Below the pieces are notes generated by a model. That model was given only the letters and a program-made list of their open reading frames with translations, ran no database searches and had not been told where the DNA came from. A stretch of DNA of 64,000 bases, from the NCBI GenBank assembly GCA_963642055.1, contig CAVIFQ010000009.1, forward strand, positions 1,322 to 65,321, written 5' to 3'. A program made the position numbers and the translations under genes. Within the stretch, counting starts at the first letter, position 1, and the number at the start of each line of letters is the position of its first letter. Source of the stretch: Roseburia hominis. GTDB lineage: Bacteria > Bacillota_I > Bacilli_A > RFN20 > CAG-826. Below, in pieces: positions 1-64,000 of the stretch.

Positions 1-558
1 TCTTTCGTTTCTTTGATTCTCTCCTTTGTTGGTGAGCTTCCTTCTGATTATACAGACGCCATCAATGTCCTCAATTTCTCTTTATCGCCTTTGACGACCC
101 TTTTTGATGCCATCAGTTGGTCCGAGAATCTCATTCTTGGTTATTCCTCTTATTATGTGGATGGGTTAAAGGCCATTCAGATCGTTTTATATGTTCTAGC
201 GGTAGCGATTGGCATCTTCGGTTTCTTCTTCGCCTTCTTTAGCAAAGAGAGAAGCGGGGAGGATGCTTCTATGAACGGGGGATATAACGCCTTCACCATC
301 CTTTTGCCGCATTTATGCTTCTTTTTCCTGGGGCTAGCTGCGAGCAGTAGATGGGCTTATGAGGTCGCTTATAGCTCTTATTTCATCGGCGCCTCGATTA
401 TCACTCTGGCTTATCTAGTTGCTTACTATTTCCTTCTTTGCCTCTATTACAAGCGCCTTAAACTCAATAAGCGCGATTTATACGCCTATATAGGCGTTTC
501 GGTAACGTTTCTGATAATGGCTATCTCTATTTTGCTCGCTAGCCCAAAAGGCGTTTAA
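1..558 (+). CDS. multi-pass membrane protein, 5' end probably outside the window
   Basis: Frame is open from base 1 (track ORF 13..558). Several hydrophobic helices (IQIVLYVLAVAIGIFGFFFAFF, ITLAYLVAYYFLLCLYY). No family motif recognised. Confidence 0.5.
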   Translation, partial: SFVSLILSFVGELPSDYTDAINVLNFSLSPLTTLFDAISWSENLILGYSSYYVDGLKAIQIVLYVLAVAIGIFGFFFAFFSKERSGEDASMNGGYNAFTILLPHLCFFFLGLAASSRWAYEVAYSSYFIGASIITLAYLVAYYFLLCLYYKRLKLNKRDLYAYIGVSVTFLIMAISILLASPKGV

Positions 559-643
559 AGGGAAAACCGGCTTAGAAAAAACAGTATCAAATGATATGGC
601 GATTGTTTTGACATTGTCGACACTTTTGCCTAATATCACCAAT

Positions 644-710
644 GCCTCTGTTTTAGGCAGTGATTATAAAATCCGCGATTTAGGCCTAGATTGCCTAAAA
701 GAGGCTTTTT
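644..710 (+). terminator. long hairpin plus T-tract, likely intrinsic terminator
   Basis: GCCTCTGTTTTAGGC ... GCCTAAAAGAGGC followed by TTTTT, about 85 nt after the stop at 558. Confidence 0.5.
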
Positions 711-781
711 GCCCTCCGTTTCTCACATATTGTTAACGTATGCCCCTTTGTTAAAAAGGGGATTTATACGATAATAGAGGC

Positions 782-1585
782 ATGAAGCAAAAACGCGTCA
801 TCTATTATAGTGATCTCAATAACGACGATTTCGCCCGCACCCAGAATATCAAGAAAAAACCCCTTCCGGAGAACTTCAAATATCTCAGGAAAAAGAACTA
901 TCTTTTCCGTATCACCGGATGGATCATTTATCGACTGGCTCTCCCTTTCGTTTGGCTATATGTCAAAATCGCCTGGGGACAGAAAGTGGTGGGCAAGAAA
1001 CGCCTTAAAAGATCGCATCTTCGCGGTGGTTTTTTCCTATACGGAAACCATACGCAAGAGGCGGATGGCGTGATACCGCACGCTTCGATCTCTTCCCCAA
1101 AAAGGACTTTCACGGTTTGCTCGCAGGATACCGTCAATATCCCCGGCATCAGGAATCTCGTGATGATGCTCGGCGCTCTCCCCGTGCCTAAAACGCCAAG
1201 CGAAGCCCAACGCTTTTTGGAGGCTGTCGATTATCATTACAAAAGAGGCGGGGTCATCCTCATTTACCCTGAAGCCCATATTTGGCCTTATACGACGATC
1301 ATCCGCGATTTCCCCGATGCGAGTTTCTCTTATCCAGCGCAGTTGAATGCGCCAGTCGTGGCTTTCTGCAATACGTATAAACAAAGGAAACTCTTCCGGA
1401 AACTCCCACCGAAAATCGTCACCCATATCAGCGCGCCCATTTATCCCGATACTTCCTTGCCTTTGCGCGAAAGAACACATGATTTAAGGGAACAAGTCCA
1501 CAATTTCATGATCGATGCCTCGGGCTCCTTGGATAATTACGAATACATCCGTTACGTCTATCGCCCGGAAAAGAAGGAAAAATAG
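782..1585 (+). CDS. lysophospholipid (1-acyl-sn-glycerol-3-phosphate) acyltransferase family protein
   Basis: H(X4)D acyltransferase motif GNHTQEADG and later PEAHIW block. Typical PlsC-like size (267 aa). Confidence 0.7.
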   Translation: MKQKRVIYYSDLNNDDFARTQNIKKKPLPENFKYLRKKNYLFRITGWIIYRLALPFVWLYVKIAWGQKVVGKKRLKRSHLRGGFFLYGNHTQEADGVIPHASISSPKRTFTVCSQDTVNIPGIRNLVMMLGALPVPKTPSEAQRFLEAVDYHYKRGGVILIYPEAHIWPYTTIIRDFPDASFSYPAQLNAPVVAFCNTYKQRKLFRKLPPKIVTHISAPIYPDTSLPLRERTHDLREQVHNFMIDASGSLDNYEYIRYVYRPEKKEK

Positions 1586-1656
1586 AGTGCATATCTTTTC
1601 AAGAGGGTATCGAAAACGCTTATAATTGACCTAATCCATAAGGAGGAATTAACACA

Positions 1657-2196
1657 ATGGAATTAAAAGGTTCGAAAACCGAAGCCAATTTGCTTGCCGC
1701 TTTCGCTGGCGAAAGTCAAGCCCGCAACAAATACACCTATTTCGCGAGCAAAGCGAAGAAAGAGGGATATGAGCAAATCGCCGCTCTTTTCCTAGAGACC
1801 GCGGATAATGAGAAAGAACACGCGAAAATGTGGTTCAAATACCTCGAAGGCGGAGCCATCAAAAGCACCATCGATAACTTAGAGGAAGCCGCGAATGGCG
1901 AGAACTACGAATGGACCGACATGTATCCGGAATTCGCCAAAGTCGCGGATGAAGAGGGATTCAAGGAAATCGCCGCCAAATTCCGCATGGTCGCCGCGAT
2001 CGAAAAGCATCACGAGGAGCGTTACAAGAAACTCCTAGAGAAAGTCAAAGGCGGAAAAGTTTTCATCAGCGAAGATGTGGCCGTCTGGAAATGCCGCAAC
2101 TGCGGACATATCGTCGTTGGCAAATTCGCGCCGGAAATTTGCCCCGTCTGCGCTCACCCGAAATCCTATTTCGAGCTGAACGCCACCAATTATTGA
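1657..2196 (+). CDS. rbr: rubrerythrin
   Basis: N-terminal ferritin-like diiron domain ([30 protein letters not shown]) plus C-terminal rubredoxin-like CRNCGH...CPVCAHP. RBS AAGGAGG upstream. Confidence 0.92.
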
Positions 2197-2217
2197 TCGT
2201 CCACTCCTTTCAGGGGA

Positions 2218-2250
2218 AAGAGCCGATTTGCCCTCGGCTCTTTTCTCTTC
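2218..2250 (+). terminator. intrinsic terminator after rbr
   Basis: GAGCCGA-tttgccc-TCGGCTC followed by TTTTCTCTTC. Confidence 0.7.
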
Positions 2251-2325
2251 TTTCGCTAGATAAAACGCGTAATTTCCTCCTTGCAATGCACGCTTCACTT
2301 GTGGATAATAACTAGGCGCCTAGTT

Positions 2326-2402
2326 GGATCATTGGTGTAGCGGTCTAACATGTCTCCCTGTCACGGAGAAGATCACGAGTTCGAATCTCGTATGGTCCGC
2401 CA
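2326..2402 (+). tRNA. tRNA-Asp (anticodon GTC)
   Basis: Hand-folded cloverleaf: acceptor GGATCAT/ATGGTCC, anticodon stem TCTCC/GGAGA with loop CTGTCAC, T-arm GAGTTCGAATCTC, encoded CCA. Confidence 0.9.
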
Positions 2403-2430
2403 ATTAGCGTTCTTCCCTTTATTAGGGGCT

Positions 2431-2507
2431 GGCCCGGTAGCTCAGATGGTAGTAGCAAAGGACTGAAAATCCTTGTGTCGCCGGTTCGATCCCGGCTTGG
2501 GCCACCA
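2431..2507 (+). tRNA. tRNA-Phe (anticodon GAA)
   Basis: GGCCCGGTAGCTCAGATGGTAG..., anticodon loop CTGAAAA, T-arm GCCGGTTCGATCCCGGC, encoded CCA. Confidence 0.9.
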
Positions 2508-2551
2508 TTAAAATCGATTGGCTTGATGAAAATCAGGCCTTTTTTGTTGCT

Positions 2552-3754
2552 TTAGGAGCGCTTCTTCCCTTTGATGTCGCACAAGAAAAGGCTAATGAGC
2601 ATGAGACAGGGGAAGATGATCGCGCATAAAACGCCCATCCTTAAATCGCCGCCGAAGGTCTCGGAGAGTAAACCGGCGAGAGTCGGCCCAGCCGAGCAGC
2701 CGATATCGCCCGCTAAAGCGAGCATCGCAAATAGGACCGTCCCGCCGTTTTTGATGGTCGAGGAGGCTTTGCTGAAGCTCCCTGGCCAAAGAATACCGAC
2801 AGAGAAGCCGCAGATGGCGCAGCCTACTAGGCTGATCCAAGGCACGGGCACTAAAGCGATAAGTAGATATGATCCTATGCATAGACCAGCGCTGATTTTC
2901 ATGAAGAGACTCAGATTCATCCGCTCGCCGAATTTGCCGTATATGAGTCTGGCTGTCCCCATCAAAATGGCAAAAGCCATGGGGCCAGTGAGGTCGCCGA
3001 TGGTTTTTGAGACTCCCAAACCTTGCTCAGCGAAAGTGGAAGCCCATTGGCTCACGGCTTGCTCACTCGCGCCAGAGGCTACCATCATGAGCATCAATAC
3101 CCAAAAGATCGGCGTTTTGGCTAAGTCGAGGAAACTCGCGCCTTTCTCGCCTTCTTCGATAACCGGATATATAGGGACGAAAATGAAAAGAACCATATTC
3201 AGAAGGGGAAAAGCAGCCCAGATAAGGGCTAGAACCCTCCAGTTATTTATCCCGCATACGGCGAAGAAAATGGTCGATAACAATACAACTCCGACATGCC
3301 CCCAGCAGTAGAAAGAGTGGAGGAGGCTCATCGCTTTCTCTTTGTTTTCGGAAGGGCAGGCTTCCACAATCGGGCTCAGCAAAACCTCGATCAAGCCGCC
3401 GCCAATCGCGTAAATGATGACGGAGATGAGAATGCCGACGAAAGCATTAGGCAATAAATCAGGTAGGAACGTCAAACAAGCGAGGCCTGCTGCGGCGGAG
3501 ACGTGCGCGATGATGACCGAGGTCCGGTAGCCGATCTTATCGACGAAAAGGGCCGAAGTCATATCAATCAATAGCTGTATCAGGAAATTGATGGTGATGA
3601 GGAGAGTTATGCTCGCTAAATGGATACTATAAGTCGACTGAAAAGTGACGAAGAGCAAAGGCACGAAATTATTGACGATCGCTTGCACGATATAGCCGAT
3701 GAAGCAGGCGTTAATCGTCGCTTTCGGATTGGTTCTCAAGCTTGTTTTCTCCAC
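2552..3754 (-). CDS. MFS transporter
   Basis: 400 aa, about 12 predicted TM helices. Loop motif after TM2 (DKIGYRTSVI) typical of the major facilitator superfamily. Confidence 0.8.
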   Translation of the reverse strand: MEKTSLRTNPKATINACFIGYIVQAIVNNFVPLLFVTFQSTYSIHLASITLLITINFLIQLLIDMTSALFVDKIGYRTSVIIAHVSAAAGLACLTFLPDLLPNAFVGILISVIIYAIGGGLIEVLLSPIVEACPSENKEKAMSLLHSFYCWGHVGVVLLSTIFFAVCGINNWRVLALIWAAFPLLNMVLFIFVPIYPVIEEGEKGASFLDLAKTPIFWVLMLMMVASGASEQAVSQWASTFAEQGLGVSKTIGDLTGPMAFAILMGTARLIYGKFGERMNLSLFMKISAGLCIGSYLLIALVPVPWISLVGCAICGFSVGILWPGSFSKASSTIKNGGTVLFAMLALAGDIGCSAGPTLAGLLSETFGGDLRMGVLCAIIFPCLMLISLFLCDIKGKKRS

Positions 3755-4009
3755 GAGGAAGAATTATATCTTGGCATTTTCTGAAAGAAACTCATTTCGC
3801 CCAAAACCATCTTTATAAGAAAAATGAAAGAGTCCACAAATTAAGTTGGATTTTATGAAAACCCTGCAGAACGCTGATGGATTTGATGAAAATGCAGCGA
3901 TCATAAGGGAAGGCAGCAAGAATTAATTAGGAATGAGATGGTTCCATTTCGATAAGAAAAAAGCGAGCCTATAGGCGTAAGCAATGGCCTAAGACTCGCT
4001 TGAAGATGG

Positions 4010-6400
4010 CTAGTCTTTTATGCAATCCATGGTGATGATTCTTAGAGCGAGCGAATCATCGACTCCCACTGGTTTGTAGATAGCGAATTCAAGCATGACT
4101 TTGTCATTTCCTTCTTCGTCGAGGAAGTAGTAAGTGACCCAATTGCCATTACCAATGAATTCATTTGTTACGCGATTATAAAGAGAAACATTCGTCCACT
4201 TACCGGCATCTCCGATTCTTATTTCGTATTTTGGCGGCACCAAATAGGTCTCGACGAGATCTTCAAGCGCTTTAAGAGTCACGCCAGAGGAAGCTATATT
4301 TTCGAAGGTGAGCGTCGCTGAGTAGATAGTTAAGCCTGGATCGGAAATATCGACTTTTTCAGGCATTTCATATCCTTGCTCAGCCAAATAGTCCAAGACA
4401 ACGTCCATCGTCACACTCGGCGAATAATCATCGAAAACGGTGGCCACAATGGTGCAAGTGGCTTTTATCGTTTCGCCATCGACATTTATGGTGGCGGTGA
4501 GAGTGGCGGTAGAGCCTTCCGCGACATCCTTGCCGCATTTAACAATGCCTTTTTCTTCATCAACCGAGAAGCCTGGAACATCAGATTCGATGCTATAGGT
4601 GACATCATACGGAAGCATGTCTTTGATAATGGTTGTCGTTACCTTTGAGCCAGCATTGACCTCATATGTGTCTTGATAGAATTTTAATTCGGGGGTATGC
4701 GCTTTTTTGCAGCCGCCGTGGATGAAAATGGTGGTATTGCTATAGTCGTAATAGGTGGATTCAGTGCTGATGGTAATGGCGACTTTTCCGTCTTTATCCT
4801 CGAAAGTGATATCCGAGGAATCGGAAGAAATCTCACGATGATACGATTCGGAGACAAGCAGTTTGTCGTAGGCTAGAGCGGATAAATAGTTCTCTTTGTC
4901 CTCGATTTCGATTTTGATGCCAGCTTGAGCATTGGCTAAAGAAGAGGCAAGGTTCTTTATGTCTTCTTCGGTCGGATTCTTAGGAAGATCGCTATAGGCA
5001 GCCGGATATTGTCTTATGTCTGAAAGATAATATTCGTAGCACTCTTTGACGTATTCTTCATCTTGGATGTTATACTTCAGCCCTTTGCTCGTGCATGAGG
5101 CTAGATCAGTAAAAGCCGGCAAGTCGTAATGATCGACGCCCAAGATGTCCTTGATGGTGGAAGCTATCACCTCACTTGGCCAAGAGCTAGAGAAAGTGCT
5201 CGTGGGAGTCGTCTTTCTGACAGAAACAACGATGCTTGTTGCTTTGCCTTCATCATCGTATGTTGATTCATTGACCGTCACTGCGACCGTCTCATTGAAA
5301 TCGACGTACGGCATGCCATACCCTTTTTGACTTAAGTGATATGTTTTTTCAAGTTTGCTTGTGTAGTCCCAAGTCGGGTTTTCGATAGAAGTATTGCCCT
5401 CAAGGAAATAAGTATCGCCTCTTACGTAGGTGCGGAATTCCACATTTTCTTCGGTATTTCCGAATATTGGGAGCTCGATGCCAGTGACTTCTTTTATCTG
5501 AGCGACGAAATCGGTTGGCCAAGAGCTGTGCTTCACCGGGTTAGCGGTGTAAATGAAAGTAAAGCTATTACCGTATACGTAACGGAGCGTGGCATCGATT
5601 GTGGCGCCATCATCCAGTGTCTTTTCTAAGCAGTAACAGTGATACTCATTGCTCTTTTCCTCATTTTTGACGTAACCATCGACAATAAGCGCTTTGTAGT
5701 AGTCGTGAGTCAGATCTTCGGCGTAGAGATCAGATAAGATAACGACATTCGGATAGCCTCCATTAGAGATGCCGAAGTTGCTTCCCATGGAAATATAAGG
5801 AAGATCATCGCCAATGGCGTTTTTGATGAAATCCGCATCATCGGCGCTGAAACTATCGGCTTTCGCAGCTTCATAAGACAAATCGTTGTAGCATTGGATG
5901 ATGCAGCAGGAAGGATCGATTCCACCGTTGGTAAAGGACGATTTTTTGAAGAGGTAGACGATTTCATAGCCTTTTTTGTTTGTTTCGTCCTTTTTGGTGG
6001 CCACCGTGTAATTGATGCCAGAGGTATCGGTTTGATTGGCCTCGCCATCATATCCTACGTTGATATCCCAACCGTCTTCGGCGAGCATCTTGTAGTAGTC
6101 GCCCATGCGATATTTGACGGAGTTGTCGCGAATCTCTAGGTATTTGCTCCCGCCATCCTCTTCAACTTCCTTAAAAGTGATCGTATCCCCTATCATCTTG
6201 CCAGGGAAAGGAATGACGGAACCGCAGTATTCCTTTAGGAGTTCTTTCTCTTCATTGCTCCAATCTCTCCCATCATCGTAATTGTAGGAAGAGGACGAGG
6301 AAGAAGAGGGCAAAGATGAGGAATCCCCGTTATTCTCGCCAGCGCAGCCAGTGGATAAAATGGCCATCGTGGCTAATAGCAATATGCTTCTTTTCTTCAT
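4010..6400 (-). CDS. large surface lipoprotein with Ser-rich linker (paralog of 30500..32896)
   Basis: Start moved to the internal Met (MKKRSILLLATMAILSTGCAG = signal peptide plus lipobox Cys). Then SSSLPSSSSSSSYNY linker. Near the C-terminus an Ig-like segment (GSTATLTATINVDGETIKATCTIVA). Confidence 0.75.
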   Translation of the reverse strand: MKKRSILLLATMAILSTGCAGENNGDSSSLPSSSSSSSYNYDDGRDWSNEEKELLKEYCGSVIPFPGKMIGDTITFKEVEEDGGSKYLEIRDNSVKYRMGDYYKMLAEDGWDINVGYDGEANQTDTSGINYTVATKKDETNKKGYEIVYLFKKSSFTNGGIDPSCCIIQCYNDLSYEAAKADSFSADDADFIKNAIGDDLPYISMGSNFGISNGGYPNVVILSDLYAEDLTHDYYKALIVDGYVKNEEKSNEYHCYCLEKTLDDGATIDATLRYVYGNSFTFIYTANPVKHSSWPTDFVAQIKEVTGIELPIFGNTEENVEFRTYVRGDTYFLEGNTSIENPTWDYTSKLEKTYHLSQKGYGMPYVDFNETVAVTVNESTYDDEGKATSIVVSVRKTTPTSTFSSSWPSEVIASTIKDILGVDHYDLPAFTDLASCTSKGLKYNIQDEEYVKECYEYYLSDIRQYPAAYSDLPKNPTEEDIKNLASSLANAQAGIKIEIEDKENYLSALAYDKLLVSESYHREISSDSSDITFEDKDGKVAITISTESTYYDYSNTTIFIHGGCKKAHTPELKFYQDTYEVNAGSKVTTTIIKDMLPYDVTYSIESDVPGFSVDEEKGIVKCGKDVAEGSTATLTATINVDGETIKATCTIVATVFDDYSPSVTMDVVLDYLAEQGYEMPEKVDISDPGLTIYSATLTFENIASSGVTLKALEDLVETYLVPPKYEIRIGDAGKWTNVSLYNRVTNEFIGNGNWVTYYFLDEEGNDKVMLEFAIYKPVGVDDSLALRIITMDCIKD

Positions 6401-6600
6401 AATCGACGCTCCTGATATTAGTGATTCTCGGTGCCTATTGGGTAAAGACACACAAGGGGTACTTATATACTTATTGAAAATAAAGTAAATTTTTTTCTCG
6501 TGGATTTGCTTTTTATTTTCATCATTTTGGGAAGATTCATCGAAAATCGGCTTATCTATAAGCCCATGTCGTATAATTTAGCGGAAAGAGGACAGCAAGA

Positions 6601-7173
6601 ATGAAAAAAGATCTCAAAGTGGCGCCGTATCTGACGCCGATGATGGTGCAAATGATCGCCACCTATAATGAAGACGGCTCCGTCGACTGCATGAATGCGG
6701 CTTGGGGAGGGATCCTCGATTACGATTTATTGGTTCTTTCTCTCGATGAAAGCCACAAGACGAGCGATAACATCAAACGCAATAAGGCTTTCACGTTGTC
6801 TTTGGCCGATTTAGCCCATCTTAAGGAATGCGATTATCTAGGGATGATAAGTGGCAAAGTCAAAGCGGATAAATTCACGAAAGCCGGTTTTACCGCCTCT
6901 AAAAGCGACAAGGTGAATGCCCCGATCATAAATGAATTACCGCTTGCTCTTGAATGCGAAGCCATAAAAATCAGCAACGACGAATTAGGCTTTTTGGTTT
7001 ACGCCAGGATCAAAGGCGTGAAGTGCGAAACGAGCGTCTTAGATAAAGATGGCCATATCGATTCAACAAAGCTAGGCAGCGTTGGCTGGAGTCAAATCGA
7101 CTCATCTTATTACGAGGTTGGCAAGAAAGTCGGCAAAGGCTTCGCGCTTGGCAAAGAGCTTCTCGATAAGTAG
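6601..7173 (+). CDS. flavin reductase-like (FMN-binding split-barrel) protein
   Basis: N-terminal pattern PMMVQMIATYNEDGSVDCMNAAWGG typical of the flavin reductase family. 190 aa. Confidence 0.65.
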   Translation: MKKDLKVAPYLTPMMVQMIATYNEDGSVDCMNAAWGGILDYDLLVLSLDESHKTSDNIKRNKAFTLSLADLAHLKECDYLGMISGKVKADKFTKAGFTASKSDKVNAPIINELPLALECEAIKISNDELGFLVYARIKGVKCETSVLDKDGHIDSTKLGSVGWSQIDSSYYEVGKKVGKGFALGKELLDK

Positions 7174-7412
7174 AGCCCAAATTTAAAATCCCAACATTTT
7201 GCAAATATCTTCGCAAAACTGCCACGCTTTTTTGGCTTTCGCTGGAGATTTGACGTCGAAATGCCTTCGTTAAAATAGGCATCGGCGTTTTTTTTGATGC
7301 TCTGATGCACGTCCCTAGTTAGATGAGTTCGATCTTCAATTTCTGAGTCCGCAATTAAAAATTTCGAACGTAAATCATTTTAAAAATCCCCTCGAGTTCA
7401 TTGGCTTAAGGC

Positions 7413-7557
7413 ATGTTGCAAAGATGTTGCAAACCATGTTGCAAAGATGTTGCAAATCGTGTTGCAAGCATTTTTCCAGATTCAGGCAATAAGCTAGGTA
7501 TTATCGGATAAAAATGATGAAAACCAATGTTGCAAGTATGTTGCAAGTATGTTGCAA
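7413..7557 (+). repeat. iteron-like array: 8 copies of RTGTTGCAA (5 copies at 7413-7467, 3 copies at 7527-7557)
   Basis: Read directly: ATGTTGCAAag ATGTTGCAAacc ATGTTGCAAag ATGTTGCAAatc GTGTTGCAA ... ATGTTGCAAgt ATGTTGCAAgt ATGTTGCAA. Period 11-12 nt. Confidence 0.9.
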
Positions 7558-7573
7558 AACAGCGTGATGAAAG

Positions 7574-7843
7574 GTGAGGGATGTGTGCAAAAATAATGTG
7601 CTAAATTTAAGGAAGGGTTATGAGCAAGCTTTAGAAGATACGCTCGATATCACTAATAGACAAAGAGAGATTCTCGACATTCTCACCAGTTCTAAAGATA
7701 TCACGCAAGAGGAGATTGCGGATCAGCTACAGGTCTCCCGTTACACCGTGATGAGGGACCTCAAGTCTTTGAAAGAAAAGGGTTTGGTTTTCAAAGACAA
7801 GACGAAGGAGAAAGGAAGTTGGCAAATAGGGAAGGCCCACTAA
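7574..7843 (+). CDS. small winged-helix DNA-binding protein (start codon uncertain: GTG at 7574, 7583 or 7598)
   Basis: REILDILTSSKDITQEEIADQLQVSRYTVMRDLKSLKEKGLV is a wHTH. Resembles the C-terminal module of the AlbA_2-type proteins at 16746 and 11906 (ends GSWQIGK versus GYWKVN). Confidence 0.55.
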   Translation: MRDVCKNNVLNLRKGYEQALEDTLDITNRQREILDILTSSKDITQEEIADQLQVSRYTVMRDLKSLKEKGLVFKDKTKEKGSWQIGKAH

Positions 7844-7911
7844 AAAACTTTTTCAGCAAGAACACAGATAAAATAGCAGAAATGCCCATACTATCGGGTT
7901 TTTTGATTTAT

Positions 7912-7939
7912 ATTTTTGTTGTATAATGCGTTGTATAAT
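7912..7939 (+). repeat. 28-nt element ATTTTTGTTGTATAATGCGTTGTATAAT (copy 1 of 3)
   Basis: Identical 28-mer recurs at 13418-13445. Related copy at 16407-16429. All on the + strand. Confidence 0.85.
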
Positions 7940-8183
7940 AGTGATTGGTTGAACGACGGCAGTAACAAAATATCCGAGTTTTTTAAGCCTGACGTTGTTT
8001 GTTTATGTCGATGCAAAATTGCTGATTTCGTACTTCGTCGATCGAAGACGATTTATTAGGCGATCAACTTCGTTACGAAAGAATCAACAGGCTTGTTTAC
8101 CCCTAGATCCTCACTTCGTATAATCAAGCAGGGGCGAGCTTTGCCCTAATAAATATTCATTAGACAAAGAGTGAGAGATTGCC

Positions 8184-10061
8184 ATGATTCTTTATTGCGA
8201 CACGGTCAATAATTTCATCAATAGCTGCAACGGTGATAATCCTATCATCGGCCAGATGCTTTTGAATAAGTTCAAGGCCAATAATCTCAGTGGCGGCGGG
8301 AGCAGCGAATACAATTCCTGGATCCATTCTTTGCCGAAAGTGGCAGAGGCTTTGAAAGATGAATCAATCCCGAAAGAAGCCAATGTCGGCGTCGAATATA
8401 AGCTCATCGATACCAAGCAAAGGGTCGATTTCCTCATTTACGGGAAAGACGAGAGAGATATCGAAAACGTCGTCCTCATTGAGCTCAAGCAGTGGAGTTC
8501 GGTGAAAAGGTCCTCTTTGAAAGACTACGTGAATACCGATGGAGGGCACGGGAGCGATGATTATTGGCATCCATCCTATCAAGCCTATAACTACGCGAAC
8601 ATCATGAAGGCATTCAACGAGTATATCTACACCAATGGCGTTGAGGTGAATGCCTGCTCCTATCTCCACAATATGCCTGAAGGCTATAAAGGTATCATCG
8701 GCGATGATAAAGCTTTTCCTCTCATTCATGTGGCGCCGTCATTTTTGGAAGACGACCAGAAGAAACTGAGCGAATTCATTTCTCGATACATCAAAAAGCC
8801 CTATAAAGAGACTTTATACGAAATTGATGGCTCGAAGATCAAACCGAGCGAGTGTTTCTCGAAGATGGTATCTGATTCCATTCAAGGCAAGCCATTCTTC
8901 TCATATGATGCTGAGCAGTCATATTCCGTGGCCAAAATCGTCAATGAGGTGCAAGAGGCTTTAAAGAAGGGCGAAAGAAGGACACTCATCATCAAAGGAG
9001 GACCAGGAAGCGGCAAATCAATCGTCGCCATTAATGCGCTGGGGCAGTTGCTACATCCTAACGATGGGAGCGAGAGGAGAAATGCCTGTTACGTCACCGC
9101 CAATTTCACGCCCCGAACCTATTTTGGCGATGTTTTAGCGGACGATTTCTCAAAGAAAGCCATCAAGGAATTATTCAAGACGCCAGCGGCTTTCGCGAAA
9201 TCCAGCGCCTACGATTTCGATTGCATCATCGTCGATGAGGCTCACCGCATGCTCAAATGGAAATTCGGTTGGGGGTTAGGGAAAGAGGTCGATGTCATCG
9301 ATAAGCTCTTCAATGCCTCAAGAGTCAATGTCTTCTTGATCGATGAAGATCAAGTCGTGACCACATCCGATGATTTATCCATCAAGCAAATCAAGGAATA
9401 TGCCGATAAATATGGCTCTAGAGTCATTGAAGACACGAGGATGATTCTCTCTTCGCAGTTCAGGTGCGTGGGTGGGGAGCGATACATCGATTTCGTGAAC
9501 AAGATCCTTGGCTATACGAATGAATTCGTCTCCCTCAAAGGCATCCATTACGAGGTCAAGATCATGGAGACGATGGGCCAAATGATGAAAGAGTGGGAGA
9601 AGAAGCAGGAAAGCGGCCACCAGCTGCGCCTTATTGCCGGTTATACCCATGAATGGGTGAGCCAAGATGATGATTCCGCTTATGATTTTGATTACGAGGA
9701 CGGGAAAGTCCTCCTTAAGTGGAACGTCAAAAAAGCCGATCGCGCCGCCGTGCTTGATGATACGCAAGCCAAGAACGTCTTCTGCATTCACACCATTCAA
9801 GGACTAGAGGTCGAATACGCTGGCGTCATTATCGGGAAGGATATCACCTATAACAAAGAAAAAGGCCAAATCGAATTCCATCCGGAGATGAACGCCAAAA
9901 GCGATAAAGCTAGTGGCATCAGAACCGCTCCTCCCGTTTTAGCGGAAAAGCTCATCAAAAATACCTACAAGGTCCTTTTGACAAGAGGCGTCAAAGGAAC
10001 CTACATCTACGCTGAAGATGAATCTTTACGGGAATACCTCAAAGAGATAGTGAAGTATTGA
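8184..10061 (+). CDS. DUF2075-type nuclease-helicase (Nhi-like architecture)
   Basis: N-terminal PD-(D/E)xK-like motif (RVDFLIYG...VVLIELKQW), Walker A GGPGSGKS, Walker B IIVDEAH, C-terminal SF1 helicase-like block TIQGLEVEYAGVIIG. Confidence 0.75.
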   Translation: MILYCDTVNNFINSCNGDNPIIGQMLLNKFKANNLSGGGSSEYNSWIHSLPKVAEALKDESIPKEANVGVEYKLIDTKQRVDFLIYGKDERDIENVVLIELKQWSSVKRSSLKDYVNTDGGHGSDDYWHPSYQAYNYANIMKAFNEYIYTNGVEVNACSYLHNMPEGYKGIIGDDKAFPLIHVAPSFLEDDQKKLSEFISRYIKKPYKETLYEIDGSKIKPSECFSKMVSDSIQGKPFFSYDAEQSYSVAKIVNEVQEALKKGERRTLIIKGGPGSGKSIVAINALGQLLHPNDGSERRNACYVTANFTPRTYFGDVLADDFSKKAIKELFKTPAAFAKSSAYDFDCIIVDEAHRMLKWKFGWGLGKEVDVIDKLFNASRVNVFLIDEDQVVTTSDDLSIKQIKEYADKYGSRVIEDTRMILSSQFRCVGGERYIDFVNKILGYTNEFVSLKGIHYEVKIMETMGQMMKEWEKKQESGHQLRLIAGYTHEWVSQDDDSAYDFDYEDGKVLLKWNVKKADRAAVLDDTQAKNVFCIHTIQGLEVEYAGVIIGKDITYNKEKGQIEFHPEMNAKSDKASGIRTAPPVLAEKLIKNTYKVLLTRGVKGTYIYAEDESLREYLKEIVKY

Positions 10062-10357
10062 GATACCGTCTTTCTTTTGACGTATGCATTAAACGCTGAT
10101 CACGTTTTTAATGCGTTATATCTTGAATGGTGGTCAATGAAGGGCCACGTCCATAACTCGCAGATGGTTTTATCATTGGTTCACTTTTAATAAATTTGGA
10201 CTGTAACTCCAAATTTATTAAAATTCCGACGCAAGCAGCGCAAAAAGAGTGTCATTCTTCGAACGCCGAAAGTGCGTTTTGGTAGAAAAGTACCCCCACA
10301 AAGTTACCAAAATAATATAATAAACATGCATTTTGGTAAAGATAAGCAGGGGATTCG

Positions 10358-11794
10358 ATGAATATGAGCAACATCAAGACGCTTATAGGCAGAAATGAAG
10401 AAATAGATGTCTTGAGGGATTGCTTGGCATCCAAACAGCCACAATTCCTGGCTATTTATGGAAGAAGGGGCGTTGGGAAAACACATCTAGTAAAGCATTT
10501 TTTCGATGGGCGATTCTCTTTTTATTCGACGGGGTTCCCTCATAGTAACAAGAGAGATAGTTTATGCGCTTTCTCCGAATCGCTGATTTCATATGGCTAT
10601 CATTTGGATAATGAGCTTAAGGATTGGTTCCAGGCTTTCTCTTGTTTGAAGGCTCTTTTGAATTCGCCTGATTGTTACCGAGACGAAGAGACGGGCAAGC
10701 GTATTGTTTTCCTTGATGAGCTTCCTTGGATGGATTCGAAAGGGAGCGACTTCAAGCCGGCGCTTGATTATTTTTGGAATACATACGGATCAACGGAAAA
10801 CGATCTGCTTCTTATTGTCTGTGGATCAGCTACCTCTTGGATCATCAATAATATCTTAAAAGACGTCGGTGGATTCTATAACCGCATCACCAATCTGATT
10901 CATTTGTTGCCTTTCAATTTGAAGGAATGCCTCGCTCTAGCGAAATTAAAGGATCTCGATTATGACGCACCGACAATTTGCAGAGCCTATATGGTTTTCG
11001 GCGGAATCCCGTATTACTGGAATCTTTTAATGCCCTCCAAAAGCCTTGATCAGGAAATCAATCGTCTTTGCTTCTCGGAGAGTGGGGCTCTTCGTTACGA
11101 GTTTCCGAATTTGTTCAGCTCTTTGTTCTCGAAGAGCGAGAAGCATCGATCCATCATCGAGGCCCTATCAAAGAAAAGCTCCGGACTCACGAGGAACGAT
11201 TTGATCGATATGGGTCTAGAAAGCGGTGGGAACAATCTCACGAAGTGCTTGGAGGAACTAGAGCAATGCGGATTCATCAGACACTTCAATAGGCCCAATA
11301 AAGCCAATAACTGCTTTTATCAAATCATCGATCCCTTCACGCGTTTTGCTTTGAATTTCATTCAAAAAGAGAAGACGAGCTCTTGGCTTACTTATATTGA
11401 TTCCCCTTCCTATTATGCGTTTCTTGGGAATGCTTTCGAGACCCTTTGCCTCAACCATATCAAGGAGATAAAAAGCGCCATCGGGATTTCAGATATCGAA
11501 ACAAATGAATATTCCTGGCGGAGCAAAAGCCACACTCCAGGTGCGCAGATAGACCTGCTTATCGATAGGAAAGACGGCATCATCAATCTCTGCGAGATGA
11601 AATATGCCTCTTCCGCTTTCCTCATCGATAAGAATTACGCCGCGAATCTCGAAAACAAGAAGGTGGCGTTTATCGAGGAGAGCAAAACGAAAAGCACCGT
11701 ACGCTTGGCTTTTATCAGCCCTAAAGGGGTTAAGAGTAACGAGTATTCTTCTTCGATCAGGAACGTTGTCACTCTCGACGATCTATTCAAATAG
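10358..11794 (+). CDS. AAA/Arch-ATPase family protein with C-terminal PD-(D/E)xK-like motif (DUF234-type)
   Basis: Walker A YGRRGVGKTHL, Walker B VFLDELPW, nuclease-like QIDLLIDRKDGIINLCEMKY. Confidence 0.8.
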   Translation: MNMSNIKTLIGRNEEIDVLRDCLASKQPQFLAIYGRRGVGKTHLVKHFFDGRFSFYSTGFPHSNKRDSLCAFSESLISYGYHLDNELKDWFQAFSCLKALLNSPDCYRDEETGKRIVFLDELPWMDSKGSDFKPALDYFWNTYGSTENDLLLIVCGSATSWIINNILKDVGGFYNRITNLIHLLPFNLKECLALAKLKDLDYDAPTICRAYMVFGGIPYYWNLLMPSKSLDQEINRLCFSESGALRYEFPNLFSSLFSKSEKHRSIIEALSKKSSGLTRNDLIDMGLESGGNNLTKCLEELEQCGFIRHFNRPNKANNCFYQIIDPFTRFALNFIQKEKTSSWLTYIDSPSYYAFLGNAFETLCLNHIKEIKSAIGISDIETNEYSWRSKSHTPGAQIDLLIDRKDGIINLCEMKYASSAFLIDKNYAANLENKKVAFIEESKTKSTVRLAFISPKGVKSNEYSSSIRNVVTLDDLFK

Positions 11795-11905
11795 GCTTTG
11801 GTTATTGCGTTTTGAGTAGGCAACTTGATGCATACAAGAATATCTTGGATTCATCGAATCTTTTGCCGAATAGTTGCTTGGTCAATGGCTTGAAAAGAAA
11901 AGGGT

Positions 11906-13252
11906 TTATCTTCGCTTCACGTAGTAGCCGCCGTTTTTGGGTGCTCCTATGAATTCCACGTAATCCGCCAAGTTGCGCTTGAGCGAGTTTTTGACCATGT
12001 CGAGAGTGGGGTTGAAGTGATATTTCCGCATGCCTTTTTGAATCTCGGTGGCATTGCACCCTTCGTTCTTCTTTATGTAAGTCAAGATCATGATTTCGAT
12101 TCTCGATAGTCTTTTTTGCTCACTTCGCTCATATTCCTTTGATTCCTTTTCGTTATCTTTCCGGTAATTGAGATTGGGGAGAGTGAGGATGAAGAAATTG
12201 TCGCTTGGCTCAAAGAGCGGTTTCCTTTCTGAGTCCCTATAAGCATCAAGAATCTTATGGATGCCGGTGCCGAAATTTTCGATGTAGCCAAGCTTATTGA
12301 GGATATTGACCAAACCGGGGTTTCGATACGTCTGGACATCGTTTAGGATATGCCCGAGCCTCGCTTCATATATCCCGCCCGGATTGATGATTCTGACCTT
12401 ATCAATGAAAAACTCGATTTTGATGTTTGACCTGATGAAGTAATTCGCGTGGGCGAAAGCGTTCAAGATAGCTTCGCGCAAGGAAGCCCCGGGATAAGAG
12501 CTGGTTTCTTTCCTTGCCCAGGAGTTTTCGTCGATTATAGAGGAGACATCATTGTAGTTGCCCGCTTTTTCTAGGACGTTATCAAGGATTTTAAGCAGAG
12601 AGCCACTGTATTCCTTTTTGACCAAGAAGTTCCTACTTTCGTCGTATTTGGCGAGCTTCACGATGAGAGGTGACTGATCGGACATCCATAAGGCGAGATT
12701 CGTGTATTCGCCTCTTTTGTTTATCATCCTTAAAGAGGTCATGTTGCCCTCATCAAGAAGAAGATTATGGTTTAAGCAAACCTCCTTGAAATAAGAGAAA
12801 GTGAGTTCCTGCTCTTCGGAGATATCTTCTTCATAGTTACAGTGCCTAGAATCGAGGATCATCAAAAGGATCTCGCTTTCATCTACCATCACCGAGGAAG
12901 TCCCTACTCTTTTGTAGACTCCGCTCGACCTAGGTCCTTTCTCTTTCAGATAGTAGGGCTTATAGGCGCCTTCTTCGATATCGATGACGAATACCCCGTC
13001 ATCGTTAAAATGATAATGGATGAATTTCGAGACGTTTGGATAAAAGGCATCGTTGATCCAATTCGATATCTTCTCCTCCATCTCATCTTTCTCTTTTTCG
13101 CTCCAAACGGCTTCAACTTCTCCTTCATCAGTAACGCCAACGTAAATCGTACCGCCTCTTGTATTGAGGAAGGCGATGATTTCCTTTTTCGTATCGTCAG
13201 TCAAAATCTCTTTGAGCTCGCTTTTCGCGGATTTTACGTATTTCATGCTCAC
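11906..13252 (-). CDS. AlbA_2 (Schlafen-like) domain protein with ATPase-like middle region and C-terminal wHTH
   Basis: N-terminal AFLNTRGGTIYVGVTDEGEV (AlbA_2 signature). REAILNAFAHANY block typical of the HATPase_c_4 region. C-terminal wHTH. Confidence 0.7.
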   Translation of the reverse strand: MSMKYVKSAKSELKEILTDDTKKEIIAFLNTRGGTIYVGVTDEGEVEAVWSEKEKDEMEEKISNWINDAFYPNVSKFIHYHFNDDGVFVIDIEEGAYKPYYLKEKGPRSSGVYKRVGTSSVMVDESEILLMILDSRHCNYEEDISEEQELTFSYFKEVCLNHNLLLDEGNMTSLRMINKRGEYTNLALWMSDQSPLIVKLAKYDESRNFLVKKEYSGSLLKILDNVLEKAGNYNDVSSIIDENSWARKETSSYPGASLREAILNAFAHANYFIRSNIKIEFFIDKVRIINPGGIYEARLGHILNDVQTYRNPGLVNILNKLGYIENFGTGIHKILDAYRDSERKPLFEPSDNFFILTLPNLNYRKDNEKESKEYERSEQKRLSRIEIMILTYIKKNEGCNATEIQKGMRKYHFNPTLDMVKNSLKRNLADYVEFIGAPKNGGYYVKRR

Positions 13253-13258
13253 CCTCCT

Positions 13259-13300
13259 TTTACTGGGTCACCAAAATATAATACATGTTGACCCAGTAAA
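13259..13300. promoter_or_regulatory. perfect 12-bp inverted repeat TTTACTGGGTCA-N18-TGACCCAGTAAA abutting the RBS of 11906..13252
   Basis: Read directly. The spacer contains TATAAT/TATTAT-like AT-rich hexamers on the minus strand. Confidence 0.6.
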
Positions 13301-13417
13301 TCAATAAGCAAGCAAAAAAATTAAGAGAGTATTGGATATTTACAAGGTCATACAGAGTCAATGCATCTAAATATTTCCAGCTATTTTTATTGTGACACGC
13401 TTGAGCGTTTCGCCAAA

Positions 13418-13445
13418 ATTTTTGTTGTATAATGCGTTGTATAAT
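13418..13445 (+). repeat. 28-nt element ATTTTTGTTGTATAATGCGTTGTATAAT (copy 2 of 3)
   Basis: Identical to 7912-7939. Lies between two minus-strand genes. Confidence 0.85.
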
Positions 13446-13505
13446 GAATGCCTCTTAATTGCTTTTGTGGCCCTATAGGCAAGGAGACTCACCGTTTATT
13501 TAGCA

Positions 13506-16124
13506 TCAAAATCTGTCGAGGTCAGTTTTGATTTTCAGTAAGCAGGATTCGATCTGCTTCTTCATTTCCTGAACTTTGTTTTTCTCTTCACTCATGGCTT
13601 TATAGTCGATTTTGTATTCCTTGAGATACCAATTGTCGGAGTATTCGTTTCGCTCTAGAAGCCCCAACTCTTCTTTACGCTCTTCGAGCTTTCTCCATAT
13701 ATCGGTTGTGGCCTTGACGGTTTTTAAATCTATAAGGATTTGATCGGTCGCTAAACGGTAATCGAGGTAGCAGATGGAGCTGAAATATTCTTCATCCCAT
13801 TTGCTCTTTCCTTCAAAGGGGAACAAGGAATTGAGCTGCTCTGTCTGGAATTTGATCCAGTCATTGCTTTTAGGCATATTCGCCGGGTCATAGACGATCT
13901 TGCCTTCGGATGAGAGTGAAGATAAAGCCTCACGGATAATCTCGCCTTTCTTCTTCCAGAGGAAGTAGGCCTTCAAGGAATCTTTCTTTAGATAAATGAC
14001 GAGTTGACTCGCCTCAATCCCGAATTCCTTGAGCAAAATGGCGGCGCATTGAATATGATATTCGGGCCGATAGTTCGTATAGACTTCGATATCTTCGCCA
14101 ATCGAGGAGTACCAGTCTTCTTTTTCGGTTGAGTGACGGATGAAAGACTTCTTCGGTTTCCCTTTCCAGGGGTAGTAGTTTTCGCTCGCGAGCTTCCTCA
14201 TCTTCTCGGGATACATCTCTAATAATGATTTTGCAACGCTTACGAGGATATCGGCGTAATTATTCACCGTCGTTTCTTTGCCGAAAAGTTTATAAGATAC
14301 GGGTTTCCCGAAGCGGAAGATATCATCGCGGTCAAGCGAGCAGATTATTTCGACGGTGTCGAAGAATTTGATACCGCTTATATCGGGTTTCTCCAATCTG
14401 AATTTACTAGAGACAATCGAAGATAAACGCTCGCCACGTTTCTCGATTTCCTCTTTGCCGAAGCTCACTTGCTCAGGATCGAAATCCTTATTGAGCACGA
14501 CGAACTTGGAGTCGTCCGTCTTTAGGAGGATATCCCTCTTCTCGATGAAGGAGTTATTCGACATGACGCTGTTCTTCTTTTGGGAACTGAGCGAGAGATT
14601 GCCCAAGGTATTGAGGTATTTATTATGGATATCTTCGTAATCGCTCCCAAGCGTAGCGATCCACTCCTCACTCAAAGTCTGGGGCATTATATGCTCCACC
14701 GAGACGCTTTTGGCGAAGGTGAATTCGTTATAGGGTTCAGGGTATCTCCCATTTTCGATCTTATAGAGGAGATAAGTCGAGAATTTCACGTTTTTGTAGA
14801 TCTCAGCCGTTTTGAGGGCTTCTTTCGTCTCGCTTTCGCTCCTTAAGCGGTCATTGGTCTCTAGCTGAGACAAGAAAGCATATATTGCCTCATAGTATTT
14901 GCTCTTGTTGCCTTCGATTTTATAGACGCGGTTATATAGGCTCAGCATGAAGCCGCGGAGAGAGCGCGTGGGAACGCCGCATATCGTTCTCCTCACTAGA
15001 TATACGATGATGAGATTGATGACTTTATTCAGAGTATCTTCATCGATTATCCCTGCCTCTTTATCGAGGAATACCCTCATCAAAAACGGGTAAGCGGTGC
15101 TTTGCCCCATATCGCGGAGCTCTTGCATGAGCATGTTCGTGCTTGCGGAAAATGAAGGGGTATCTCTAAGGAAGGGCTGATAGATTTTCGCTACGTTATA
15201 TAGATCGATGAGGAGTTTTTCTTTGTTTACGGATTCCTCGTTTCTTGATTCTTCGTTGGCGAAGCGGACGTATTCGCGGTAGATATCCTCGTAATTGATG
15301 GCGTAGCCCTTCTTCATCATCAAATAGTCGAAGACGAAGCTCTCCATGCTCTCTTCGCCGATGATGGTATCCTGGATAGCCTTCCAGTATTTCTTATAGA
15401 GTTCCTCCTGATCAGGAGCGGACATAAGCAGATAATTCCTGATCAAATCGGCATTGGAGAGTTTGATGCCAAGCGAGTTTATGCTCTCGAAAATAGCCTG
15501 GGAATCTTCGTCTTTTTCTAGCTTGATGACCACGACGATGAGGCGTTTCAAACCCTTGAGGATAATGTTTCTCGCATAATCCCCATCGACGCAGTCTTTC
15601 TTCAGCCTCTCATAAATGGTTTTGAAATTGCCATAGAGGTTATTCTCTTCGTTTTTACTGATGCTTGGATTATTTTCGATTTCATTGAAGGATTCGGCTT
15701 TCATTATCGCTTCAAAGGTATCTATGTCATGTTCGCTTGGTTTCAATACGAGCCCCTTTTCGCGTTCCTTGGAGTTTATGTAGATATAATCCGGTATTTC
15801 CTCGTAGACGTATTTATACCCATCATCCTCAAGATGGTCTTTGCTTAGTAGATGGAGCGCTTTCAAAATGAGTATGATGGTCATCGTTCTCTGCTGACCA
15901 TCCACAAGATGCTTTTTTTCGACGCCTATTCCGCTCCATTGCTGATAGATCAAAGTACCGGTGAAGTGCTCTTTGTTCGTTTTTCCGGCTTTTTCGATAT
16001 CGTCGATGAGGCGGATAGACTGCTCGCTCGTCCACTTATATTTTCTTTGATAGATCGGTATGACGTATTGTTGATTGTTCGTCCCCAATAAGTCATTCAA
16101 CAAAGTGATTTTGCCCGCTTCCAT
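13506..16124 (-). CDS. GmrSD-like type IV restriction protein (DUF262 + DUF1524) with extra C-terminal domain
   Basis: DUF262 motifs YVIPIYQRKYKW and VDGQQRT. DUF1524 His-Me-finger-like SVEHIMPQ ... LGNLSLSSQKKNS. About 290 further residues of unknown function. Confidence 0.85.
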   Translation of the reverse strand: MEAGKITLLNDLLGTNNQQYVIPIYQRKYKWTSEQSIRLIDDIEKAGKTNKEHFTGTLIYQQWSGIGVEKKHLVDGQQRTMTIILILKALHLLSKDHLEDDGYKYVYEEIPDYIYINSKEREKGLVLKPSEHDIDTFEAIMKAESFNEIENNPSISKNEENNLYGNFKTIYERLKKDCVDGDYARNIILKGLKRLIVVVIKLEKDEDSQAIFESINSLGIKLSNADLIRNYLLMSAPDQEELYKKYWKAIQDTIIGEESMESFVFDYLMMKKGYAINYEDIYREYVRFANEESRNEESVNKEKLLIDLYNVAKIYQPFLRDTPSFSASTNMLMQELRDMGQSTAYPFLMRVFLDKEAGIIDEDTLNKVINLIIVYLVRRTICGVPTRSLRGFMLSLYNRVYKIEGNKSKYYEAIYAFLSQLETNDRLRSESETKEALKTAEIYKNVKFSTYLLYKIENGRYPEPYNEFTFAKSVSVEHIMPQTLSEEWIATLGSDYEDIHNKYLNTLGNLSLSSQKKNSVMSNNSFIEKRDILLKTDDSKFVVLNKDFDPEQVSFGKEEIEKRGERLSSIVSSKFRLEKPDISGIKFFDTVEIICSLDRDDIFRFGKPVSYKLFGKETTVNNYADILVSVAKSLLEMYPEKMRKLASENYYPWKGKPKKSFIRHSTEKEDWYSSIGEDIEVYTNYRPEYHIQCAAILLKEFGIEASQLVIYLKKDSLKAYFLWKKKGEIIREALSSLSSEGKIVYDPANMPKSNDWIKFQTEQLNSLFPFEGKSKWDEEYFSSICYLDYRLATDQILIDLKTVKATTDIWRKLEERKEELGLLERNEYSDNWYLKEYKIDYKAMSEEKNKVQEMKKQIESCLLKIKTDLDRF

Positions 16125-16406
16125 ATCGCACCCCTTATTTTCGTGGCGGAGAATACGCTTAAGCCTTCTTCGCTTTGCGTTTTTCTCGCCGATAATTTGT
16201 CTAGATAAGTATCCCCCAATTTCTCCTGGCCATAAAGAGTGAATGGATTGGTTAATCGGTTTGACGACTTTTCTGCTTTTTGCCGATTTTGATGGCGAGA
16301 ATCTTGAATAGCGATAATGAAAAAGTAGTGGGGCAATTGCGTGAAATCAAAGCGTTAGATCGACGGTTGACTGAGTGAGGGACGGCGCCTTACTGGTTAA
16401 ATTCCT

Positions 16407-16429
16407 GTTGTATAATAATGTTGTATAAT
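16407..16429 (+). repeat. GTTGTATAAT-aat-GTTGTATAAT (copy 3, diverged)
   Basis: cctGTTGTATAATaatGTTGTATAATgg, same strand as copies 1 and 2. Confidence 0.8.
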
Positions 16430-16612
16430 GGATTGCGCCTGAACGATATAGTGGCGGAAAAATCTAGGTTTTTTAGGTTTTGTAACCCCATATATTTTTG
16501 TCAGATGAGTTCGTTTTTTAGACGTTATTCGAGAGTAAGCGAACGCGAAAATGAATCACCTTATAAAGGCAAGAAATGCCAGCTGCTCCAGCTCTCTTAA
16601 CGAGCTGCCTAC

Positions 16613-16670
16613 AATTTATCACCAACCAATTTATCACCAACCAAAAATGAAAAAATGGTTGGTAATAAAT
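16613..16670 (+). repeat. left copy of about 58-bp direct repeat bracketing 16746..18155
   Basis: AATTTATCACCAACC AATTTATCACCAACC AAAAATGAAAAAA TGGTTGGTAATAAAT (two direct words plus one inverted word). Confidence 0.9.
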
Positions 16671-16745
16671 CTATGTTCGTGATGCCTTTGATGAATAGAA
16701 TGACAAAACGAGGCTAAATGTTCGTCCGCTGTTTTGAACGTAGGT

Positions 16746-18155
16746 TCAGCAGTTCACCTTCCAATATCCGGTTTTGTTTGAGCCGATCCTTTCGAGCATG
16801 TTCTCGTTTTTCAAGAACTTTATGTTTTTGTCGATCGCGGTTTCGCTCACGCCGATTAAAACAGAGAGGTCACGTTTGGTTATGCTCGGGTTATGCTTCA
16901 TCTCTTCTAAGAGTTTGGTTCTATTTTCGCTCAGCCCGGCTTTGCTGTTGCTTTCGCTTTTGGCTTTGTTTCCGTTTTTCTTACCGACGATTCTATTCAT
17001 ATTGAAAGGAATCGTGACAACGATTGAATTGTCTCTGAATTCGAAGGCTTTCTTTGAATAAGTTTCAACGATTCTAGGCACGCCTCTTCCGGATTTATCG
17101 CTGATTCTCAGTTGAGCGAAAATCTCCGAGAGCTTATCGTTCACCGGCACCGATTCCCCAAGATAAAAGCCTTCGATGGTCTGGGCTGGGGCGATGCTGC
17201 CGCGTGAGAGGATCTCGATTCGATTCGAGAAAACCGAAATCATTGGCTCATTTCCGTTCACCCACTTGTTGTGCAAGACCGCATTCACGATAGCTTCGTT
17301 ATAGGATTTGATGTCGAAGAGCGGAGATTCTTTCCTCTCTTCCTTACGGTTCGTCTCATCGGATTGGATGATGTTCAAGACATCGCCATAGTCCAATAGG
17401 TTCTTAAGTGAATAGAGAATGCAATCGAACCCGAACTCCTTTATCGCATATAAATCCGATCCCTTGCTCTCTCCTTCGAAAATCGAAAGGCGCAGCGGCA
17501 AATGGGAATTGTCCGACAATAGCTGCGCCAAGATGTTGTACTTCCCTTCGCTCGTGAGCAAGGAAAGATTCTTTTTGAAAGTGGCCTTCCTTAACTCTAT
17601 CCCTTTCGATCCGTAATACATGAAAAGCTTCTCGAAAGTCAGATCTTGATAGATGGACTCCGTGTTCACGATAGTGGGGTAGCCAGTGTCTAAAGCCTTA
17701 AACAGTCTTTTCTCGAGCTCCGGATTGTCTTTGATCGACGTCTTCGAGGAGCCAATGCGAACATATCTTTCGCAATTAAAGGAGGTCGGTATGTTGGAGG
17801 CTGCACCGATTATGAGGATCACGACCCTATTGCCTTTTATTTCTCCTTCGATGAATTCCAGTTTGATCTTTGGGTTCAAGTTCCTATTAAGGTAATTCTG
17901 GTAGGGCTCTTTTTTATAATCCTGGAACTGATCGAAGTTCGTGTTCGTGAACTCATGGGTTTCATCATCTATTCCCCAAACAAAATAGCCTTCGCTTTTC
18001 CCAACGAGGGCGCATGAATTCGAGATTGCGCTGACGTATTCCCCGAGCTGAACTGGCTCAAACCAGTTGCTCTTGAACTCAAACCATTCGCGCTCTTTGC
18101 TGTATTGTCTTAGTTCATTGACGATTTTCTCGACCCTTGCATTATCGTTTTTCAT
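16746..18155 (-). CDS. AlbA_2 (Schlafen-like) domain protein with ATPase-like region and C-terminal wHTH
   Basis: EWFEFKSNWF...ISNSCALVGKSEGYFVWGIDDETHE (AlbA_2). EAIVNAVLHNKW block. C-terminal wHTH ITKRDLSVLIGVSETAIDKNIKFLKNENMLERIG. Confidence 0.72.
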   Translation of the reverse strand: MKNDNARVEKIVNELRQYSKEREWFEFKSNWFEPVQLGEYVSAISNSCALVGKSEGYFVWGIDDETHEFTNTNFDQFQDYKKEPYQNYLNRNLNPKIKLEFIEGEIKGNRVVILIIGAASNIPTSFNCERYVRIGSSKTSIKDNPELEKRLFKALDTGYPTIVNTESIYQDLTFEKLFMYYGSKGIELRKATFKKNLSLLTSEGKYNILAQLLSDNSHLPLRLSIFEGESKGSDLYAIKEFGFDCILYSLKNLLDYGDVLNIIQSDETNRKEERKESPLFDIKSYNEAIVNAVLHNKWVNGNEPMISVFSNRIEILSRGSIAPAQTIEGFYLGESVPVNDKLSEIFAQLRISDKSGRGVPRIVETYSKKAFEFRDNSIVVTIPFNMNRIVGKKNGNKAKSESNSKAGLSENRTKLLEEMKHNPSITKRDLSVLIGVSETAIDKNIKFLKNENMLERIGSNKTGYWKVNC

Positions 18156-18167
18156 CTACTGCCCTCC

Positions 18168-18225
18168 TTTTATTACCAACCATTTTATCACCAACCAAAA
18201 ATGAAAAAAATGGTTGGTAATAAAT
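18168..18225 (+). repeat. right copy of about 58-bp direct repeat bracketing 16746..18155
   Basis: TTTTATTACCAACC ATTTTATCACCAACC AAAAATGAAAAAAA TGGTTGGTAATAAAT. It starts next to the gene's RBS. Confidence 0.9.
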
Positions 18226-18552
18226 TGTCGTTATTCCGTTATTTGTTTCTAGTGAATAGGCTTAAACGTGTCCCGATTATATCGTTATTTGTTTCCGCTG
18301 AATTCGTGCCTTTCATATCGAAAGACTAGGATAATGTCCGCTCATTTCATATCGGCGCGAAAGCGTTGATAAATGTCGACCGCCTTTTGACATCCGAGAG
18401 GCGACAACAAATAAGAGAATAATGACAAACTTCGGTTATTTTGGGGCCGTCAAGAAAGAGCCCCTATAAAAAGAAGGTGAATGATGATAAATTTAACTCG
18501 GTTCAAACCGAGTCGGATTAAACCGAGTAAAACAAGGAAGGATGGTTCAGCC

Positions 18553-19944
18553 ATGAGATTCATCGGAAGAGAAGAGGAAAGCACGAAGATAAAGAAAGCC
18601 GTTGAGGCGGATGAGCTAAGAACCATTTTGATGTACGGGAGACGGAGAGTCGGGAAAAGCGAGCTCATCAAGCATGTGAGCAAGGATTATGCGGATAATA
18701 CGATTTATTACGAATGCAAAGAGGTCTCGGAAAAGAGCAACGTAAGCGGCTTATGCGAGGTTCTATCCGATCGCCTCAATCTCCCAAAACTTGCTTTCGC
18801 AGATTTGGAGTCCACCCTCAAGTTCATCTTTGAACTATCCAAAACGAGGAAGCTCATTTTGGTGCTTGATGAATACCCATATCTAAAGAAAACAGTTTCA
18901 GGCATCGACAGCATCCTTCAATCATTGATCGATACCTATAAAGACGAGGCCAAACTCACTTTCATTTTGCTTGGCTCATATATCGATATCATGTCTTCGC
19001 TCTTAGAAGCGAGCAATCCGATGTATGGACGCGTGGATCTGACTATCGACTTAAAACCGATGGATTATTACGATTCGTCTCTCTTTTACCCTTCTTTCTC
19101 GAGCGAAGACAAAGTGAGGCTATATGCTGTTTTCGGCGGCATCCCTTATTACAACCGCCTGATTGATGAGACGAAAAGCGTCAAAGACAACATCAAAGAG
19201 CTCATCGCTTCTGATGGGGCCCGCTTAGAAAACGAGATTCCCCTCTGCTTAAGCGCGGAAATCAAGAAAATCGTGAACGCGAATGAGGTATTTGCCGCCC
19301 TTGCGAAAGGCTACTCAAAGTACGGCGATATCCTCTCGCAGTCCCATGTCTCGAGCGGACCGACGCTCGTCGATGTGCTCGATAAGCTCATAAAGATGGA
19401 ACTCATCGAGAAAGTGAATCCCATCAATGAGGAGAATAACAAAAAGAGGACGAGCTACTCTATCTCCGATAACCTCTCCTTCTTTTATTATAGGTATATA
19501 TTCAGCCACTCTTCAGAGATGAAGATAATGAGCGCTGAATCCTTTTACGATAAATACATCGAGCGTGATTTCGAGGAGCAATATGTGCCGCATCTTTTCG
19601 AAAAAGTCTGCAAAGAATACCTCATTAGGCAAAATAAAGCCGGGAAGATCGATCCCGTTCTCGAAAAGATCGGCAAATATTATTACGACTGCCCGAAAGA
19701 GCATAAAAATGGCGAGTTCGATGTGGTGAGCCTCGATAGCGGTGGCTATATCTTTTACGAAGCCAAATTCAGCAAGAAGCCAATCGATGATGCGACGATC
19801 GAAGAAGAGATAAAGCAAGTAGATATGACGGGATTAGACTGCTACAAGTATGTTTTTATCGGCAAGGAAATGAAGGCTAAAACAAAACGTGATGATGTAA
19901 AATTTATCAATCTAGATGAGTTTTACGGAGATTTTGGCGATTGA
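18553..19944 (+). CDS. AAA/Arch-ATPase family protein with C-terminal PD-(D/E)xK-like motif (DUF234-type)
   Basis: Start moved to MRFIGREEE (RBS AAGGAAGGA upstream). Walker A YGRRRVGKSEL, Walker B LVLDEYPY, nuclease-like GEFDVVSLDSGGYIFYEAKF. Confidence 0.8.
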   Translation: MRFIGREEESTKIKKAVEADELRTILMYGRRRVGKSELIKHVSKDYADNTIYYECKEVSEKSNVSGLCEVLSDRLNLPKLAFADLESTLKFIFELSKTRKLILVLDEYPYLKKTVSGIDSILQSLIDTYKDEAKLTFILLGSYIDIMSSLLEASNPMYGRVDLTIDLKPMDYYDSSLFYPSFSSEDKVRLYAVFGGIPYYNRLIDETKSVKDNIKELIASDGARLENEIPLCLSAEIKKIVNANEVFAALAKGYSKYGDILSQSHVSSGPTLVDVLDKLIKMELIEKVNPINEENNKKRTSYSISDNLSFFYYRYIFSHSSEMKIMSAESFYDKYIERDFEEQYVPHLFEKVCKEYLIRQNKAGKIDPVLEKIGKYYYDCPKEHKNGEFDVVSLDSGGYIFYEAKFSKKPIDDATIEEEIKQVDMTGLDCYKYVFIGKEMKAKTKRDDVKFINLDEFYGDFGD

Positions 19945-19988
19945 TGGGTTTTATTCCCTTGATTTTTAACGAGGAAAGACGCTGATTT

Positions 19989-21458
19989 TTAATTACCGCT
20001 GGTTTCAGTTGCTGCTGTCTTCGCTTCATTCTTCCCTAACGAGGCAAAGACTTTTTTCTCGGTGCAGAGGATGGTCGGTATATAGACTAGATCTACAAGA
20101 ATCCAGCTGATGGGGAAAGCCGCATATAGCCAGAAGATCGTATGGAATTCGGGGATATTGAAGAGAGTATATATAAAGAGGATACGCAAACCCGTGCAGC
20201 CTACTAGAGTGATGATGGCCGGGGAAGTGCTGTGCCTCATGCCGCGTAGATATGCCGCGCAGATGCCCATGATGCCATCAAGCCAATAAGTGAAGGCCAT
20301 GATGAATAAGCGTTCTTGCCCAGCGGATAAAGCAAGCGAGAGATTGAGCCCTTCTTCATCGACCATGAAGACCCCAAGCATCTTTTTCGGCATAATCCCG
20401 CAGAATAAAGCAAAGATACCCCATGCGATGAGCATCCAGATAGTGGAGTACCAGAAGGATTTTCGGATATTCTCGACTTTTCTTGCCCCGTAATTTTGGC
20501 CGACGAAAGCCACGGTGGCAGCCGCGAAAGAGTCAATGAGGGCGAATAGGTAGCCCTCAACCTGCGCACTCGCGCTGGACCCGGAGATAATTTCGTTTAT
20601 GCCAACGAGTTCCCCGTTGATGCGGTAATCGGTGATGGTATATAGGGATGACTGGATCAAGACGTTCGGGATCGAGAAAGCTAAACCTTGAATACCGGCG
20701 GGAAGGCCAATCGAGAGAATCTCTTTGAGGGCCAAAGAGTCGATGCGCATTTTCTTCCAGTGGACATAAGTAAAGCCCTTGCGGTTAAAGGTAAGGCAAA
20801 CCACAACGAGCACCGCACTGACGAGCTCGCTTAAAACGGTGGCCCAGGCTACACCTGCCACATCAAGATTAAAGGAGATGACGAAGAGGAAATCGAAGGC
20901 CACATTTACCATGCCAGAGGCCATTAAGATATAGAAAGGGCGTTTGGAATCCCCTAAAGCGCGCATGATCTGGGAGCCGTAGTTATAAATCATTAAGAAG
21001 GGCATGCCCACGAAATAGACGCGGAGATACTCAGCCGATTTATCGATGATGGCAGCAGGTGTCCCCATCCACTCAAGGAAATAATGGGAGAGGAAGAAGC
21101 CGAAGACGCCGACGAGTATACCCGTCAATAAGCCGATGATGAGCGAAGTATGGAGGATGCGCTCGGCTCTTTCCGGGTTTTTCGCGCCTTTGGCATTGCC
21201 CATCGCCACATTCGCCCCGAGCGGGATCGAGGTGAAGACGGTGATGATGAGATTGATGAGGACGCTGTTGCTACCTATCGCGGTCATCGATAAGGTGCCG
21301 CCTCCGAAATAAGTGACCGTCAATAAGTCGACGGTGGTGTAAAGAAGCTGGAAGATGGTCGTTAAGGCTAAAGGCAAAGCGAAAAGCGGTATTTTGAGGA
21401 ACAAGTTGCCTTCCGTTAAGTCGTTTTCCTGTTTGTTGCGTTTGAAGAATGTTCTCAT
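19989..21458 (-). CDS. MATE family efflux transporter
   Basis: 489 aa, 12 TM. N-terminal LFALPLALTTIFQLLYTTVDLLTV typical of MATE proteins. Confidence 0.85.
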   Translation of the reverse strand: MRTFFKRNKQENDLTEGNLFLKIPLFALPLALTTIFQLLYTTVDLLTVTYFGGGTLSMTAIGSNSVLINLIITVFTSIPLGANVAMGNAKGAKNPERAERILHTSLIIGLLTGILVGVFGFFLSHYFLEWMGTPAAIIDKSAEYLRVYFVGMPFLMIYNYGSQIMRALGDSKRPFYILMASGMVNVAFDFLFVISFNLDVAGVAWATVLSELVSAVLVVVCLTFNRKGFTYVHWKKMRIDSLALKEILSIGLPAGIQGLAFSIPNVLIQSSLYTITDYRINGELVGINEIISGSSASAQVEGYLFALIDSFAAATVAFVGQNYGARKVENIRKSFWYSTIWMLIAWGIFALFCGIMPKKMLGVFMVDEEGLNLSLALSAGQERLFIMAFTYWLDGIMGICAAYLRGMRHSTSPAIITLVGCTGLRILFIYTLFNIPEFHTIFWLYAAFPISWILVDLVYIPTILCTEKKVFASLGKNEAKTAATETSGN

Positions 21459-21547
21459 AGCAAACTGAGAGTCTACTCTCTTTTATCTCCCTTTCTAGCG
21501 AAATGCGACATATAAGAGCGAGTTCGTTCAAAATCTATGATAGGCGC

Positions 21548-23230
21548 TTATTCTTCCTTCTTTTCTATGAAGTAGCAGTCCTTCGTCAAGGCTGGCTTAT
21601 TGTTCAGCACCTTCTCTTCTTCGAGCGTGAGGATGAAGAGAAGCCCATCGCCATAGTCAAAGGAGCTATTCACGCTGAGGGAGAGATAGGAATTCGAGTT
21701 CACGCTTAAGCGGAGGAGCCCGTTTTTGCTTCTAGAGAAAGAAGAAGGGTCTTCTTTGATGAGGCTCTCGCCTGCGTTTAGTCTCTTCAAAAACGGGAAA
21801 GGCGTATCGAGAGTCAAAAGCGAGATATTGGCTTTGCCGGTCTCTAAGATGTTGCTGAGGCTTTTGGAGGAACGGGGGAGAGCGAGAGCGAATTTATCAC
21901 CCTCTTCATTGATGGGGAAGAAGGTATCAACGATAGAGACATCGTCGATTTCGTCTTTGCTGATGGAGAAAAGAGACAAAAGCGGGGAAGAGAGAGCCTT
22001 TCTAATAGAGATCGAGGGCTCTTCGCTCTTTTTGATGTCGTCAGCAATCTCTGCTGATAAAGAATCAAGGGAGGATAGCTGTTCCTCTTTGAGAGTGGAG
22101 AGGAAAGAGACGGAAGAGAGAAGGATCTTGGTGTCTTTCATCTCCGAGATGATATTCGCAATATCTGCCTTCGCTTTCGGGGCCCAAGAGCCGCTTTCGA
22201 TGATGGCGAAACTGCGTTTCTGGAAGTTATGCGATTTTAAGCATCGGAGATATTCGCCGATCTTGTTATAGCATTCTCCATCGATCGTGCTCGAGGCGAT
22301 GACGATTGTGTGGGCGCGGAAGCTTTCGGCGAGGAGGTAGCTCATATCGGTCTTGCTGACGTCGAATATGGCTAGATTACTCACGCCTTTTTGGTTGAGC
22401 TTGCTAGATAAAACATCGACCGCATTCGCGGTGTTGCCGTATATGGAGGCGTAGACGAGCAAAACCCTATCATCTTCCTCAGGCTCATAAGAGGCCCATT
22501 TCTTGTAGGCATTTAGAAGTACATCGAGATTGCCTTTCAAAAGCGGTCCGTGGAGAGGCGCAATCATCTCGATATCGAGCGTGGCGGCTTTCGCGAGGAC
22601 CTTATTCACGGCATCGCCGAATTTGCCGACGATGTTCGTGTAGTATCTTCTAGCCTCATCTAGATGCTCTTCCTTGTATTTATCCATGCGGCAATAGAGA
22701 TTGCCGTTTAAGGCGCCGAAAGTGCCAAAGGCATCGGCGCTGAAAAGGATTTTATCTTTCTCTTCGTAAGCGAAAGTGACTTCAGGCCAGTGGACGAGCG
22801 GGGCTGAAACAAAATGGAAGCGGTGAGCGCCGATCGATAAGAGGTCGCCATCTTTGATGAGAAGGAATTTGGCCTCGATCTTCGGGAAGAAATTGAGGAG
22901 GAATTTCTGGCCTAAGGCGCTTGTGACGATGGTGAGCTCTGGATGTAACTCCAAAAGGCGCTTGATGGCGAAAGAGTGATCGGGCTCAAGGTGGCTCACG
23001 ATAAGATAGTCGAGCTTCCTCTCTCCGAGCACATAAGCGATATTCTCATAGAAGAGCTCGCTGACGCTCGTATCTACAGTATCGAGGAGGCAAGTTCTTT
23101 CATCTAGATACAAATAGCTGTTGTAGCTGACTCCATCTGGGATAGGGTAGCTATTCTCGAATAAGGAGAGACGGCGGTCGCTCCCTCCCACGTAATATAG
23201 GCTCTCGTTTATCTTTCTTTCGTTATGCAT
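21548..23230 (-). CDS. flavodiiron protein (metallo-beta-lactamase + flavodoxin) with extra C-terminal flavin-reductase-like domain
   Basis: Diiron motif SHLEPDHS, flavodoxin-like VLLVYASIYGNTA, plus about 160 extra C-terminal residues. Confidence 0.85.
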   Translation of the reverse strand: MHNERKINESLYYVGGSDRRLSLFENSYPIPDGVSYNSYLYLDERTCLLDTVDTSVSELFYENIAYVLGERKLDYLIVSHLEPDHSFAIKRLLELHPELTIVTSALGQKFLLNFFPKIEAKFLLIKDGDLLSIGAHRFHFVSAPLVHWPEVTFAYEEKDKILFSADAFGTFGALNGNLYCRMDKYKEEHLDEARRYYTNIVGKFGDAVNKVLAKAATLDIEMIAPLHGPLLKGNLDVLLNAYKKWASYEPEEDDRVLLVYASIYGNTANAVDVLSSKLNQKGVSNLAIFDVSKTDMSYLLAESFRAHTIVIASSTIDGECYNKIGEYLRCLKSHNFQKRSFAIIESGSWAPKAKADIANIISEMKDTKILLSSVSFLSTLKEEQLSSLDSLSAEIADDIKKSEEPSISIRKALSSPLLSLFSISKDEIDDVSIVDTFFPINEEGDKFALALPRSSKSLSNILETGKANISLLTLDTPFPFLKRLNAGESLIKEDPSSFSRSKNGLLRLSVNSNSYLSLSVNSSFDYGDGLLFILTLEEEKVLNNKPALTKDCYFIEKKEE

Positions 23231-23308
23231 AGAGTCCCCCCAAAAAAAGCCTATAAAGGCTTGCTTAACTATAAACCAAAGCGAAACTCTTGCAAGCGGA
23301 GTGCTAGA

Positions 23309-24040
23309 ATGAGGGGCATGGAAAAGAATTACGAGCGTCTAAAAGGACTTATCCAAAAGGGCGATAAAGTGGTCTTTTTGGGTGGGGCGGGCGTGAGCAC
23401 CGGCAGCGGGATCCCCGATTTTAGGAGCGAGACCGGCCTCTACAAAATGAAAGAGGAATACGGGGTATCCTACGAGACGATACTATCGGCGTCGTACTTC
23501 TATGCCCATCCCGATACTTTCTATTCCTTCTATTTCGAGAAGATGGTCTATCCTGAGGCAAAACCGTCTAAAGCGCACATCGCTTTGGCTGAGTATGAAC
23601 GCAAGGGCGGGGATATCACGATCTTGACGCAGAATATCGACGGGCTTCACCAGAAGGCGGGTAGTCATAAGGTGATTGAACTACACGGATCCACGCTTTC
23701 CTATCACTGCTTGAAGTGCCATAAGAAATACGCTTTATCCGATTTGAAATACGGGGTTACGCCATATTGCTCATGCGGCGGGCTCATTAAGCCTGATGTG
23801 ACATTATATGAAGAGGCGCTTGATGAAAAAGCGATATATGAAGCTATAGAATCTCTGCAAAAAGCCGATATTTTGATCGTAGGAGGCACTTCCTTAAGGG
23901 TGTATCCGGCGGCTGGCCTCATCCAATATTTTTCAGGGCGGAAGAGCATCCTCATCAATAAAGAGGCCACGCCCTTGGATTCCTTTTTCGATGAAAGAGT
24001 TCACGAAGATGTGGGGGAAGTATTATCCTTTTCACTATGA
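23309..24040 (+). CDS. cobB: NAD-dependent protein deacylase, Sir2 family (start 23309 or 23318)
   Basis: GAGVSTGSGIPDFRS, QNIDGLH, Zn-binding CLKCHKKY...CSCGG, GTSLRVYPA. Confidence 0.85.
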   Translation: MRGMEKNYERLKGLIQKGDKVVFLGGAGVSTGSGIPDFRSETGLYKMKEEYGVSYETILSASYFYAHPDTFYSFYFEKMVYPEAKPSKAHIALAEYERKGGDITILTQNIDGLHQKAGSHKVIELHGSTLSYHCLKCHKKYALSDLKYGVTPYCSCGGLIKPDVTLYEEALDEKAIYEAIESLQKADILIVGGTSLRVYPAAGLIQYFSGRKSILINKEATPLDSFFDERVHEDVGEVLSFSL

Positions 24041-24651
24041 GCACTTACTACGTCTTTAAGCATCTATATACCATTACCAAACACCGGCATCGGGTGTTGA
24101 GAAACGCCTTCCATATGGGCATCTTCTTTTTCGCGCTTCATCATGACATCACGAAGCTCTCGCCAAAAGAATTCTGGAAGAGCGCGAAATATTATCAGGG
24201 TACTTCCTCTCCGATTTATGCTCAGCGCTGCCACGAGAATTATTTTTCCTCTATTTGCCAGCACCATGTGCGCCATAACCCCCATCACTGGGAATACTGG
24301 ACCGATTTCTTCAACGGGTATCTTTTTATCAAGACAATGCCATATAAATGGGCGGTGGAATATGTCTGCGACACCTTAAGCGCCTCGATGGTCTATGCGG
24401 GGAAAAACTATCAAAGGCAGATGACGCTTGATTATTTCCTTCTCCATTCCCCGCATTTCTATATGAGCGAGGCCACGAAAGAATTCGTCACCTATTGCTT
24501 AAAAGAGTACAGCGAGCACGGCTGGAAGAATCTCAAAAGGAAGAATACCTACGCCGTCTATAAAGAGATAACCTCGCGCCACCCGGAGGTGGAGATAGTG
24601 ACTTCCTTGCGTCCTGGCGAGCATCTCCCTCCCCAAATCAAGGATGAATGA
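24037..24651 (+). CDS. hypothetical His-rich protein (possible metal-binding; DUF-type)
   Basis: ATGA overlap with cobB. Motifs ALHHDITK and HHVRHNPHHWEYW. No confident family assignment. Confidence 0.55.
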   Translation: MSTYYVFKHLYTITKHRHRVLRNAFHMGIFFFALHHDITKLSPKEFWKSAKYYQGTSSPIYAQRCHENYFSSICQHHVRHNPHHWEYWTDFFNGYLFIKTMPYKWAVEYVCDTLSASMVYAGKNYQRQMTLDYFLLHSPHFYMSEATKEFVTYCLKEYSEHGWKNLKRKNTYAVYKEITSRHPEVEIVTSLRPGEHLPPQIKDE

Positions 24652-24707
24652 GATAGAACCCTTAAGGGTTTGCAAGTTAACATTTCGCGTAGTATCTTCC
24701 TACTCGT

Positions 24708-25127
24708 ATGAAAAACAAATTCGTGGTTATCGGCTGTGGGCGCTTCGGGGCAAGAGTAGCCAATACAAGTAGCAAAGAAGGGGAAAACGTCGTCATTATC
24801 GATAAAGACGCCTCCTCTTTCGATCGGCTTGATGAGGATTACAGCGGCTATACCATCACTCTCGATGCCACCGATATCCCTTCTTTGGAAGAAGAAGGAT
24901 ACATCAAAGACGCTTACCGTGTCTTGATTGCCACAGGTGACGATAACGTCAATCTACTCCTTTCCCATGTTGCCTCTTCAATATATGAGGTAGGCGAGAT
25001 TTATGTCCGCTTCAATGACCCCTCTTTCTCGAATCTAGTGAAGGGGATGAACATCAAAGCCATCTATCCTTTCGAATTATCATTACGTAAATACCAATTG
25101 CTCTCGGGCGGAAGGAGAGGGCAATGA
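24708..25127 (+). CDS. TrkA-N/KtrA-like NAD-binding K+ uptake regulatory subunit
   Basis: Rossmann motif VVIGCGRFGARVA. 139 aa. Overlaps the next gene (ATGA). Confidence 0.72.
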   Translation: MKNKFVVIGCGRFGARVANTSSKEGENVVIIDKDASSFDRLDEDYSGYTITLDATDIPSLEEEGYIKDAYRVLIATGDDNVNLLLSHVASSIYEVGEIYVRFNDPSFSNLVKGMNIKAIYPFELSLRKYQLLSGGRRGQ

Positions 25128-25882
25128 AGATCGTTATCGTGAACGGCGGGAAAAGCGCCTCCTATATCATCAACATGTTCAAAAGCCGCAAGAACGAGCT
25201 GATTGTCATCAATAGCAACCACCTCGAGGCGGAAGAGCTCGTGAAGAAAGAGCATATCGCCGTTTACGTTGGCTCGCCATTTAGGGAATACGTGCTCGAA
25301 GAAGCAGGAGTGAGGGATGCCGATGTCTTCGTCGCTTTATGCGAAAAAGACGCCGACAATTACGCTTCCTGCATTTTGGCCAAGAAAGTCTTCGACGTGA
25401 AGAAAGTCATCTGCGCGGTCAATGACCCGCGTAATGTCGATCTTTTCAAGAAGCTCGGGATAGATTCGGTCATCTCTAGCACTTATCTTCTCGCCCAGTC
25501 CATCCAAAGCGAATCATCGCTTGATTCGCTCATCAAGACGCTTTCTCTCGATAACGACAAAGTGAACGTCATCGAGTCGATGGTCCTTTCAAAGCATAAG
25601 ATCGCGAATAAGCGCCTTATGGATATCGACTTCCCGAAATACGCCTCGATCGCCGCGATTTATCGCTCTTTCCAGATCATCATTCCTAACGGCCAAATCG
25701 TCTTAAAGCCGCGCGATATCTTAATGATCGTCACGGCACCCGAGAATCACCAGAATATCCTTGCTTACTTAACGGCCGAGAAAGACCGGAGTGAGATCAA
25801 GCAAGAGGTGCGCGCGAAAATCGGCGAAACCAAAGAAAAAGGCAAGCGCGCCGTCAAAGATAAGCTCAAGAAAGGCAAATGA
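25124..25882 (+). CDS. TrkA-like K+ uptake regulatory protein (RCK N + C domains)
   Basis: Operon context between a TrkA-N gene and a TrkH gene. RCK-C-like C-terminal half. Confidence 0.7.
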   Translation: MKIVIVNGGKSASYIINMFKSRKNELIVINSNHLEAEELVKKEHIAVYVGSPFREYVLEEAGVRDADVFVALCEKDADNYASCILAKKVFDVKKVICAVNDPRNVDLFKKLGIDSVISSTYLLAQSIQSESSLDSLIKTLSLDNDKVNVIESMVLSKHKIANKRLMDIDFPKYASIAAIYRSFQIIIPNGQIVLKPRDILMIVTAPENHQNILAYLTAEKDRSEIKQEVRAKIGETKEKGKRAVKDKLKKGK

Positions 25883-27531
25883 GCATGAAGAAGAAAGAGA
25901 GAGCGGAATCTAAAGGCTTCCGCTTGGTGTTTGGGTATCTCGGCGTTTTCCTTGCCCTCATCGGCTTACTGAGCCTCTTCCCGCTTTTGATGCTCGCCTT
26001 TTATCCCGATGAGTATGAATGCTGGCCTTTTTTCTTCATTCCCTCTTCCGTCTATATCGTAGTAGGGCTCCTTCTCTATTTCCTTTTTCTATTTAAGCGG
26101 AAAGCCGCCCGCTTCGCGCGCTTTGAGAATAGCCAACTCTTAATGCTCGCCTGGATCCTTGCCGTCTTATCGGGCGCCCTTCCTTTCTTCCTCGCTTTTT
26201 GCTTTGGCAGAATGGACATGGATTTCAATGAATCGATCTTTGAATCCGCGAGCGCTTATAGCACCACTGGCCTCACCGTCTTCAAAGACTATCTTGATGT
26301 CACTGGCGCTTTCTCCCCGCACGTCTACTGCTTTCACCGTTCCTTCATGCAGTTTATCGGTGGTGTCGGCTTGGTCCTTGTGCTTGAAAGCGTTCTTGGC
26401 ACGAGCAGCACGACCTTATACGCTTCCGAGGGCCACAGCGACAAATTGCTCCCCTCGATTGGGAAAAGCGCGCGCCTTATTTTCACGATTTACGCTGGCT
26501 ATACCCTCTTTGGGGCCATCCTTCTTTTCTTCTCCGGGATGGATGTATTCGACGCCATCAATCACTCGATGTGCGCCTTAAGCGGCGGTGGTATGTCCAC
26601 GTATTCCTCTAACGTCGCTTACTTCAACGTCTCGGAGGGAAATGGCATTTTCCCCGCAAATCCGATTGCGATTGAGATTATTTTGATGCTTCTAGTTATT
26701 CTATCTGGCATCTCTTTCCTCATGCACACCTTCATTCTTCGCTTCAAAGTCAAGGCGTTTGCCAAAGACGATGAGGTGCGCTTCGCTTTCTCGCTTATGG
26801 TCATTGCTTCGCTTTTGATGTCTTTCTCGGGCACTCTTAACCTCATGAATGCGAATGGGCTCTCTTTCTCGGATAATTTCGGGAAGGGCGTAAGAGAATC
26901 GACTTTCTACGTCATTGCAAGCGCGACTACCTCTGGTTTTGCCAACACCTCTTTGGGGGATATGCTTTTGCTTGGCAAGCCGCTTCTATGGACCTGCACG
27001 ATTTTGATGATCATCGGCGGCGGGGCTGGAAGCTGCGGAGGCGGCATCAAGCAATATAGGGTGGCTGTCTGCCTCAAAGACCTCTTCTATAGCCTCAAGT
27101 ACCGTTTCTCGCCGACGCATCAGATCAATCCGCGGAAAACATATCGATACGGCAAACTCTCGCCCCTTGATGATGGGACCGTGAAAGAGGCCTATAGCTA
27201 TAGCCTCCTCTTCCTCCTCGTCTTCATGCTTTCGGTACTGATTCTCACTTTCCTCCCCGAGTTCGATGCCGAGGAAGCGGCTTTTGATGTGGCGAGCGCG
27301 ATGAGCAATACGGGTTTGACCGCCACCGATTTCGTGCTGTACGGGAAGCGTTACGTCTACGCCTATCCTATCGCCTTATGGACCCTCAGCGCCGGGATGA
27401 TTCTAGGAAGATTAGAGATTATGCCGCTTTTCTTCGCCTTCAGGAATATACGCGAAGAGATTGTCTATGCCCGGACCCAAAAGCGGCTCAGCAAAGCGAA
27501 AAAAGAGTATCTTGAGGAAGAAGACTATTAA
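25879..27531 (+). CDS. TrkH/KtrB family K+ transporter membrane subunit
   Basis: 550 aa polytopic protein. Repeated pore-loop-like segments (SAYSTTGLTV, ALSGGGMST, ATTSGFAN, MSNTGLTA). Confidence 0.82.
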   Translation: MSMKKKERAESKGFRLVFGYLGVFLALIGLLSLFPLLMLAFYPDEYECWPFFFIPSSVYIVVGLLLYFLFLFKRKAARFARFENSQLLMLAWILAVLSGALPFFLAFCFGRMDMDFNESIFESASAYSTTGLTVFKDYLDVTGAFSPHVYCFHRSFMQFIGGVGLVLVLESVLGTSSTTLYASEGHSDKLLPSIGKSARLIFTIYAGYTLFGAILLFFSGMDVFDAINHSMCALSGGGMSTYSSNVAYFNVSEGNGIFPANPIAIEIILMLLVILSGISFLMHTFILRFKVKAFAKDDEVRFAFSLMVIASLLMSFSGTLNLMNANGLSFSDNFGKGVRESTFYVIASATTSGFANTSLGDMLLLGKPLLWTCTILMIIGGGAGSCGGGIKQYRVAVCLKDLFYSLKYRFSPTHQINPRKTYRYGKLSPLDDGTVKEAYSYSLLFLLVFMLSVLILTFLPEFDAEEAAFDVASAMSNTGLTATDFVLYGKRYVYAYPIALWTLSAGMILGRLEIMPLFFAFRNIREEIVYARTQKRLSKAKKEYLEEEDY

Positions 27532-27565
27532 AAATGCGTTACAATAAAGGCAGGAGGTGAAAATT

Positions 27566-27979
27566 ATGATCATCGATGAAATCAAAAAAGCCAATATCGA
27601 GGCCATGAAGGCGCATGATGCTGACAGTCGAAGCGCTTTCTCGATCCTTATCTCCCGTTATATGGAACTAAAGACGAGCGGCGCGAACAAAGAAGTGAGC
27701 GATGCCGATATGGTGCACATCATCCAGAAGCTCGACAAAGAGCTCGACGAAGAGAAAAGCAGCTACCTGAAAGCTGGGAGAAATGAAGCGATTGCCGCTC
27801 TAGAAGCCCAGAAAAAGGCGTTGGCCCGTTTCCTTCCTAAGCAATTAGAGGAAGATGAGATCAAAGCCATCATCGCCACGCTCGAAGATAAGAGCTTGCC
27901 GAGCGTCATGAAGCACTTCAAGAGCAACTACGCTGGCAAAGTCGATATGGGGCTCGTGAGCAAAATCGCCCGCGGATAG
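27566..27979 (+). CDS. GatB/YqeY domain protein
   Basis: Start moved to the ATG 6 nt after AGGAGGTG. MIIDEIKKANIEAMKAHD... typical YqeY N-terminus. Confidence 0.8.
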   Translation: MIIDEIKKANIEAMKAHDADSRSAFSILISRYMELKTSGANKEVSDADMVHIIQKLDKELDEEKSSYLKAGRNEAIAALEAQKKALARFLPKQLEEDEIKAIIATLEDKSLPSVMKHFKSNYAGKVDMGLVSKIARG

Positions 27980-28218
27980 AAAGCAATAAAGCGGAAATCT
28001 CCGCAAAAAGCGGTTGGTTCATGCGAAAAAAGAGATCGTTGTCCTACTTGGGCGACGGTCTTTTCGTTCTTTAGGACCCTTTCAAGAGAAAAAACGACGC
28101 TTCTTTTGACGATGCCCAAACCATTTTCTGTGATGAAAAAGAAACTCGCGTCAACCCTCTTTATTGGGGTCGAAGCCCCTTTTCTTATGCTACAATATGG
28201 AGAAAGGAGGGCACATCA

Positions 28219-29802
28219 ATGTCACTATATCTAAATCAAGGCAACCGTTCATTCTTCGAAAACCGCAACGCGAAGATATACGTCGACAAGTCTTTGCTCA
28301 TCAAGAAGACCAACGAGCTCCTCGGCACGCCGGACAAATTCATGTGCGTGACGCGCCCCCGACGCTTTGGGAAGAGCACGGCTTATTCGATGATCAACGC
28401 CTACTATTCGAAAGGTTGCTCCTCCAGAGGACTATTCAAAGGCCTCAAGATATACGACGACCCCTCTTTTGAGGAACATCTCAACAAGCACAACGTGATA
28501 TCGATCGATATGGCCTCGGTCTACAACATGCTCGATGAAGGGGAAGACCTCGTCAAAAAACTCAAAAAATACATCTACCTCGATCTTAAGGAGGCTTTTC
28601 CGGACGCCCATCTCGAGTATGATGCCGATGAGTCATCTTCCCTTGCTTTCGCCCTCAAAGATCTCGGCAACAAGGGGGAGCGGCTCATCCTTCTCATCGA
28701 CGAATGGGATGTGCTCTTCAGAAAAGAGCCCACCAACAAAGCGCTCTGCGACTCCTATATGAAGCTCTTAAGCAGTCTTTTCAAATCTGGCGATGTCTCT
28801 CAGTGCCTCGACCTCGTCTACATGACCGGCATTTTGCCCATCAGGAGATACAGTTCCCAGTCCGACCTCAACAACTTCATCGAATACAACATGATAGATC
28901 CCGACGGTATCCCCGACTCCTTCGGCTTCACCGAGGGGGAGGTCAAAAATCTCTGCGAGAAGTGGAGCATGGACTTCGACGAGGTGAAAAGCTGGTACGA
29001 CGGGTACCGCCTCAAAGGAATGGAGATATACAACCCAAGGTCAGTGGTCAGGGCCATCACGAGCCGCGAATGCAGCGATTATTGGATCTCGACTGCCAGC
29101 ATGGATCCCGTCAAGGAATACATGAACTATGACGGAGGTGCGCTCAAAGGCGAGATCATAAAGATGCTTGCCGGCGAGAAGGTGCCAGTCAACGTTACGC
29201 TCTTCCAGAACGACCTAACGCAAGTGAACAGCCGCGACGCCGCCCTCACAGTGCTCATCCACCTCGGATACCTAGGCTACGACAAAGAGAGCAAGGAATG
29301 CTTCATCCCCAACAAAGAGATAACTGACGAGATAATGAACGCCATCCAGGATATCCCCTGGCCCGACGTCTATAACCCGATATCGGAATCGGAGAAACTC
29401 CTCGAAGAGACCCTCAAAGGCAACACCGGCTACATCGACGAGACCTTCGACAAGAACCACGCCGACCTCGTTACCCCCTTCAACAAGAACGACGAGGGCG
29501 TGCTCTCGATAATCGCCAGGATCTCGTACAAAAAAGCGGAAAGATACTACAAGATCACCTCCGAGCCGAACTGCCCCACGGGGAGGGCCGATCTGCTCTT
29601 CACCCCGAGAGTGCCAGGCTATATCCCGATCATCATCGAGTTGAAGGTCGATCACTCTCCGGAGAAAGCGATTCAGCAGATAAAGGACAGGAACTACGTC
29701 TCGACGCTCAATGGATATCACGGCAAAGTCATGCTTTTGGGCATCGCTTACGAATCGAAGAGTCTGAAGCATCGTTCGAAGATTGAGTACGTCACTTTGT
29801 AG
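28219..29802 (+). CDS. AAA-ATPase-like protein with C-terminal PD-(D/E)xK nuclease-like domain (PDDEXK_9-type)
   Basis: TRPRRFGKST P-loop variant, Walker B LLIDEWD, C-terminal GRADLLFTP...IIIELKVD. Paralog of 62632..>64000. Confidence 0.8.
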   Translation: MSLYLNQGNRSFFENRNAKIYVDKSLLIKKTNELLGTPDKFMCVTRPRRFGKSTAYSMINAYYSKGCSSRGLFKGLKIYDDPSFEEHLNKHNVISIDMASVYNMLDEGEDLVKKLKKYIYLDLKEAFPDAHLEYDADESSSLAFALKDLGNKGERLILLIDEWDVLFRKEPTNKALCDSYMKLLSSLFKSGDVSQCLDLVYMTGILPIRRYSSQSDLNNFIEYNMIDPDGIPDSFGFTEGEVKNLCEKWSMDFDEVKSWYDGYRLKGMEIYNPRSVVRAITSRECSDYWISTASMDPVKEYMNYDGGALKGEIIKMLAGEKVPVNVTLFQNDLTQVNSRDAALTVLIHLGYLGYDKESKECFIPNKEITDEIMNAIQDIPWPDVYNPISESEKLLEETLKGNTGYIDETFDKNHADLVTPFNKNDEGVLSIIARISYKKAERYYKITSEPNCPTGRADLLFTPRVPGYIPIIIELKVDHSPEKAIQQIKDRNYVSTLNGYHGKVMLLGIAYESKSLKHRSKIEYVTL

Positions 29803-29971
29803 TGACCCTATATGCTTAAACTCGCTTCTTCTAGCGGAACGAAAAGCCACGGCAATGGTGGTGACTCTTTTTAGAAGCGTGGAACGAGCTCAAAAAGGCA
29901 CCTTTCTTACGTACCTGAGGTCTTTTTTCTTCTTGCCTAGAGGTGGAGCAATCACTATAATTACGAGCGCT

Positions 29972-30045
29972 AGGAGCATGGTTCAGTGGTAGAACAGCGG
30001 TCTCCAAAACCGTTGATGAGGGTTCGATTCCTTCTGCTCCTGCCA
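29972..30045 (+). tRNA. tRNA-Trp (anticodon CCA)
   Basis: AGGAGCA/TGCTCCT acceptor, anticodon loop CTCCAAA, T-arm GGGTTCGATTCC, encoded CCA. Confidence 0.9.
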
Positions 30046-30057
30046 AATAGAGCTCTT

Positions 30058-30089
30058 CCCCGATCGTGAGTCGGGGTTTTCTTTTTTTT
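30058..30089 (+). terminator. intrinsic terminator after tRNA-Trp
   Basis: CCCCGA-tcgtgag-TCGGGG followed by TTTTCTTTTTTTT. Confidence 0.8.
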
Positions 30090-30110
30090 GGGAGTGTGAC
30101 CTTCTACAAA

Positions 30111-30242
30111 TCAGTTGTACGATAAGGCTTTTCGCTTGTTCACTTTCCAATATCCGCCTTTATCGGGGCCAACGTGGGCGATTTCGCCGCTTTTTTGCAT
30201 TTTGTTCAGATGGTGCCTAACGCTTCCATCAGTTTCATTTTG
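30111..30242 (-). pseudogene. 3' remnant of an AlbA_2-type gene (wHTH tail only)
   Basis: Hand translation gives QNETDGSVRHHLNKMQKSGEIAHVGPDKGGYWKVNKRKALSYN*. It aligns with the tail of 16746..18155 (SETAIDKNIKFLKNENMLERIGSNKTGYWKVNC). No upstream ATPase part. Confidence 0.45.
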
Positions 30243-30299
30243 TTAAGATATAAAGTTTGCTTTTCAGTCTCTTGTCATATAGCAGTTAAACTGGGCTGA

Positions 30300-30333
30300 C
30301 AACCAAAAAGTAACCAGAAAACAACCAGAAAAT
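30300..30333 (+). repeat. 3 x 11-nt word (C/T)AACCA(A/G)AAAA
   Basis: CAACCAAAAAG TAACCAGAAAA CAACCAGAAAA, upstream (minus-strand sense) of the remnant. Confidence 0.7.
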
Positions 30334-30499
30334 ACGATATGTTGTCTGACCGCGCCAAAATTCATCACACTTTGCGCTTATTTAGCCTTCTTTGCGTCTG
30401 CCCGTTTAACCTCATTTTTGTTGCAACGCGCCTTCTAACGTTCTCGCTTAATGAAAAAAGAGCCGACAAATCGCGGCTCTTTTTGGATTTTAGCAGTCC

Positions 30500-32896
30500 T
30501 TACCAGATGAATGGCTTAGAAGCGACGGCTTCAAAGACCAAGGTATTTGGCGAATCGGTTGGAGTATAGACGTAGAAGGAAAGCTCGACTTTCGCATTCT
30601 CGTCATCTTCGTAATAGAACTCGCAGTCGAGATAATAACCAGAGCCTATTTTCTCGTCGTTTTCGTATCTATCACCTTCTGCCCATTTCCCTTCGAGGGT
30701 ATCGAAGGTTTCTGAGTCGGTTGCCCAATAGACCTTGAAACCGGTAGGGATGAGCTTTTCGTTCGTGAGTTTCATCAACGTATCGGCGGTAACGGAGGAA
30801 TCGGTGGAGAGATCGAACGTCATTTTGACGGACGGATCGCCATCTTCCAAATCGGACTCCGGGAGCCTCTCGTAGTCTTCATAACCTGCCTCTTTGAGGG
30901 CCTTTTCGATGTAATCGATGGTGGAGACGGTATCGTAGTCGAGGATGTTTTTCGCTTTGACGGTGCAAGTGGCGGTGTAGACATTGCCAGCGGCGTCGGT
31001 GACGCTTGCTTTGATGGTGGCCGTATCGCCTTCCGAGGCATCTTCGCTCACTTTGACGAAGCCGGCGTCGTTGACGGTGATGGAACTAGCCCCTTCGACT
31101 GAATAGCTTATTTTGCCTGTGAGCATATCGGTGGTGATTCCTAGCTTTTGGCTCTTGCCGATGCCGATTGTGTACTCTTCGCTCCCGAATTCGATATAAG
31201 GGGTATGACTCTCGCCTGAGCCTTTTTTGATGGTGATGGTGGTTAGACCCCACTCATAGTCTTCGTACCATACCGGGTCGACGTTGATTTCGACTTTGCC
31301 GTCTTTATCTTCGTAGACTGTTCCTGAATCGGCGTCTCCCATATGATATGGAATAGCCTGCAAGAGATCGTCGTATGCATCGCCGTAAGCGTGCTCATAG
31401 GAATCTTTGATGGTGATGGTGATTCCATATTCCTGCTCGGAAAGCTCTTTGGCCAAAGCCTCGATGTCATCGTCAGTGTAATCGAGAGGGAGATCGGTAT
31501 ACCAATCAGGGTACTCCTTGATGTTCTCTAGATAATATTCGTATGCCTCTTTGACGTAATCATCGCCATGGACCTCGTATTTGATTTTATCGTTCGTGTA
31601 CTTAGAGGTGTTGTCCAAAAGAGGGAGCGAGTAGTCGGTCAGCTTCAGCGTATCCTTGATGAAGGAGTTGATGGCGTCTTTCGGCATATCGCTTGCGAAA
31701 GTGCTCGTTGGCTTGCACAAAGAGGCGCTGACCTCCATGCCGACGACGTTATATTCTGTATCCGCCACGTCTTGGCAATTGACGAGAAGAGTCTCATCCC
31801 AATTGATGAAAGGGCCATTCCAGCCAGTTTGGCTCATCCCTAGGCAGCCTAGTTCATAGCCATAGGAATAAGGATCCATATAATCGTCATCTTCTTCGCT
31901 CGTGAGGCCTTGGATATAGACGGTGCCAGCTTTCGTGTAGACGTAATATTCGCCGTTTGAGGAAGCAAATTCCGGGATCTTGATGCCGCTTCCTTTCTCG
32001 ATGTCGCTTAAAGTATCCGAAGGCCAAGATGTGTAAGTGGTGACTTTCGGATTGAAGTAGAAGCCGAAATCGTTTCCGCCCATATAGGAGAGGAAAGCCT
32101 CGACCATGTTGCCGTTAGAAAGCGTCTTGATGAGGTAGTGACCATGGTTTTCCGCGCTCAATTCCTCATTGTAGACGAAGCCGTCCTCGATGAGCTTGTC
32201 TTTATAGGCACTTGTCAAATTCTCGGTCGAGGTATCGAGAATCCTAAGGACATCGCTAGAATAGGCGTAGACGCTGTTTTTGCTCGCCAAATCGATGAAA
32301 GGAAGATCGGTGTCGATGGTGGAAGTGATCGTTTCTTTTTCCTCATCTGTCCAATCTTTCGCCTCGTTCCTTGTTGGATCAAGATCCGCGTAGCAGTTGA
32401 TGATGTGATAGCCTGGGATGTAGCTAGTGCCGACATGCGTCCCTTTGACGTGGAAATAGATGATGTCGTAGCCTATTTTCTTATCTTCCGAGGCATTGGT
32501 GAGCTCGACGTAATTGACACCATCGCTATCAGTCTGGACGGCTTTATCGTCATACCCTTTGATGAGGTTCCAGCCTCCTTTTACCAAATCCTCATAATAA
32601 TCCTCGAGGCTGAAAGTGGCTGAGCGACCATAGATTTGCAAATAGCTGTAGCTCTCCTCATTCACCTCTTTTAGGGCGATTTGCTTCCCTAGCCTCTTGC
32701 CAGGGTAAGGAAGGACTTCCCCACAGTACTTCTTTAGCAGCGCCTCTTCTTCTTCGCTCCAGCTGCCAGTCTCCTCGGATGAGGAAGATGAATAGCTCGA
32801 GGAAGATGAATAGCTGCTCGAATCAGTCGATCCGGCGCAGGCTCCTAGCGCCAAAGCGATGAACGCTAAAGCGAGGCCCCCTTTTGTTTTCTTCAT
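30500..32896 (-). CDS. large surface lipoprotein with Ser-rich linker (paralog of 4010..6400)
   Basis: Start moved to MKKTKGGLALAFIALALGACAG (lipobox). SSYSSSSSYSSSSS linker. Shared WSEEEEALLKKYCGEVLPYPGK block. Ig-like GDTATIKASVTDAAGNVYTATCTVKA. Confidence 0.75.
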   Translation of the reverse strand: MKKTKGGLALAFIALALGACAGSTDSSSYSSSSSYSSSSSEETGSWSEEEEALLKKYCGEVLPYPGKRLGKQIALKEVNEESYSYLQIYGRSATFSLEDYYEDLVKGGWNLIKGYDDKAVQTDSDGVNYVELTNASEDKKIGYDIIYFHVKGTHVGTSYIPGYHIINCYADLDPTRNEAKDWTDEEKETITSTIDTDLPFIDLASKNSVYAYSSDVLRILDTSTENLTSAYKDKLIEDGFVYNEELSAENHGHYLIKTLSNGNMVEAFLSYMGGNDFGFYFNPKVTTYTSWPSDTLSDIEKGSGIKIPEFASSNGEYYVYTKAGTVYIQGLTSEEDDDYMDPYSYGYELGCLGMSQTGWNGPFINWDETLLVNCQDVADTEYNVVGMEVSASLCKPTSTFASDMPKDAINSFIKDTLKLTDYSLPLLDNTSKYTNDKIKYEVHGDDYVKEAYEYYLENIKEYPDWYTDLPLDYTDDDIEALAKELSEQEYGITITIKDSYEHAYGDAYDDLLQAIPYHMGDADSGTVYEDKDGKVEINVDPVWYEDYEWGLTTITIKKGSGESHTPYIEFGSEEYTIGIGKSQKLGITTDMLTGKISYSVEGASSITVNDAGFVKVSEDASEGDTATIKASVTDAAGNVYTATCTVKAKNILDYDTVSTIDYIEKALKEAGYEDYERLPESDLEDGDPSVKMTFDLSTDSSVTADTLMKLTNEKLIPTGFKVYWATDSETFDTLEGKWAEGDRYENDEKIGSGYYLDCEFYYEDDENAKVELSFYVYTPTDSPNTLVFEAVASKPFIW

Positions 32897-33110
32897 GTTT
32901 TTTTGCTCCTTTTTTGCACGCACATAGGCATGCGCTCGTAACTCGAGAAAAATAGGGCGGTATGAGCGTAATGTCAATTGCCATTTTTACCGGTTTTTCA
33001 GTATAAGCATCGATGAGGCGTGAGGAATTTCCACTTTTCCCTTTGTTTATGAAAGCGCTTGCGCGTTTTGCTTTTCTTTCTTCGTAGGCGAGTTAATAAT
33101 TAACCCGCTT

Positions 33111-33602
33111 ATGAATAGAGATCTAGAAGAAAAGGATATCGCCGCTTGCTTAGAGATATATAACCACTACATCGAGAATACCTGCTACACGCTTGAGGAG
33201 GAAAAACTATCTCTTGAGGCTTTCTCTTCGAGAGTGAAAGCCATAAAAAGCAGATACCCTTTTATCGTTTATGAGAATGAGAGGAAAGAGGTCATTGGTT
33301 ACGCCTATCTCGATTCTTTCTGCAAGCGGAGCGCCTATCGTCATACCGCCGATTTATCGATTTACGTGAGCAAAGACCATCTCCACGAGCATATTGGCCA
33401 ATCTCTCCTTGAGGAAATTGAGCGCAAAGCAAAAGAGCACGGCATCACCGACATTATCTCCATCGTCACAAGCGAGAATCCTACTTCGCTTCGCTTTCAT
33501 TTAAATAACGGCTTCCTTTTGGAAGGGACGCTCGTCAACGTGGCCTATAAGATGAGCAAAGACATCAGCGTCTATTATCTCCATAAGAAGATCGGTGAAT
33601 GA
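33111..33602 (+). CDS. GNAT family N-acetyltransferase (phosphinothricin/MSO acetyltransferase-like)
   Basis: 163 aa. YNHYIENTCYTLEEE N-terminus and QSLLEEIERKAKEHG acetyl-CoA-binding region typical of the PAT subgroup. Confidence 0.7.
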   Translation: MNRDLEEKDIAACLEIYNHYIENTCYTLEEEKLSLEAFSSRVKAIKSRYPFIVYENERKEVIGYAYLDSFCKRSAYRHTADLSIYVSKDHLHEHIGQSLLEEIERKAKEHGITDIISIVTSENPTSLRFHLNNGFLLEGTLVNVAYKMSKDISVYYLHKKIGE

Positions 33603-33733
33603 TAATCCGCCAACATTTTTAACCTGTTTCCATATAAGAACCGTCTAAGTGTTTCACCCTCTAGCGAAGTCATCGCCATTCAGTCCCAAAGGTGATTAAA
33701 ACTGGTCAAGGCACGCTTAAGTGTATAAAAACC

Positions 33734-33763
33734 TTGATATTCGCGCGGGGGGGGGCGCATACT
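33734..33763 (+). promoter_or_regulatory. candidate promoter with a G9 homopolymer in the spacer
   Basis: TTGATA (33734-39), spacer of about 18 nt containing GGGGGGGGG (about 33747-33755), then CATACT. About 50 nt upstream of the SPFH operon ATG. Confidence 0.45.
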
Positions 33764-33812
33764 TTAATAAAAGTTTTACGCGCGCATTTTTGGCGCGAGA
33801 TTGGGGCACAAT

Positions 33813-34862
33813 ATGCTAGAGGTCGTATCATTCGCAGCCAAACACGACGACGATTGGCTGGTTTACCGCTTTCCCGATGATGATTTCAACTCGCGGAGCA
33901 AGCTGATTGTCGGTCCAGGGCAAAAGGCCATCTGCGTCCACTTGGGCCAGATCGAGGGCGAATTCAAGCCCGGCGTGACGATCCTTTCGACGGAGAACTA
34001 CCCCTTCCTCAAGAAGTTCGTCAACTCTTTCAATGGCGGGAACGCCTATCCTTTCCAGATATATTTTGTCAATACGACGGTCAATTCGAGCACTGAATGG
34101 TCGACGGGCCAAGCGGTGAGAGTGGATGATCCAGAGACAAAACTCGTGGTGCATCTACGGGCTTATGGCTCTTATATCTTCCGTCTCCGCGACCCGCAGT
34201 TCCTGCTCCAGATGGTGCTGGGCAATATGGAAAGCGGAGATATCGTCAGTTTCGATTATTTCCGCCGCAAATTCGACGATAGGGTTCAGCAATCCGTCGT
34301 CAAGTGTTTGGGGCAACTCGCCCGCGTCGATAAGATACCGGCCCTTGAGATCGCCACCCAAACCGATGTGCTCTCGGAGCGCGTTACCAAAGACGTCGAC
34401 GATTTCTTCAGGAAATACGGCTTCGAGGTCACCGATTTCAATACGGCCTCGATCAATATCCCGGATGAGGATTTCAACGCTCTCAAGGAAGCTCGCGAGT
34501 GGGCTGTCTTAGGGACGAGCCACATCGCCGAGCGTCAACTCGATATCGGCGAATCCTGGTCGAAAAATGAAGGAACGGCTGGGGGAACGGCTGTTGGCAT
34601 GATGGGTCTAGGACTCGGCTTCAATGCCTTCGGCGGCATGATGGGCAATCAGCCAACCGGTTACCCAGGGAACTCACAAGGGTATCCATCCAATCAGCAA
34701 GGGTATCAGCAAAATGTCCAAGGGGCGGCAGCTGGAGCAGCCTCCAGCAATATGGCTGCCGGAGCCACGCCAGGAGCCTACAAATTCTGCCCGAATTGCG
34801 GAACCAAACTCGACGGGAAAGCCAATTTCTGCCCGAACTGCGGAGAAAGGGTAATTAAGTAA
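33813..34862 (+). CDS. SPFH/Band-7-like (YdjI-type) protein with Gly/Gln-rich linker and C-terminal zinc ribbon
   Basis: Start at the ATG (MLEVVSF). LIVGPGQKAICVHLGQIEGEFKPG and YGSYIFRLRDPQFL typical of the YdjI/Band_7_1 family. C-terminal FCPNCGTKLDGKANFCPNCG. Confidence 0.75.
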   Translation: MLEVVSFAAKHDDDWLVYRFPDDDFNSRSKLIVGPGQKAICVHLGQIEGEFKPGVTILSTENYPFLKKFVNSFNGGNAYPFQIYFVNTTVNSSTEWSTGQAVRVDDPETKLVVHLRAYGSYIFRLRDPQFLLQMVLGNMESGDIVSFDYFRRKFDDRVQQSVVKCLGQLARVDKIPALEIATQTDVLSERVTKDVDDFFRKYGFEVTDFNTASINIPDEDFNALKEAREWAVLGTSHIAERQLDIGESWSKNEGTAGGTAVGMMGLGLGFNAFGGMMGNQPTGYPGNSQGYPSNQQGYQQNVQGAAAGAASSNMAAGATPGAYKFCPNCGTKLDGKANFCPNCGERVIK

Positions 34863-34864
34863 CC

Positions 34865-35371
34865 ATGAAACTCAAAAATCGCTTATTCATCATCGATATC
34901 CTCATCTTGATCGCCATATATGGCATCCCTCTTGCAATTCTAGGCGGATGCGGGGTGATCCCAGTCGGCCTCAAATGCATCATCTTCTACGTGATACTCG
35001 CCATTTCGATTTTCGCCCATGAATTCTGGGTCGTTTCGGTTTACCGGAAAGACGGCTTTGTCGAAGACGCTTTGATCTTCCCTCAGCTCAAGCTCAGCTA
35101 TCTCATCCTCCTTTTGCCGTTCATCAATCTCGCTCTCTACTACATTCCGTGGAGTGAAGAGGCCATGAAATGGTATTGGATCGTCACCTCAATCATCGAT
35201 TTCTTGGCTTTAGTGGCCTATTTCATCGCCTATTCGATGCTCGCGCACGTCGCGAACAAGATGGGCAATGCCCTAAAAACGCATCAATCGGAGAAGATTG
35301 AGGCGGTTTCCACGAAGAGCTATGAAACGGATGATGGCGACTTCTTTGGGAGCAACGCCAGGAGGAAATAA
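34865..35371 (+). CDS. small integral membrane protein (about 4 TM)
   Basis: 2-nt gap to the previous gene. Hydrophobic helices throughout. Confidence 0.65.
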   Translation: MKLKNRLFIIDILILIAIYGIPLAILGGCGVIPVGLKCIIFYVILAISIFAHEFWVVSVYRKDGFVEDALIFPQLKLSYLILLLPFINLALYYIPWSEEAMKWYWIVTSIIDFLALVAYFIAYSMLAHVANKMGNALKTHQSEKIEAVSTKSYETDDGDFFGSNARRK

Positions 35372-35373
35372 AT

Positions 35374-36729
35374 ATGGGGAAGAATAGAGCCGATTGCCCT
35401 GCGTGCGGCAGGCCTCTTAAATATGATGAGGCGAGCAATTGCATGGTTTGCCCGGCTGGCCACTACAGCGAGCCGGTGAAAAACGACATCAATATCGATA
35501 GTCATGACCAAGTCGTCAATAACTATTATCAAGGCCCAGCGGCCCACCAAACGGATAACCGTGGCTCCTATGAGCAGATGGTGCAGCGTTTAGAGGCATT
35601 CGTGGCCGATGATGATGAAGATGGGATCAATAACACCCTCGTTGAGCTTCGCGATAGCTATCCGCAGACTTATTTCGGGAAACTCGTCAACGTTTGGTTC
35701 AAAAATCAGATCACGACTCTCGTCTTTAATCCCGTGAAATTCACAAGCACTCTCTCTAGCTGGGGTGGCATTATCGCGAGCACGATGAACGAGGATCTCT
35801 CCGATGATGAGCCAAGCGGAGTCACCCATCTCTCTTACGAAGTCGCTTGGCGCACCTTCAAGAAGCTCGATGAGTTAGGAGTTGCGACCAAAGAGCAGAA
35901 AAACGTGGTGAAGCAGGGGAGCGATATTGAGCCGTATATCTCTTCGGTCAATAACATCGTGACTTTCATTGGCGATGCAAGCGCTGCCCCCATCAAACGC
36001 CTCATCAAATACGATTTCGAGACCAAGATGGCCAATAGCCTTGATACTTGCTACCCGATCGCTCAGAAGCTTTTGAGGAATCTTTGCGATCTCGCCGATA
36101 ACATCATTAAGTACGTGAACGCCAATTATGCGCGCACCAAAGAATACGTGTCGAATAAAGCCATCAGCGATTCCTCGCAAGTGAGCAAACCCACGCAGAA
36201 GCACAGCGGCTTCGCTCTCACTTTAGCCTGCGTGATCCTCGAGTCTTTGACTTTGATATACTGCTTCGTTCCGCTTTTCATCAAAACGACTTCTTCCGCT
36301 TCCTCGGCCGCGATGTTTTTCCTCTTTATGGCGATGTTCAATTTCGTGCCCATTAATCTCGTGCTCTCTTTGATCAAGAACAAAGTCGCGAAATGGTATG
36401 AGGGCTTCTTTTTCTGGGTCAATATCGCTGGCGGCATCGCCGCGATGGTGGCTCTCATCATCCTTATGGATGGGGCGAGCGACATCGCCAAAACGATCTT
36501 TGCCATCATCGCTTTGGGATGCGATGGCTCGATTCTCGTCAGGAACGCCATACGTCTTCCAAAACTCAAGCGCTTATCGAGCGAGATCAAAGCCGCGAAT
36601 AACTCCTATCTCCTCAACCAAGTGGCGGCCGAGGGGAATTACGATCAAGGCATCGCCGGGGCGAAATTCGACAGCTATGCCGATTTGATCGATGCCTATA
36701 GCTACGATTTCTCAAAATGGAATAGATAA
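35374..36729 (+). CDS. zinc-ribbon protein with helical middle domain and C-terminal 4-TM anchor
   Basis: N-terminal CPACG...CMVCPAGH. TM helices from about residue 275 (FALTLACVILESLTLIYCFVPLF...). Confidence 0.7.
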   Translation: MGKNRADCPACGRPLKYDEASNCMVCPAGHYSEPVKNDINIDSHDQVVNNYYQGPAAHQTDNRGSYEQMVQRLEAFVADDDEDGINNTLVELRDSYPQTYFGKLVNVWFKNQITTLVFNPVKFTSTLSSWGGIIASTMNEDLSDDEPSGVTHLSYEVAWRTFKKLDELGVATKEQKNVVKQGSDIEPYISSVNNIVTFIGDASAAPIKRLIKYDFETKMANSLDTCYPIAQKLLRNLCDLADNIIKYVNANYARTKEYVSNKAISDSSQVSKPTQKHSGFALTLACVILESLTLIYCFVPLFIKTTSSASSAAMFFLFMAMFNFVPINLVLSLIKNKVAKWYEGFFFWVNIAGGIAAMVALIILMDGASDIAKTIFAIIALGCDGSILVRNAIRLPKLKRLSSEIKAANNSYLLNQVAAEGNYDQGIAGAKFDSYADLIDAYSYDFSKWNR

Positions 36730-36746
36730 AGAAAGGACACTAGAAC

Positions 36747-37418
36747 ATGGGAAATACCATAATCACCAGATTGGCGTTCAATTACGGCGCCAAAAAATTC
36801 ACGAGCGCTTCTCTTAAGAAAGGGACGAAGGTCATCGTTCCTGATGGGGTTGTCGCGGATGTGCTCCAAAACGGGAAGAGGCTCTTGCGGGTGGACCAGC
36901 CAAAGACCTTCAAAATCTCCAAGAAGACCGTCCCGGGCCTTACGACCAAGCTTTTCAAGAAAGACATCGATAAGATCGAAATCTATTGCTATGGAAAGGA
37001 TCTCGGCACCGTCAATTACGGTTTTTTCCATCATTCCGTGTCTAATGACAACAATACCGCCACAAACCACAAACATTGGCTTGGCGGAGCCCAATTCTCC
37101 ATGAAATTCAGGATTGCTTTCACTTTGGGGGACGCTGATCGCTTCACCAATCTGAAACTTAACGTCGAGCAAGACGGGAACGTCATGAAACCTTACTACT
37201 TAACCCGTATCATCCCAAACTGGTTCGATGCGTGGGCGGTTGAAAACGAAGACTATCTCTACGATAGCCACAGCCATGATGAACATAATGAGATCATCCT
37301 TTGGAAGAAGAGCGAGGCCAGCGAGAAAGTCCATGAGCTCGAGAAAGAGCTCGAGAACAAGTTCTTGACGCAGACGGGATACCAAGCCAAAGTCGAATGC
37401 CTTGGCATCTTGGATTAA
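36747..37418 (+). CDS. hypothetical protein, possible divergent YdjI/SPFH-like paralog
   Basis: TKVIVPDGVVADVLQNGKRLLRV and C-terminal TGYQAKVECLGI echo the pattern of 33813..34862 (LIVGPGQKAICVHLGQ..., YGFEVTDFNTASI). Confidence 0.55.
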   Translation: MGNTIITRLAFNYGAKKFTSASLKKGTKVIVPDGVVADVLQNGKRLLRVDQPKTFKISKKTVPGLTTKLFKKDIDKIEIYCYGKDLGTVNYGFFHHSVSNDNNTATNHKHWLGGAQFSMKFRIAFTLGDADRFTNLKLNVEQDGNVMKPYYLTRIIPNWFDAWAVENEDYLYDSHSHDEHNEIILWKKSEASEKVHELEKELENKFLTQTGYQAKVECLGILD

Positions 37419-37436
37419 TTTAAGGAGCGAGCAACA

Positions 37437-38183
37437 ATGAACAAAATAGTTTTTAAAGGAATGCCAAAGGAAATCTCGAATGCGAACATCGCCGTCATCT
37501 ATTGCGGACGCTTCGAGAAAAAAGCCGTCATCGTGAATAAGAGCAATGACTACCGCCTCGATATCTATCAAGGGCCTCACCCTTTGGGCGCCATCGAAGG
37601 GAAGGGGAGAGTGAAACTCAAATCCTACCCCGATATTACGAAGGCGAAATCATACAAAGGCTATAACGATATTTTTGTCTTCGCGACCAAGAAGCCGCTC
37701 GATACCTTCTATTCAGCGAAAATATGCGCGAAAGTCACGGGTCTTGAGGACGTCAAGAACGCTGGCGTAAGTGGTGCTTTAATCATCGAATCTTTCTTTG
37801 ATACCATTGGCGTATATTCCTTCGTCACCATCTTCAAGCCGACCTCAGGTGAGCCATACACCATCTCCTCGCGCTTCAATCAAATCAAAAAGAGGGGTGG
37901 AGCGCCTGTGAGAAATCTCACTACCTTGAATGGCGCCAATATGAAGAGCCTCATTGAACTCTTCGTCAATGAATTCCTCCGCAATAATGCCATGGACTAT
38001 TTGCATCTTGATGACGATGGTAGCCTGCAAATCGAAGAAATCGGCAAGGTAAGCAATAAATGCGTCATCCATTTCCTCAAAGCCCTCGAGTCTTATGTCG
38101 AATCGGAGTTCGAATCCGAAATCAATGTCATCGGCAAATGCACGATCGTCGGCGTGAAGGACAATCTTCTCGCTTATATTTAA
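37437..38183 (+). CDS. hypothetical protein, operon member (possible divergent paralog)
   Basis: RBS AAGGAG upstream. Same size class and position as its neighbours. Weak pattern similarity only. Confidence 0.5.
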   Translation: MNKIVFKGMPKEISNANIAVIYCGRFEKKAVIVNKSNDYRLDIYQGPHPLGAIEGKGRVKLKSYPDITKAKSYKGYNDIFVFATKKPLDTFYSAKICAKVTGLEDVKNAGVSGALIIESFFDTIGVYSFVTIFKPTSGEPYTISSRFNQIKKRGGAPVRNLTTLNGANMKSLIELFVNEFLRNNAMDYLHLDDDGSLQIEEIGKVSNKCVIHFLKALESYVESEFESEINVIGKCTIVGVKDNLLAYI

Positions 38184-38195
38184 TGGGGCAAAGCA

Positions 38196-38912
38196 ATGAT
38201 CAAAATCAATATCAAAAGGCATTTAGATAAAGCCGAAGATCCAAATCCCACTGTCTTTGTTTTAGGACGCACCACTTACGATATCGGGACCGTTTTCGAT
38301 CCCGGCAGCGATTACGCCTTGGTTATTTGCCAAAACGGGAAAATCATCGCTTCGGGCAAGAAAGGGCAATGCGTCACGCTCAATAAGAGGCAAACGAAAG
38401 TCCGCAAAAAGCTTTTCAAAAGGAGCGTTGAGGATATCCGCGTCTTCGCGGTCAAAATCGAGCACATCGGCAGCTTCAAAGCTACGGATTGGAAAGACTG
38501 GTCAAGCCATAAAAAACAAATCCACCAAACCGTCACTTTCGACGGGCAAGGCGCTTATTGCTTGAAGCTATCGGAGACTAAAGTCGCCGATTTCGTGGCC
38601 AACAACATTTTGAACTCCTCTTCTTTCAAACCCCTCAAAGAGTGGGGGAATGGCGATTCATCCCCGCTTTTAGACCATTACGTCGAGGTACTCGTCAAAA
38701 ACGCCATCTGCAAATATTACGATCATAACCCGGCGGACAATATCAATGACCTCGTGGCGCCTGCAGCAGCGAACACCTCAGGCCCCGCATATGACAAATA
38801 CATGGGATATATGCATAAACTCGAGAAAGAAGTCTTTAAGGATCTATCTCTCTTCGAGAATGCTGGCAAAAAACCATTTGCCTTCTATATCTCGTGGGTC
38901 CAAGTGCAATAA
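38196..38912 (+). CDS. hypothetical protein, possible divergent YdjI/SPFH-like paralog
   Basis: VFDPGSDYALVICQNGKIIASGKKG ... DGQGAYCLKLSETKVADFV follows the same pattern as 33813..34862. Confidence 0.55.
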   Translation: MIKINIKRHLDKAEDPNPTVFVLGRTTYDIGTVFDPGSDYALVICQNGKIIASGKKGQCVTLNKRQTKVRKKLFKRSVEDIRVFAVKIEHIGSFKATDWKDWSSHKKQIHQTVTFDGQGAYCLKLSETKVADFVANNILNSSSFKPLKEWGNGDSSPLLDHYVEVLVKNAICKYYDHNPADNINDLVAPAAANTSGPAYDKYMGYMHKLEKEVFKDLSLFENAGKKPFAFYISWVQVQ

Positions 38913-38924
38913 GGGGATAAAACA

Positions 38925-39215
38925 ATGAATTTCGATATCGGTGATACGATCACTCTCTCTTCGCAAAACGGAGAAGAGATTGATTTTAATGTCATCGCGG
39001 GCATTTCTTTAAAAGGAGCCCATGCTGGCTACTACGTCATTCTTAGGCCCGCGCAAGAAGTCGAAGGATTGGAGATAGGCGATGATGAAGCGCTTGTCTT
39101 CCGAATCAAGAAGGACATTGCGACAGGCGAAGAAGGCTTCGAGATCGAGATGGATGATGCCACGATCGAAGCGGTGTTTGCGGAATATAACCGTTTGCTC
39201 GAAGAACAAAGATAA
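38925..39215 (+). CDS. DUF1292-like small acidic protein
   Basis: 96 aa. Pattern ITLSSQNGEEIDFNVIAGISL...YYVILRP...DDEALVFRI...IEAVFAEYNRLLEE typical of DUF1292. Confidence 0.6.
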   Translation: MNFDIGDTITLSSQNGEEIDFNVIAGISLKGAHAGYYVILRPAQEVEGLEIGDDEALVFRIKKDIATGEEGFEIEMDDATIEAVFAEYNRLLEEQR

Positions 39216-39228
39216 GAGACGAAAGTAG

Positions 39229-39256
39229 ACGCCGCCCGCTGAGGCGGCGTTTTATT
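39229..39256 (+). terminator. intrinsic terminator closing the SPFH operon
   Basis: ACGCCGCC-cgctga-GGCGGCGT followed by TTTTATT. Confidence 0.8.
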
Positions 39257-39362
39257 GCTCACGATTTTACGAAGAATCGCTCAATGAGTGCGTTGAGCTT
39301 TAAGCGGTTCCCTGGATTTTTCTTTATCGCTTCATCGATTGGCTGAATAATTATTGAACGTT

Positions 39363-39932
39363 ATGAAAATAAGCAAGATCGTTCTCATCGTTGAAACCGT
39401 CATGATGTATCTGCTACACGTTCCTTTATGGGGGATCATCGTTATCGCGATGTTTCATGCGAACGACTCTTATTTGAAGACCGTCTCGAGCAATCTTGGG
39501 CTCGTTTACCGCGTTTCCGCCCTCATTTTGTTTGTTTTTGCCTATGCCGATATTTTCATTACGATGCTCAATAACCGCAAAATCGAAGGCGATAATAACG
39601 AATTCACCCTCATTATCAAGCTAGTGAGGATTCCGTGGTTTATCATGAATTTCGTTTTCTGTGTGCTTCTCTCCATCGGTATAGTGGCAGGATGGATGCT
39701 ACCTATTCTACCTATCTTCCTCACTTTAGCCTTCCTTTTCAGTTTCCTTTTATGCATTTCTTCTTCCTTGCCAGAATCCATTTCTTTCATGAAAAGCATG
39801 AGAAAAGGCGAAAAAGAGCTTTCCGTCCCTAACGTCATTTTATGGGTTTGCCTATTCGTGTTCGTCGCTGACGTAATCGCCTCTTTGTTGATTGTCTGCA
39901 ACCAAAAGAAAGAAGCGGTGGAGCGAAAATAG
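39363..39932 (+). CDS. integral membrane protein (about 5 TM)
   Basis: Start at the ATG (MKISKIVLIV). Hydrophobic throughout. No family recognised. Confidence 0.55.
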   Translation: MKISKIVLIVETVMMYLLHVPLWGIIVIAMFHANDSYLKTVSSNLGLVYRVSALILFVFAYADIFITMLNNRKIEGDNNEFTLIIKLVRIPWFIMNFVFCVLLSIGIVAGWMLPILPIFLTLAFLFSFLLCISSSLPESISFMKSMRKGEKELSVPNVILWVCLFVFVADVIASLLIVCNQKKEAVERK

Positions 39933-39951
39933 GCTTTGCTTTCGAATCTGC

Positions 39952-40081
39952 AATCTAAACAAATCTTAACAAAACTTAACAAGAAAAAGAGAATCTTAAC
40001 AAACCTTAACAAAACTTAACAAAACTTAACAAAAAAAATAGAATCTAAACAAATCTAAACAAATCTTAACAAAACTTAACA
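39952..40081 (+). repeat. 12 copies of a 10-nt word (consensus AnCTTAACAA) in three blocks
   Basis: AATCTAAACA AATCTTAACA AAACTTAACA a-gaaaaagag-AATCTTAACA AACCTTAACA AAACTTAACA AAACTTAACA aaaaaatag-AATCTAAACA AATCTAAACA AATCTTAACA AAACTTAACA. Confidence 0.9.
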
Positions 40082-40133
40082 CGAAGTATAAAATAAAGGT
40101 ATTCCTTTTTGACTTAAGGAGGTGAAACAAATC

Positions 40134-41189
40134 ATGAATTACGATAGCCCTTTTAACATTTATTTCGGCGAGCAGCCGAAATGCTTCATACCGAGAAATG
40201 AGCAATTCGACGAGATAGTGTCTACTTTCTCTTCTCCTGATCCTAGGAGCAAAGTCTTTGTGATAACCGGTCCAAGAGGATGCGGGAAAACCGTGCTTTT
40301 GTCGCAGGTAAAAAAGCATTTGGACGATGAACGCGATTGGATAACGATTGACTTGAACCCTTTTCTCGATATGCATCAGCAGCTTGCCTCCTCTCTTTAT
40401 AGTGAGGGCAAGATGAAGCATCTTTTCCTAAAAGCCTCTTTTTCCATCTCTCTTCAAGGCCTCTCCTTCTCCTTGTCTGGGGAAAGCCCGATCAATGATG
40501 TGACGGCCATCATCAAAACGATGCTGAAGCATCTGAAGAAGAGTGGCAAGCGCGTTTTAGTGACCATTGATGATGTCTCTGGCGGCAACAACATGAAGGC
40601 CTTTGTCCAAACCTATCAATCGTTTATAAGAGAGAAATACGACATCTTTCTCTTATTGAGTGGTCTATATGAGAACGTTTCCGATATTTATAACGACAAG
40701 AAACTCACGTTCTTGCTCCGTGCCCCCAAAATATATTTGCCGAAGCTCAATTTGCGCGACATCGCTTATTCTTACCAAAAATACTTATCGCTAGATCAGG
40801 AACAAGCTTTGAAAATCGCCAAAGTGACGAACGGCTACGCTTATGGCTATCAATTGCTTGGCGATCTTCTCTATCGAGCGAAAAAGAGCGAAATCGATGA
40901 AGATATCTTGGCTGAGTTTGACGCTGCTCTTGAAGATAACGTCTACGCAAGGACGTGGTCTAGTTTGTCAAAAAGCCAGCAGGCAATCGCTTTCGCTTTA
41001 GCCGAATCAAAAGATGGGTCGACCAAAGAGATACTTGAGGCTACTGGATTTAAGCCGGCCTCCTTCCAGGTCTTCCGTAAGCGTCTAGCGTATGCTGGAG
41101 TAATCGATATATCGGAACACGGGAAAATCTCCTTCCTTCTTCCGCGTTTCAAGGAATTCGTCCTCTTCCAAAAAATGCTTGGTGAGTAG
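40134..41189 (+). CDS. AAA+ ATPase with C-terminal winged-helix domain (Orc1/Cdc6-like architecture)
   Basis: Start at the ATG 9 nt after AAGGAGGTG. Walker A TGPRGCGKTVL, Walker B VLVTIDDV, C-terminal wHTH-like LSKSQQAIAFALAESKDGSTKEILEATG. Confidence 0.75.
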   Translation: MNYDSPFNIYFGEQPKCFIPRNEQFDEIVSTFSSPDPRSKVFVITGPRGCGKTVLLSQVKKHLDDERDWITIDLNPFLDMHQQLASSLYSEGKMKHLFLKASFSISLQGLSFSLSGESPINDVTAIIKTMLKHLKKSGKRVLVTIDDVSGGNNMKAFVQTYQSFIREKYDIFLLLSGLYENVSDIYNDKKLTFLLRAPKIYLPKLNLRDIAYSYQKYLSLDQEQALKIAKVTNGYAYGYQLLGDLLYRAKKSEIDEDILAEFDAALEDNVYARTWSSLSKSQQAIAFALAESKDGSTKEILEATGFKPASFQVFRKRLAYAGVIDISEHGKISFLLPRFKEFVLFQKMLGE

Positions 41190-41316
41190 CGAATTTCACG
41201 AGAATCCCCGCAAAAACGGCTTGTAGTTTTTGAAATCGTTACAAAGCAGGCCTCTTTTGCGTATATCCTTTTAATAATACGCGCGCGTGCGCGCGAAGAA
41301 ATCCCAGCGAAATCCG

Positions 41317-41350
41317 CCTAAAAAGAAAACGGGCCGTTTTGGGCCCGTTT
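41317..41350 (-). terminator. intrinsic terminator of 41365..42828
   Basis: AAACGGGCC/GGCCCGTTT stem with a T-run on the minus strand. Confidence 0.7.
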
Positions 41351-41364
41351 CCGTTAGGAGCAGT

Positions 41365-42828
41365 TTAGAAGAATCTTTCGACGAGATCGTGAGAGTATTC
41401 AACCGTCTCATCCATGTCGCCGAAGGACATGATCTCGCCAGCGTAGTAGGTGTTGTATTTGCCTTGCATGGCTTCGACTTTGTCGTACCATCCAGCGGCA
41501 TAATCCTCGCTGTAGATGTGTGGGAAGTAGTAGGTCTGGAATTCGTAGATGACTCCATCCTTGTTCTTGCCGACCGTCTTATCGCCTGGGACGCCAACGA
41601 TCTCCATATCCTTGAGGACGGTTTTCTTCGTCTCTTCGTATGGGAGCTCTTTGCCACCGTTCCTGGTCTTGTGGTGACGGAGGACATAGGTGGTGATTGG
41701 CTGATCCGGCTCATTCTTCCAGCGGTGATAATAGATCATGAGGTGACCCATTCTTTCTGGCGCCATATTGTCGACGATGTAGTGCGAGATTGGCGGGTAT
41801 TTGCCTTTCTCGATGATCATGGCCGTGGTGTCATAACGTTCATAGTCGATCTTTGAGAAGAGCGCTCTCTCATCGTCTTTGACGTCAAGCCAGGTGTCGA
41901 GGGATTTCGCCACTGGGTTATCGAGCGGGTTCTTTTCGGTGGCCACTTGAAGCGGGGCGGTGATGATCATCTTGTCGAAGACTTCCTCTTTCCCGTTCAC
42001 CGTGATGGTGACTTTCTTATCATCACGGACGACTTTGGTGATATTCGCTTTGAGGGTCGCTTGATGTTTGAGTTTGGCGTTCAACGCTTCATAAATGGAC
42101 TGGGTTCCATCTTTCCAAGTGAAGAGGTGGAGTGAGACGAAGTCCATCATGGTCTTGAAGTCGAGATATTTGAGGACATAGGCGGCTGGGATCTCATCGA
42201 AGTAGCCGTAGCCAAAGGAAGTGTATGGCTGGACCCAGACTTCCTGAACGAGCGGGCAGCCCACTTTCTCGCAGAAATCTTTGAACGGCATCGCGAGATC
42301 TTTGAGTTTCGGGTTATCGCCTTTGACGGGCTCTCTCCCTGGAGTGACGGCGAAGCCTTCGTATTTTCCGCTCGCTACACCGATATGGCCGCAGATGTCG
42401 TAGCCTTTGTATTCTGTCTCAAGGATCTTGCCGAATTTCTTGAGCTGAGCGGCGAGTTTCTTGAGGTGAATGGCATTGATTGGGTGCTTGAAGAAGTATT
42501 TGGCTGGATTCTTCATCGCCTCGGTCGTATCCCAGCGATGATCGATTCTGCCGTCTGGGTATTTATAGCCGCGGACGAGAGCTGGTCCATCGTGCGTTAC
42601 GCCAGCGAAATCCTCGACGTCTTTGATGGCGTAATAAGTCGGCGCGCCCATGATGGCGCCCATCTCATAACGTTTGCCATTGTGTGTCGGCGAGTGGCAT
42701 TTGCCTCCGACATGATCCGTCTTTTCGTAAATGACGTAGTTGTCGTATCCCTTTTTCTCGAGATACATAGCTGCGCCTAAACCGGCTGGACCGCCGCCAA
42801 TAATCGCAATGCGAATATTTTTGTCCAT
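41365..42828 (-). CDS. FAD-dependent oxidoreductase/isomerase (amine-oxidase fold; resembles polyunsaturated fatty-acid isomerase PAI from memory)
   Basis: Dinucleotide motif IAIIGGGPAGLGAAMYL, then YEKTDHVGGKCHSP...RYEMGAIMG. The specific PAI-like call rests on recollection only. Confidence 0.6.
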   Translation of the reverse strand: MDKNIRIAIIGGGPAGLGAAMYLEKKGYDNYVIYEKTDHVGGKCHSPTHNGKRYEMGAIMGAPTYYAIKDVEDFAGVTHDGPALVRGYKYPDGRIDHRWDTTEAMKNPAKYFFKHPINAIHLKKLAAQLKKFGKILETEYKGYDICGHIGVASGKYEGFAVTPGREPVKGDNPKLKDLAMPFKDFCEKVGCPLVQEVWVQPYTSFGYGYFDEIPAAYVLKYLDFKTMMDFVSLHLFTWKDGTQSIYEALNAKLKHQATLKANITKVVRDDKKVTITVNGKEEVFDKMIITAPLQVATEKNPLDNPVAKSLDTWLDVKDDERALFSKIDYERYDTTAMIIEKGKYPPISHYIVDNMAPERMGHLMIYYHRWKNEPDQPITTYVLRHHKTRNGGKELPYEETKKTVLKDMEIVGVPGDKTVGKNKDGVIYEFQTYYFPHIYSEDYAAGWYDKVEAMQGKYNTYYAGEIMSFGDMDETVEYSHDLVERFF

Positions 42829-42873
42829 GTGTTTTCTCCTTTTTAAAATGGATTTTATCCATTATAAAACACA

Positions 42874-42918
42874 ATCGGTAAAATTCTAGTGATATAAAAT
42901 TATTAACGTTTTACCGAT
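42874..42918. promoter_or_regulatory. 10-bp perfect inverted repeat ATCGGTAAAA-N25-TTTTACCGAT in a divergent promoter region
   Basis: Read directly between 42828 (minus-strand gene start) and 42963 (plus-strand gene start). Confidence 0.5.
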
Positions 42919-42962
42919 ATTTTTCCCGTTTTTATCGCCATTTTTGTCTTTATAATAGGGAT

Positions 42963-44291
42963 ATGAACGCGAAACGATACGATAGTTTTTACGCTTTAGT
43001 AAGCGAACAAAAGAAAGACAATATTGCTCTTCTTTATGAAGAAGACGGGGCGATATGCTCATTGACCTATGATGAGCTTGCGCAAAAAATCGAGGGATAT
43101 CCGTTACGCGAAGAATCATGCATCGGCATCCTCGCGGAGAATAACCTAGAAACTGTTGTCTCGATTTTTGCCTACGCGAAAGCGAAAAGGCAGATTGTCT
43201 TGCTGAACCCGCTCGATGATATCGCTCTGCTCAAAAAGCAGATCGCTGCCGCTGACGTATCCTTTTTGATTGGGAGAGAGGAACTTAAAGAAGTCCTTAA
43301 AGATAGCCTCGTCGAAAAAAAACTGCCGAATAACGGGAATGTTCTCTTCTTTACTTCCGGAACTACATCAAGTGGGAAAGCGGTGGTTTTAAGCGAAGAA
43401 TCTTTATGCGCTTCCGCCTATAACGGCGGGAGCTTATTGCCTCTAGAAGAAAGCGATACCTTGCTTTCGATCTTGCCTCTTAGCCACGTCTTTGGCTTTG
43501 TCTGCTCCTTGCTTTGGGGATTATCGTTCGGCGCGAAAGTGGCGCTTGGGCGAGGGATGAGGCATATGATGGATGATCCTAGATATTTCAAGGCCACCGT
43601 CATTTCCATGGTCCCGCTTTTATCATCGTTCCTTGCGGTAAATAAACTTTGGAACCCGGAACTTAGGCTCGTTTTAATTGGAGCAGGGCCCATCAAGAAA
43701 GAGATTATCGATATTTATAAATCTAGTGGCATCAAAGTGAGTTTTGGATATGGGCTCAGCGAGACGAGCTCTGGCGTGGCCTTATCTATCGGCGAAGACC
43801 CTTTTGCGATGAAGGTTTGCCCGGACGATACGATCAAAATAGGGGAAGACGGAGAGATCTTGATCCATGCTCCGACTTGCTTAATGAAGGGTTACTACAA
43901 AAGCGATGATAGGAGTTATCTTTTAGACGACTATCTCCTCTCAGGGGATTTAGGCTATATCGATGAAAAAGGGCTTTTGCATATCACCGGGAGAAAGAAA
44001 GATATCCTCGTTCTAAATGATGGCACCAAAATCTATTGCCCCGAATACGAGGAGAGTTTAAGGAAACTGCTCCCGGGAGCCGATTTGGCAGTTGCCTTAA
44101 AGGACGATAAATTGACGCTTTTCATTTACGAAGAAAAGATGACTCCTAATTTAGAAGACATCATCAACGAATTCAATTTGTCGCACCCCCGAGGCGCGAG
44201 AGTCGCTAAAATAGAGTATTTGAAGAGCAAATTGCCGCGCACGCAGACTGGCAAAGTCAAAAGATATGCCTTATTAGGAGAGAAACAATGA
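42963..44291 (+). CDS. AMP-binding acyl-CoA/acyl-ACP synthetase-like ligase
   Basis: AMP-binding signature FFTSGTTSSGKAV. GYGLSETSSG. C-terminal PRTQTGKVKR. Confidence 0.8.
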   Translation: MNAKRYDSFYALVSEQKKDNIALLYEEDGAICSLTYDELAQKIEGYPLREESCIGILAENNLETVVSIFAYAKAKRQIVLLNPLDDIALLKKQIAAADVSFLIGREELKEVLKDSLVEKKLPNNGNVLFFTSGTTSSGKAVVLSEESLCASAYNGGSLLPLEESDTLLSILPLSHVFGFVCSLLWGLSFGAKVALGRGMRHMMDDPRYFKATVISMVPLLSSFLAVNKLWNPELRLVLIGAGPIKKEIIDIYKSSGIKVSFGYGLSETSSGVALSIGEDPFAMKVCPDDTIKIGEDGEILIHAPTCLMKGYYKSDDRSYLLDDYLLSGDLGYIDEKGLLHITGRKKDILVLNDGTKIYCPEYEESLRKLLPGADLAVALKDDKLTLFIYEEKMTPNLEDIINEFNLSHPRGARVAKIEYLKSKLPRTQTGKVKRYALLGEKQ

Positions 44292-44542
44292 CCCGCGAAG
44301 AAATCAAGAACACCATCGTGAAAATCCTCAAAGAGAACTTAGACGAATGGGAAAACCGCGAAATAGAGGAGACGAGCGTCCTCAATACCGATGTCTCCGT
44401 CGATTCGATCCGCTTCATTTACCTTATGACGAAAGTGGAAGCGGCATTCGGCATCAATGTGCCGGAGAAGAAGTGGGCGAAACTTGTTACCTTTGGTGAT
44501 GTCATCGACGCCGTGGAAGAGGAAGTGCTCAAAAAAGCCTAG
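44288..44542 (+). CDS. acyl carrier protein-like
   Basis: 84 aa. ATGA overlap with the ligase. Phosphopantetheine-site-like DVSVDSIRFIYLMTKVE. Confidence 0.7.
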   Translation: MTREEIKNTIVKILKENLDEWENREIEETSVLNTDVSVDSIRFIYLMTKVEAAFGINVPEKKWAKLVTFGDVIDAVEEEVLKKA

Positions 44543-44545
44543 ACT

Positions 44546-45250
44546 ATGGCCGATTTTTCTAGAAATCTCAAAATCAAGGCGAGCCAAGCTGATGCTTCTT
44601 TGCGCCTCCGCCCGTCCTCTTTATTGACCCTCCTTCAGGAAATATCGATTGAGCATACGGAGATTCTTGGCTATCCCCGCGAGACGACGCTCGATAAAGG
44701 CCTATTATGGGTCGTAGCCAAAGAGCGCATCGCGATAAAGAGGATGCCGAAATACGATGAGAGCATTGAACTCATCACTTATCCGAGCAAAACCATGCAC
44801 GTGCTTTTTCCGCGTAGTTATTTACTGAAGGACGATAAAGGCGAAAGCATCATCGAAGGCAGCGCGATTTGGGCTTTGATCGATACGAAGAGCCGGAAAA
44901 TGGTAAGCCCAGTTGAGCACCATATCGATATCCCCGATTTAAGCGAAGGGCGCCCCTTTATTTTCCCACTTGGAGGGAAGATGCCTTCTTCTTTCTCTAG
45001 GGAAGCGGAAATAAAGGCCTCCTATTCCTTATGCGATCTCAATAAGCATCTGAACAACGCCTTTTATCTTGATATCGCCGAGGACTTATTGCCTATCCCC
45101 TATTTGCTGGAGCATGAAGTTAAGTTCATCGAAATCGAATATCTCCATGAGGTGAAGATAGGAGAGTCACTGCTTATCGATTACGAAAAAGTGGGCGATG
45201 ACTGTTATTTCTCTAGTCCCGCCTTCAAATTAAAACTGTCGTTCCGTTAA
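44546..45250 (+). CDS. acyl-ACP thioesterase family protein
   Basis: 234 aa hotdog-type. LRLRPSSLLTLLQEISIEHTE...GLLWVVAKERIAIKRMPKYDE typical of FatA/B-like bacterial thioesterases. Confidence 0.7.
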   Translation: MADFSRNLKIKASQADASLRLRPSSLLTLLQEISIEHTEILGYPRETTLDKGLLWVVAKERIAIKRMPKYDESIELITYPSKTMHVLFPRSYLLKDDKGESIIEGSAIWALIDTKSRKMVSPVEHHIDIPDLSEGRPFIFPLGGKMPSSFSREAEIKASYSLCDLNKHLNNAFYLDIAEDLLPIPYLLEHEVKFIEIEYLHEVKIGESLLIDYEKVGDDCYFSSPAFKLKLSFR

Positions 45251-45262
45251 AGAAAAAGGGCT

Positions 45263-46021
45263 TTAGGCCCTATTTTCTTTCTTGATCTTGAGACCGATTT
45301 CTTCAAAAGCGTGCTCTTTTTGCGGAGATTTTTCTTCTCTTTCTGTAACGCTCAGGTCTACAAGTTCTTTTTCTGCCTCGCTCATTTCTTCGTTCGCTAA
45401 TTCGATCACTTTGTGGCCACGGTGAATGTAGAGCCTCGTATTCATGAGCATGTCGCAGTAGATTCTCTCAAGCTTCTTTTGGCTGTATTTGGTGTTGAAG
45501 GAGAAGCCAACGCTTTCGAGAAGATCATATATGCACTCATCGAAAGAGCTGCTCCTGATTTTCATTTGGCAGTAGAGAGTGGTCATAAAAGAACGGACGG
45601 CTCTCTCGTTCTTATCGTCTTTGATATTAGAGTACTTATAGATGAAATGCATGAATTCGGTGTTATAGCTATCTTCTCCTTCATCGCAGTAGAAGTCCTC
45701 TTCATAAGCGAGGAAGTCCTCTTTGCTGGGAGGAAAATAGAAAGAGGCTCTGCTTGCAAGGGCGTTGACTCTCACCACGTCCTCGTCTTTATCGAGGAAG
45801 TCGGAGATAAGCATGAAGCGGTTATCGCCGATTCTTTCGACACGGAAATACTTTTTACGGTGCTTCTTGTGGAATTTCTCTAAAGCAAGAAGGGTATCGT
45901 TTTTATCGACGCCGTCATAATAATGATCGATTATCATATCGATGTTTTCATTTGTGGCGATTCCGTATAGATGGGCGATGGATTTGAAAATCCGTTCGTA
46001 TTCGGCCTGGCTTATTTTCAT
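45263..46021 (-). CDS. hypothetical protein
   Basis: 252-aa ORF with coding-like composition. No motif recognised. Confidence 0.55.
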   Translation of the reverse strand: MKISQAEYERIFKSIAHLYGIATNENIDMIIDHYYDGVDKNDTLLALEKFHKKHRKKYFRVERIGDNRFMLISDFLDKDEDVVRVNALASRASFYFPPSKEDFLAYEEDFYCDEGEDSYNTEFMHFIYKYSNIKDDKNERAVRSFMTTLYCQMKIRSSSFDECIYDLLESVGFSFNTKYSQKKLERIYCDMLMNTRLYIHRGHKVIELANEEMSEAEKELVDLSVTEREEKSPQKEHAFEEIGLKIKKENRA

Positions 46022-46121
46022 ATGCGGTTATATTTCTCTCTTACCCAAATTGTCGCAGTTTCCGCCCTTAAAGTTAAGATGCATCTGTTTGGCCACCCCT
46101 TTCGAGTGACTGGTCAAAATG

Positions 46122-46234
46122 AGTTTTTTGATACTTTGGGCTCAAAAGCACGATGAAAGTATCAAAAAAGTCGGTTGGTCAATGGAGTTTTTTGAGTGTT
46201 TAGGCTCAATTTCTGGCTGAAACACTCAATTTTC
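46122..46234 (+). repeat. left copy of about 113-bp direct repeat (two hairpin modules) abutting the stop codon of 46235..47665
   Basis: Module 1: TTTTTTGATACTTT-N18-AAAGTATCAAAAAA. Module 2: TTGAGTGTTT-N18-AAACACTCAA. Confidence 0.9.
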
Positions 46235-47665
46235 TCATTTGAAAAGCTCGTCGATGGTGATGACGGATGAAAAATCGTCTTTGTACGGGCTATCCGCTAG
46301 ACCATAGGTGGTGATGAGAGTAGGGACGATCCGATACTCCTTTTCAACTCTTTTCCTCAAGACATCGATCTTGTTCATGAGATTGAGGTGATATTCCTTG
46401 TCGACTTTGAATTCCGCGCTGAGGAATTTCATCTCGCAGAGGGAGATGATGTTGTCTTTGCGTTCGATAAGCAAATCGATCTGCGCGCCTTTTTCCTCTT
46501 TTTCTTTCATGAACCACGAGAATCGCATGGTGTTGATGCCTCTTATGCCGAGGGCGCGTTTGATTTCATCGAGGTGGGAAAAGCAGAGATTCTCGAAGGA
46601 GACGCCAACCCAATTGTTCTTATTGGAATCAGAGAAGAAATCATGGTCGAGCGAAGTTTGCTCATATACGTATTTGAGATAGAAAAGGCAAAATGGATCG
46701 ATCACCTTGTAGCGTTTTTTGTTCTTGCTCTCCTTGTATGGTACGTATTCGATGATGAAATCGCTGTGCTTTAAGGCTTTTAAAGTGTCCCCTACGATCG
46801 CCCCATCGGCGATATTGAGCTCCTTTAAAAGTTCTTTCCTCGTGTAGCCTTCTCTCTTCTTTGCGAGCGTCAAAATGAATTTTTTGGTGAGCTTCTCGTT
46901 ATCGAAGCTCGATGAGAGCAGATTATCAAATTCATTAGCCATCTTCGCGTCTTTTTTGAAGAAGAGATTGTCGATGTTCTCTTCTAGAGACATATGGTCG
47001 TCATAATAAGAAAGATAGTAGGGGATGCCGCCCAAAACCATATTCAGCATCGCGATTTTATAATTGCTTGTGTTGACGCCGAGGCTTCTTAAAAACTGTG
47101 CCGATTCCTTCAAGGAGAAAGGGGAGAGGCGAATGCTATAGGTAAGGCGGTCGTATAAGCCGCCGTGAGCGTTTATGAGATGATTATTGATCCAAGAGAT
47201 GGCAGAGCCACAGACAATGAACATAAGGTCTTTTTGCTTGCTTCCCCATTGGTTCCAGAACCAGGAAAAAGAACTCAAGAAAGAGGAACGCGGGGTATCT
47301 AGCCAAGGGAGCTCGTCAATGAAGACAACGTGCCTATTCCCATCGCGCTTGCTCTCCAATAAAGAGATTAGGAGCGTGAAAGCCTCAATCCAGGAACGAG
47401 GCTTCTTCCCTTTCTTCAATCCTTGGGAGAGGAGAGAACCGTAAAAAGATTCTAGCTGCGCCCTCATTTTCCCTCTCTCGTCATTTTGAAGGTCATCGGG
47501 GGCTGAACCGATGTGAGTGAAAATCATCTCATCGGCGAAAAGATTGTTTATCAAATACGTTTTGCCGACCCTTCTTCGCCCGTATACGGCCACAAGCTCT
47601 GGCTTGTCACTCGCGAAAAGGCGTTTCAGTTCTTTTATTTCTTTCTCTCTTCCGATGATTTCCAT
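46235..47665 (-). CDS. AAA/Arch-ATPase family protein with C-terminal PD-(D/E)xK-like motif (DUF234-type; paralog of 10358..11794)
   Basis: Walker A YGRRRVGKTYL, Walker B VFIDELPW, nuclease-like QIDLLIERKDNIISLCEMKF. Confidence 0.82.
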   Translation of the reverse strand: MEIIGREKEIKELKRLFASDKPELVAVYGRRRVGKTYLINNLFADEMIFTHIGSAPDDLQNDERGKMRAQLESFYGSLLSQGLKKGKKPRSWIEAFTLLISLLESKRDGNRHVVFIDELPWLDTPRSSFLSSFSWFWNQWGSKQKDLMFIVCGSAISWINNHLINAHGGLYDRLTYSIRLSPFSLKESAQFLRSLGVNTSNYKIAMLNMVLGGIPYYLSYYDDHMSLEENIDNLFFKKDAKMANEFDNLLSSSFDNEKLTKKFILTLAKKREGYTRKELLKELNIADGAIVGDTLKALKHSDFIIEYVPYKESKNKKRYKVIDPFCLFYLKYVYEQTSLDHDFFSDSNKNNWVGVSFENLCFSHLDEIKRALGIRGINTMRFSWFMKEKEEKGAQIDLLIERKDNIISLCEMKFLSAEFKVDKEYHLNLMNKIDVLRKRVEKEYRIVPTLITTYGLADSPYKDDFSSVITIDELFK

Positions 47666-47710
47666 CTTCGTTGCCTCCTTCTTTTATGATGATTATACAC
47701 TTTTAAAAAT

Positions 47711-47824
47711 AGTTTTTTGATACTTTAGGCTCAAAATCGCGTCGAAAGTATCAAAAAAGTCCGTTGGTTGATGGAGTTTTTTGAGTATTTCGACTTAAAT
47801 TTGAGCCGAAACACTCAATTTTTT
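47711..47824 (+). repeat. right copy of about 113-bp direct repeat, about 45 nt upstream of the start of 46235..47665
   Basis: Same two-module structure. By eye about 85 percent identical to 46122-46234. Confidence 0.9.
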
Positions 47825-47931
47825 AATTTTGGATTTGATGGTTTTTCTTATCGTTTCTCTCTTCTGCGAGAAAGTAGACACCGGTAAAGCCTTCTTTGAG
47901 AAAGGACCCGCCAAATGTATACTGCTCTTAG

Positions 47932-49374
47932 ATGAAAAGACTAGAAAATAAAAGAGGCGCGGAAGAGAAAGAAGCGGTGGTTGCTGAGCGCGTCATCCCT
48001 CCTTTCGAAACCTTTGGCTTAAAAAAGAAGGATTACGTCGGCTACGCCCTCGGCGACTTCGCGGGGTGTCTTTGCTTCTCGACGGTCACGACGATCCTCC
48101 AGAAGTACTACACGGATATCCTGGGGCTCGCGCCGCTATTCATCATGATCATGTTCATCGTCGCCCGCATCTGGGACGCCATCAACGATCCGATCATGGG
48201 GCGCATCGTCGATATCCGCCATCCTGGTAAAGAGGGCAGATACCGCGTCTGGATGAAGTGGGTGGCCATTCCTCTTGCTCTATCTACCATCCTCATGTTC
48301 CTCCCTTGGAGCGGCCTCGCCGAGAAGATGGGCGCCCTCGGCACGATGGTCTACGCGACTATTACCTACATCGCCTTCGGGATGCTCTACACCGTCCATC
48401 AGATCCCTTATGGGTCTTTGGCATCCGTCGTCACGACCGACGCGAAAGAGAGGAACAAGCTCTCCGTCTTCAGGAGCGCCGGCGCCGCTTTGGGCTCTAT
48501 CCCAGTCTTAATCATCACGATGGTCTGGTCGAAGAAGGTCGAGCAGGATGATGGCACAATTGTCAGCCAAATCCAGTATTTGCCGATCATAATCGGGGTG
48601 TCAGTTTTAGCCATTATCTCCGCAATAACCCTCTTTTTTGCTTATAAATGCAATAAGGAAAGGGTTTTTGACGGTGAAAAAGAACAAGAAAAAGAAAGTA
48701 GTCGCGTCGAGATAAAGCCGCTTTTGAAAAACCGCAATTACGTATCGGCTTGTTTCTCTATCATGCTTCTTTTGGCGGGGATGATGTTCATCCAATCTTT
48801 CTATGTTTATCTCTTCGCTATTTCATTCTCGATCAGCTGGATGTATTTCGCTTCGCAGCTTTGCCTTTTCCTTCCTCTAGCCGTGATGCCTTTCTTCATC
48901 GAGTCTTTTAACGATAAGCGCAGCGTGAAGTGGCTTTGCGTTTTCGCTGGCTTTCTCGCTTCTTTCCCTTATTTCGTCTTATCGCTCATGAAAGAGGCGA
49001 TTTTCGCCACTCCGTTCCTCTTTTTGCCTTTCTCTTTCATAAGCGGCATTGGCATTTCTCTTCTCGCTCTCGAGATTCCTTCTCTTGCCACTCTCGCTGC
49101 TGGTGAGGCTATAGATAAAACTGGCAATGACAACGGTCGAACCTCTAGAAGCGTTTATTCATTCTTCCAAAAAATGGGTGGGGTAATCGCTGCAATTGCC
49201 GTCAATATGACCCTTATCAACATTGATTACAAATCGCCTTACGAGACCCTTCAAAACGCGGAAACAATGGAAAGGGTGTACTCTATGGCAACCTTGATAC
49301 CTGGGATTTTGTTCTCACTTGTTGCTTTCATCCTCCTTTTCATATATCGAGATAAAAAGAGCAAGGCGGTCTAA
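47932..49374 (+). CDS. GPH (glycoside-pentoside-hexuronide):cation symporter family transporter
   Basis: 480 aa, 12 TM. Signature ARIWDAINDPIMGRIVD. Confidence 0.8.
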   Translation: MKRLENKRGAEEKEAVVAERVIPPFETFGLKKKDYVGYALGDFAGCLCFSTVTTILQKYYTDILGLAPLFIMIMFIVARIWDAINDPIMGRIVDIRHPGKEGRYRVWMKWVAIPLALSTILMFLPWSGLAEKMGALGTMVYATITYIAFGMLYTVHQIPYGSLASVVTTDAKERNKLSVFRSAGAALGSIPVLIITMVWSKKVEQDDGTIVSQIQYLPIIIGVSVLAIISAITLFFAYKCNKERVFDGEKEQEKESSRVEIKPLLKNRNYVSACFSIMLLLAGMMFIQSFYVYLFAISFSISWMYFASQLCLFLPLAVMPFFIESFNDKRSVKWLCVFAGFLASFPYFVLSLMKEAIFATPFLFLPFSFISGIGISLLALEIPSLATLAAGEAIDKTGNDNGRTSRSVYSFFQKMGGVIAAIAVNMTLINIDYKSPYETLQNAETMERVYSMATLIPGILFSLVAFILLFIYRDKKSKAV

Positions 49375-49706
49375 AATAGCGGTAATCGCAGTACTTTTCT
49401 CTCACAACCGCGTACCTTATAACGATATGTGAAACAAATATTCAAAAAGTTTCACATTTGAATTTTCGTTTTTAATTTCTTGTAGAAAAAAAGTTGAGCT
49501 ATATGGAACTCATTGAATTGATACATGAGAAAGAGGTGATTGTCTCAAGACTCGAAAAGATGATCTGCGGTTCAATCGAGATTAGAAACAAAAACGAGGA
49601 TATCAAATTCTTTCTTAAGCAATATTGTTTTACGAACGTGTAGGCAAAGTTGCATAGATGTAGTCAAATGCCCTGATATTTTATTCCGCAGTTTTCATCT
49701 CTTTTC

Positions 49707-49882
49707 GTGTGTTGAATCGTGTGTTGCGTCATGTGTTGTTAAGCCAATTAAAAGACTTCGCAAAGAGCAAAAGGTTGGAAAATTCCATTTTTAGGTCATT
49801 TTCAAGGTTGGAAAATTCAAGAAAATGGGCGTTTTCAAGGTTGGAAAATTCAAGAAAAGTGGCCTTTTCGAGGTTGGAAAAG
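49707..49882 (+). repeat. two word arrays: 3 x GTGTGTTG (period 12-13) then 4 x AGGTTGGAAAA(TTCAAGAAAA) (period about 33)
   Basis: Read directly upstream of 49938. Confidence 0.88.
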
Positions 49883-49937
49883 TTGATTGATGATATGAAA
49901 ACAGGCATAATGAGTGAAGAAAAAGGAAGTGAGGCAG

Positions 49938-51263
49938 ATGCTAAAGAGAAAGTTTGAGGCAAAACTAGAAGAATGGCTGAAGAGTGACAAAGTATTGCTC
50001 GTCGATGGGGCTAGACAAGTCGGAAAAAGCTTTTTGATCGACTATTTCTGCAAAAAGCATTTCGCGAATTACGTCCAGATTAACCTCGCTTTGGAAAGCG
50101 GGGCAATCGAGGCTTTCCGCTCCGTGAAAGACGTCGATGGCTTTTTATTGGCAGTCAGTGCCTTTTCATCTTCTCCTCTCGTTCCTAGAGAAACCGTCAT
50201 TTTCATCGATGAGATACAACTTGCGCAGGGTGTTGATTTTCTCACGCTTTCCAAAGGCCTCGCGCTCGATGGGCGTTATCGGTTCATCTTCTCGGGCTCG
50301 TTACTTGGAGTGAATGATTTCACCCCAAGGCTAAATCCGACAGGGTATTTGTACAAAGAGACGATGTATCCTCTCGATTTCGAGGAATTTCTCTACGCGA
50401 ATGGCGTGAATGAAGACGTTATCGCGACTTTGGAATCGTGTTTCAAGGAAAGAAAAGAGGTTCCTTCTTTCATTCACGAAAAGATGATTGATCTCTTCTA
50501 TCTATATCTATTGGTTGGAGGGATGCCAGATGCCGTGAATAGCTTTCTAGCGAGCAATGACCTCCAGACGATGAGAATAGTTTTCAAATCCATCGAATCC
50601 TTCTACCACGACGATATTGCGAAGTACGCCAAAAACGAGGATAAGCCCTACATATTGAGCGCTTACGATTTACTTCCGAGTGAACTGAACAGCAAATCCA
50701 AGCGTTTTATCCTCTCTAAGCGCGGAAATGGGTATTCCCTCAAGCGGAGCGAGAATGACTTCTTGTGGATGAAAGACGCTGGGATCGCCCTACCCGTCTA
50801 TAACGTCGATGAGCCGAAAATACCGCTTTTACTAAGCAAAAACAGCACGCTTTTCAAACTTTTCGCGAATGATGTGGGTTTACTTTCCTACCGCCTTTTC
50901 AATACGGGCGTCGAAAAGAAAATCCTCGCCCACGCAAAAGACATCAATTTTGGGAGTATCTTCGAAAACGCGGTCGCGATGGAATTAAACGCCCACGGCT
51001 TCAAAGATCATTTGTTCTATTTCTCGAGCAAGAAGCAAGGTGAGGTCGATTTCTTGCTTGAATACGAAGGCAAACTGTTGCCGATTGAAGTGAAATCAGG
51101 CAAAGACTACAAACGTCATGTGGCTCTTAACAATCTGCTCTCCAATAAGGAATACGATATTGAAGAAGCCTATATCTTCGGCAACTGCAATCTGGAAAGA
51201 AAAGGCAAGAAGACGTACTTCCCGATTTATATGATCGACTACGTCCGCCAAGAAGAGATTTAG
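49938..51263 (+). CDS. AAA_14-type ATPase with C-terminal PD-(D/E)xK-like motif (DUF4143-type)
   Basis: Start at MLKRKFE. Walker A DGARQVGKSFL, Walker B IFIDEIQ, C-terminal GEVDFLLEYEGKLLPIEVKSGK. Confidence 0.8.
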   Translation: MLKRKFEAKLEEWLKSDKVLLVDGARQVGKSFLIDYFCKKHFANYVQINLALESGAIEAFRSVKDVDGFLLAVSAFSSSPLVPRETVIFIDEIQLAQGVDFLTLSKGLALDGRYRFIFSGSLLGVNDFTPRLNPTGYLYKETMYPLDFEEFLYANGVNEDVIATLESCFKERKEVPSFIHEKMIDLFYLYLLVGGMPDAVNSFLASNDLQTMRIVFKSIESFYHDDIAKYAKNEDKPYILSAYDLLPSELNSKSKRFILSKRGNGYSLKRSENDFLWMKDAGIALPVYNVDEPKIPLLLSKNSTLFKLFANDVGLLSYRLFNTGVEKKILAHAKDINFGSIFENAVAMELNAHGFKDHLFYFSSKKQGEVDFLLEYEGKLLPIEVKSGKDYKRHVALNNLLSNKEYDIEEAYIFGNCNLERKGKKTYFPIYMIDYVRQEEI

Positions 51264-51614
51264 TCTCAATAGCAAAGGCACCCCATGAAGCCCGGGGGAA
51301 TCCCCCAGCTACTGGCGGGGTTCCCCCGGCTGAAGGAAGATTGCCTCTGAGTTAGCGATACTGCCTACATTGGATAAATTTGGAATGTTGTTCATTTTTT
51401 ATCAAAAATACAATTCTGTCTGGTGCCGGCATCCATTTTTTCAATGGCGGCGAAAATTGGCGTCTGCTCCCATAAATGAGGGTATTGAGGCCTTAAAAAT
51501 GCCAAAAACGGCATTTTTGGTATCGAAATCAATCCTAGAGAGAAAAGTGAAACAGGCGCAATTTTGATTTTTGTCGGTCTGACGATAGAGTATTTTTCGT
51601 TCAGGATCATTGCC

Positions 51615-52291
51615 ATGAAAAAGAGCGATCAGAGGAAAAAACATTCGATAATTGCGGGGGGGGGGCCTTACTTTTTGCTAATTTTCTCCTTGCGTCAGTA
51701 GGATTTTCCGCATGGGTAATCCAAACAAGTGTCGAAGCAAAAATCAAGGCAAGCGCCGACGATGTTATAGACCTCAATCAGTACTTTTACTTCCCGGATG
51801 ATCCAACGATTTTTGATTATACGAGTGATGGGCTAGTAAAAGACCACACTGTAGATTTGCAAACATTGGAAGGAATTATCGAGGTTCCATTTCGCATAGA
51901 CACAAAAAAAGGAAGAATCAAAGACCATCTTTCGACAAACGCTACAGGCTTTACTTTGACGACAATCTTAATTGATAAAAACAAGAATTTGGATCTTTTT
52001 TCTGTTTGTTCTATCAATGAGGTTAAATTGGCAATTTCAAACAAGACAAGTAACTTTTCTGATGATGACTATTCCTTGATTTCCTCGTTTAACTCTGTGT
52101 CGAAGAAAGAACTTAATTCAAACTTCCTTTTATCGAATTTTTCTTATATAAAATCTTCTTTGGTCTACTTTTCCACCAGGTATAGTATCACTTTCAACAC
52201 AGCTAATTTTAAAACGGATGTTTACGACAAACTGAGCAACGGCTCTTTTCATTTCGCTTTTAAGGCAGGTGGGATTTTCAATTATGAATAA
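51615..52291 (+). pseudogene. signal-anchored protein gene interrupted by a poly-G frameshift (phase-variable candidate)
   Basis: ATG at 51615 (MKKSDQRKKHSIIAGGG) runs into a stop after the G tract. The +1 frame continues ALLFANFLLASVGFSAWVIQTS... to 52291. The track only reports 51857..52291. Confidence 0.6.
51656..51665 (+). repeat. homopolymeric G tract (about 10 nt)
   Basis: attgcGGGGGGGGGGcctta, counted across the 51660/51661 line break. Confidence 0.85.
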
Positions 52292-55178
52292 CGCCAAGAA
52301 AATCCCTTTGGTCTTGTCAGCGTCGTTCTTAATGTCATATGTTGGCTATGGCGGTTGGGTTTTTAGCGCGTTTAAAGAAATGAGCGAATTTTCTACAAAA
52401 CCGGCACGAAAAGTTTGCTATATTAAAAATTCAAACGGAACCACTTACTATACTTCTTTGGATTACGCGCTTAATGTTGCTTCCGAAAATGGAATTAATG
52501 ATGAGATCTATGTAATTCCACAAGAAGGCACGGAGTTATGCCAACCGGTTGAAATTAGAAAATCGCACACTATAAAAAGCGGCGATTCTTTAAAACTTCC
52601 TTACGATAGTGAGACAACGAAACCAAGCGATTACACTGGAAGCGCGGTAATAGATAGTTCCAACAGCAATGTTAATAGTTATCGAAGAACACTTGTTGAA
52701 ATCTTGGATGGTTCGCAACTGATAATCGAAAGTGGTGCTTCCATGATCATTGGAGGAGTTTTCAACACTAAAGGCGTAACCGGAAAATACACTGAGCTTG
52801 ATTTGGATACGGATTCTTCGATTGTTTGCAGCGGGACAATGGAAGTTTACGGCTATATTAAGGAAAAAAACGGCAAATATTCTTCCAAGACTGATGGCAA
52901 AGAGCTAAACGAAAATGATCAAAACCGTTATATAAATTTTACTTCGACCGGATCGTTGACTTGCCCGTTGGCAATCAAAGATGCGCAATCCGGCGGCGTT
53001 ATGACAAGCCTTAACGACTCGGGGGTATGCCCAACGAATGAATTTAGCATTCAAGCCATCCAAACCTACACAACATTCGAATACGGTTCAAAAGCGGTTG
53101 CCTTGGCACGTATGACTGCCGCTAGCCAGAATATGGAAAGAAGGTGTGGCTTCATTGGAAAGGATGGGCCGACGAGCAGGCCCGCAGAAAATTGCATCTT
53201 TTACCTTCAATCAGGCAGCTCTTTGTCTATGGAATATGTTCCTTCAAAACCTGGGATTACTAATACTGAAGCTGGCACAGACTATTCAAAATTTGTTGTA
53301 AATGGAAAAGTTAATTTAGGGAGTCTTTATTTAGATGTTACTGTCACCACGATTGATACAACCAAATATTATTTTCCGCTATCTTATTTGATGAATTTGT
53401 ACATAGAAAACGGTGCTGAATTTGTTGTCGACCATCAATTTAAAATTTATCCAGGATCATCTTTGTTGATTAAAAATGGCGGCAAACTTAGCCTGAATTC
53501 TGACATGGTGGTCTATACATGCTCGGACTTGGCAAATTTAAATTCTTCTACGTCTTTTATATATCCCGTTTCAAAAATCGGGGCTGATGGAAGATTTATT
53601 GATAATGGGGCTTTCGTGCTTTCCAATCAAGGACATTTTGGAGGAAAAATCAATCATACAAATCCTGGTTATTCATCGATTGACTTTTCAAATGCCGAAT
53701 CAACGAACCTAGCTGCAGTTTCAATAGAAGGAACTACAAAAATAGCCATTAATAAGCAAGCAACTGGCATTTTCAAGACATCTCGCGGTTTTAAAGAAGC
53801 TTTAATTGCTGCAAAACAAATTGCTAGTTCTGCGAAAGAAGGAAGCGTGTTTTATTGGAAGGGTAATTACGAATTAACTGTGAATGTTTCCGTTGAATTG
53901 ACGAAGAAATATGATAATAGCGTATATGGCTATACCATCAGTTATGCCGATGATGCCAATGGCACTAACGCTGCGTTCTTATCCGCGGAAAACTCAACAG
54001 ATATAAAAACTTATCAGGCTAGCAATCAAAAATATATTAGGTTTGCAATCAAACGCACGGCTGGAATACAAGTTGATTTCGGCGACGGAGCAAAAATCGA
54101 AATAGATCAATCCAAATGGTATAAGGTTGGTGATGAAGACATTCGCGTCTATATCACGCCATTCGAGGGTGTTAGCGTAGATATTACCACTACCGGAAAT
54201 AGCGGTGCAGGACATGTTGTGTATACCTTATATGAGTCAGAACAAGAGAATGGGACTTTTGAACAAATCGGGTCTAACAGCACAGGCAAATTAAGCGTTA
54301 ATGTCATTAAAGGTAGATACTTCAAATTCACAACTTATTCACAAAATGGGTATTACTTTACAACGAAAACCGTGTTAAAGAATGGAACGAAAATAGGTGA
54401 GCACGGAAATAACAGCAATCTCGGAAACGATATTGTTTATCTTGCTGATGGTAACTATAAATTTGATTTTGGCTGGAATTTTTGTATTGCAGAATGGACT
54501 AAGGTGCTTCTTGCCGATGGCACCTACAAACAAGCTGGAGAAATCAAGACCGGAGACATGGTCATCTCGTTTAACCATGAGAACGGTAAATTCGAACCTA
54601 ACCGCGTTATCGGGAATGACGACATAAGCAAGCAAGCAGAGACGTATAATGTCGTGCATCTGGAGTTCTCGAACGGCAAATCGACTGATTTTATATATGA
54701 GCATGGATACTTCGACAAGACGCTTAACAAGTATGTGTATCTGCACGAAGACGATTTCGCCGATTATATAAATCACGATTTCGTTTTCTATGAGGACGGG
54801 TCAGTCACTGTGGGAAAATTGATTCGCGGATCAATCAGCAAGATTTTTACAAGGCTGGCGTCTCCCGCAACTGCCAATCATTTGAATTTGATTGTAGATG
54901 ACATGCTCTCAATTGGTGGTGGGCTTGACGGTCTCTTCAATATCTTTGAATACGATCTCGATACCCTTGCTTTCGATAAGGAAAAGATGAATGCCGATAT
55001 CGCCGAATATGGTCTATTGGGATACGAAAGCTTTGAGAAGTACTTCCCAAAGGAGATATACGATTTATTGCCTTGCAAGTATTTGGGTGTCTCTATCGGA
55101 AAAGGTCTCATCACCTGGGATATTTTCGAGGGATATGTCAACAAATGGAAAGACCAGCTACTCGAGAATCTAAAATGA
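52284..55178 (+). CDS. large secreted or anchored protein with C-terminal Hint (Hedgehog/intein-like) domain
   Basis: ATG overlaps the upstream stop (ATGAATAA). N-terminal signal anchor KKIPLVLSASFLMSYVGYGGWVF. Residues about 734-876: CIAEWTKVLLADGTYKQAGEIKTGDMVIS ... IYEHGYF ... ANHLNLIVDDMLS. Confidence 0.75.
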   Translation: MNNAKKIPLVLSASFLMSYVGYGGWVFSAFKEMSEFSTKPARKVCYIKNSNGTTYYTSLDYALNVASENGINDEIYVIPQEGTELCQPVEIRKSHTIKSGDSLKLPYDSETTKPSDYTGSAVIDSSNSNVNSYRRTLVEILDGSQLIIESGASMIIGGVFNTKGVTGKYTELDLDTDSSIVCSGTMEVYGYIKEKNGKYSSKTDGKELNENDQNRYINFTSTGSLTCPLAIKDAQSGGVMTSLNDSGVCPTNEFSIQAIQTYTTFEYGSKAVALARMTAASQNMERRCGFIGKDGPTSRPAENCIFYLQSGSSLSMEYVPSKPGITNTEAGTDYSKFVVNGKVNLGSLYLDVTVTTIDTTKYYFPLSYLMNLYIENGAEFVVDHQFKIYPGSSLLIKNGGKLSLNSDMVVYTCSDLANLNSSTSFIYPVSKIGADGRFIDNGAFVLSNQGHFGGKINHTNPGYSSIDFSNAESTNLAAVSIEGTTKIAINKQATGIFKTSRGFKEALIAAKQIASSAKEGSVFYWKGNYELTVNVSVELTKKYDNSVYGYTISYADDANGTNAAFLSAENSTDIKTYQASNQKYIRFAIKRTAGIQVDFGDGAKIEIDQSKWYKVGDEDIRVYITPFEGVSVDITTTGNSGAGHVVYTLYESEQENGTFEQIGSNSTGKLSVNVIKGRYFKFTTYSQNGYYFTTKTVLKNGTKIGEHGNNSNLGNDIVYLADGNYKFDFGWNFCIAEWTKVLLADGTYKQAGEIKTGDMVISFNHENGKFEPNRVIGNDDISKQAETYNVVHLEFSNGKSTDFIYEHGYFDKTLNKYVYLHEDDFADYINHDFVFYEDGSVTVGKLIRGSISKIFTRLASPATANHLNLIVDDMLSIGGGLDGLFNIFEYDLDTLAFDKEKMNADIAEYGLLGYESFEKYFPKEIYDLLPCKYLGVSIGKGLITWDIFEGYVNKWKDQLLENLK

Positions 55179-55225
55179 AGTGACTCTAAGTCAGCCTCAA
55201 AATATGTCGATGTGTCTTTGACACT

Positions 55226-56194
55226 CTATCTGAAATACTCGATAAACCCTGCAATCGCGCCTTTAATCTCGTTGAGGAATTCGTAATCCTCGTATAAGCA
55301 GATCTTGTCATCATCGAAATCATTATCGATGTCTTTAATCGCTTTTTTGAGGAACGGCAACATCTCAGGTGCGGTCAAAAAGGAGCCAGAGAGGACGATT
55401 TTCTGAAAGGAGATAAGCACATCGGCGTTATAGATGGCAAAACGCAGGGCTTTCATCACGGCGGCTAAGTAAGACTCATTTTCGAGTATAAGCTTTGTGC
55501 CTTCTTTTTCGTCGATATCCTTATTGAACAAAGAGCTATATGAGATAGCCTCTTCTAAGGTTTGCCCTTCGTAAATCGTATGGCCAAGTTCGCTTTCTTC
55601 GCTCAAGGGATGACCATTTACGTAAATCGAAGAACCAACGCCTGGGCCGTATTTGACGAGCAGGAAGTTCTCGTTTTCTTTGTGAAATAGATAATAGATC
55701 GCGCTTAAGGCGGCGACGTTATTGATGATGGTGTAGGGAATAGAGAGAGAATCGAGAATCGATACGATTTCTTTATAGGCGACTGAAGAAACAAACGATG
55801 AGCTTTTCCCGCGCATCGTCACGCCGATAAAGAGGATTTTCTCTTTGCTAGAAAGAATAAAATCCTTGATTGAGGTTTTTGAGGTGTCGCTAGAAGAGAG
55901 GGGATTGCCCGCAAAATCCATTTTGCACAAGTAGGAGCGGTGCTTCCTCACGTCAATCCCGATGAAGGCCCCGTAAGTTGGGTTCAGGCAAAGCGTTAAT
56001 TCTTTTCTGCCGCTTCGCGATTCATCGACGTTCTTGCTCTCGTTTATCATGCCGGAGGATAAAAGCGGTTTTAAGGCCAAAGTGAGTCCAGCCGGGGTCA
56101 AAGAAAGGAGCGAGGAGAGCTTGCTCCTTGAGCTTTCCTTTTTTGCGAAAAGGATTTTGATGATTTCTTTTTGGGTTAAAGTGAGTCCCGTCAT
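55226..56194 (-). CDS. ROK family transcriptional regulator
   Basis: Start moved to MTGLTLTQKEIIKILF (ATGA overlap with the upstream gene). N-terminal wHTH plus ROK sugar-kinase-like body (GIDVRKH..., GPGVGSSIYVNGHP). Confidence 0.75.
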   Translation of the reverse strand: MTGLTLTQKEIIKILFAKKESSRSKLSSLLSLTPAGLTLALKPLLSSGMINESKNVDESRSGRKELTLCLNPTYGAFIGIDVRKHRSYLCKMDFAGNPLSSSDTSKTSIKDFILSSKEKILFIGVTMRGKSSSFVSSVAYKEIVSILDSLSIPYTIINNVAALSAIYYLFHKENENFLLVKYGPGVGSSIYVNGHPLSEESELGHTIYEGQTLEEAISYSSLFNKDIDEKEGTKLILENESYLAAVMKALRFAIYNADVLISFQKIVLSGSFLTAPEMLPFLKKAIKDIDNDFDDDKICLYEDYEFLNEIKGAIAGFIEYFR

Positions 56195-56910
56195 TGCACC
56201 AATAGTGTAACCCCAGAGAGGAGAAGTAGCACGCACGTAATCTTCATGAAAAGGTTTTTGGAAAGCTTCGGGGCGATGAGGGCTCCTAGTAGAAGAGAGA
56301 GAACGGTGACTCCCGCCCCAATCCCCAAAAGAATGAGGGCGTGCGTGGTGAAATAGCCGCTTAGATAATGGTTGGTGAATAAAATCGTGTTCAAGATGAG
56401 CCAAAGCGGGGCTAAAGTCGCCCTGAAGGCGTTCTTGTCCTTGATTTCGTGGATGGCGTAAACGACCACAAACGGGCCTCCGCTCACGAAGAGCTTATGC
56501 ATGATGCCCCCAAGGAAGAGAAAGATGAACATAAGATACTGGGGCAAAGACACCTTGCTGAAATCGAGGAAGAAGAAGGCGATGGCGATGACGATGATCA
56601 AAGCAGCATAAACATAAAGCAGTATCTTATGCTCCATCGGTATCATCTCTACGAGATATCCAGCCCCAAATCCCAAGCCGACAAAGAAGAAGATAATGAG
56701 GAAATGCTTCCAGTCGATATCCTTGAAATGGAAGATGAAAATATACAAACAAACAATCATCGCCACGAGATTCAAGACGCTTTTGGCGGTGTTTTCGCCT
56801 ACTAATTCAAGCGAAAAAGGCATCGCGAGGACAGTGCCAGCAAAGCCGGTGATGGTCTGGATGATGTTGCTTAAGAAGATTATGAGAATAAAAAGGATAT
56901 CTTGGATCAT
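56191..56910 (-). CDS. TauE/SafE family sulfite/organosulfonate exporter-like membrane protein
   Basis: 239 aa, about 7 TM. N-terminal IIQTITGFAGTVLAMPF typical of the family. Confidence 0.7.
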   Translation of the reverse strand: MIQDILFILIIFLSNIIQTITGFAGTVLAMPFSLELVGENTAKSVLNLVAMIVCLYIFIFHFKDIDWKHFLIIFFFVGLGFGAGYLVEMIPMEHKILLYVYAALIIVIAIAFFFLDFSKVSLPQYLMFIFLFLGGIMHKLFVSGGPFVVVYAIHEIKDKNAFRATLAPLWLILNTILFTNHYLSGYFTTHALILLGIGAGVTVLSLLLGALIAPKLSKNLFMKITCVLLLLSGVTLLVQ

Positions 56911-57524
56911 AAATAGGGAACGAGGAGATTCTCCCCGCTTATCCCGATATAGGCGCCTTTTTTGGCTTGAGGGCTATCTTTATGGGCGAAAAGCCATTTG
57001 TTTTTCATCCATAAAGAACCTTTCTTCTGCTCTTTTTCTAATTCCTCATTCGTCCCATCGCTCAAGATGATGGCGGTGCGGAAACCAGCAGCAGACAATT
57101 TGCAGGGCGAGAAATGGAAAACATAAGGATATAAAATCACAGCTTGCCCCTTTTTGAGGCGGAAAGCCTTCACTCTGCTTGAGTCGATGACGCCATCAAC
57201 CACATCATCTTGGAGGGCCAAAAGGAGGATTTGGTCATCAGCAGCGATATCGACTTCCGGGCAAGAGTGGTACTCAAGGGCGTTGAGATAAGAGTTAAAC
57301 CCATTGCAGTAGCCAACCTCGATATCCCCATACCCGTATACTTTCTCTTTTATCTCCGTAATGCCTTTTAAAGAGCGCATATAAGAGTCATCGCGGACGT
57401 AAATATTGCCAGTTTCGGGCATAATGGCTTTATTTTGGAGGTAAACGAGAATATCGGAGGTATCGATAGAGAGAGTTTCGCCATACGGGCGAAACTCCTC
57501 ATTAGTAATATCTATAATTCTCAT
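56907..57524 (-). CDS. DUF4867 / ureidoglycolate-lyase-like cupin protein
   Basis: N-terminal ITNEEFRPYGETLS resembles the ureidoglycolate lyase family start. 205 aa. Confidence 0.5.
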   Translation of the reverse strand: MRIIDITNEEFRPYGETLSIDTSDILVYLQNKAIMPETGNIYVRDDSYMRSLKGITEIKEKVYGYGDIEVGYCNGFNSYLNALEYHSCPEVDIAADDQILLLALQDDVVDGVIDSSRVKAFRLKKGQAVILYPYVFHFSPCKLSAAGFRTAIILSDGTNEELEKEQKKGSLWMKNKWLFAHKDSPQAKKGAYIGISGENLLVPYL

Positions 57525-58833
57525 CGATGAGCTCCCAGCCTTTGATTCTCGCTAAATAGGTGACGGCTTTTTTGTATTGGACGTAGCCCATGATGACGTG
57601 ATGAGCCACACCCGAATAAGCCACGGTATCGACCACATCTTTGACGTGGCGGGAGAAGATGACTTTCGCGTAGGTCCCCGAGAGGTCTTTATTCATATCA
57701 ACGGCCGTTCCCTCTTCGTAATATAGGCGCGTTTTGCCTCGCGCCGTATCGATGCGGAGAATCGAGATATCGCCGCTTTTTAGGACGAAATCGGCCGTTA
57801 CGCCCTTCCCACCCGCAAAATAGGTCTCTAGGCTCCTGATAGAGCGATGATCCCATAAGGAGCAAGGGGCGACCCCATCATGCCAAAGGAGCGCGTAATT
57901 CTCCGCATAGTTGACTTGGGAAAGATCAGCCATGAAGGGCGCTTCTTCGCCCGCCGCCTTGACCGCAAGCATGCTGATGGCGGCCTCGATATCGCCTTCG
58001 CAGGCGAGGAGTATCCCGCGAGATTGTAACACCGACATCATCGCGCAGGGCGAGACGCCGTAGTTTTTGGCAAATTCCGGCCAGCATCTGATGGCTACCA
58101 CATCGAGCGCTTTCTCTCTCATGAAGGCTTCGGCATTCACGATGAGCTTAGACACTTGCTCAATCTGGAAATCATTGAGCTTATGGCAGTCAAAGATGGA
58201 AAGAAGGTTCTTTCTTTCCTTTTCGATATCTTCTTTGGAGGCATCGCCCGAGAAGAAATCGCTCAATTCGTAATGGGAGATGAGTACGCCGAGCTCCTTA
58301 TAGAGATGGAGCTCATCGACGCCGACGTTATAGAAGCCTTCGGCGTGATAGCCAACAAGTCCGATATGGCCGTTTTCGATCGCGACCTTCATCTTGATGG
58401 CCTTGATCCAGTCTTCGTCCATCGTATCACCGACATAGACCACGAAGTCTTTGACGCCGGCTTTAAAGAGATTGGAGGCGTTGAGGTTGACCCCGCATAT
58501 GGCATTGAGGCGGATTTTGCCTCCGTCATACGGGAGCTCGTTATAGCCTTGGAGAAGGAGCGGTTTTTTGACGATGTTATTGATGATTAAGGCGAGTGAG
58601 CCAAGATGGAAAGTGGCGCTCACTAAAACGAGAGCGTCAACATTATGTGCCAAAAAATAGGCGCCGGCCTCTTTGGCCTCATTCTCCTCGATGACCATGC
58701 TCGGATAGACGATGTAGTCGACCGAGGTATCTTTCTTTAGAGTCGCAGTGCGCTCAAGGAAGAGCTTATAAGCCGTTTCGTAATCGAAGGTTTTTCTCAC
58801 TAGGCAGACAACGCCGATAATAGGTTTTTTCAT
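57502..58833 (-). CDS. L-fucose/L-arabinose isomerase family protein
   Basis: 443 aa. N-terminal IGVVCLVRKTFDYETA ... VDALVLVSATFHLGS arrangement typical of this isomerase family. Confidence 0.65.
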   Translation of the reverse strand: MKKPIIGVVCLVRKTFDYETAYKLFLERTATLKKDTSVDYIVYPSMVIEENEAKEAGAYFLAHNVDALVLVSATFHLGSLALIINNIVKKPLLLQGYNELPYDGGKIRLNAICGVNLNASNLFKAGVKDFVVYVGDTMDEDWIKAIKMKVAIENGHIGLVGYHAEGFYNVGVDELHLYKELGVLISHYELSDFFSGDASKEDIEKERKNLLSIFDCHKLNDFQIEQVSKLIVNAEAFMREKALDVVAIRCWPEFAKNYGVSPCAMMSVLQSRGILLACEGDIEAAISMLAVKAAGEEAPFMADLSQVNYAENYALLWHDGVAPCSLWDHRSIRSLETYFAGGKGVTADFVLKSGDISILRIDTARGKTRLYYEEGTAVDMNKDLSGTYAKVIFSRHVKDVVDTVAYSGVAHHVIMGYVQYKKAVTYLARIKGWELIDENYRYY

Positions 58834-58836
58834 TTT

Positions 58837-59670
58837 TCACTCCTTATTGACGACTTTGTAGGAGGCTGAGAAATCCTCGTTCGCGTAGCCTTCTTTTATC
58901 GCCTCTTCGTAAATTTCGCAGATATGGTCGATGGTGGGGCAATCTTTATTCGCCGCCTTTTTCATCTCTTGGGCGAAATGGACATCCTTATTCATATTCG
59001 CGACGGAGAAAGCGGTGGGATAAGTATTGTTGATGATATTGTTTGCCTTCGTGTCGAGATAGAAGCAGCTCGCCCCGCCATAAGAGAAGGCGGTGATGAC
59101 ATCCGCTAGATTGAGCGAAAGGGCGCTTGCCAAACCTAAGATCTCGTTGACCCCGTTTTGGATTTCGCCAACGAGGGCGTTGTGGAGGATTTTCATCACG
59201 AGCCCGTTTCCATGTCCCCCCATATAGATGATGTTTTTGCCCATGAGCTCTAAGACAGGGCGCACTTTTTCATAGACGTCTTTACTTCCGCCTACGTATA
59301 TCCCCAGTTCGCCTTTGATGGCGGCGGGTTGGCTCTTCACGACCGGGCAATCGAGAAGTTCGATTCCTGTGCCTTCAAGCTCTTGCGCGACTTTTCTATT
59401 CGTGGCAGGCGAAATCGTGGACATATCGATCCAGATCTGGCCTTTATGGAGATATGGTCTAATTTCCTCAAAAAGAGCCAACATATGCTCATTTTTCGGC
59501 ACCATCGAGATGATGATGTCGCGATCTATTACTGCCTCTTTGTAAGAGGAGGCGAAAGGAAATGGGGTATCCTTTTTGATGATATCGTATCCTAATAAAT
59601 CGTGTTTTTTGGCAACATTGGTGGCCATCGGCATCCCCATGATGCCTAATCCGATAAAAGCGACTTTCAT
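58837..59670 (-). CDS. beta-hydroxyacid dehydrogenase (HIBADH/YihU-like; candidate sulfolactaldehyde reductase)
   Basis: MKVAFIGLGIMGMPMATNV Rossmann motif. 277 aa. Confidence 0.75.
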   Translation of the reverse strand: MKVAFIGLGIMGMPMATNVAKKHDLLGYDIIKKDTPFPFASSYKEAVIDRDIIISMVPKNEHMLALFEEIRPYLHKGQIWIDMSTISPATNRKVAQELEGTGIELLDCPVVKSQPAAIKGELGIYVGGSKDVYEKVRPVLELMGKNIIYMGGHGNGLVMKILHNALVGEIQNGVNEILGLASALSLNLADVITAFSYGGASCFYLDTKANNIINNTYPTAFSVANMNKDVHFAQEMKKAANKDCPTIDHICEIYEEAIKEGYANEDFSASYKVVNKE

Positions 59671-59671
59671 C

Positions 59672-60352
59672 TTAGTTCCCCTTGGTGTTATCCCAGGCTT
59701 CGGTGAAAACCTTTAAGCCGTAGGTGGTGTAAGGATGGGTAAAGCTATCTTCATATACGCTTAAGCCCGCCGTCACGATGTCGCAGCCGAGTTCTGCCAT
59801 ATCGGCGATTTGTTTCCCGTTTCGAACAGCCGCAGCGATGATCTCGGTCTTATATCCTTTTTCCTTATATATATTTACGAGGGAGGACATATAAGGGAGA
59901 GTGTCTTCGCCATTATTCTCTTTCCATCCTAAGAAGGGGGAGACGAACATCGTGCCGATTCTCCCAGCTTGGATAGCTTGAGAAGGGGAGAAGACGAGGG
60001 TGAGATTGACTCTAATCCCTTCTTTTTCAAGGGTATTCGCGGCTTTTACCCCTTCAAGGGTGCAAGGGATTTTGATGACGAAATTGCTAGATATGGCGGC
60101 GATTTTCCTTGCCTCTTTCACCATATCCTCCTCTTTATCGAGGTGCGGGTTGATCTCCACGGAGACCGGGAAGACGTCTTTCCCTTCGAGGTGATTGTCT
60201 TTCACCCAGTTGGCGATATCCGTGATTGCCTCTAGGAAAGGCTTGCCAGAAGCCATGATGTGCTTCGGATTGGTGGTGACTCCGTCGATGCGGTAGGCGC
60301 GATAGGCGTAATCGATTTCGTTTAATTTGGCTGAATCGAGGAAAAATTTCAT
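59672..60352 (-). CDS. transaldolase/fructose-6-phosphate aldolase family protein
   Basis: Start moved to MKFFLDSAKLNEI...GVTTNPKHI. Schiff-base region FVIKIPCT. About 226 aa. Confidence 0.78.
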   Translation of the reverse strand: MKFFLDSAKLNEIDYAYRAYRIDGVTTNPKHIMASGKPFLEAITDIANWVKDNHLEGKDVFPVSVEINPHLDKEEDMVKEARKIAAISSNFVIKIPCTLEGVKAANTLEKEGIRVNLTLVFSPSQAIQAGRIGTMFVSPFLGWKENNGEDTLPYMSSLVNIYKEKGYKTEIIAAAVRNGKQIADMAELGCDIVTAGLSVYEDSFTHPYTTYGLKVFTEAWDNTKGN

Positions 60353-60366
60353 TTTTGTTTCACTCC

Positions 60367-62340
60367 TTATTTGTTTATCTTCAAACTCGCGAATAACGAT
60401 GCGAATTTGGAATCCTTTTTGTAGAAGGCGATAGGTAGGCCGAGTGGCGAAGCAACTTCGCCGTGTCCGCTTGCTACCTCTTTCCCGGTGAAGAACTGCA
60501 CCCATTCTCCTTTTGGGAGATAGTATTTATGGACGCTTTCTTTCTCGCGGAGAACCGGGGAGACGAGGATATCCTCGCCAAAGAGATACTCTTTCTTGTT
60601 GGTGTAGCATTCCTCTTCATCATAATGGAGGAAGAGAGGGCGGATCATCGGGGCATTGCGCTCGTAATATTCCTCGTATACGTGCTCGCGGTAGCTCTTT
60701 AATTCAGCGAAGAGGCGAGAATTCGTGACGAATTCACCGTAAACGAGCTCGTTATCATATTGGACGTTATCTTGAGGACGGTTCCCTTCATGGGTCCGAT
60801 AAATCGGCGAGAAGATGTTCATCTCGCTCCACCGGAGGAAGAGCTCCGCGCTTCTTTTCATGGGGTAAAGAGCCATGATGGTGGTATAGCCCCCGATATC
60901 GCTGTGGATGATGCCAGCCCCTGAGCAGGATAAGGATAAGGATGCGGGGATGACGCTCCCTAAACCGTATTCATCGCTCCAGTCGACGTGCTGATCGCCG
61001 TTCCACATCGAGTTGGTGAATTGGAAGGTATGTCCATAAGCGGCGCGGGAGAAATAGAAGACCTCGTCTTCTTTGCCGCATTCTTTCACCGCATCGTACG
61101 AACACTTGGCCCAAAGGGTTGGCCAGCGGTTATGGAGTTTATCGCTCTTTCCGCCATAAGCGACGCTGTCAGTTGGTAGATACTCGCCAAAATCGGCCAT
61201 CCAGCCCGATAAGCCGTATTCGATCATGTTCTTCTTGATGATATCGATATACCACCTTCTCGCGGTGGGATTGGTGAGATCGACGATGCCGGCATTGAAA
61301 GTGGTGCTTTTGATATGGTAGACCGAGCCATTCTTGTGGCGGATGAGGAAGCCTTTCTTCTTGGCTTCTAGATACTGTGGCGCCCCTTCCTTCAAGAAGG
61401 TATTGATGTAGCCTAAAAAGCGGACGCCGTCTTTATTGAGCATCTTGATGATCTCTTTGAGATTCGGGTAGAGCTTCTCATCGGCTTCCCAGTTCCAATA
61501 CACTTGATAGCCAAAGGCGGTGACGTGGTTGCCACACCAGTCCTGGCACCAGATGGCGGCCACCTTAAGTCCTTTTTTCTTCGCTTCTTCGTATTTCTTG
61601 AGGAGTACTTCGCTTCCTCCTTGGATAGCGAGAATCACGCCATCATTCACCCAAGAGGGGACTTTCGGCATTTTCCCGACGATGCGCGAGATGGTGCACG
61701 TCAAATCAAAGAGATTATCCTCGGCGAAGAGCGAGATCGACTGCGGGATTTCCCGGAACTTGATGAAGAGCTCGTCTTTCTTGAAAGAGAGGACGCCATA
61801 ATTATCTTCGTGGCAGTAAAACCCATACCCCTTCGAGGAGATGAAAGAAGGGGTGGCGCAGTAAGTCTGATGCTCTTTATAAGGCGAGATATGGTCGGGA
61901 TCAGGGCCAAAGAGGCGGCTTTTTAATTGCTTCTTGGCGATTTTCAGCACTTGCTGATGCTCACTCACCCAGATAGGCACGTCTTTGCCTTTCAAGTCGA
62001 GCTCGCTGTACTGCTCTCCGCATCCATAAATATGCTCATCCTCGAAGGTCTTGAAGCGGAGGGAGAAGCGGTTATAGCCCGGATCGACGTGGAAGTGGAA
62101 TTTGATGTAATCGTCTTCCTTATCGACGATGATCTCGGCTTGGACTTTTCCATCCGTCAATATGTAGCGGTTCCCGTCATTGAAGGAATAGACGAGCTTA
62201 TGCCGATCGACGATCGCATCTTTCGTGGTGAAAGAGCCGCGCTTCATCTTGTAGCGCGCTTTCCCTTTGCCGATCGTTAGATAACATTCCTTGCTCTCTA
62301 TTTGCCTTAAAAAATAGTCATAAAGCTCTTCTTTTTTCAT
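60367..62340 (-). CDS. GH31 alpha-glycosidase, YihQ (sulfoquinovosidase)-like subgroup
   Basis: Nucleophile region GWMADFGEYLP, WNGDQHVDWS acid/base region, HSDIGGYT. 657 aa. Confidence 0.75.
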   Translation of the reverse strand: MKKEELYDYFLRQIESKECYLTIGKGKARYKMKRGSFTTKDAIVDRHKLVYSFNDGNRYILTDGKVQAEIIVDKEDDYIKFHFHVDPGYNRFSLRFKTFEDEHIYGCGEQYSELDLKGKDVPIWVSEHQQVLKIAKKQLKSRLFGPDPDHISPYKEHQTYCATPSFISSKGYGFYCHEDNYGVLSFKKDELFIKFREIPQSISLFAEDNLFDLTCTISRIVGKMPKVPSWVNDGVILAIQGGSEVLLKKYEEAKKKGLKVAAIWCQDWCGNHVTAFGYQVYWNWEADEKLYPNLKEIIKMLNKDGVRFLGYINTFLKEGAPQYLEAKKKGFLIRHKNGSVYHIKSTTFNAGIVDLTNPTARRWYIDIIKKNMIEYGLSGWMADFGEYLPTDSVAYGGKSDKLHNRWPTLWAKCSYDAVKECGKEDEVFYFSRAAYGHTFQFTNSMWNGDQHVDWSDEYGLGSVIPASLSLSCSGAGIIHSDIGGYTTIMALYPMKRSAELFLRWSEMNIFSPIYRTHEGNRPQDNVQYDNELVYGEFVTNSRLFAELKSYREHVYEEYYERNAPMIRPLFLHYDEEECYTNKKEYLFGEDILVSPVLREKESVHKYYLPKGEWVQFFTGKEVASGHGEVASPLGLPIAFYKKDSKFASLFASLKINK

Positions 62341-62551
62341 AGAGGCCTTTCTTGCCTTGCGGCTAATTAATTAAGTGACTTAAAAATCATAGAGCGCCCT
62401 CTTTCTCTTTGCAAGGGCGAGGCAATAAAGAAGACCAGTCATTGCCTTATTTCGACCTTCATCTTCCTTTTCGTAAATCGCTCAATACTTGCCTAGTAAG
62501 TGGTGAGGCAGCATGAAAAGCCTCATCAGATAGCGAATTTTTAGACAAATC

Positions 62552-62631
62552 GTGTTGTTTGATGTTGTCGGATGTTGCCAAAAATGAAGAAATGTTGCTA
62601 GAGGTTGTATAAAAGGAGGAATTGTTGCTAG
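62552..62631 (+). repeat. array of 6-7 TGTTG-core words immediately upstream of 62632
   Basis: GTGTTGTTT GATGTTGTCG GATGTTGCCA ... AATGTTGCTAGA GGTTGTATAA ... ATTGTTGCTAG ATG. Confidence 0.8.
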
Positions 62632-64000
62632 ATGAATGAAGATATCATAAACTTCTCTCAAGCGGAGAATGATGAAATGAGCAAGAAACCAGTGCCTTTG
62701 GGCATCGAATTCTATGAGACGGTGAGCAAGGACTGCTACTACGTGGATAAAACGGCCATGATCGAGGATTTAGCCTCCTATCCAGAAGGCACTTGCCTCC
62801 TTTTCTCGCGCCCACGAAGATTCGGGAAGACGCTCGCTTTATCGATGCTGCACACCTTTTTCGAGATGAGCGAGGTCGATAAAAGCCCTTATTTCTCCGA
62901 CGAGTACATCTGGGGAAAGAAAGAGGTGGTGGAAGAGGAATTCCAAGCTTATCCCCTCATCCATATCAATATGAAGAACGTGATAGGGACCGATTTCCCT
63001 TCTTGGAAAGAGAAACTCAAAGAAGCGATGAGAAAGGAATACGACCGCCATCAAACTCTTTTGCCTTATCTAGATTCTTTCGATCAAGCCTATTTTTCGA
63101 GCATTCTTAATAAAACGGTCGATGATGATGGTTTATCGAGCTCTTTGTCGCGCTTATCGGAAATGCTACACAAGCATTACGAAAAGAAGGTCGTCATTTT
63201 GATCGATGAATATGACGCTCCTACCTATTATGCGAAAGAATATTCCTATTACGATGAAGCCATAACTTTCCTGAAGCAGTTTTATGGCGAGAGTCTTAAG
63301 ACGAATCCTTCTCTCCGCCTCGCTGTTTTAACAGGGATCCTTGAAATCGGGAAGGAGTCCCTTTTCTCCGGACTCAATAATCTCATCGCCAATTCCCCTT
63401 TATCGAAGCGCTTCGCTTCTTCTTTCGGCTTCACGGAGAGTGAGACAAAAGCGATTTTGGACTATTACGGCTACTCCTCCAAAGCCGATGAAGTGCGTAG
63501 ATTCTATGGTGGCTACCGCTTCGGTGACCAAGATATTTACAGCGCTCTTTCGATCCTCTCCTTCATCCAAAATGGCGGCGAAATCGGCTTATATTGGAGC
63601 AACACCGGTGAGAACAAATTGCTGCGCGAAGTCTGTTCGCCTTCTTCTTTAGAGTGCCTTTTGCCCTTACTCGGCGGAGAAAGCATCGACAGCGAGATCG
63701 ACTTATCGGAGAACTATGAGGATCTCGATGATTCGCGCGTATCTTTATGCTCGCTCCTTTTTATGAGCGGCTATTTGACCATCAAAGAGCGATACGGCGT
63801 GAATCTTTATCGCCTCGCCTTGCCTAACGAAGAGATAAAACGGGTCTTCATGCGCGAGATAAATAAGCGTTACTTGTCTACGCGCGACATCATTAAATCC
63901 CACAACATCAAAAAGGCTTTCCTCGATGGGGATGAAGAGAGCATCAAGCGCTTACTGGAAGAATATCTTCTTTCCTCTTTTTCCTATTACGAACTGAACC
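62632..64000 (+). CDS. AAA-ATPase-like protein (PDDEXK_9-type family), 3' end outside the window; not in the ORF track
   Basis: Hand translation from the ATG after AAGGAGGA: MNEDIINFSQ...YYVDKTAMIEDL...FSRPRRFGKTL...VILIDEYD. Open to base 64000. Paralog of 28219..29802. Confidence 0.8.
   Translation, partial: MNEDIINFSQAENDEMSKKPVPLGIEFYETVSKDCYYVDKTAMIEDLASYPEGTCLLFSRPRRFGKTLALSMLHTFFEMSEVDKSPYFSDEYIWGKKEVVEEEFQAYPLIHINMKNVIGTDFPSWKEKLKEAMRKEYDRHQTLLPYLDSFDQAYFSSILNKTVDDDGLSSSLSRLSEMLHKHYEKKVVILIDEYDAPTYYAKEYSYYDEAITFLKQFYGESLKTNPSLRLAVLTGILEIGKESLFSGLNNLIANSPLSKRFASSFGFTESETKAILDYYGYSSKADEVRRFYGGYRFGDQDIYSALSILSFIQNGGEIGLYWSNTGENKLLREVCSPSSLECLLPLLGGESIDSEIDLSENYEDLDDSRVSLCSLLFMSGYLTIKERYGVNLYRLALPNEEIKRVFMREINKRYLSTRDIIKSHNIKKAFLDGDEESIKRLLEEYLLSSFSYYELN

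Follow-up and report, generated by a model that had tools for sequence, protein, structure and literature searches.

A poly-G tract in a signal-sequence coding region as the probable frameshift switch of a two-gene surface module in uncultured gut Bacilli

Is the run of ten guanines that closes a small gene in this DNA a switch that the organism can throw, or does it owe its length to a faulty assembly or to the decay of the gene? An earlier note, made from the letters of the sequence, had proposed a G10 tract in the signal-peptide coding region that turns off a secreted protein, and had listed it as a candidate for phase variation or, alternatively, a homopolymer error. Having compared the locus with its relatives, we consider it probable that it is a slipped-strand contingency tract, caught in the OFF state in the window (the whole stretch of DNA that was analysed, 64,000 nucleotides), which switches a two-gene surface module by frameshifting. 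The coordinates of the features are collected in Table 1.

Table 1. Features of the two-gene module and of a second G tract, in positions of the window.
Feature	Position	Strand	Description
Candidate promoter	51564..51591	+	TTGATT, 16-nt spacer, TAGAGT; read from the sequence; same in the closest relative (L021); tentative
Small-gene start	51603..51617	+	Shine-Dalgarno-like AGGA (51603-51606) and ATG (51615-51617); read from the sequence
G10 homopolymer, proposed switch	51656..51665	+	Boundary between n-region and hydrophobic core of the signal anchor; encodes a Gly run
Small-gene body	51666..52291	+	Read in the frame connected to the ATG at G11 or G8; 207 open codons past the tract
Stop of the G10 (OFF) frame	51699..51701	+	TAG, after 28 codons
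Gene junction	52267..52291	+	Shine-Dalgarno-like AGGTGGG (52267-52273) in the last small-gene codons; ATGAATAA start/stop overlap (52284-52291)
Large gene, 964 aa	52284..55178	+	ORF; N-terminal signal anchor (…SYVGYGGWVF), beta-rich ectodomain, Hint domain, helical tail
A7 run in the large gene	52864..52870	+	Second slippery site; conserved YGYIKEK motif; in frame in the window
C-terminal module of the large protein	54483..55175	+	Hint fold from Cys734 (codon 54483-54485), then helical tail of ~80 aa
G9 tract	33747-33755		In the spacer from TTGATA to a -10-like CATACT, 58 nt upstream of an SPFH/Band_7 plus zinc-ribbon gene

The small gene begins with an ATG separated by eight bases from a Shine-Dalgarno-like AGGA. 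From this ATG, 13 codons (MKKSDQRKKHSII) and a GCG lead into the tract, which consists of exactly 10 G and falls in codons 14-17. With the length as given, translation from the ATG yields MKKSDQRKKHSIIAGGGPYFLLIFSLRQ, continuing after the tract as ...AGGGPYFLLIFSLRQ, and the frame ends after 28 codons, as the earlier note had read it; we located the TAG responsible. The same note had calculated that one G more or two G fewer would open a frame of about 225 aa up to 52291, and this was reproduced: G11 gives an ORF of 225 aa and G8 one of 224 aa, both with a common stop (TAA, 52289-52291), and G9 leaves the frame closed. Past the tract, the body of the gene completes the signal anchor (...ALLFANFLLASVGFSAWVI) and goes on with a likely cleavage region (QTSVEA/K) and a ~170-aa beta-sandwich domain. 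The N-terminus that would be restored, analysed by inspection only, is made up of a positively charged n-region (MKKSDQRKKH), ~23 hydrophobic residues and then VEA/K, which reads ASA/E in relatives. The first start codon in the frame of the body is a TTG at 51857, so that no product bearing the signal sequence would be possible from the G10 allele. Regarding transcription, the candidate promoter agrees with the consensus at 8 of 12 positions and scored under the threshold of the promoter scan. An invertible promoter or a shufflon was also considered and dropped, since the promoter region lacks flanking inverted repeats in the window and in the related loci L026 and L028.

When the small protein was modelled with AF2 from 28 sequences, residues 56-222 formed a beta-sandwich with pLDDT values of 80-93, and residues 1-55 were disordered, with low confidence. 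Searches of the protein against Pfam, NCBIfam and PDB sequences gave no match. We rejected the naming of an adhesin or pilin fold, as the Foldseek matches to Gram-positive beta-sandwich domains were weak (E >1e-3, TM <=0.3), and also a resemblance to SipW/TasA-type signals, as no NCBIfam signal-peptide model matched either of the two proteins. The signal region of the small protein has no lipobox Cys, which argues that it is not a lipoprotein.

The small gene is followed by a larger one, which the earlier note had described as a Hint-protein gene overlapping the stop of its neighbour. The overlap is real, and an ATGnnTAA arrangement of start and stop is found in the window and in all of the 27 related loci that we fetched (28/28). 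In these same 28 loci the small gene ends in K-[AV]-G-G-[I/V/S/D]-F-..., and a GGAGG, GGGGG or GGTGG sequence lies 9-11 nt before the ATG of the large gene. Because both the start/stop overlap and this upstream sequence are conserved, translational coupling of the large gene to the small one is plausible. The large gene has a Shine-Dalgarno-like sequence of its own, which may allow its expression even with the small gene OFF, and the extent to which the switch controls it is something that we infer.

We propose that the module works as follows. At in-frame lengths (G8 or G11 for the allele of the window), translation from the ATG would read through the signal anchor into the beta-sandwich protein of ~170 aa, and the last codons of the small gene would hold the ribosome-binding site of the 964-aa exported protein and overlap its start. 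With G10 or G9, translation would stop after 28 codons and no exportable small protein would be made. In this OFF state, the expression of the large gene would probably be lowered through the lost coupling and a 590 nt untranslated leader. The window would then be in the OFF state, one +1 slip from ON. Polarity on the large gene, a location of the proteins at the surface and an adhesin-like role may all be presumed from this arrangement.

The repaired small protein matched 27 other protein clusters with 47-65% identity (most of them 57-64%), mostly over the full length of ~227 aa, and none of these clusters has a Pfam domain or a name. Several of the homologue gene calls start late or with MRGG. 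A profile search among 1.84 billion representatives retrieved 161 clusters at E <=1e-3; the members of this family have ~200-240 aa and are characterised by a signal anchor with [SI][VI]GF[SA]SW at its end. Of the loci fetched for comparison, 3 came from genomes or MAGs and 17 from human-gut metagenomes, one from the closest relative (L021), and 7 were added for oddly started gene calls. One record each bears the label Candidatus Enteromonas sp., ‘Bacillales bacterium’ and ‘Escherichia coli ... cleanbin’, the last presumably a mislabelled bin, and several of the contigs are of low coverage (2.7-8x according to the contig names). We found no conspecific copy of the exact allele of the window; the small protein closest to that of the window, P0014, shares 65% identity with it. 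In three of the loci (L025, L026 and L028), genes for tyrosine and serine recombinases are present upstream of the module.

Every related locus carries a homopolymer at the homologous codons. It takes the form of a pure G tract (G7-G10), of a composite TnGn run (T6G5 to T9G6) or of a short or interrupted run (T3G4, GGAGGGG). The earlier note had suggested a comparison across isolates, and lengths of 7, 8, 9 and 10 are indeed found among orthologous loci, with both ON and OFF frames. Counting the window, 16 of the 28 loci are in frame, 11 are out of frame at the tract and one (L015) is in frame with a nonsense codon, although the overall ON:OFF ratio is biased because 7 of the 11 OFF loci were picked for their truncated-looking gene calls. 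The MKK... start is kept in 24 of the 28 loci; L002, L003 and L011 have a TTG start (LK[RK]F...), and L008 has no start.

The tract is hypervariable among these relatives, also within single alleles. For the allele ATTTGC-Gn-TTACTATTT, the ON length is G9 (L012), and G7, G8 and G10 are OFF (L022-L027). For CTTGC-Gn-TATTAC, G8 is ON (L009) and G9 is OFF (L001 and L028), while in the lineage of the window G8 is ON (L021) and G10, the length of the window itself, is OFF. Near-identical strains differ in the same place: L018 and L019 share 99.77% identity across 7272 bp, L017 and L019 share 99.1% across 8369 bp, and in both comparisons the sole indel is at the tract. Besides, an identical body of 189 aa (P0014) is preceded by G10 in L022 and by G7 in L023 and L024, which come from different samples.

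It might be objected that the closed frame of the window is an assembly or sequencing error, with G11 or G8 as the true length and the gene intact, given that G10 runs are error-prone on most platforms and that the gene is a single base from being in frame. However, the seven A7/A8/T7 runs that fall within long ORFs of the window all keep the reading frame, and apart from the small gene none appears broken; out-of-frame lengths also recur in independent assemblies, with G8 in two runs (L026 and L027) and G7 in two assemblies (L023 and L024). These observations make a homopolymer error less likely, and even if the call in the window were wrong, the locus would still be length-variable among relatives. 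We therefore regard an error as an unlikely explanation. An alternative genetic code, or in-frame stops, was also discarded as the cause of the broken frame: the large ORF is open under table 11, and the chains of same-frame ORFs elsewhere in the window consist of separate genes, each with a start of its own.

A first-order Markov estimate predicts ~0.03 G or C runs of at least 10 per 64 kb, an expectation that the G10 tract exceeds. Only two G/C runs of at least 7 are present in the window, the G10 tract and the G9 tract, both at the 5' end of a gene. In 185.8 kb of related loci there are 15 such runs of at least 8, with 12 located at the tract of the small gene and 3 at a second, promoter-like G tract, represented in the window by the G9. 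The conservation extends to two distant members of the family (profile E 2e-29 and 3e-4), which have G10 (L033) and G9 (L034) at the same codons, both in frame; an overlapping gene follows in each of them; it has 807 aa in L034, and in L033 the contig ends within it. At the protein level, GG occupies the boundary between n- and h-region in 58 of 139 full N-termini, with GGG in 23, and ten gene calls of the family begin with M(R)GG exactly at the tract.

This frequency of GG and GGG would also fit a tract that is mutation-prone by accident, where the signal peptide needs Gly-Gly-Gly and the G run, together with its indels, is a by-product that serves no adaptive switching. In line with it, a review cautions against labelling all indel-prone runs as phase-variable (PMC11868660). 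However, Gly does not require a homopolymer (22% of the Gly codons in the long ORFs of the window are GGG), yet every pure-G allele that we fetched uses GGG runs. Other alleles exchange Gly for Phe, Trp or Leu and retain a TnGn homopolymer, so the encoded residues vary (GGG, FFGG, FWG, FLG) while the homopolymer persists, which indicates that it is the run itself that is maintained and not a Gly motif. Judging from these alleles and from the position of all 15 long G/C runs of the related loci at one of the two tracts, the tract appears to be maintained by selection and not by chance, and we find an accidental origin highly improbable.

Transcriptional slippage on long homopolymers is established biology, mostly for A/T runs. 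It gives some weight to another reading, in which the RNA polymerase slips on the G run, or ribosomes shift frame there, and some of the molecules regain the frame; expression would then depend little on the length of the tract, which would act as a dimmer rather than a switch. The pure G tracts of at least 7 point in the same direction, since 6 of them are ON and 9 are OFF, near the 1:2 expected without selection on the frame. However, 16 of the 20 loci in the untargeted subset are in frame, compared to the one third expected (binomial 2.5e-5, uncorrected for relatedness), and the interrupted or short tracts (L002, L003, L005 and L011) are always in frame, which suggests that the frame of the DNA matters. 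We rate this reading below the accidental tract.

Least probable of all is a fixed pseudogene, in which the frame was lost for good and the tract is just the place where the gene broke. In its favour, the small gene is indeed out of frame as given, and irreversible loss does occur in the family: L015 combines a nonsense codon in the small gene with a frameshift in the large one, and nonsense codons interrupt the large gene of L010 and L004. Against it, in the window the codons past the tract are open and the 964-codon gene downstream is intact. In 11 of 11 OFF loci the ORF of the body is intact (207-210 codons), and the tract is the only place where the gene breaks. All four OFF loci of sufficient length (the window, L001, L016 and L019) contain the whole large ORF, and the tract is conserved in very distant members.

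According to these results, the reading of the locus as phase-variable, first put forward in the earlier note, is supported by the sole indel at the tract in near-identical strains, by the intact bodies and by the persistence of the tract in distant members. The label of phase-variable requires a high rate and reversibility, as stated in a recent review (PMC11868660), and we infer both for the organism of the window, reversibility indirectly from the intact bodies of the OFF loci and the conserved tract of the distant members.

The G10 tract is not the only slippery site. At the A7 run of the large gene, A7 in L005 stands against A6 in L010, and A7 in L014 against A6 in L015; L005 and L015 are frameshifted at this run. 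Regarding the second G tract, its length is G8 in a strain of the same species (99% protein identity). Of two less similar relatives, the one with 88% identity carries G9 between different flanks, and the tract is missing from the one with 77%.

Homologues of the large protein fall into two classes, of ~970 aa and ~745 aa, and show no Pfam domains. In the AF2 model of the protein (mean pLDDT 77.7), a beta-rich ectodomain is followed by a compact beta domain at about residues 725-880 and by a helical tail. We did not name the ectodomain, whose sole alignments, to pilus adhesins (PitA, SpaC), were long, poor and of high rmsd. With the compact domain, where pLDDT is about 80-90, Foldseek against the PDB returned 1at0, 6y75, 1mi8 and 2in0 (E 1e-6 to 1e-5, target TM 0.75-0.81), that is, the hedgehog autoprocessing domain (1at0), BIL2 and many mini-inteins. 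The Hint label that the gene had received from its sequence is confirmed in this way by the modelled fold, with sequence profiles reaching only E ~0.05 (Hom_end_hint at E 0.053, 13.9 bits vs a cut-off of 32.1, and the intein NCBIfam model at E 0.056). Cys734 is invariant in 17 of the 17 sequences that bear the module, and the ~745-aa class ends just before it. His765, His831 and His866 are also invariant. By eye, neither a canonical block B TxxH nor a terminal HN motif was recognised in the module.

The start of the Hint module coincides with the boundary between a variable ectodomain and a conserved C-terminus. Between the window and L021, residues 734-964 of the large protein are 90% identical, and residues 1-411 only 25%. 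In the same comparison, the flanking DNA is 93-98% identical, the small proteins 58% and the ectodomains 25-57%. Since the flanks and the Hint tail are conserved and the exposed parts are divergent, the locus reads as a mosaic, with promoter, signal region, tract and Hint tail kept and the parts predicted to be exposed replaced. Such a pattern would be expected for surface proteins under diversifying selection.

One may go further and see in the two genes a family-wide, self-contained module for surface display in wall-less, sortase-less gut Bacilli. The Hint domain would cleave at Cys734 and transfer the hypervariable ectodomain to the membrane or to a partner nucleophile, as hedgehog is transferred to cholesterol, with the small protein serving as its partner or anchor. 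Two or three independent gates would control the display: the G10 tract of the small gene, the A7 run of the large one and the replacement of cassettes between conserved ends. This wider proposal is in our opinion improbable.

In order to contextualize the contingency tract that we favour, we compared it with known systems. In the pilC genes of Neisseria, as in the case of the G10 tract, the tract lies in the region coding for the signal peptide. The pilC1 and pilC2 genes of Neisseria gonorrhoeae undergo poly-G translational phase variation, with G9-G15 between strains, in the account of Jonsson et al. 1991 relayed in PMC5320596. The likeness is close: both systems have a poly-G run in the 5' coding region of a protein exported for a surface structure, a length that shifts the frame and variation between strains (here G7-G10). 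In contrast, the proteins and the phylum are unrelated, and here the tract heads an operon of two overlapping genes. The vaa adhesin gene of Mycoplasma hominis has a 5' poly-A run, ON with 8 and OFF with 7 or 9, and bodies that vary as cassettes (PMC524362). Again a homopolymer sits at the 5' end of a variable surface-protein gene whose body is swapped between strains, but the run is poly-G here and poly-A there, and our small protein is not a lipoprotein. Further examples are the poly-G/C contingency genes of Campylobacter jejuni and Helicobacter, the 5' poly-A of Listeria inlA and 5' homopolymers as general switches (PMC8355987, PMC2831843). These are G/C or A homopolymers in coding regions or promoters, several per genome, and the window offers a parallel to such sets within 64 kb, where a G9 lies in a promoter-like spacer and an A7 run within the large coding sequence; in those organisms, however, rates and phenotypes have been measured. 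As for the Hint superfamily (hedgehog, BIL domains and mini-inteins), the module of the large protein shares the fold and the invariant first Cys and, as happens with BIL domains, sits in a hypervariable protein that is predicted to be secreted. It differs in that profiles stay under threshold, the TxxH and terminal HN motifs are not recognised and there is no extein to splice; autoprocessing is putative here. The mechanism is thus a known one, of the pilC/vaa type, and what is new is the protein family and the host lineage.

Candidatus Enteromonas, the label of one of the related loci (L003), belongs to RFN20/CAG-826 (PMC8035907), which places some of the relatives in this lineage. Family CAG-826 is predicted to be without peptidoglycan and order RFN20 without sortases (PMC10868615). 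RFN20 is an order related to Mycoplasmatales. The 64-kb window itself contains no rRNA genes. In our literature search, RFN20, RF39 and Enteromonas were not connected to phase variation by any paper. Among gut commensals, the known cases of phase variation are mostly the invertible promoters of Bacteroides, and switches driven by repeats are known mainly in pathogens (Neisseria, Campylobacter, Helicobacter and the mycoplasmas).

The finding would place a repeat-driven switch, conserved across an uncharacterised family (161 representative clusters, for which neither Pfam nor NCBIfam has a model), in uncultured Bacilli of the human gut. It also carries a warning for annotation, as many of the ‘truncated’ or oddly started gene calls of the family would be OFF states and not different genes. 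The length of the tract in metagenomic reads could serve as a tractable marker for the population dynamics of organisms that cannot be cultured. The Hint module, placed at the boundary between variable and conserved parts, offers a separate lead on how surface proteins may be processed without sortase. Finally, the switch points to the proteins in which variation matters most to these organisms; host immunity or phages probably have access to them.

Alignment of the window with its closest relative, the L021 locus, gave 89-98% identity in the flanks, at the small gene's 5' end and in the module formed by the Hint fold and helical tail of the large protein, and only 25-57% identity in the mature small protein and the large-protein ectodomain. 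The 3' edge of this diverged stretch coincides with the Hint Cys734. The switch locus is a mosaic, apparently with cassettes replaced between conserved ends. The Hint-plus-tail module is optional, since a whole class of large-protein homologues of ~745 aa (P0052-P0063) stops just short of the Hint Cys and does not carry it.

On its upstream side, the switch operon adjoins an insertion relative to L021, composed of tandem repeats with a coding potential for 'SRLENSRK'-like units, followed by an AAA_14/DUF4143 ATPase gene. Among the related loci, L025, L026 and L028, which belong to other lineages, have a recombinase gene directly upstream of the small-gene/large-gene pair, of either the tyrosine (Phage_integrase) or the large serine type, and in L025 and L026 this upstream gene stops ~170 bp ahead of the small gene. 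A search for inverted repeats around the promoter region of the window, L026 and L028 found none, and so the gene pair may occupy an integration hot spot or be part of a mobile element.

Features of the switch locus, its surroundings and related loci
Feature	Sequence	Position	Remark
Second poly-G tract (G9)	window	33747-33755	inside promoter-like spacer: TTGATA, 18 nt, CATACT
SPFH/Band_7_1 + zinc-ribbon gene	window	33813-34862	
Tandem repeats	window	~49709-49900	
AAA_14/DUF4143 ATPase gene	window	49914-51263	
Insertion relative to L021	window	49709-51263	repeats and ATPase gene
Motif SVGFSAWVI	window	51680-51715	small protein
Diverged stretch	window	51832-54482	compared with L021
Motif YVGYGGWVF	window	52335-52365	large protein
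A7 run	window	52864-52870	large gene, conserved YGYIKEK motif
Nonsense site	L010	~6195	large or small gene
Nonsense site	L004	~1476	large or small gene
Nonsense site	L015	~4166	large or small gene
G7 run	L002	3573-3579	Gly-Gly codons, extreme end of small gene
Upstream TTG	L001	~5950	CTTGC-G9-type OFF allele

Close pairs of loci have A runs of unequal length at the YGYIKEK motif, one A apart (A6 in L010 and A7 in L005; A7 in L014 and A6 in L015), and the large gene is frameshifted at this run in L005/L008 and L015. The A7 run of the window may be a second, independent switch, acting on the large protein. In some relatives the operon has also been lost irreversibly, since they carry point nonsense mutations (GAG/GAA/CAG to TAG/TAA) in the large or small gene, of which the one in L004 may be an error, given the 2.7x coverage of its contig.

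The second poly-G tract lies 58 nt upstream of the start of the SPFH/Band_7_1 and zinc-ribbon gene, which is followed by two membrane-protein genes. The conspecific strain L029 has G8 at this site versus G9 in the window; L030 and L031 have G9 between different flanks, and L032 has no poly-G tract at the matching site. The tract is a candidate site of transcriptional phase variation or 'volume control'.

A similar motif closes the N-terminal hydrophobic segment of both operon proteins, and [SI][VI]GF[SA]SW is the hallmark of the small-protein family. None of the NCBIfam signal models matches the motif, which may be a dedicated signal for processing or sorting.

At the other end of the small gene, the Gly-Gly run is G7 in L002, G6 in L001 and L011 and interrupted elsewhere; in L002, the shifted frame makes the small protein end in KAGGDF*, and its stop no longer overlaps the start of the large gene. 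Where an OFF allele is of the CTTGC-G9 type, the other frame is opened by a TTG 2 bases upstream of the ATG, and from this frame gene callers derive products starting MHEEETFIEEILIAKACGG... (P0115, P0122 and P0143). Their acidic N-terminus is unlikely to be an export signal, and the TTG-started frame is a source of misannotation.

Follow-up and report, generated by a model that had tools for sequence, protein, structure and literature searches.

The gene at 52284..55178 (plus strand) of the window, i.e. the whole 64,000-nucleotide stretch of DNA analysed here, encodes a 964-aa secreted precursor whose last 231 residues (734-964) behave in sequence comparisons as a self-contained, exchangeable C-terminal cassette with its boundary at Cys734. 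We propose, with a probability of about 0.5 (an overall weighting against the rival accounts and not a product of the probabilities of the single steps), that this is an autoprocessing cassette made of a Hint domain (residues 734-877) and an obligatory helical subdomain (residues 878-964), the latter serving as an acceptor-recognition or regulatory element. As judged from sequence and structural model, the cassette probably cuts its N-terminal cargo free and may attach it to something. Sequence searches indicated that the Hint and tail module is widespread and unannotated in Pfam and NCBIfam, and that it forms the very C-terminus in at least 2,235 clusters (50% identity; query positions 40-262) of secreted adhesin-like proteins from uncultured gut bacteria. 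Recognition of the cassette would allow annotators of thousands of hypothetical proteins to tell the cargo apart from a cassette that removes itself.

The open reading frame starts from the ATG at 52284, with an alternative GTG start at 52269, and has a signal-like N-terminus, in keeping with the signal anchor that had been proposed from the sequence. This signal peptide or signal anchor covers approximately residues 1-31 (52284..52376, plus strand, as are all the features of the precursor). It begins with a Lys-rich n-region, contains a hydrophobic segment of 24 residues and ends in the motif VGYGGWVF, with a hydropathy maximum of 1.38 at residue 9. The cargo that follows (about residues 32-733, 52377..54482) is uncharacterised and rich in Ser, Gly, Thr and Asn, and searches of Pfam and PDB, profile search included, returned no match to it. 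This region had been described as about 700 residues of beta-rich repeats, a description that was not borne out, since self-BLAST detected no internal sequence repeats. The cargo ends in the conserved ...YLADGNYxFDFGW and is followed by Cys734 (54483..54485), the predicted nucleophile, which opens the Hint core (residues 734-877, 54483..54914), while the conserved tail subdomain (residues 878-964, 54915..55175) completes the protein. All the Hint motifs quoted in the sequence-only reading were located, namely F733-C734-IAEW, TGD758MV, IYEH807GYF and ANH866LN868LIVDDMLS876, with 88 residues following Ser876. The core residues include Asp758 (in GD), His765, Asp779/780, His831, His866, Asn868 and Ser876, and the codon of the block-B His807 is located at 54702-54704. 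Inspection of the window revealed no LPXTG-like ORF.

That residues 734-877 constitute a genuine Hint-superfamily domain with a horseshoe-like all-beta fold is nearly certain as far as the fold is concerned, on the evidence of profile searches against PDB, of Pfam PF01079 matches in family members and of the beta core of an AF2 model compared by Foldseek. The Hint HMM search that had been suggested as a check gave a divided result. The window protein alone stayed below the cut-off both in Pfam (Hom_end_hint, E=0.085) and in NCBIfam (an intein model, E=0.056), in either case over residues 732-764, whereas PF01079 was matched by 19 of 35 family members (E<=0.01), one of them (P0091), at 37.8 bits, also exceeding the gathering threshold of 29.7 bits. 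The PF01079 match ends at model position ~146 of 213. Weak PT-HINT matches occurred in 6 of the 35 members, and weak matches to AXH, whose fold is Hint-like but non-catalytic, were seen for some family members. When a profile built from 35 diverse modules was searched against PDB, it matched Tetrahymena BIL2 (E=1e-10, profile positions 5-152), Hedgehog HhC (E=1e-4) and C. thermocellum BIL (E=0.02), the last being matched by one family member with E=8e-4. Structure prediction of the C-terminal region supported the earlier assignment, as the AF2 model of Hint and tail showed a pLDDT of 95.7 and a pTM of 0.91 in one compact unit, and Foldseek placed Hedgehog HhC as its top match (E=1.6e-9, target TM-score 0.72-0.77). 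The Foldseek search against PDB gave 57 matches at E<=1e-3, and all 50 of the matches listed were Hint domains (Hedgehog HhC, BIL2 and inteins), with target TM-scores of ~0.6-0.8 for most of them.

The catalytic residues were examined in 195 aligned modules drawn from the family of more than 2,000 clusters. Cys1 (Cys734), aligned with Cys1 of Hedgehog HhC, is invariant (195/195) and the block-B His, His807 in the window, occurs in 191 modules, confirming that the domain, its Cys and its His are conserved in homologs. In the block B TxxH of the Hint superfamily the His is essential and the Thr usual; here the Thr position is occupied by Ile, Val or His in the family and by Ile in the window. 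The residue preceding the Cys is Phe in the window and most often Ser (75 of 195 modules), Gly (30), Thr (21) or Asn (16), the residue following it is Ile, Leu, Val or Phe, and the Gly-Cys-Phe junction of Hedgehog is not conserved in the family. Hedgehog Asp46 is the general base that activates the incoming hydroxyl; an Asp or Glu is found at or adjoining the equivalent position in 143 of the 195 modules, in a register uncertain by one residue, with a His in some, and the window segment aligned there is Asp779-Asp780. The C-terminal H/N block of the earlier reading falls on the penultimate strands of the fold and is no intein-type terminal His-Asn. No intein-type C-terminal Asn occurs in the alignment, where the position corresponding to BIL2 Asn143 is Pro in 116, Thr in 33 and Ala in 19 of 195 modules, and Gly in the window. 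An equivalent of Hedgehog Cys143 is likewise missing from the family, in which Ser142 is followed by Ile or Met. An N-to-S acyl shift is the established chemistry of Hedgehog proteins, inteins and BIL domains, and sequence and model together make it quite likely that cleavage at the predicted scissile bond, Phe733|Cys734, is catalytically competent.

The tail had been regarded as a separate 88-aa C-terminal peptide, a view that had to be revised. Conservation and the AF2 model indicate with high confidence that it is an integral conserved helical subdomain (~87 residues) of the cassette rather than an appended peptide. It consists of an extended segment containing Asn886 (GLFN; 54939-54941) and of four helices with Asp905, Tyr909, Tyr933 and Lys940. 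Mean pairwise identity over the 195 modules is 0.50 in the tail vs 0.45 in the Hint core, and 7 tail columns are conserved at >=98% and 13 of 75 at >=90%. Asn886, at position 152 in the numbering of the profile, is invariant across the aligned modules, and in that numbering D171, I172, G176, Y199 and K206 are >=98% conserved. The AF2 pLDDT of the tail amounts to 95.7 in context vs 88.9 alone. No sequence or fold match to it was found in Pfam, NCBIfam, PDB or BFVD. The tail is acidic (pI 4.4), aromatic and soluble-looking, with no TM-like or hydrophobic stretch, and a sterol or lipid acceptor drawn from the membrane is therefore not favoured.

The distribution of the module points to its exchange as a unit. 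It is followed by a median of 3 residues, 145 of 190 full-length family members have signal-like N-termini, and the cargo domains among the carriers include Big_2, Flg_new, MBG and YDG; the module was absent from plasmid and phage records. Cargo orthologs that are 67-74% identical carry modules that are only 38-42% identical, for example 74% identity in the cargo vs 39% in the module, or lack the module altogether. Proteins with unrelated cargo share modules up to 90% identical, an example being P0037, with 24% identity in the cargo vs 90% in the module. DNA identity is 0.72 up to the Cys codon and drops there to 0.50, and the short orthologs devoid of the cassette stop at ...FGWxx just before the Cys, so that both the mosaic breakpoint and the end of the short forms coincide with Cys734. 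Since cassette-less orthologs exist, the cassette appears dispensable for the cargo in some strains, and decay remnants of it are common. Diverse carriers lie in other gene neighbourhoods, with no acceptor-related partner gene conserved beside them.

According to the proposed mechanism, the precursor would be exported by the Sec system, as its signal-like N-terminus suggests. Cys734, helped by His807, would then attack the Phe733-Cys734 bond in an N-to-S acyl shift, consistent with the invariant residues and the fold, and a nucleophile would resolve the thioester, parting the cargo (733 aa) from the cassette (231 aa). Lacking a C-terminal Asn of the intein type, the Hint domain would keep the tail. 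More speculatively, the most likely role of the tail would be to recognise an acceptor or to regulate the reaction from within the cassette, comparable to SRR/ARR in Hog, and the cargo C-terminus might pass to an acceptor in the cell envelope or elsewhere instead of being simply hydrolysed. The role of the tail is suggested by a conservation equal to that of the catalytic core and by its many invariant polar and aromatic residues, while transfer is made plausible by an architecture that parallels that of Hedgehog Hog, with its Hint domain and adduct-recognition region; we put transfer of the cargo at slightly under even odds. We advance only tentatively, as a rather doubtful extension, that the cassette may be a bacterial Hog counterpart, carrying out the autocatalytic, sortase-independent ligation of the C-termini of many different surface proteins to an envelope acceptor recognised by the tail. 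This acceptor might be a glycolipid, a hydroxyl of a teichoic acid or polysaccharide, or an amine of peptidoglycan or of a lipid. The device would operate in uncultured gut Bacilli labelled 'Mollicutes bacterium', among which some orders are without srtA/B (PMC10868615). Should the thioester be handed on to an acceptor in the envelope, the cassette would provide a new enzyme-free surface anchoring, relevant to lineages reported to be without sortases; if it is a bacterial Hog counterpart, it would qualify as a candidate for the prokaryotic relative that has long been sought for the Hedgehog-type modules of Hint and adduct recognition. Compact self-cleaving or self-ligating domains are also useful protein-engineering tools.

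Hedgehog Hog (PF01079; PDB 1AT0/6TYY) shares with the window protein a signal peptide, an N-terminal cargo, the Cys, a Hint domain of ~145 aa and a ~65-100-aa extension kept with it, and is both the top structural match and the most frequent Pfam match of the family. The first halves of the two domains are co-linear in Cys1, G13, GD24-25, the acidic residue near 46 and His72, and the SRR extension and the window tail are both without a PDB homolog (PMC7906309). However, the tail has no sequence or fold similarity to the SRR, which is a membrane-associated helix-loop-helix (PMC7906309), whereas the tail is acidic with four short helices; furthermore, the Gly-Cys-Phe junction is not kept in the family, the Cys143 equivalent is missing and the context is bacterial. 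Sterol transfer as such is unlikely. Hedgehog has been described as singular in coupling cleavage to cholesterol attachment (PMC7242414) and the origin of Hog domains is an open question (PMC2362128). Hedgehog owes this coupling to an architecture of the present kind, in which a secreted protein terminates in a Hint domain with an obligatory conserved extension, and a bacterial module nearest in structure to HhC makes the question of Hog origin experimentally approachable.

BUBL BIL2 of Tetrahymena thermophila (PDB 6TMM/6Y75) is the best sequence-profile match over the whole Hint core and activates the upstream C-terminus as a thioester (PMC9200820), but it ends in His-Asn (it was crystallised as N143A), has no helical extension and belongs to a eukaryotic, intracellular, ubiquitin-like system. 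The BIL domains of A and B types (C. thermocellum BIL, PDB 2LWY) are bacterial, self-cleaving Hint domains found in non-conserved regions of secreted or variable proteins (PMC5874633); they are, however, internal, with variable flanks on both sides and usually a C-terminal Asn, while the window module is strictly C-terminal with a conserved tail. PT-HINT (PF07591) resembles it in lying near the C-terminus of large secreted bacterial proteins, and differs in that a variable toxin takes the place of the conserved tail. An intein would end in Asn (or Gln or Asp) ahead of a Cys, Ser or Thr as the +1 extein residue and would be inserted in a conserved host protein whose halves are rejoined, whereas this module is terminal and the cassette-less orthologs simply stop at the junction. 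The LPXTG/sortase signals and the T9SS C-terminal domain are C-terminal sorting signals removed at maturation and, like the cassette, generic, cargo-independent and exchangeable elements, by analogy and not homology; the cassette would differ in being autocatalytic, with no separate transpeptidase and a hypothetical acceptor.

The same catalytic evidence would equally serve a pro-domain that only hydrolyses, with water as the nucleophile and a tail that stabilises or regulates the Hint domain, acting as a folding or secretion helper or as a release switch. This alternative, a serious minority possibility, accommodates the cargo orthologs that function without the cassette, its frequent decay remnants and the absence of an acceptor-related gene conserved beside diverse carriers, although the cassette-less orthologs contradict an obligatory chaperone role. 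BIL and PT-HINT domains cleave with the ~140-aa Hint core alone, whereas here ~85 further residues are conserved at least like the core, with invariant Asn, Asp, Lys and Tyr, and stabilisation alone is thus hard to accept as their explanation. A ligation between proteins, in which an amine (Lys or N-terminus) resolves the thioester into an isopeptide or amide link, is unlikely. It is recommended by the BUBL locus origin of BIL2, the best sequence match among solved structures, and by a partner gene for a membrane-anchored protein, co-transcribed and conserved alongside cargo of this family, along with the small upstream gene at the same position in L010, but that partner follows the cargo, cassette-less orthologs included, and not the cassette, and diverse carriers lie in other neighbourhoods. 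The Tetrahymena BUBL protein is reported to yield activated ubiquitin-like proteins without energy input (PMC9200820). Such ligation represents a sub-case of transfer with a protein or peptide acceptor, where the amine could come from the product of the partner gene, a different surface protein, the stem peptide of peptidoglycan or a protein of the host.

That the module is a structural or binding Hint-like domain performing no cleavage seems very improbable. The sub-threshold scores of the window sequence alone, the missing block-B Thr and the AXH matches would agree with it, but an absolute Cys1 and a near-absolute block-B His in 195 modules are the signature of an active Hint domain, and the module boundary falls exactly at the Cys. 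The least credible reading is a polymorphic-toxin-like release of the 88-aa tail as effector or toxin, which the weak PT-HINT matches and a Hint-then-peptide order superficially like a pre-toxin might suggest. The tail is instead conserved and not polymorphic across the 195 aligned modules, packs with the Hint domain, and is preceded by no terminal Asn at the Hint/tail junction, and plasmid and phage records do not contain the module. Of the analogy originally drawn with polymorphic toxins and Hedgehog proteins, the Hedgehog half, with an extension that stays with the Hint domain, fits much better, and the toxin arrangement was largely refuted by the conserved integral tail and the missing Asn and immunity gene.

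Finally, we considered the genes adjacent to the autoprocessing cassette and its cargo. As already noted from the sequence, no immunity-like gene lies directly downstream, where a convergent ROK-like ORF (55226-56404, minus strand) is found instead; in relatives, the neighbouring genes are varied and unrelated. Upstream, a partner gene (51615..52291, plus strand) shares 8 nt with the beginning of the main gene; it is frameshifted in the window and would encode a 226-aa signal-anchored protein given one extra G. A G10 homopolymer (51656..51665, plus strand) puts its ATG (51615) out of frame, while 11 G's would give an intact ORF, and the tract could reflect either phase variation or an error in assembling the homopolymer. 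Homologs of the partner gene, 165-207 aa in length, overlap the counterpart of the main gene in the relatives L004 and L001. A small upstream gene occupies the same overlapping position in L010 and L007, the latter showing weak similarity to the partner (E=0.01 over 29 aa), and a G[YF][SG]xW motif is common to the partner protein and the N-terminus of the main protein.

The reading frame at 52284-55178 on the forward strand was confirmed as a real gene encoding 964 amino acids, starting from the ATG at 52284 (or a GTG at 52269); its N-terminus (MNNAKKIPLVLSASFLMSYVGYGGWVFSAF...) is signal-like, with 24 hydrophobic residues preceded by a basic n-region. The Hint motifs quoted by the sequence-only reading were all found in place, namely F733-C734-IAEW, TGD758MV, IYEH807GYF and ANH866LN868LIVDDMLS876, as were the 88 residues C-terminal of S876. 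Conversely, the beta-rich repeats ascribed to the cargo (residues ~32-733) were unsupported, internal repeats being absent by self-BLAST, and the cargo profile showed no match in the PDB or Pfam.

The Hint identity of residues 734-877 was then evaluated for the single protein and for its family. The whole window protein alone returned only sub-threshold block-A matches over residues 732-764, to Pfam Hom_end_hint (E=0.085) and to an NCBIfam intein model (E=0.056), and no match in a phmmer search of the PDB. When residues 694-964 were used as the query for an exhaustive phmmer search, 2,235 representative clusters matched with E<=1e-3, of which 702 reached E<=1e-30, the matches listed all spanning query positions ~40-262, i.e., protein residues ~733-955. 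A family profile built from 35 diverse modules matched in the PDB Tetrahymena BIL2 (6TMM/6Y75, E=1e-10, profile positions 5-152), the intein-annotated protein 8W20 (4e-6), the Hedgehog Hint part HhC (1AT0/6TYY, 1e-4) and the C. thermocellum bacterial intein-like (BIL) domain (2LWY, 0.02); 6TMM was identified as BIL2 through PMC9200820. When the 35 modules were scanned one by one, 19 matched Pfam PF01079, the Hedgehog Hint module, and the related protein P0091 scored above its gathering score (37.8 vs 29.7 bits), while further matches were to Hom_end_hint (14), Hint_2 (8), Intein_splicing (7) and PT-HINT (6). The last 234 residues gave a confident AlphaFold2 model (pLDDT 95.7, pTM 0.91), whose top Foldseek matches in the PDB were Hedgehog HhC structures (6TYY, E=1.6e-9; 1AT0, 2.9e-9; target TM-score 0.72-0.77), followed by BIL2 and many inteins, with each alignment covering only ~150 columns. 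Among 195 aligned modules the first Cys was invariant (195/195) and the block-B His was present in 191. The invariant Cys, the block-B His, and the profile and fold matches therefore bore out the proposed Hint domain, and the assignment is sound at the family level.

The sequence-only reading had also raised the release of the C-terminal peptide, as in polymorphic toxins, and here it did not hold, so that its overall interpretation was half right. The homology of the phmmer matches reached through nearly the whole tail (residues 878-964), with a mean pairwise identity of 0.50 as compared to 0.45 for the Hint core and 13 of 75 columns conserved at >=90% as compared to 23 of 147. The Asn of the tail GLFN motif (Asn886) was invariant in 195/195 modules, and the motifs Asp-Ile...Tyr-Gly-Leu, Tyr and Lys-Gly (D905, Y909, Y933, K940) were conserved at 96-99%. 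Across the family, conservation of the tail equals or exceeds that of the Hint core, and the tail is part of the module. In the AlphaFold2 model the tail begins with an extended segment, continues in four helices and packs against the Hint core to form a single unit; it retained the same helices when modelled alone (pLDDT 88.9). Neither the tail profile against the PDB nor per-member Pfam and NCBIfam scans gave a credible match, and Foldseek with the tail-only model found nothing better than E=6 in the PDB and BFVD. The tail is acidic (pI 4.4), with 18% aromatic residues and no hydrophobic segment. The module occupies the extreme end of its proteins, with a median of 3 residues beyond it; the few longer extensions are mostly acidic and of low complexity, with no evident transmembrane or sorting signal, and a C-terminal signal of this kind was thus rejected.

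BIL2, which was crystallised as the N143A mutant, has a terminal Asn; the family has Pro, Thr or Ala at the aligned position, and the window protein has Gly. A canonical junction for C-terminal cleavage or splicing is therefore lacking where Hint meets tail. Moreover, the ORF following the gene (minus strand, 55226-56404) is ROK-like and convergent, and an immunity-like gene is thus absent from the 3' side, as had been noted from the sequence. The polymorphic-toxin reading was excluded because the tail is conserved rather than variable, cannot be split off by known Hint chemistry and lacks an immunity gene. The cassette belongs to the Hint superfamily, within which an intein or splicing element was rejected, as there is no C-terminal junction and the module is not inserted in a host protein. 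A pre-toxin Hint (PT-HINT) module was rejected owing to the conserved tail and the lack of an immunity gene, and identity as a typical BIL domain was rejected as well. Its closest counterpart, in structure as well as in mode of action, is the Hedgehog autoprocessing (Hog) domain, which combines Hint with an SRR/ARR. However, the Gly-Cys-Phe junction of Hedgehog is not conserved in the cassette family, the tail is unrelated to the Hedgehog SRR, and the equivalent of Asp46 is only partly conserved, in an uncertain alignment register. In Hedgehog, thiol-induced cleavage survives deletion of the SRR and the native product is lost. Bürglin 2008 (PMC2362128) noted that some proteobacterial and myxobacterial secreted proteins have Hint-like domains at their C-terminus, and did not settle where Hog domains came from. 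Full-text literature searches turned up no account of a bacterial module of Hint plus conserved tail.

Comparison of whole-protein homologs revealed two length classes, of ~970 and ~745 amino acids. The ~970-aa forms share 67-74% identity with the window protein in the cargo and only 38-42% in the module, and the ~745-aa forms, 68-73% identical in the cargo, end at ...FGW(K/N)xx just before the Cys position; the window cargo ends in ...DFGWNF. At the latter loci the following gene begins 287 nt further on, so that no module is hidden downstream. Carriers with cargos only 22-30% identical have modules 60-90% identical to that of the window, as in the related protein P0037 (cargo 24%, module 90%), and the module of the homologous locus L007 is 74% identical. 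In a DNA comparison with the closest full-length ortholog, identity falls from 0.72 upstream of the Cys codon to 0.50 downstream. These discordant identities are explained only if the module recombines as a unit, and they point to a swappable cassette with its boundary at the Cys. The carriers are between about 330 and 4,938 aa long, with cargo domains including Big_2, Flg_new (Listeria-Bacteroides repeats), MBG and YDG, and signal-like N-termini occur in 145 of 190. The related protein P0135 (3,496 aa) contains two internal Hint+tail copies, at residues 336-558 and 1784-2003, with more protein after each; it would be a polyprotein if both copies are active, or it might be a gene-calling fusion.

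Decayed tail-only ORFs were found in several genomes. A word-indexed search for tails lacking a Hint domain, among the short proteins listed, returned only short ORFs, two of which are in their context remnants of deleted cassettes with a tail only or a partial module (L011 5001-5264; L014 5001-5363). One of them adjoins a V-type ATPase operon, and the other comes after a Flg_new cargo gene from which the Cys and the greater part of the Hint domain have been lost. These remnant ORFs, P0278 and P0275, each occur on at least 24 contigs. The module was absent from the plasmid (PLSDB) and phage (INPHARED) records searched. A genome-contig scan with the single protein found one locus only, L007 in 'Bacillales bacterium UBA6356', and one relative was labelled 'Mollicutes bacterium'. 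We regard the module as a widespread, unannotated and exchangeable cassette of predicted autoprocessing activity. Thin-walled and wall-less species occur among the uncultured Bacilli orders RFN20, ML615J-28 and RF39, the first two of which are reported to be devoid of srtA/B sortases (PMC10868615). No LPXTG-type ORFs were found within the window.

By analogy with the established chemistry of Hedgehog, inteins and BIL domains, Cys734 would attack the Phe733 carbonyl after export, assisted by His807, and a nucleophile would resolve the resulting thioester, thus separating the 733-aa cargo from the 231-aa cassette. Simple cleavage needs just the ~140-aa Hint domain. Since the 87 extra residues are nonetheless as constrained as the catalytic core, we lean slightly, with a probability of about 45%, towards a Hog-like role in which the tail would bind or orient an acceptor, or else control the reaction; plain hydrolysis seems somewhat less probable. 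For the Hog-like role, a sterol drawn from within the membrane is an unlikely acceptor because the tail looks soluble and acidic; better candidates are envelope glycans, amines or the head groups of lipids. The cassette-less orthologs demonstrate that the cassette is not required for cargo folding, which argues against an obligatory intramolecular chaperone, and are compatible with anchoring and release functions alike.

The small partner gene at 51615-52291 (+) shares 8 nt with the start of the main gene, and relatives have this gene pair too. A small upstream gene with an equivalent overlap is present next to a homolog of 29% identity (L010) and in L007, where its similarity to the partner is weak (E=0.01). 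A G10 homopolymer at 51656-51665 frameshifts this small gene, which is translationally coupled to the surface-protein gene, and G11 in its place restores a 226-aa signal-anchored protein, making the tract a candidate phase-variation switch or homopolymer assembly error. The N-terminal hydrophobic segments of both proteins end with a motif G[YF][SG]xW[VTI][IVF], VGFSAWVI in the partner (51701-51721, +) and VGYGGWVF in the main protein (52344-52364, +), with similar motifs in the homologs L001, L007 and P0034. This shared motif may define a specialised signal-peptide class, possibly resembling SipW/TasA-type signals. The GC content falls to 0.385 over the two genes (at 52001-54000), as compared to 0.44-0.49 in the flanks, and relatives of the pair adjoin phage-type integrases (L004-L006), which suggests a horizontally acquired islet. 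Promoter, terminator and Rfam scans around the locus gave nothing above chance, and no convincing flanking repeats delimit an island.

Elsewhere in the window, two paralogous predicted lipoproteins of ~815 aa are encoded at 4010-6451 (-) and 30500-32977 (-), with lipobox-like ...LSTGC and ...ALGAC, Ser-rich linkers, a common EE.LLK.YCG.V.P.PGK motif and no Pfam match at E<=1e-5. Defence-type and orphan ATPase genes are densely packed in 8184-19944 and 40122-51263, including genes for an SLFN-g3 helicase (8184-10061) and GmrSD (13506-16124), a pair of Schlafen AlbA_2/HATPase_c_4 genes (11906-13252, 16746-18155) and five ATPase_2/AAA_14/DUF234/DUF4143 paralogs (10358, 18481, 40122, 46235, 49914). 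A 33-nt unit (AAGGTTGGAAAATTC...) is repeated in tandem in three to four copies at 49771-49881 (+), just upstream of the AAA_14/DUF4143 ATPase gene at 49914-51263. A second long homopolymer, G9, lies at 33747-33755, about 45 nt upstream of an SPFH/Band-7 zinc-ribbon gene (33801-34862).
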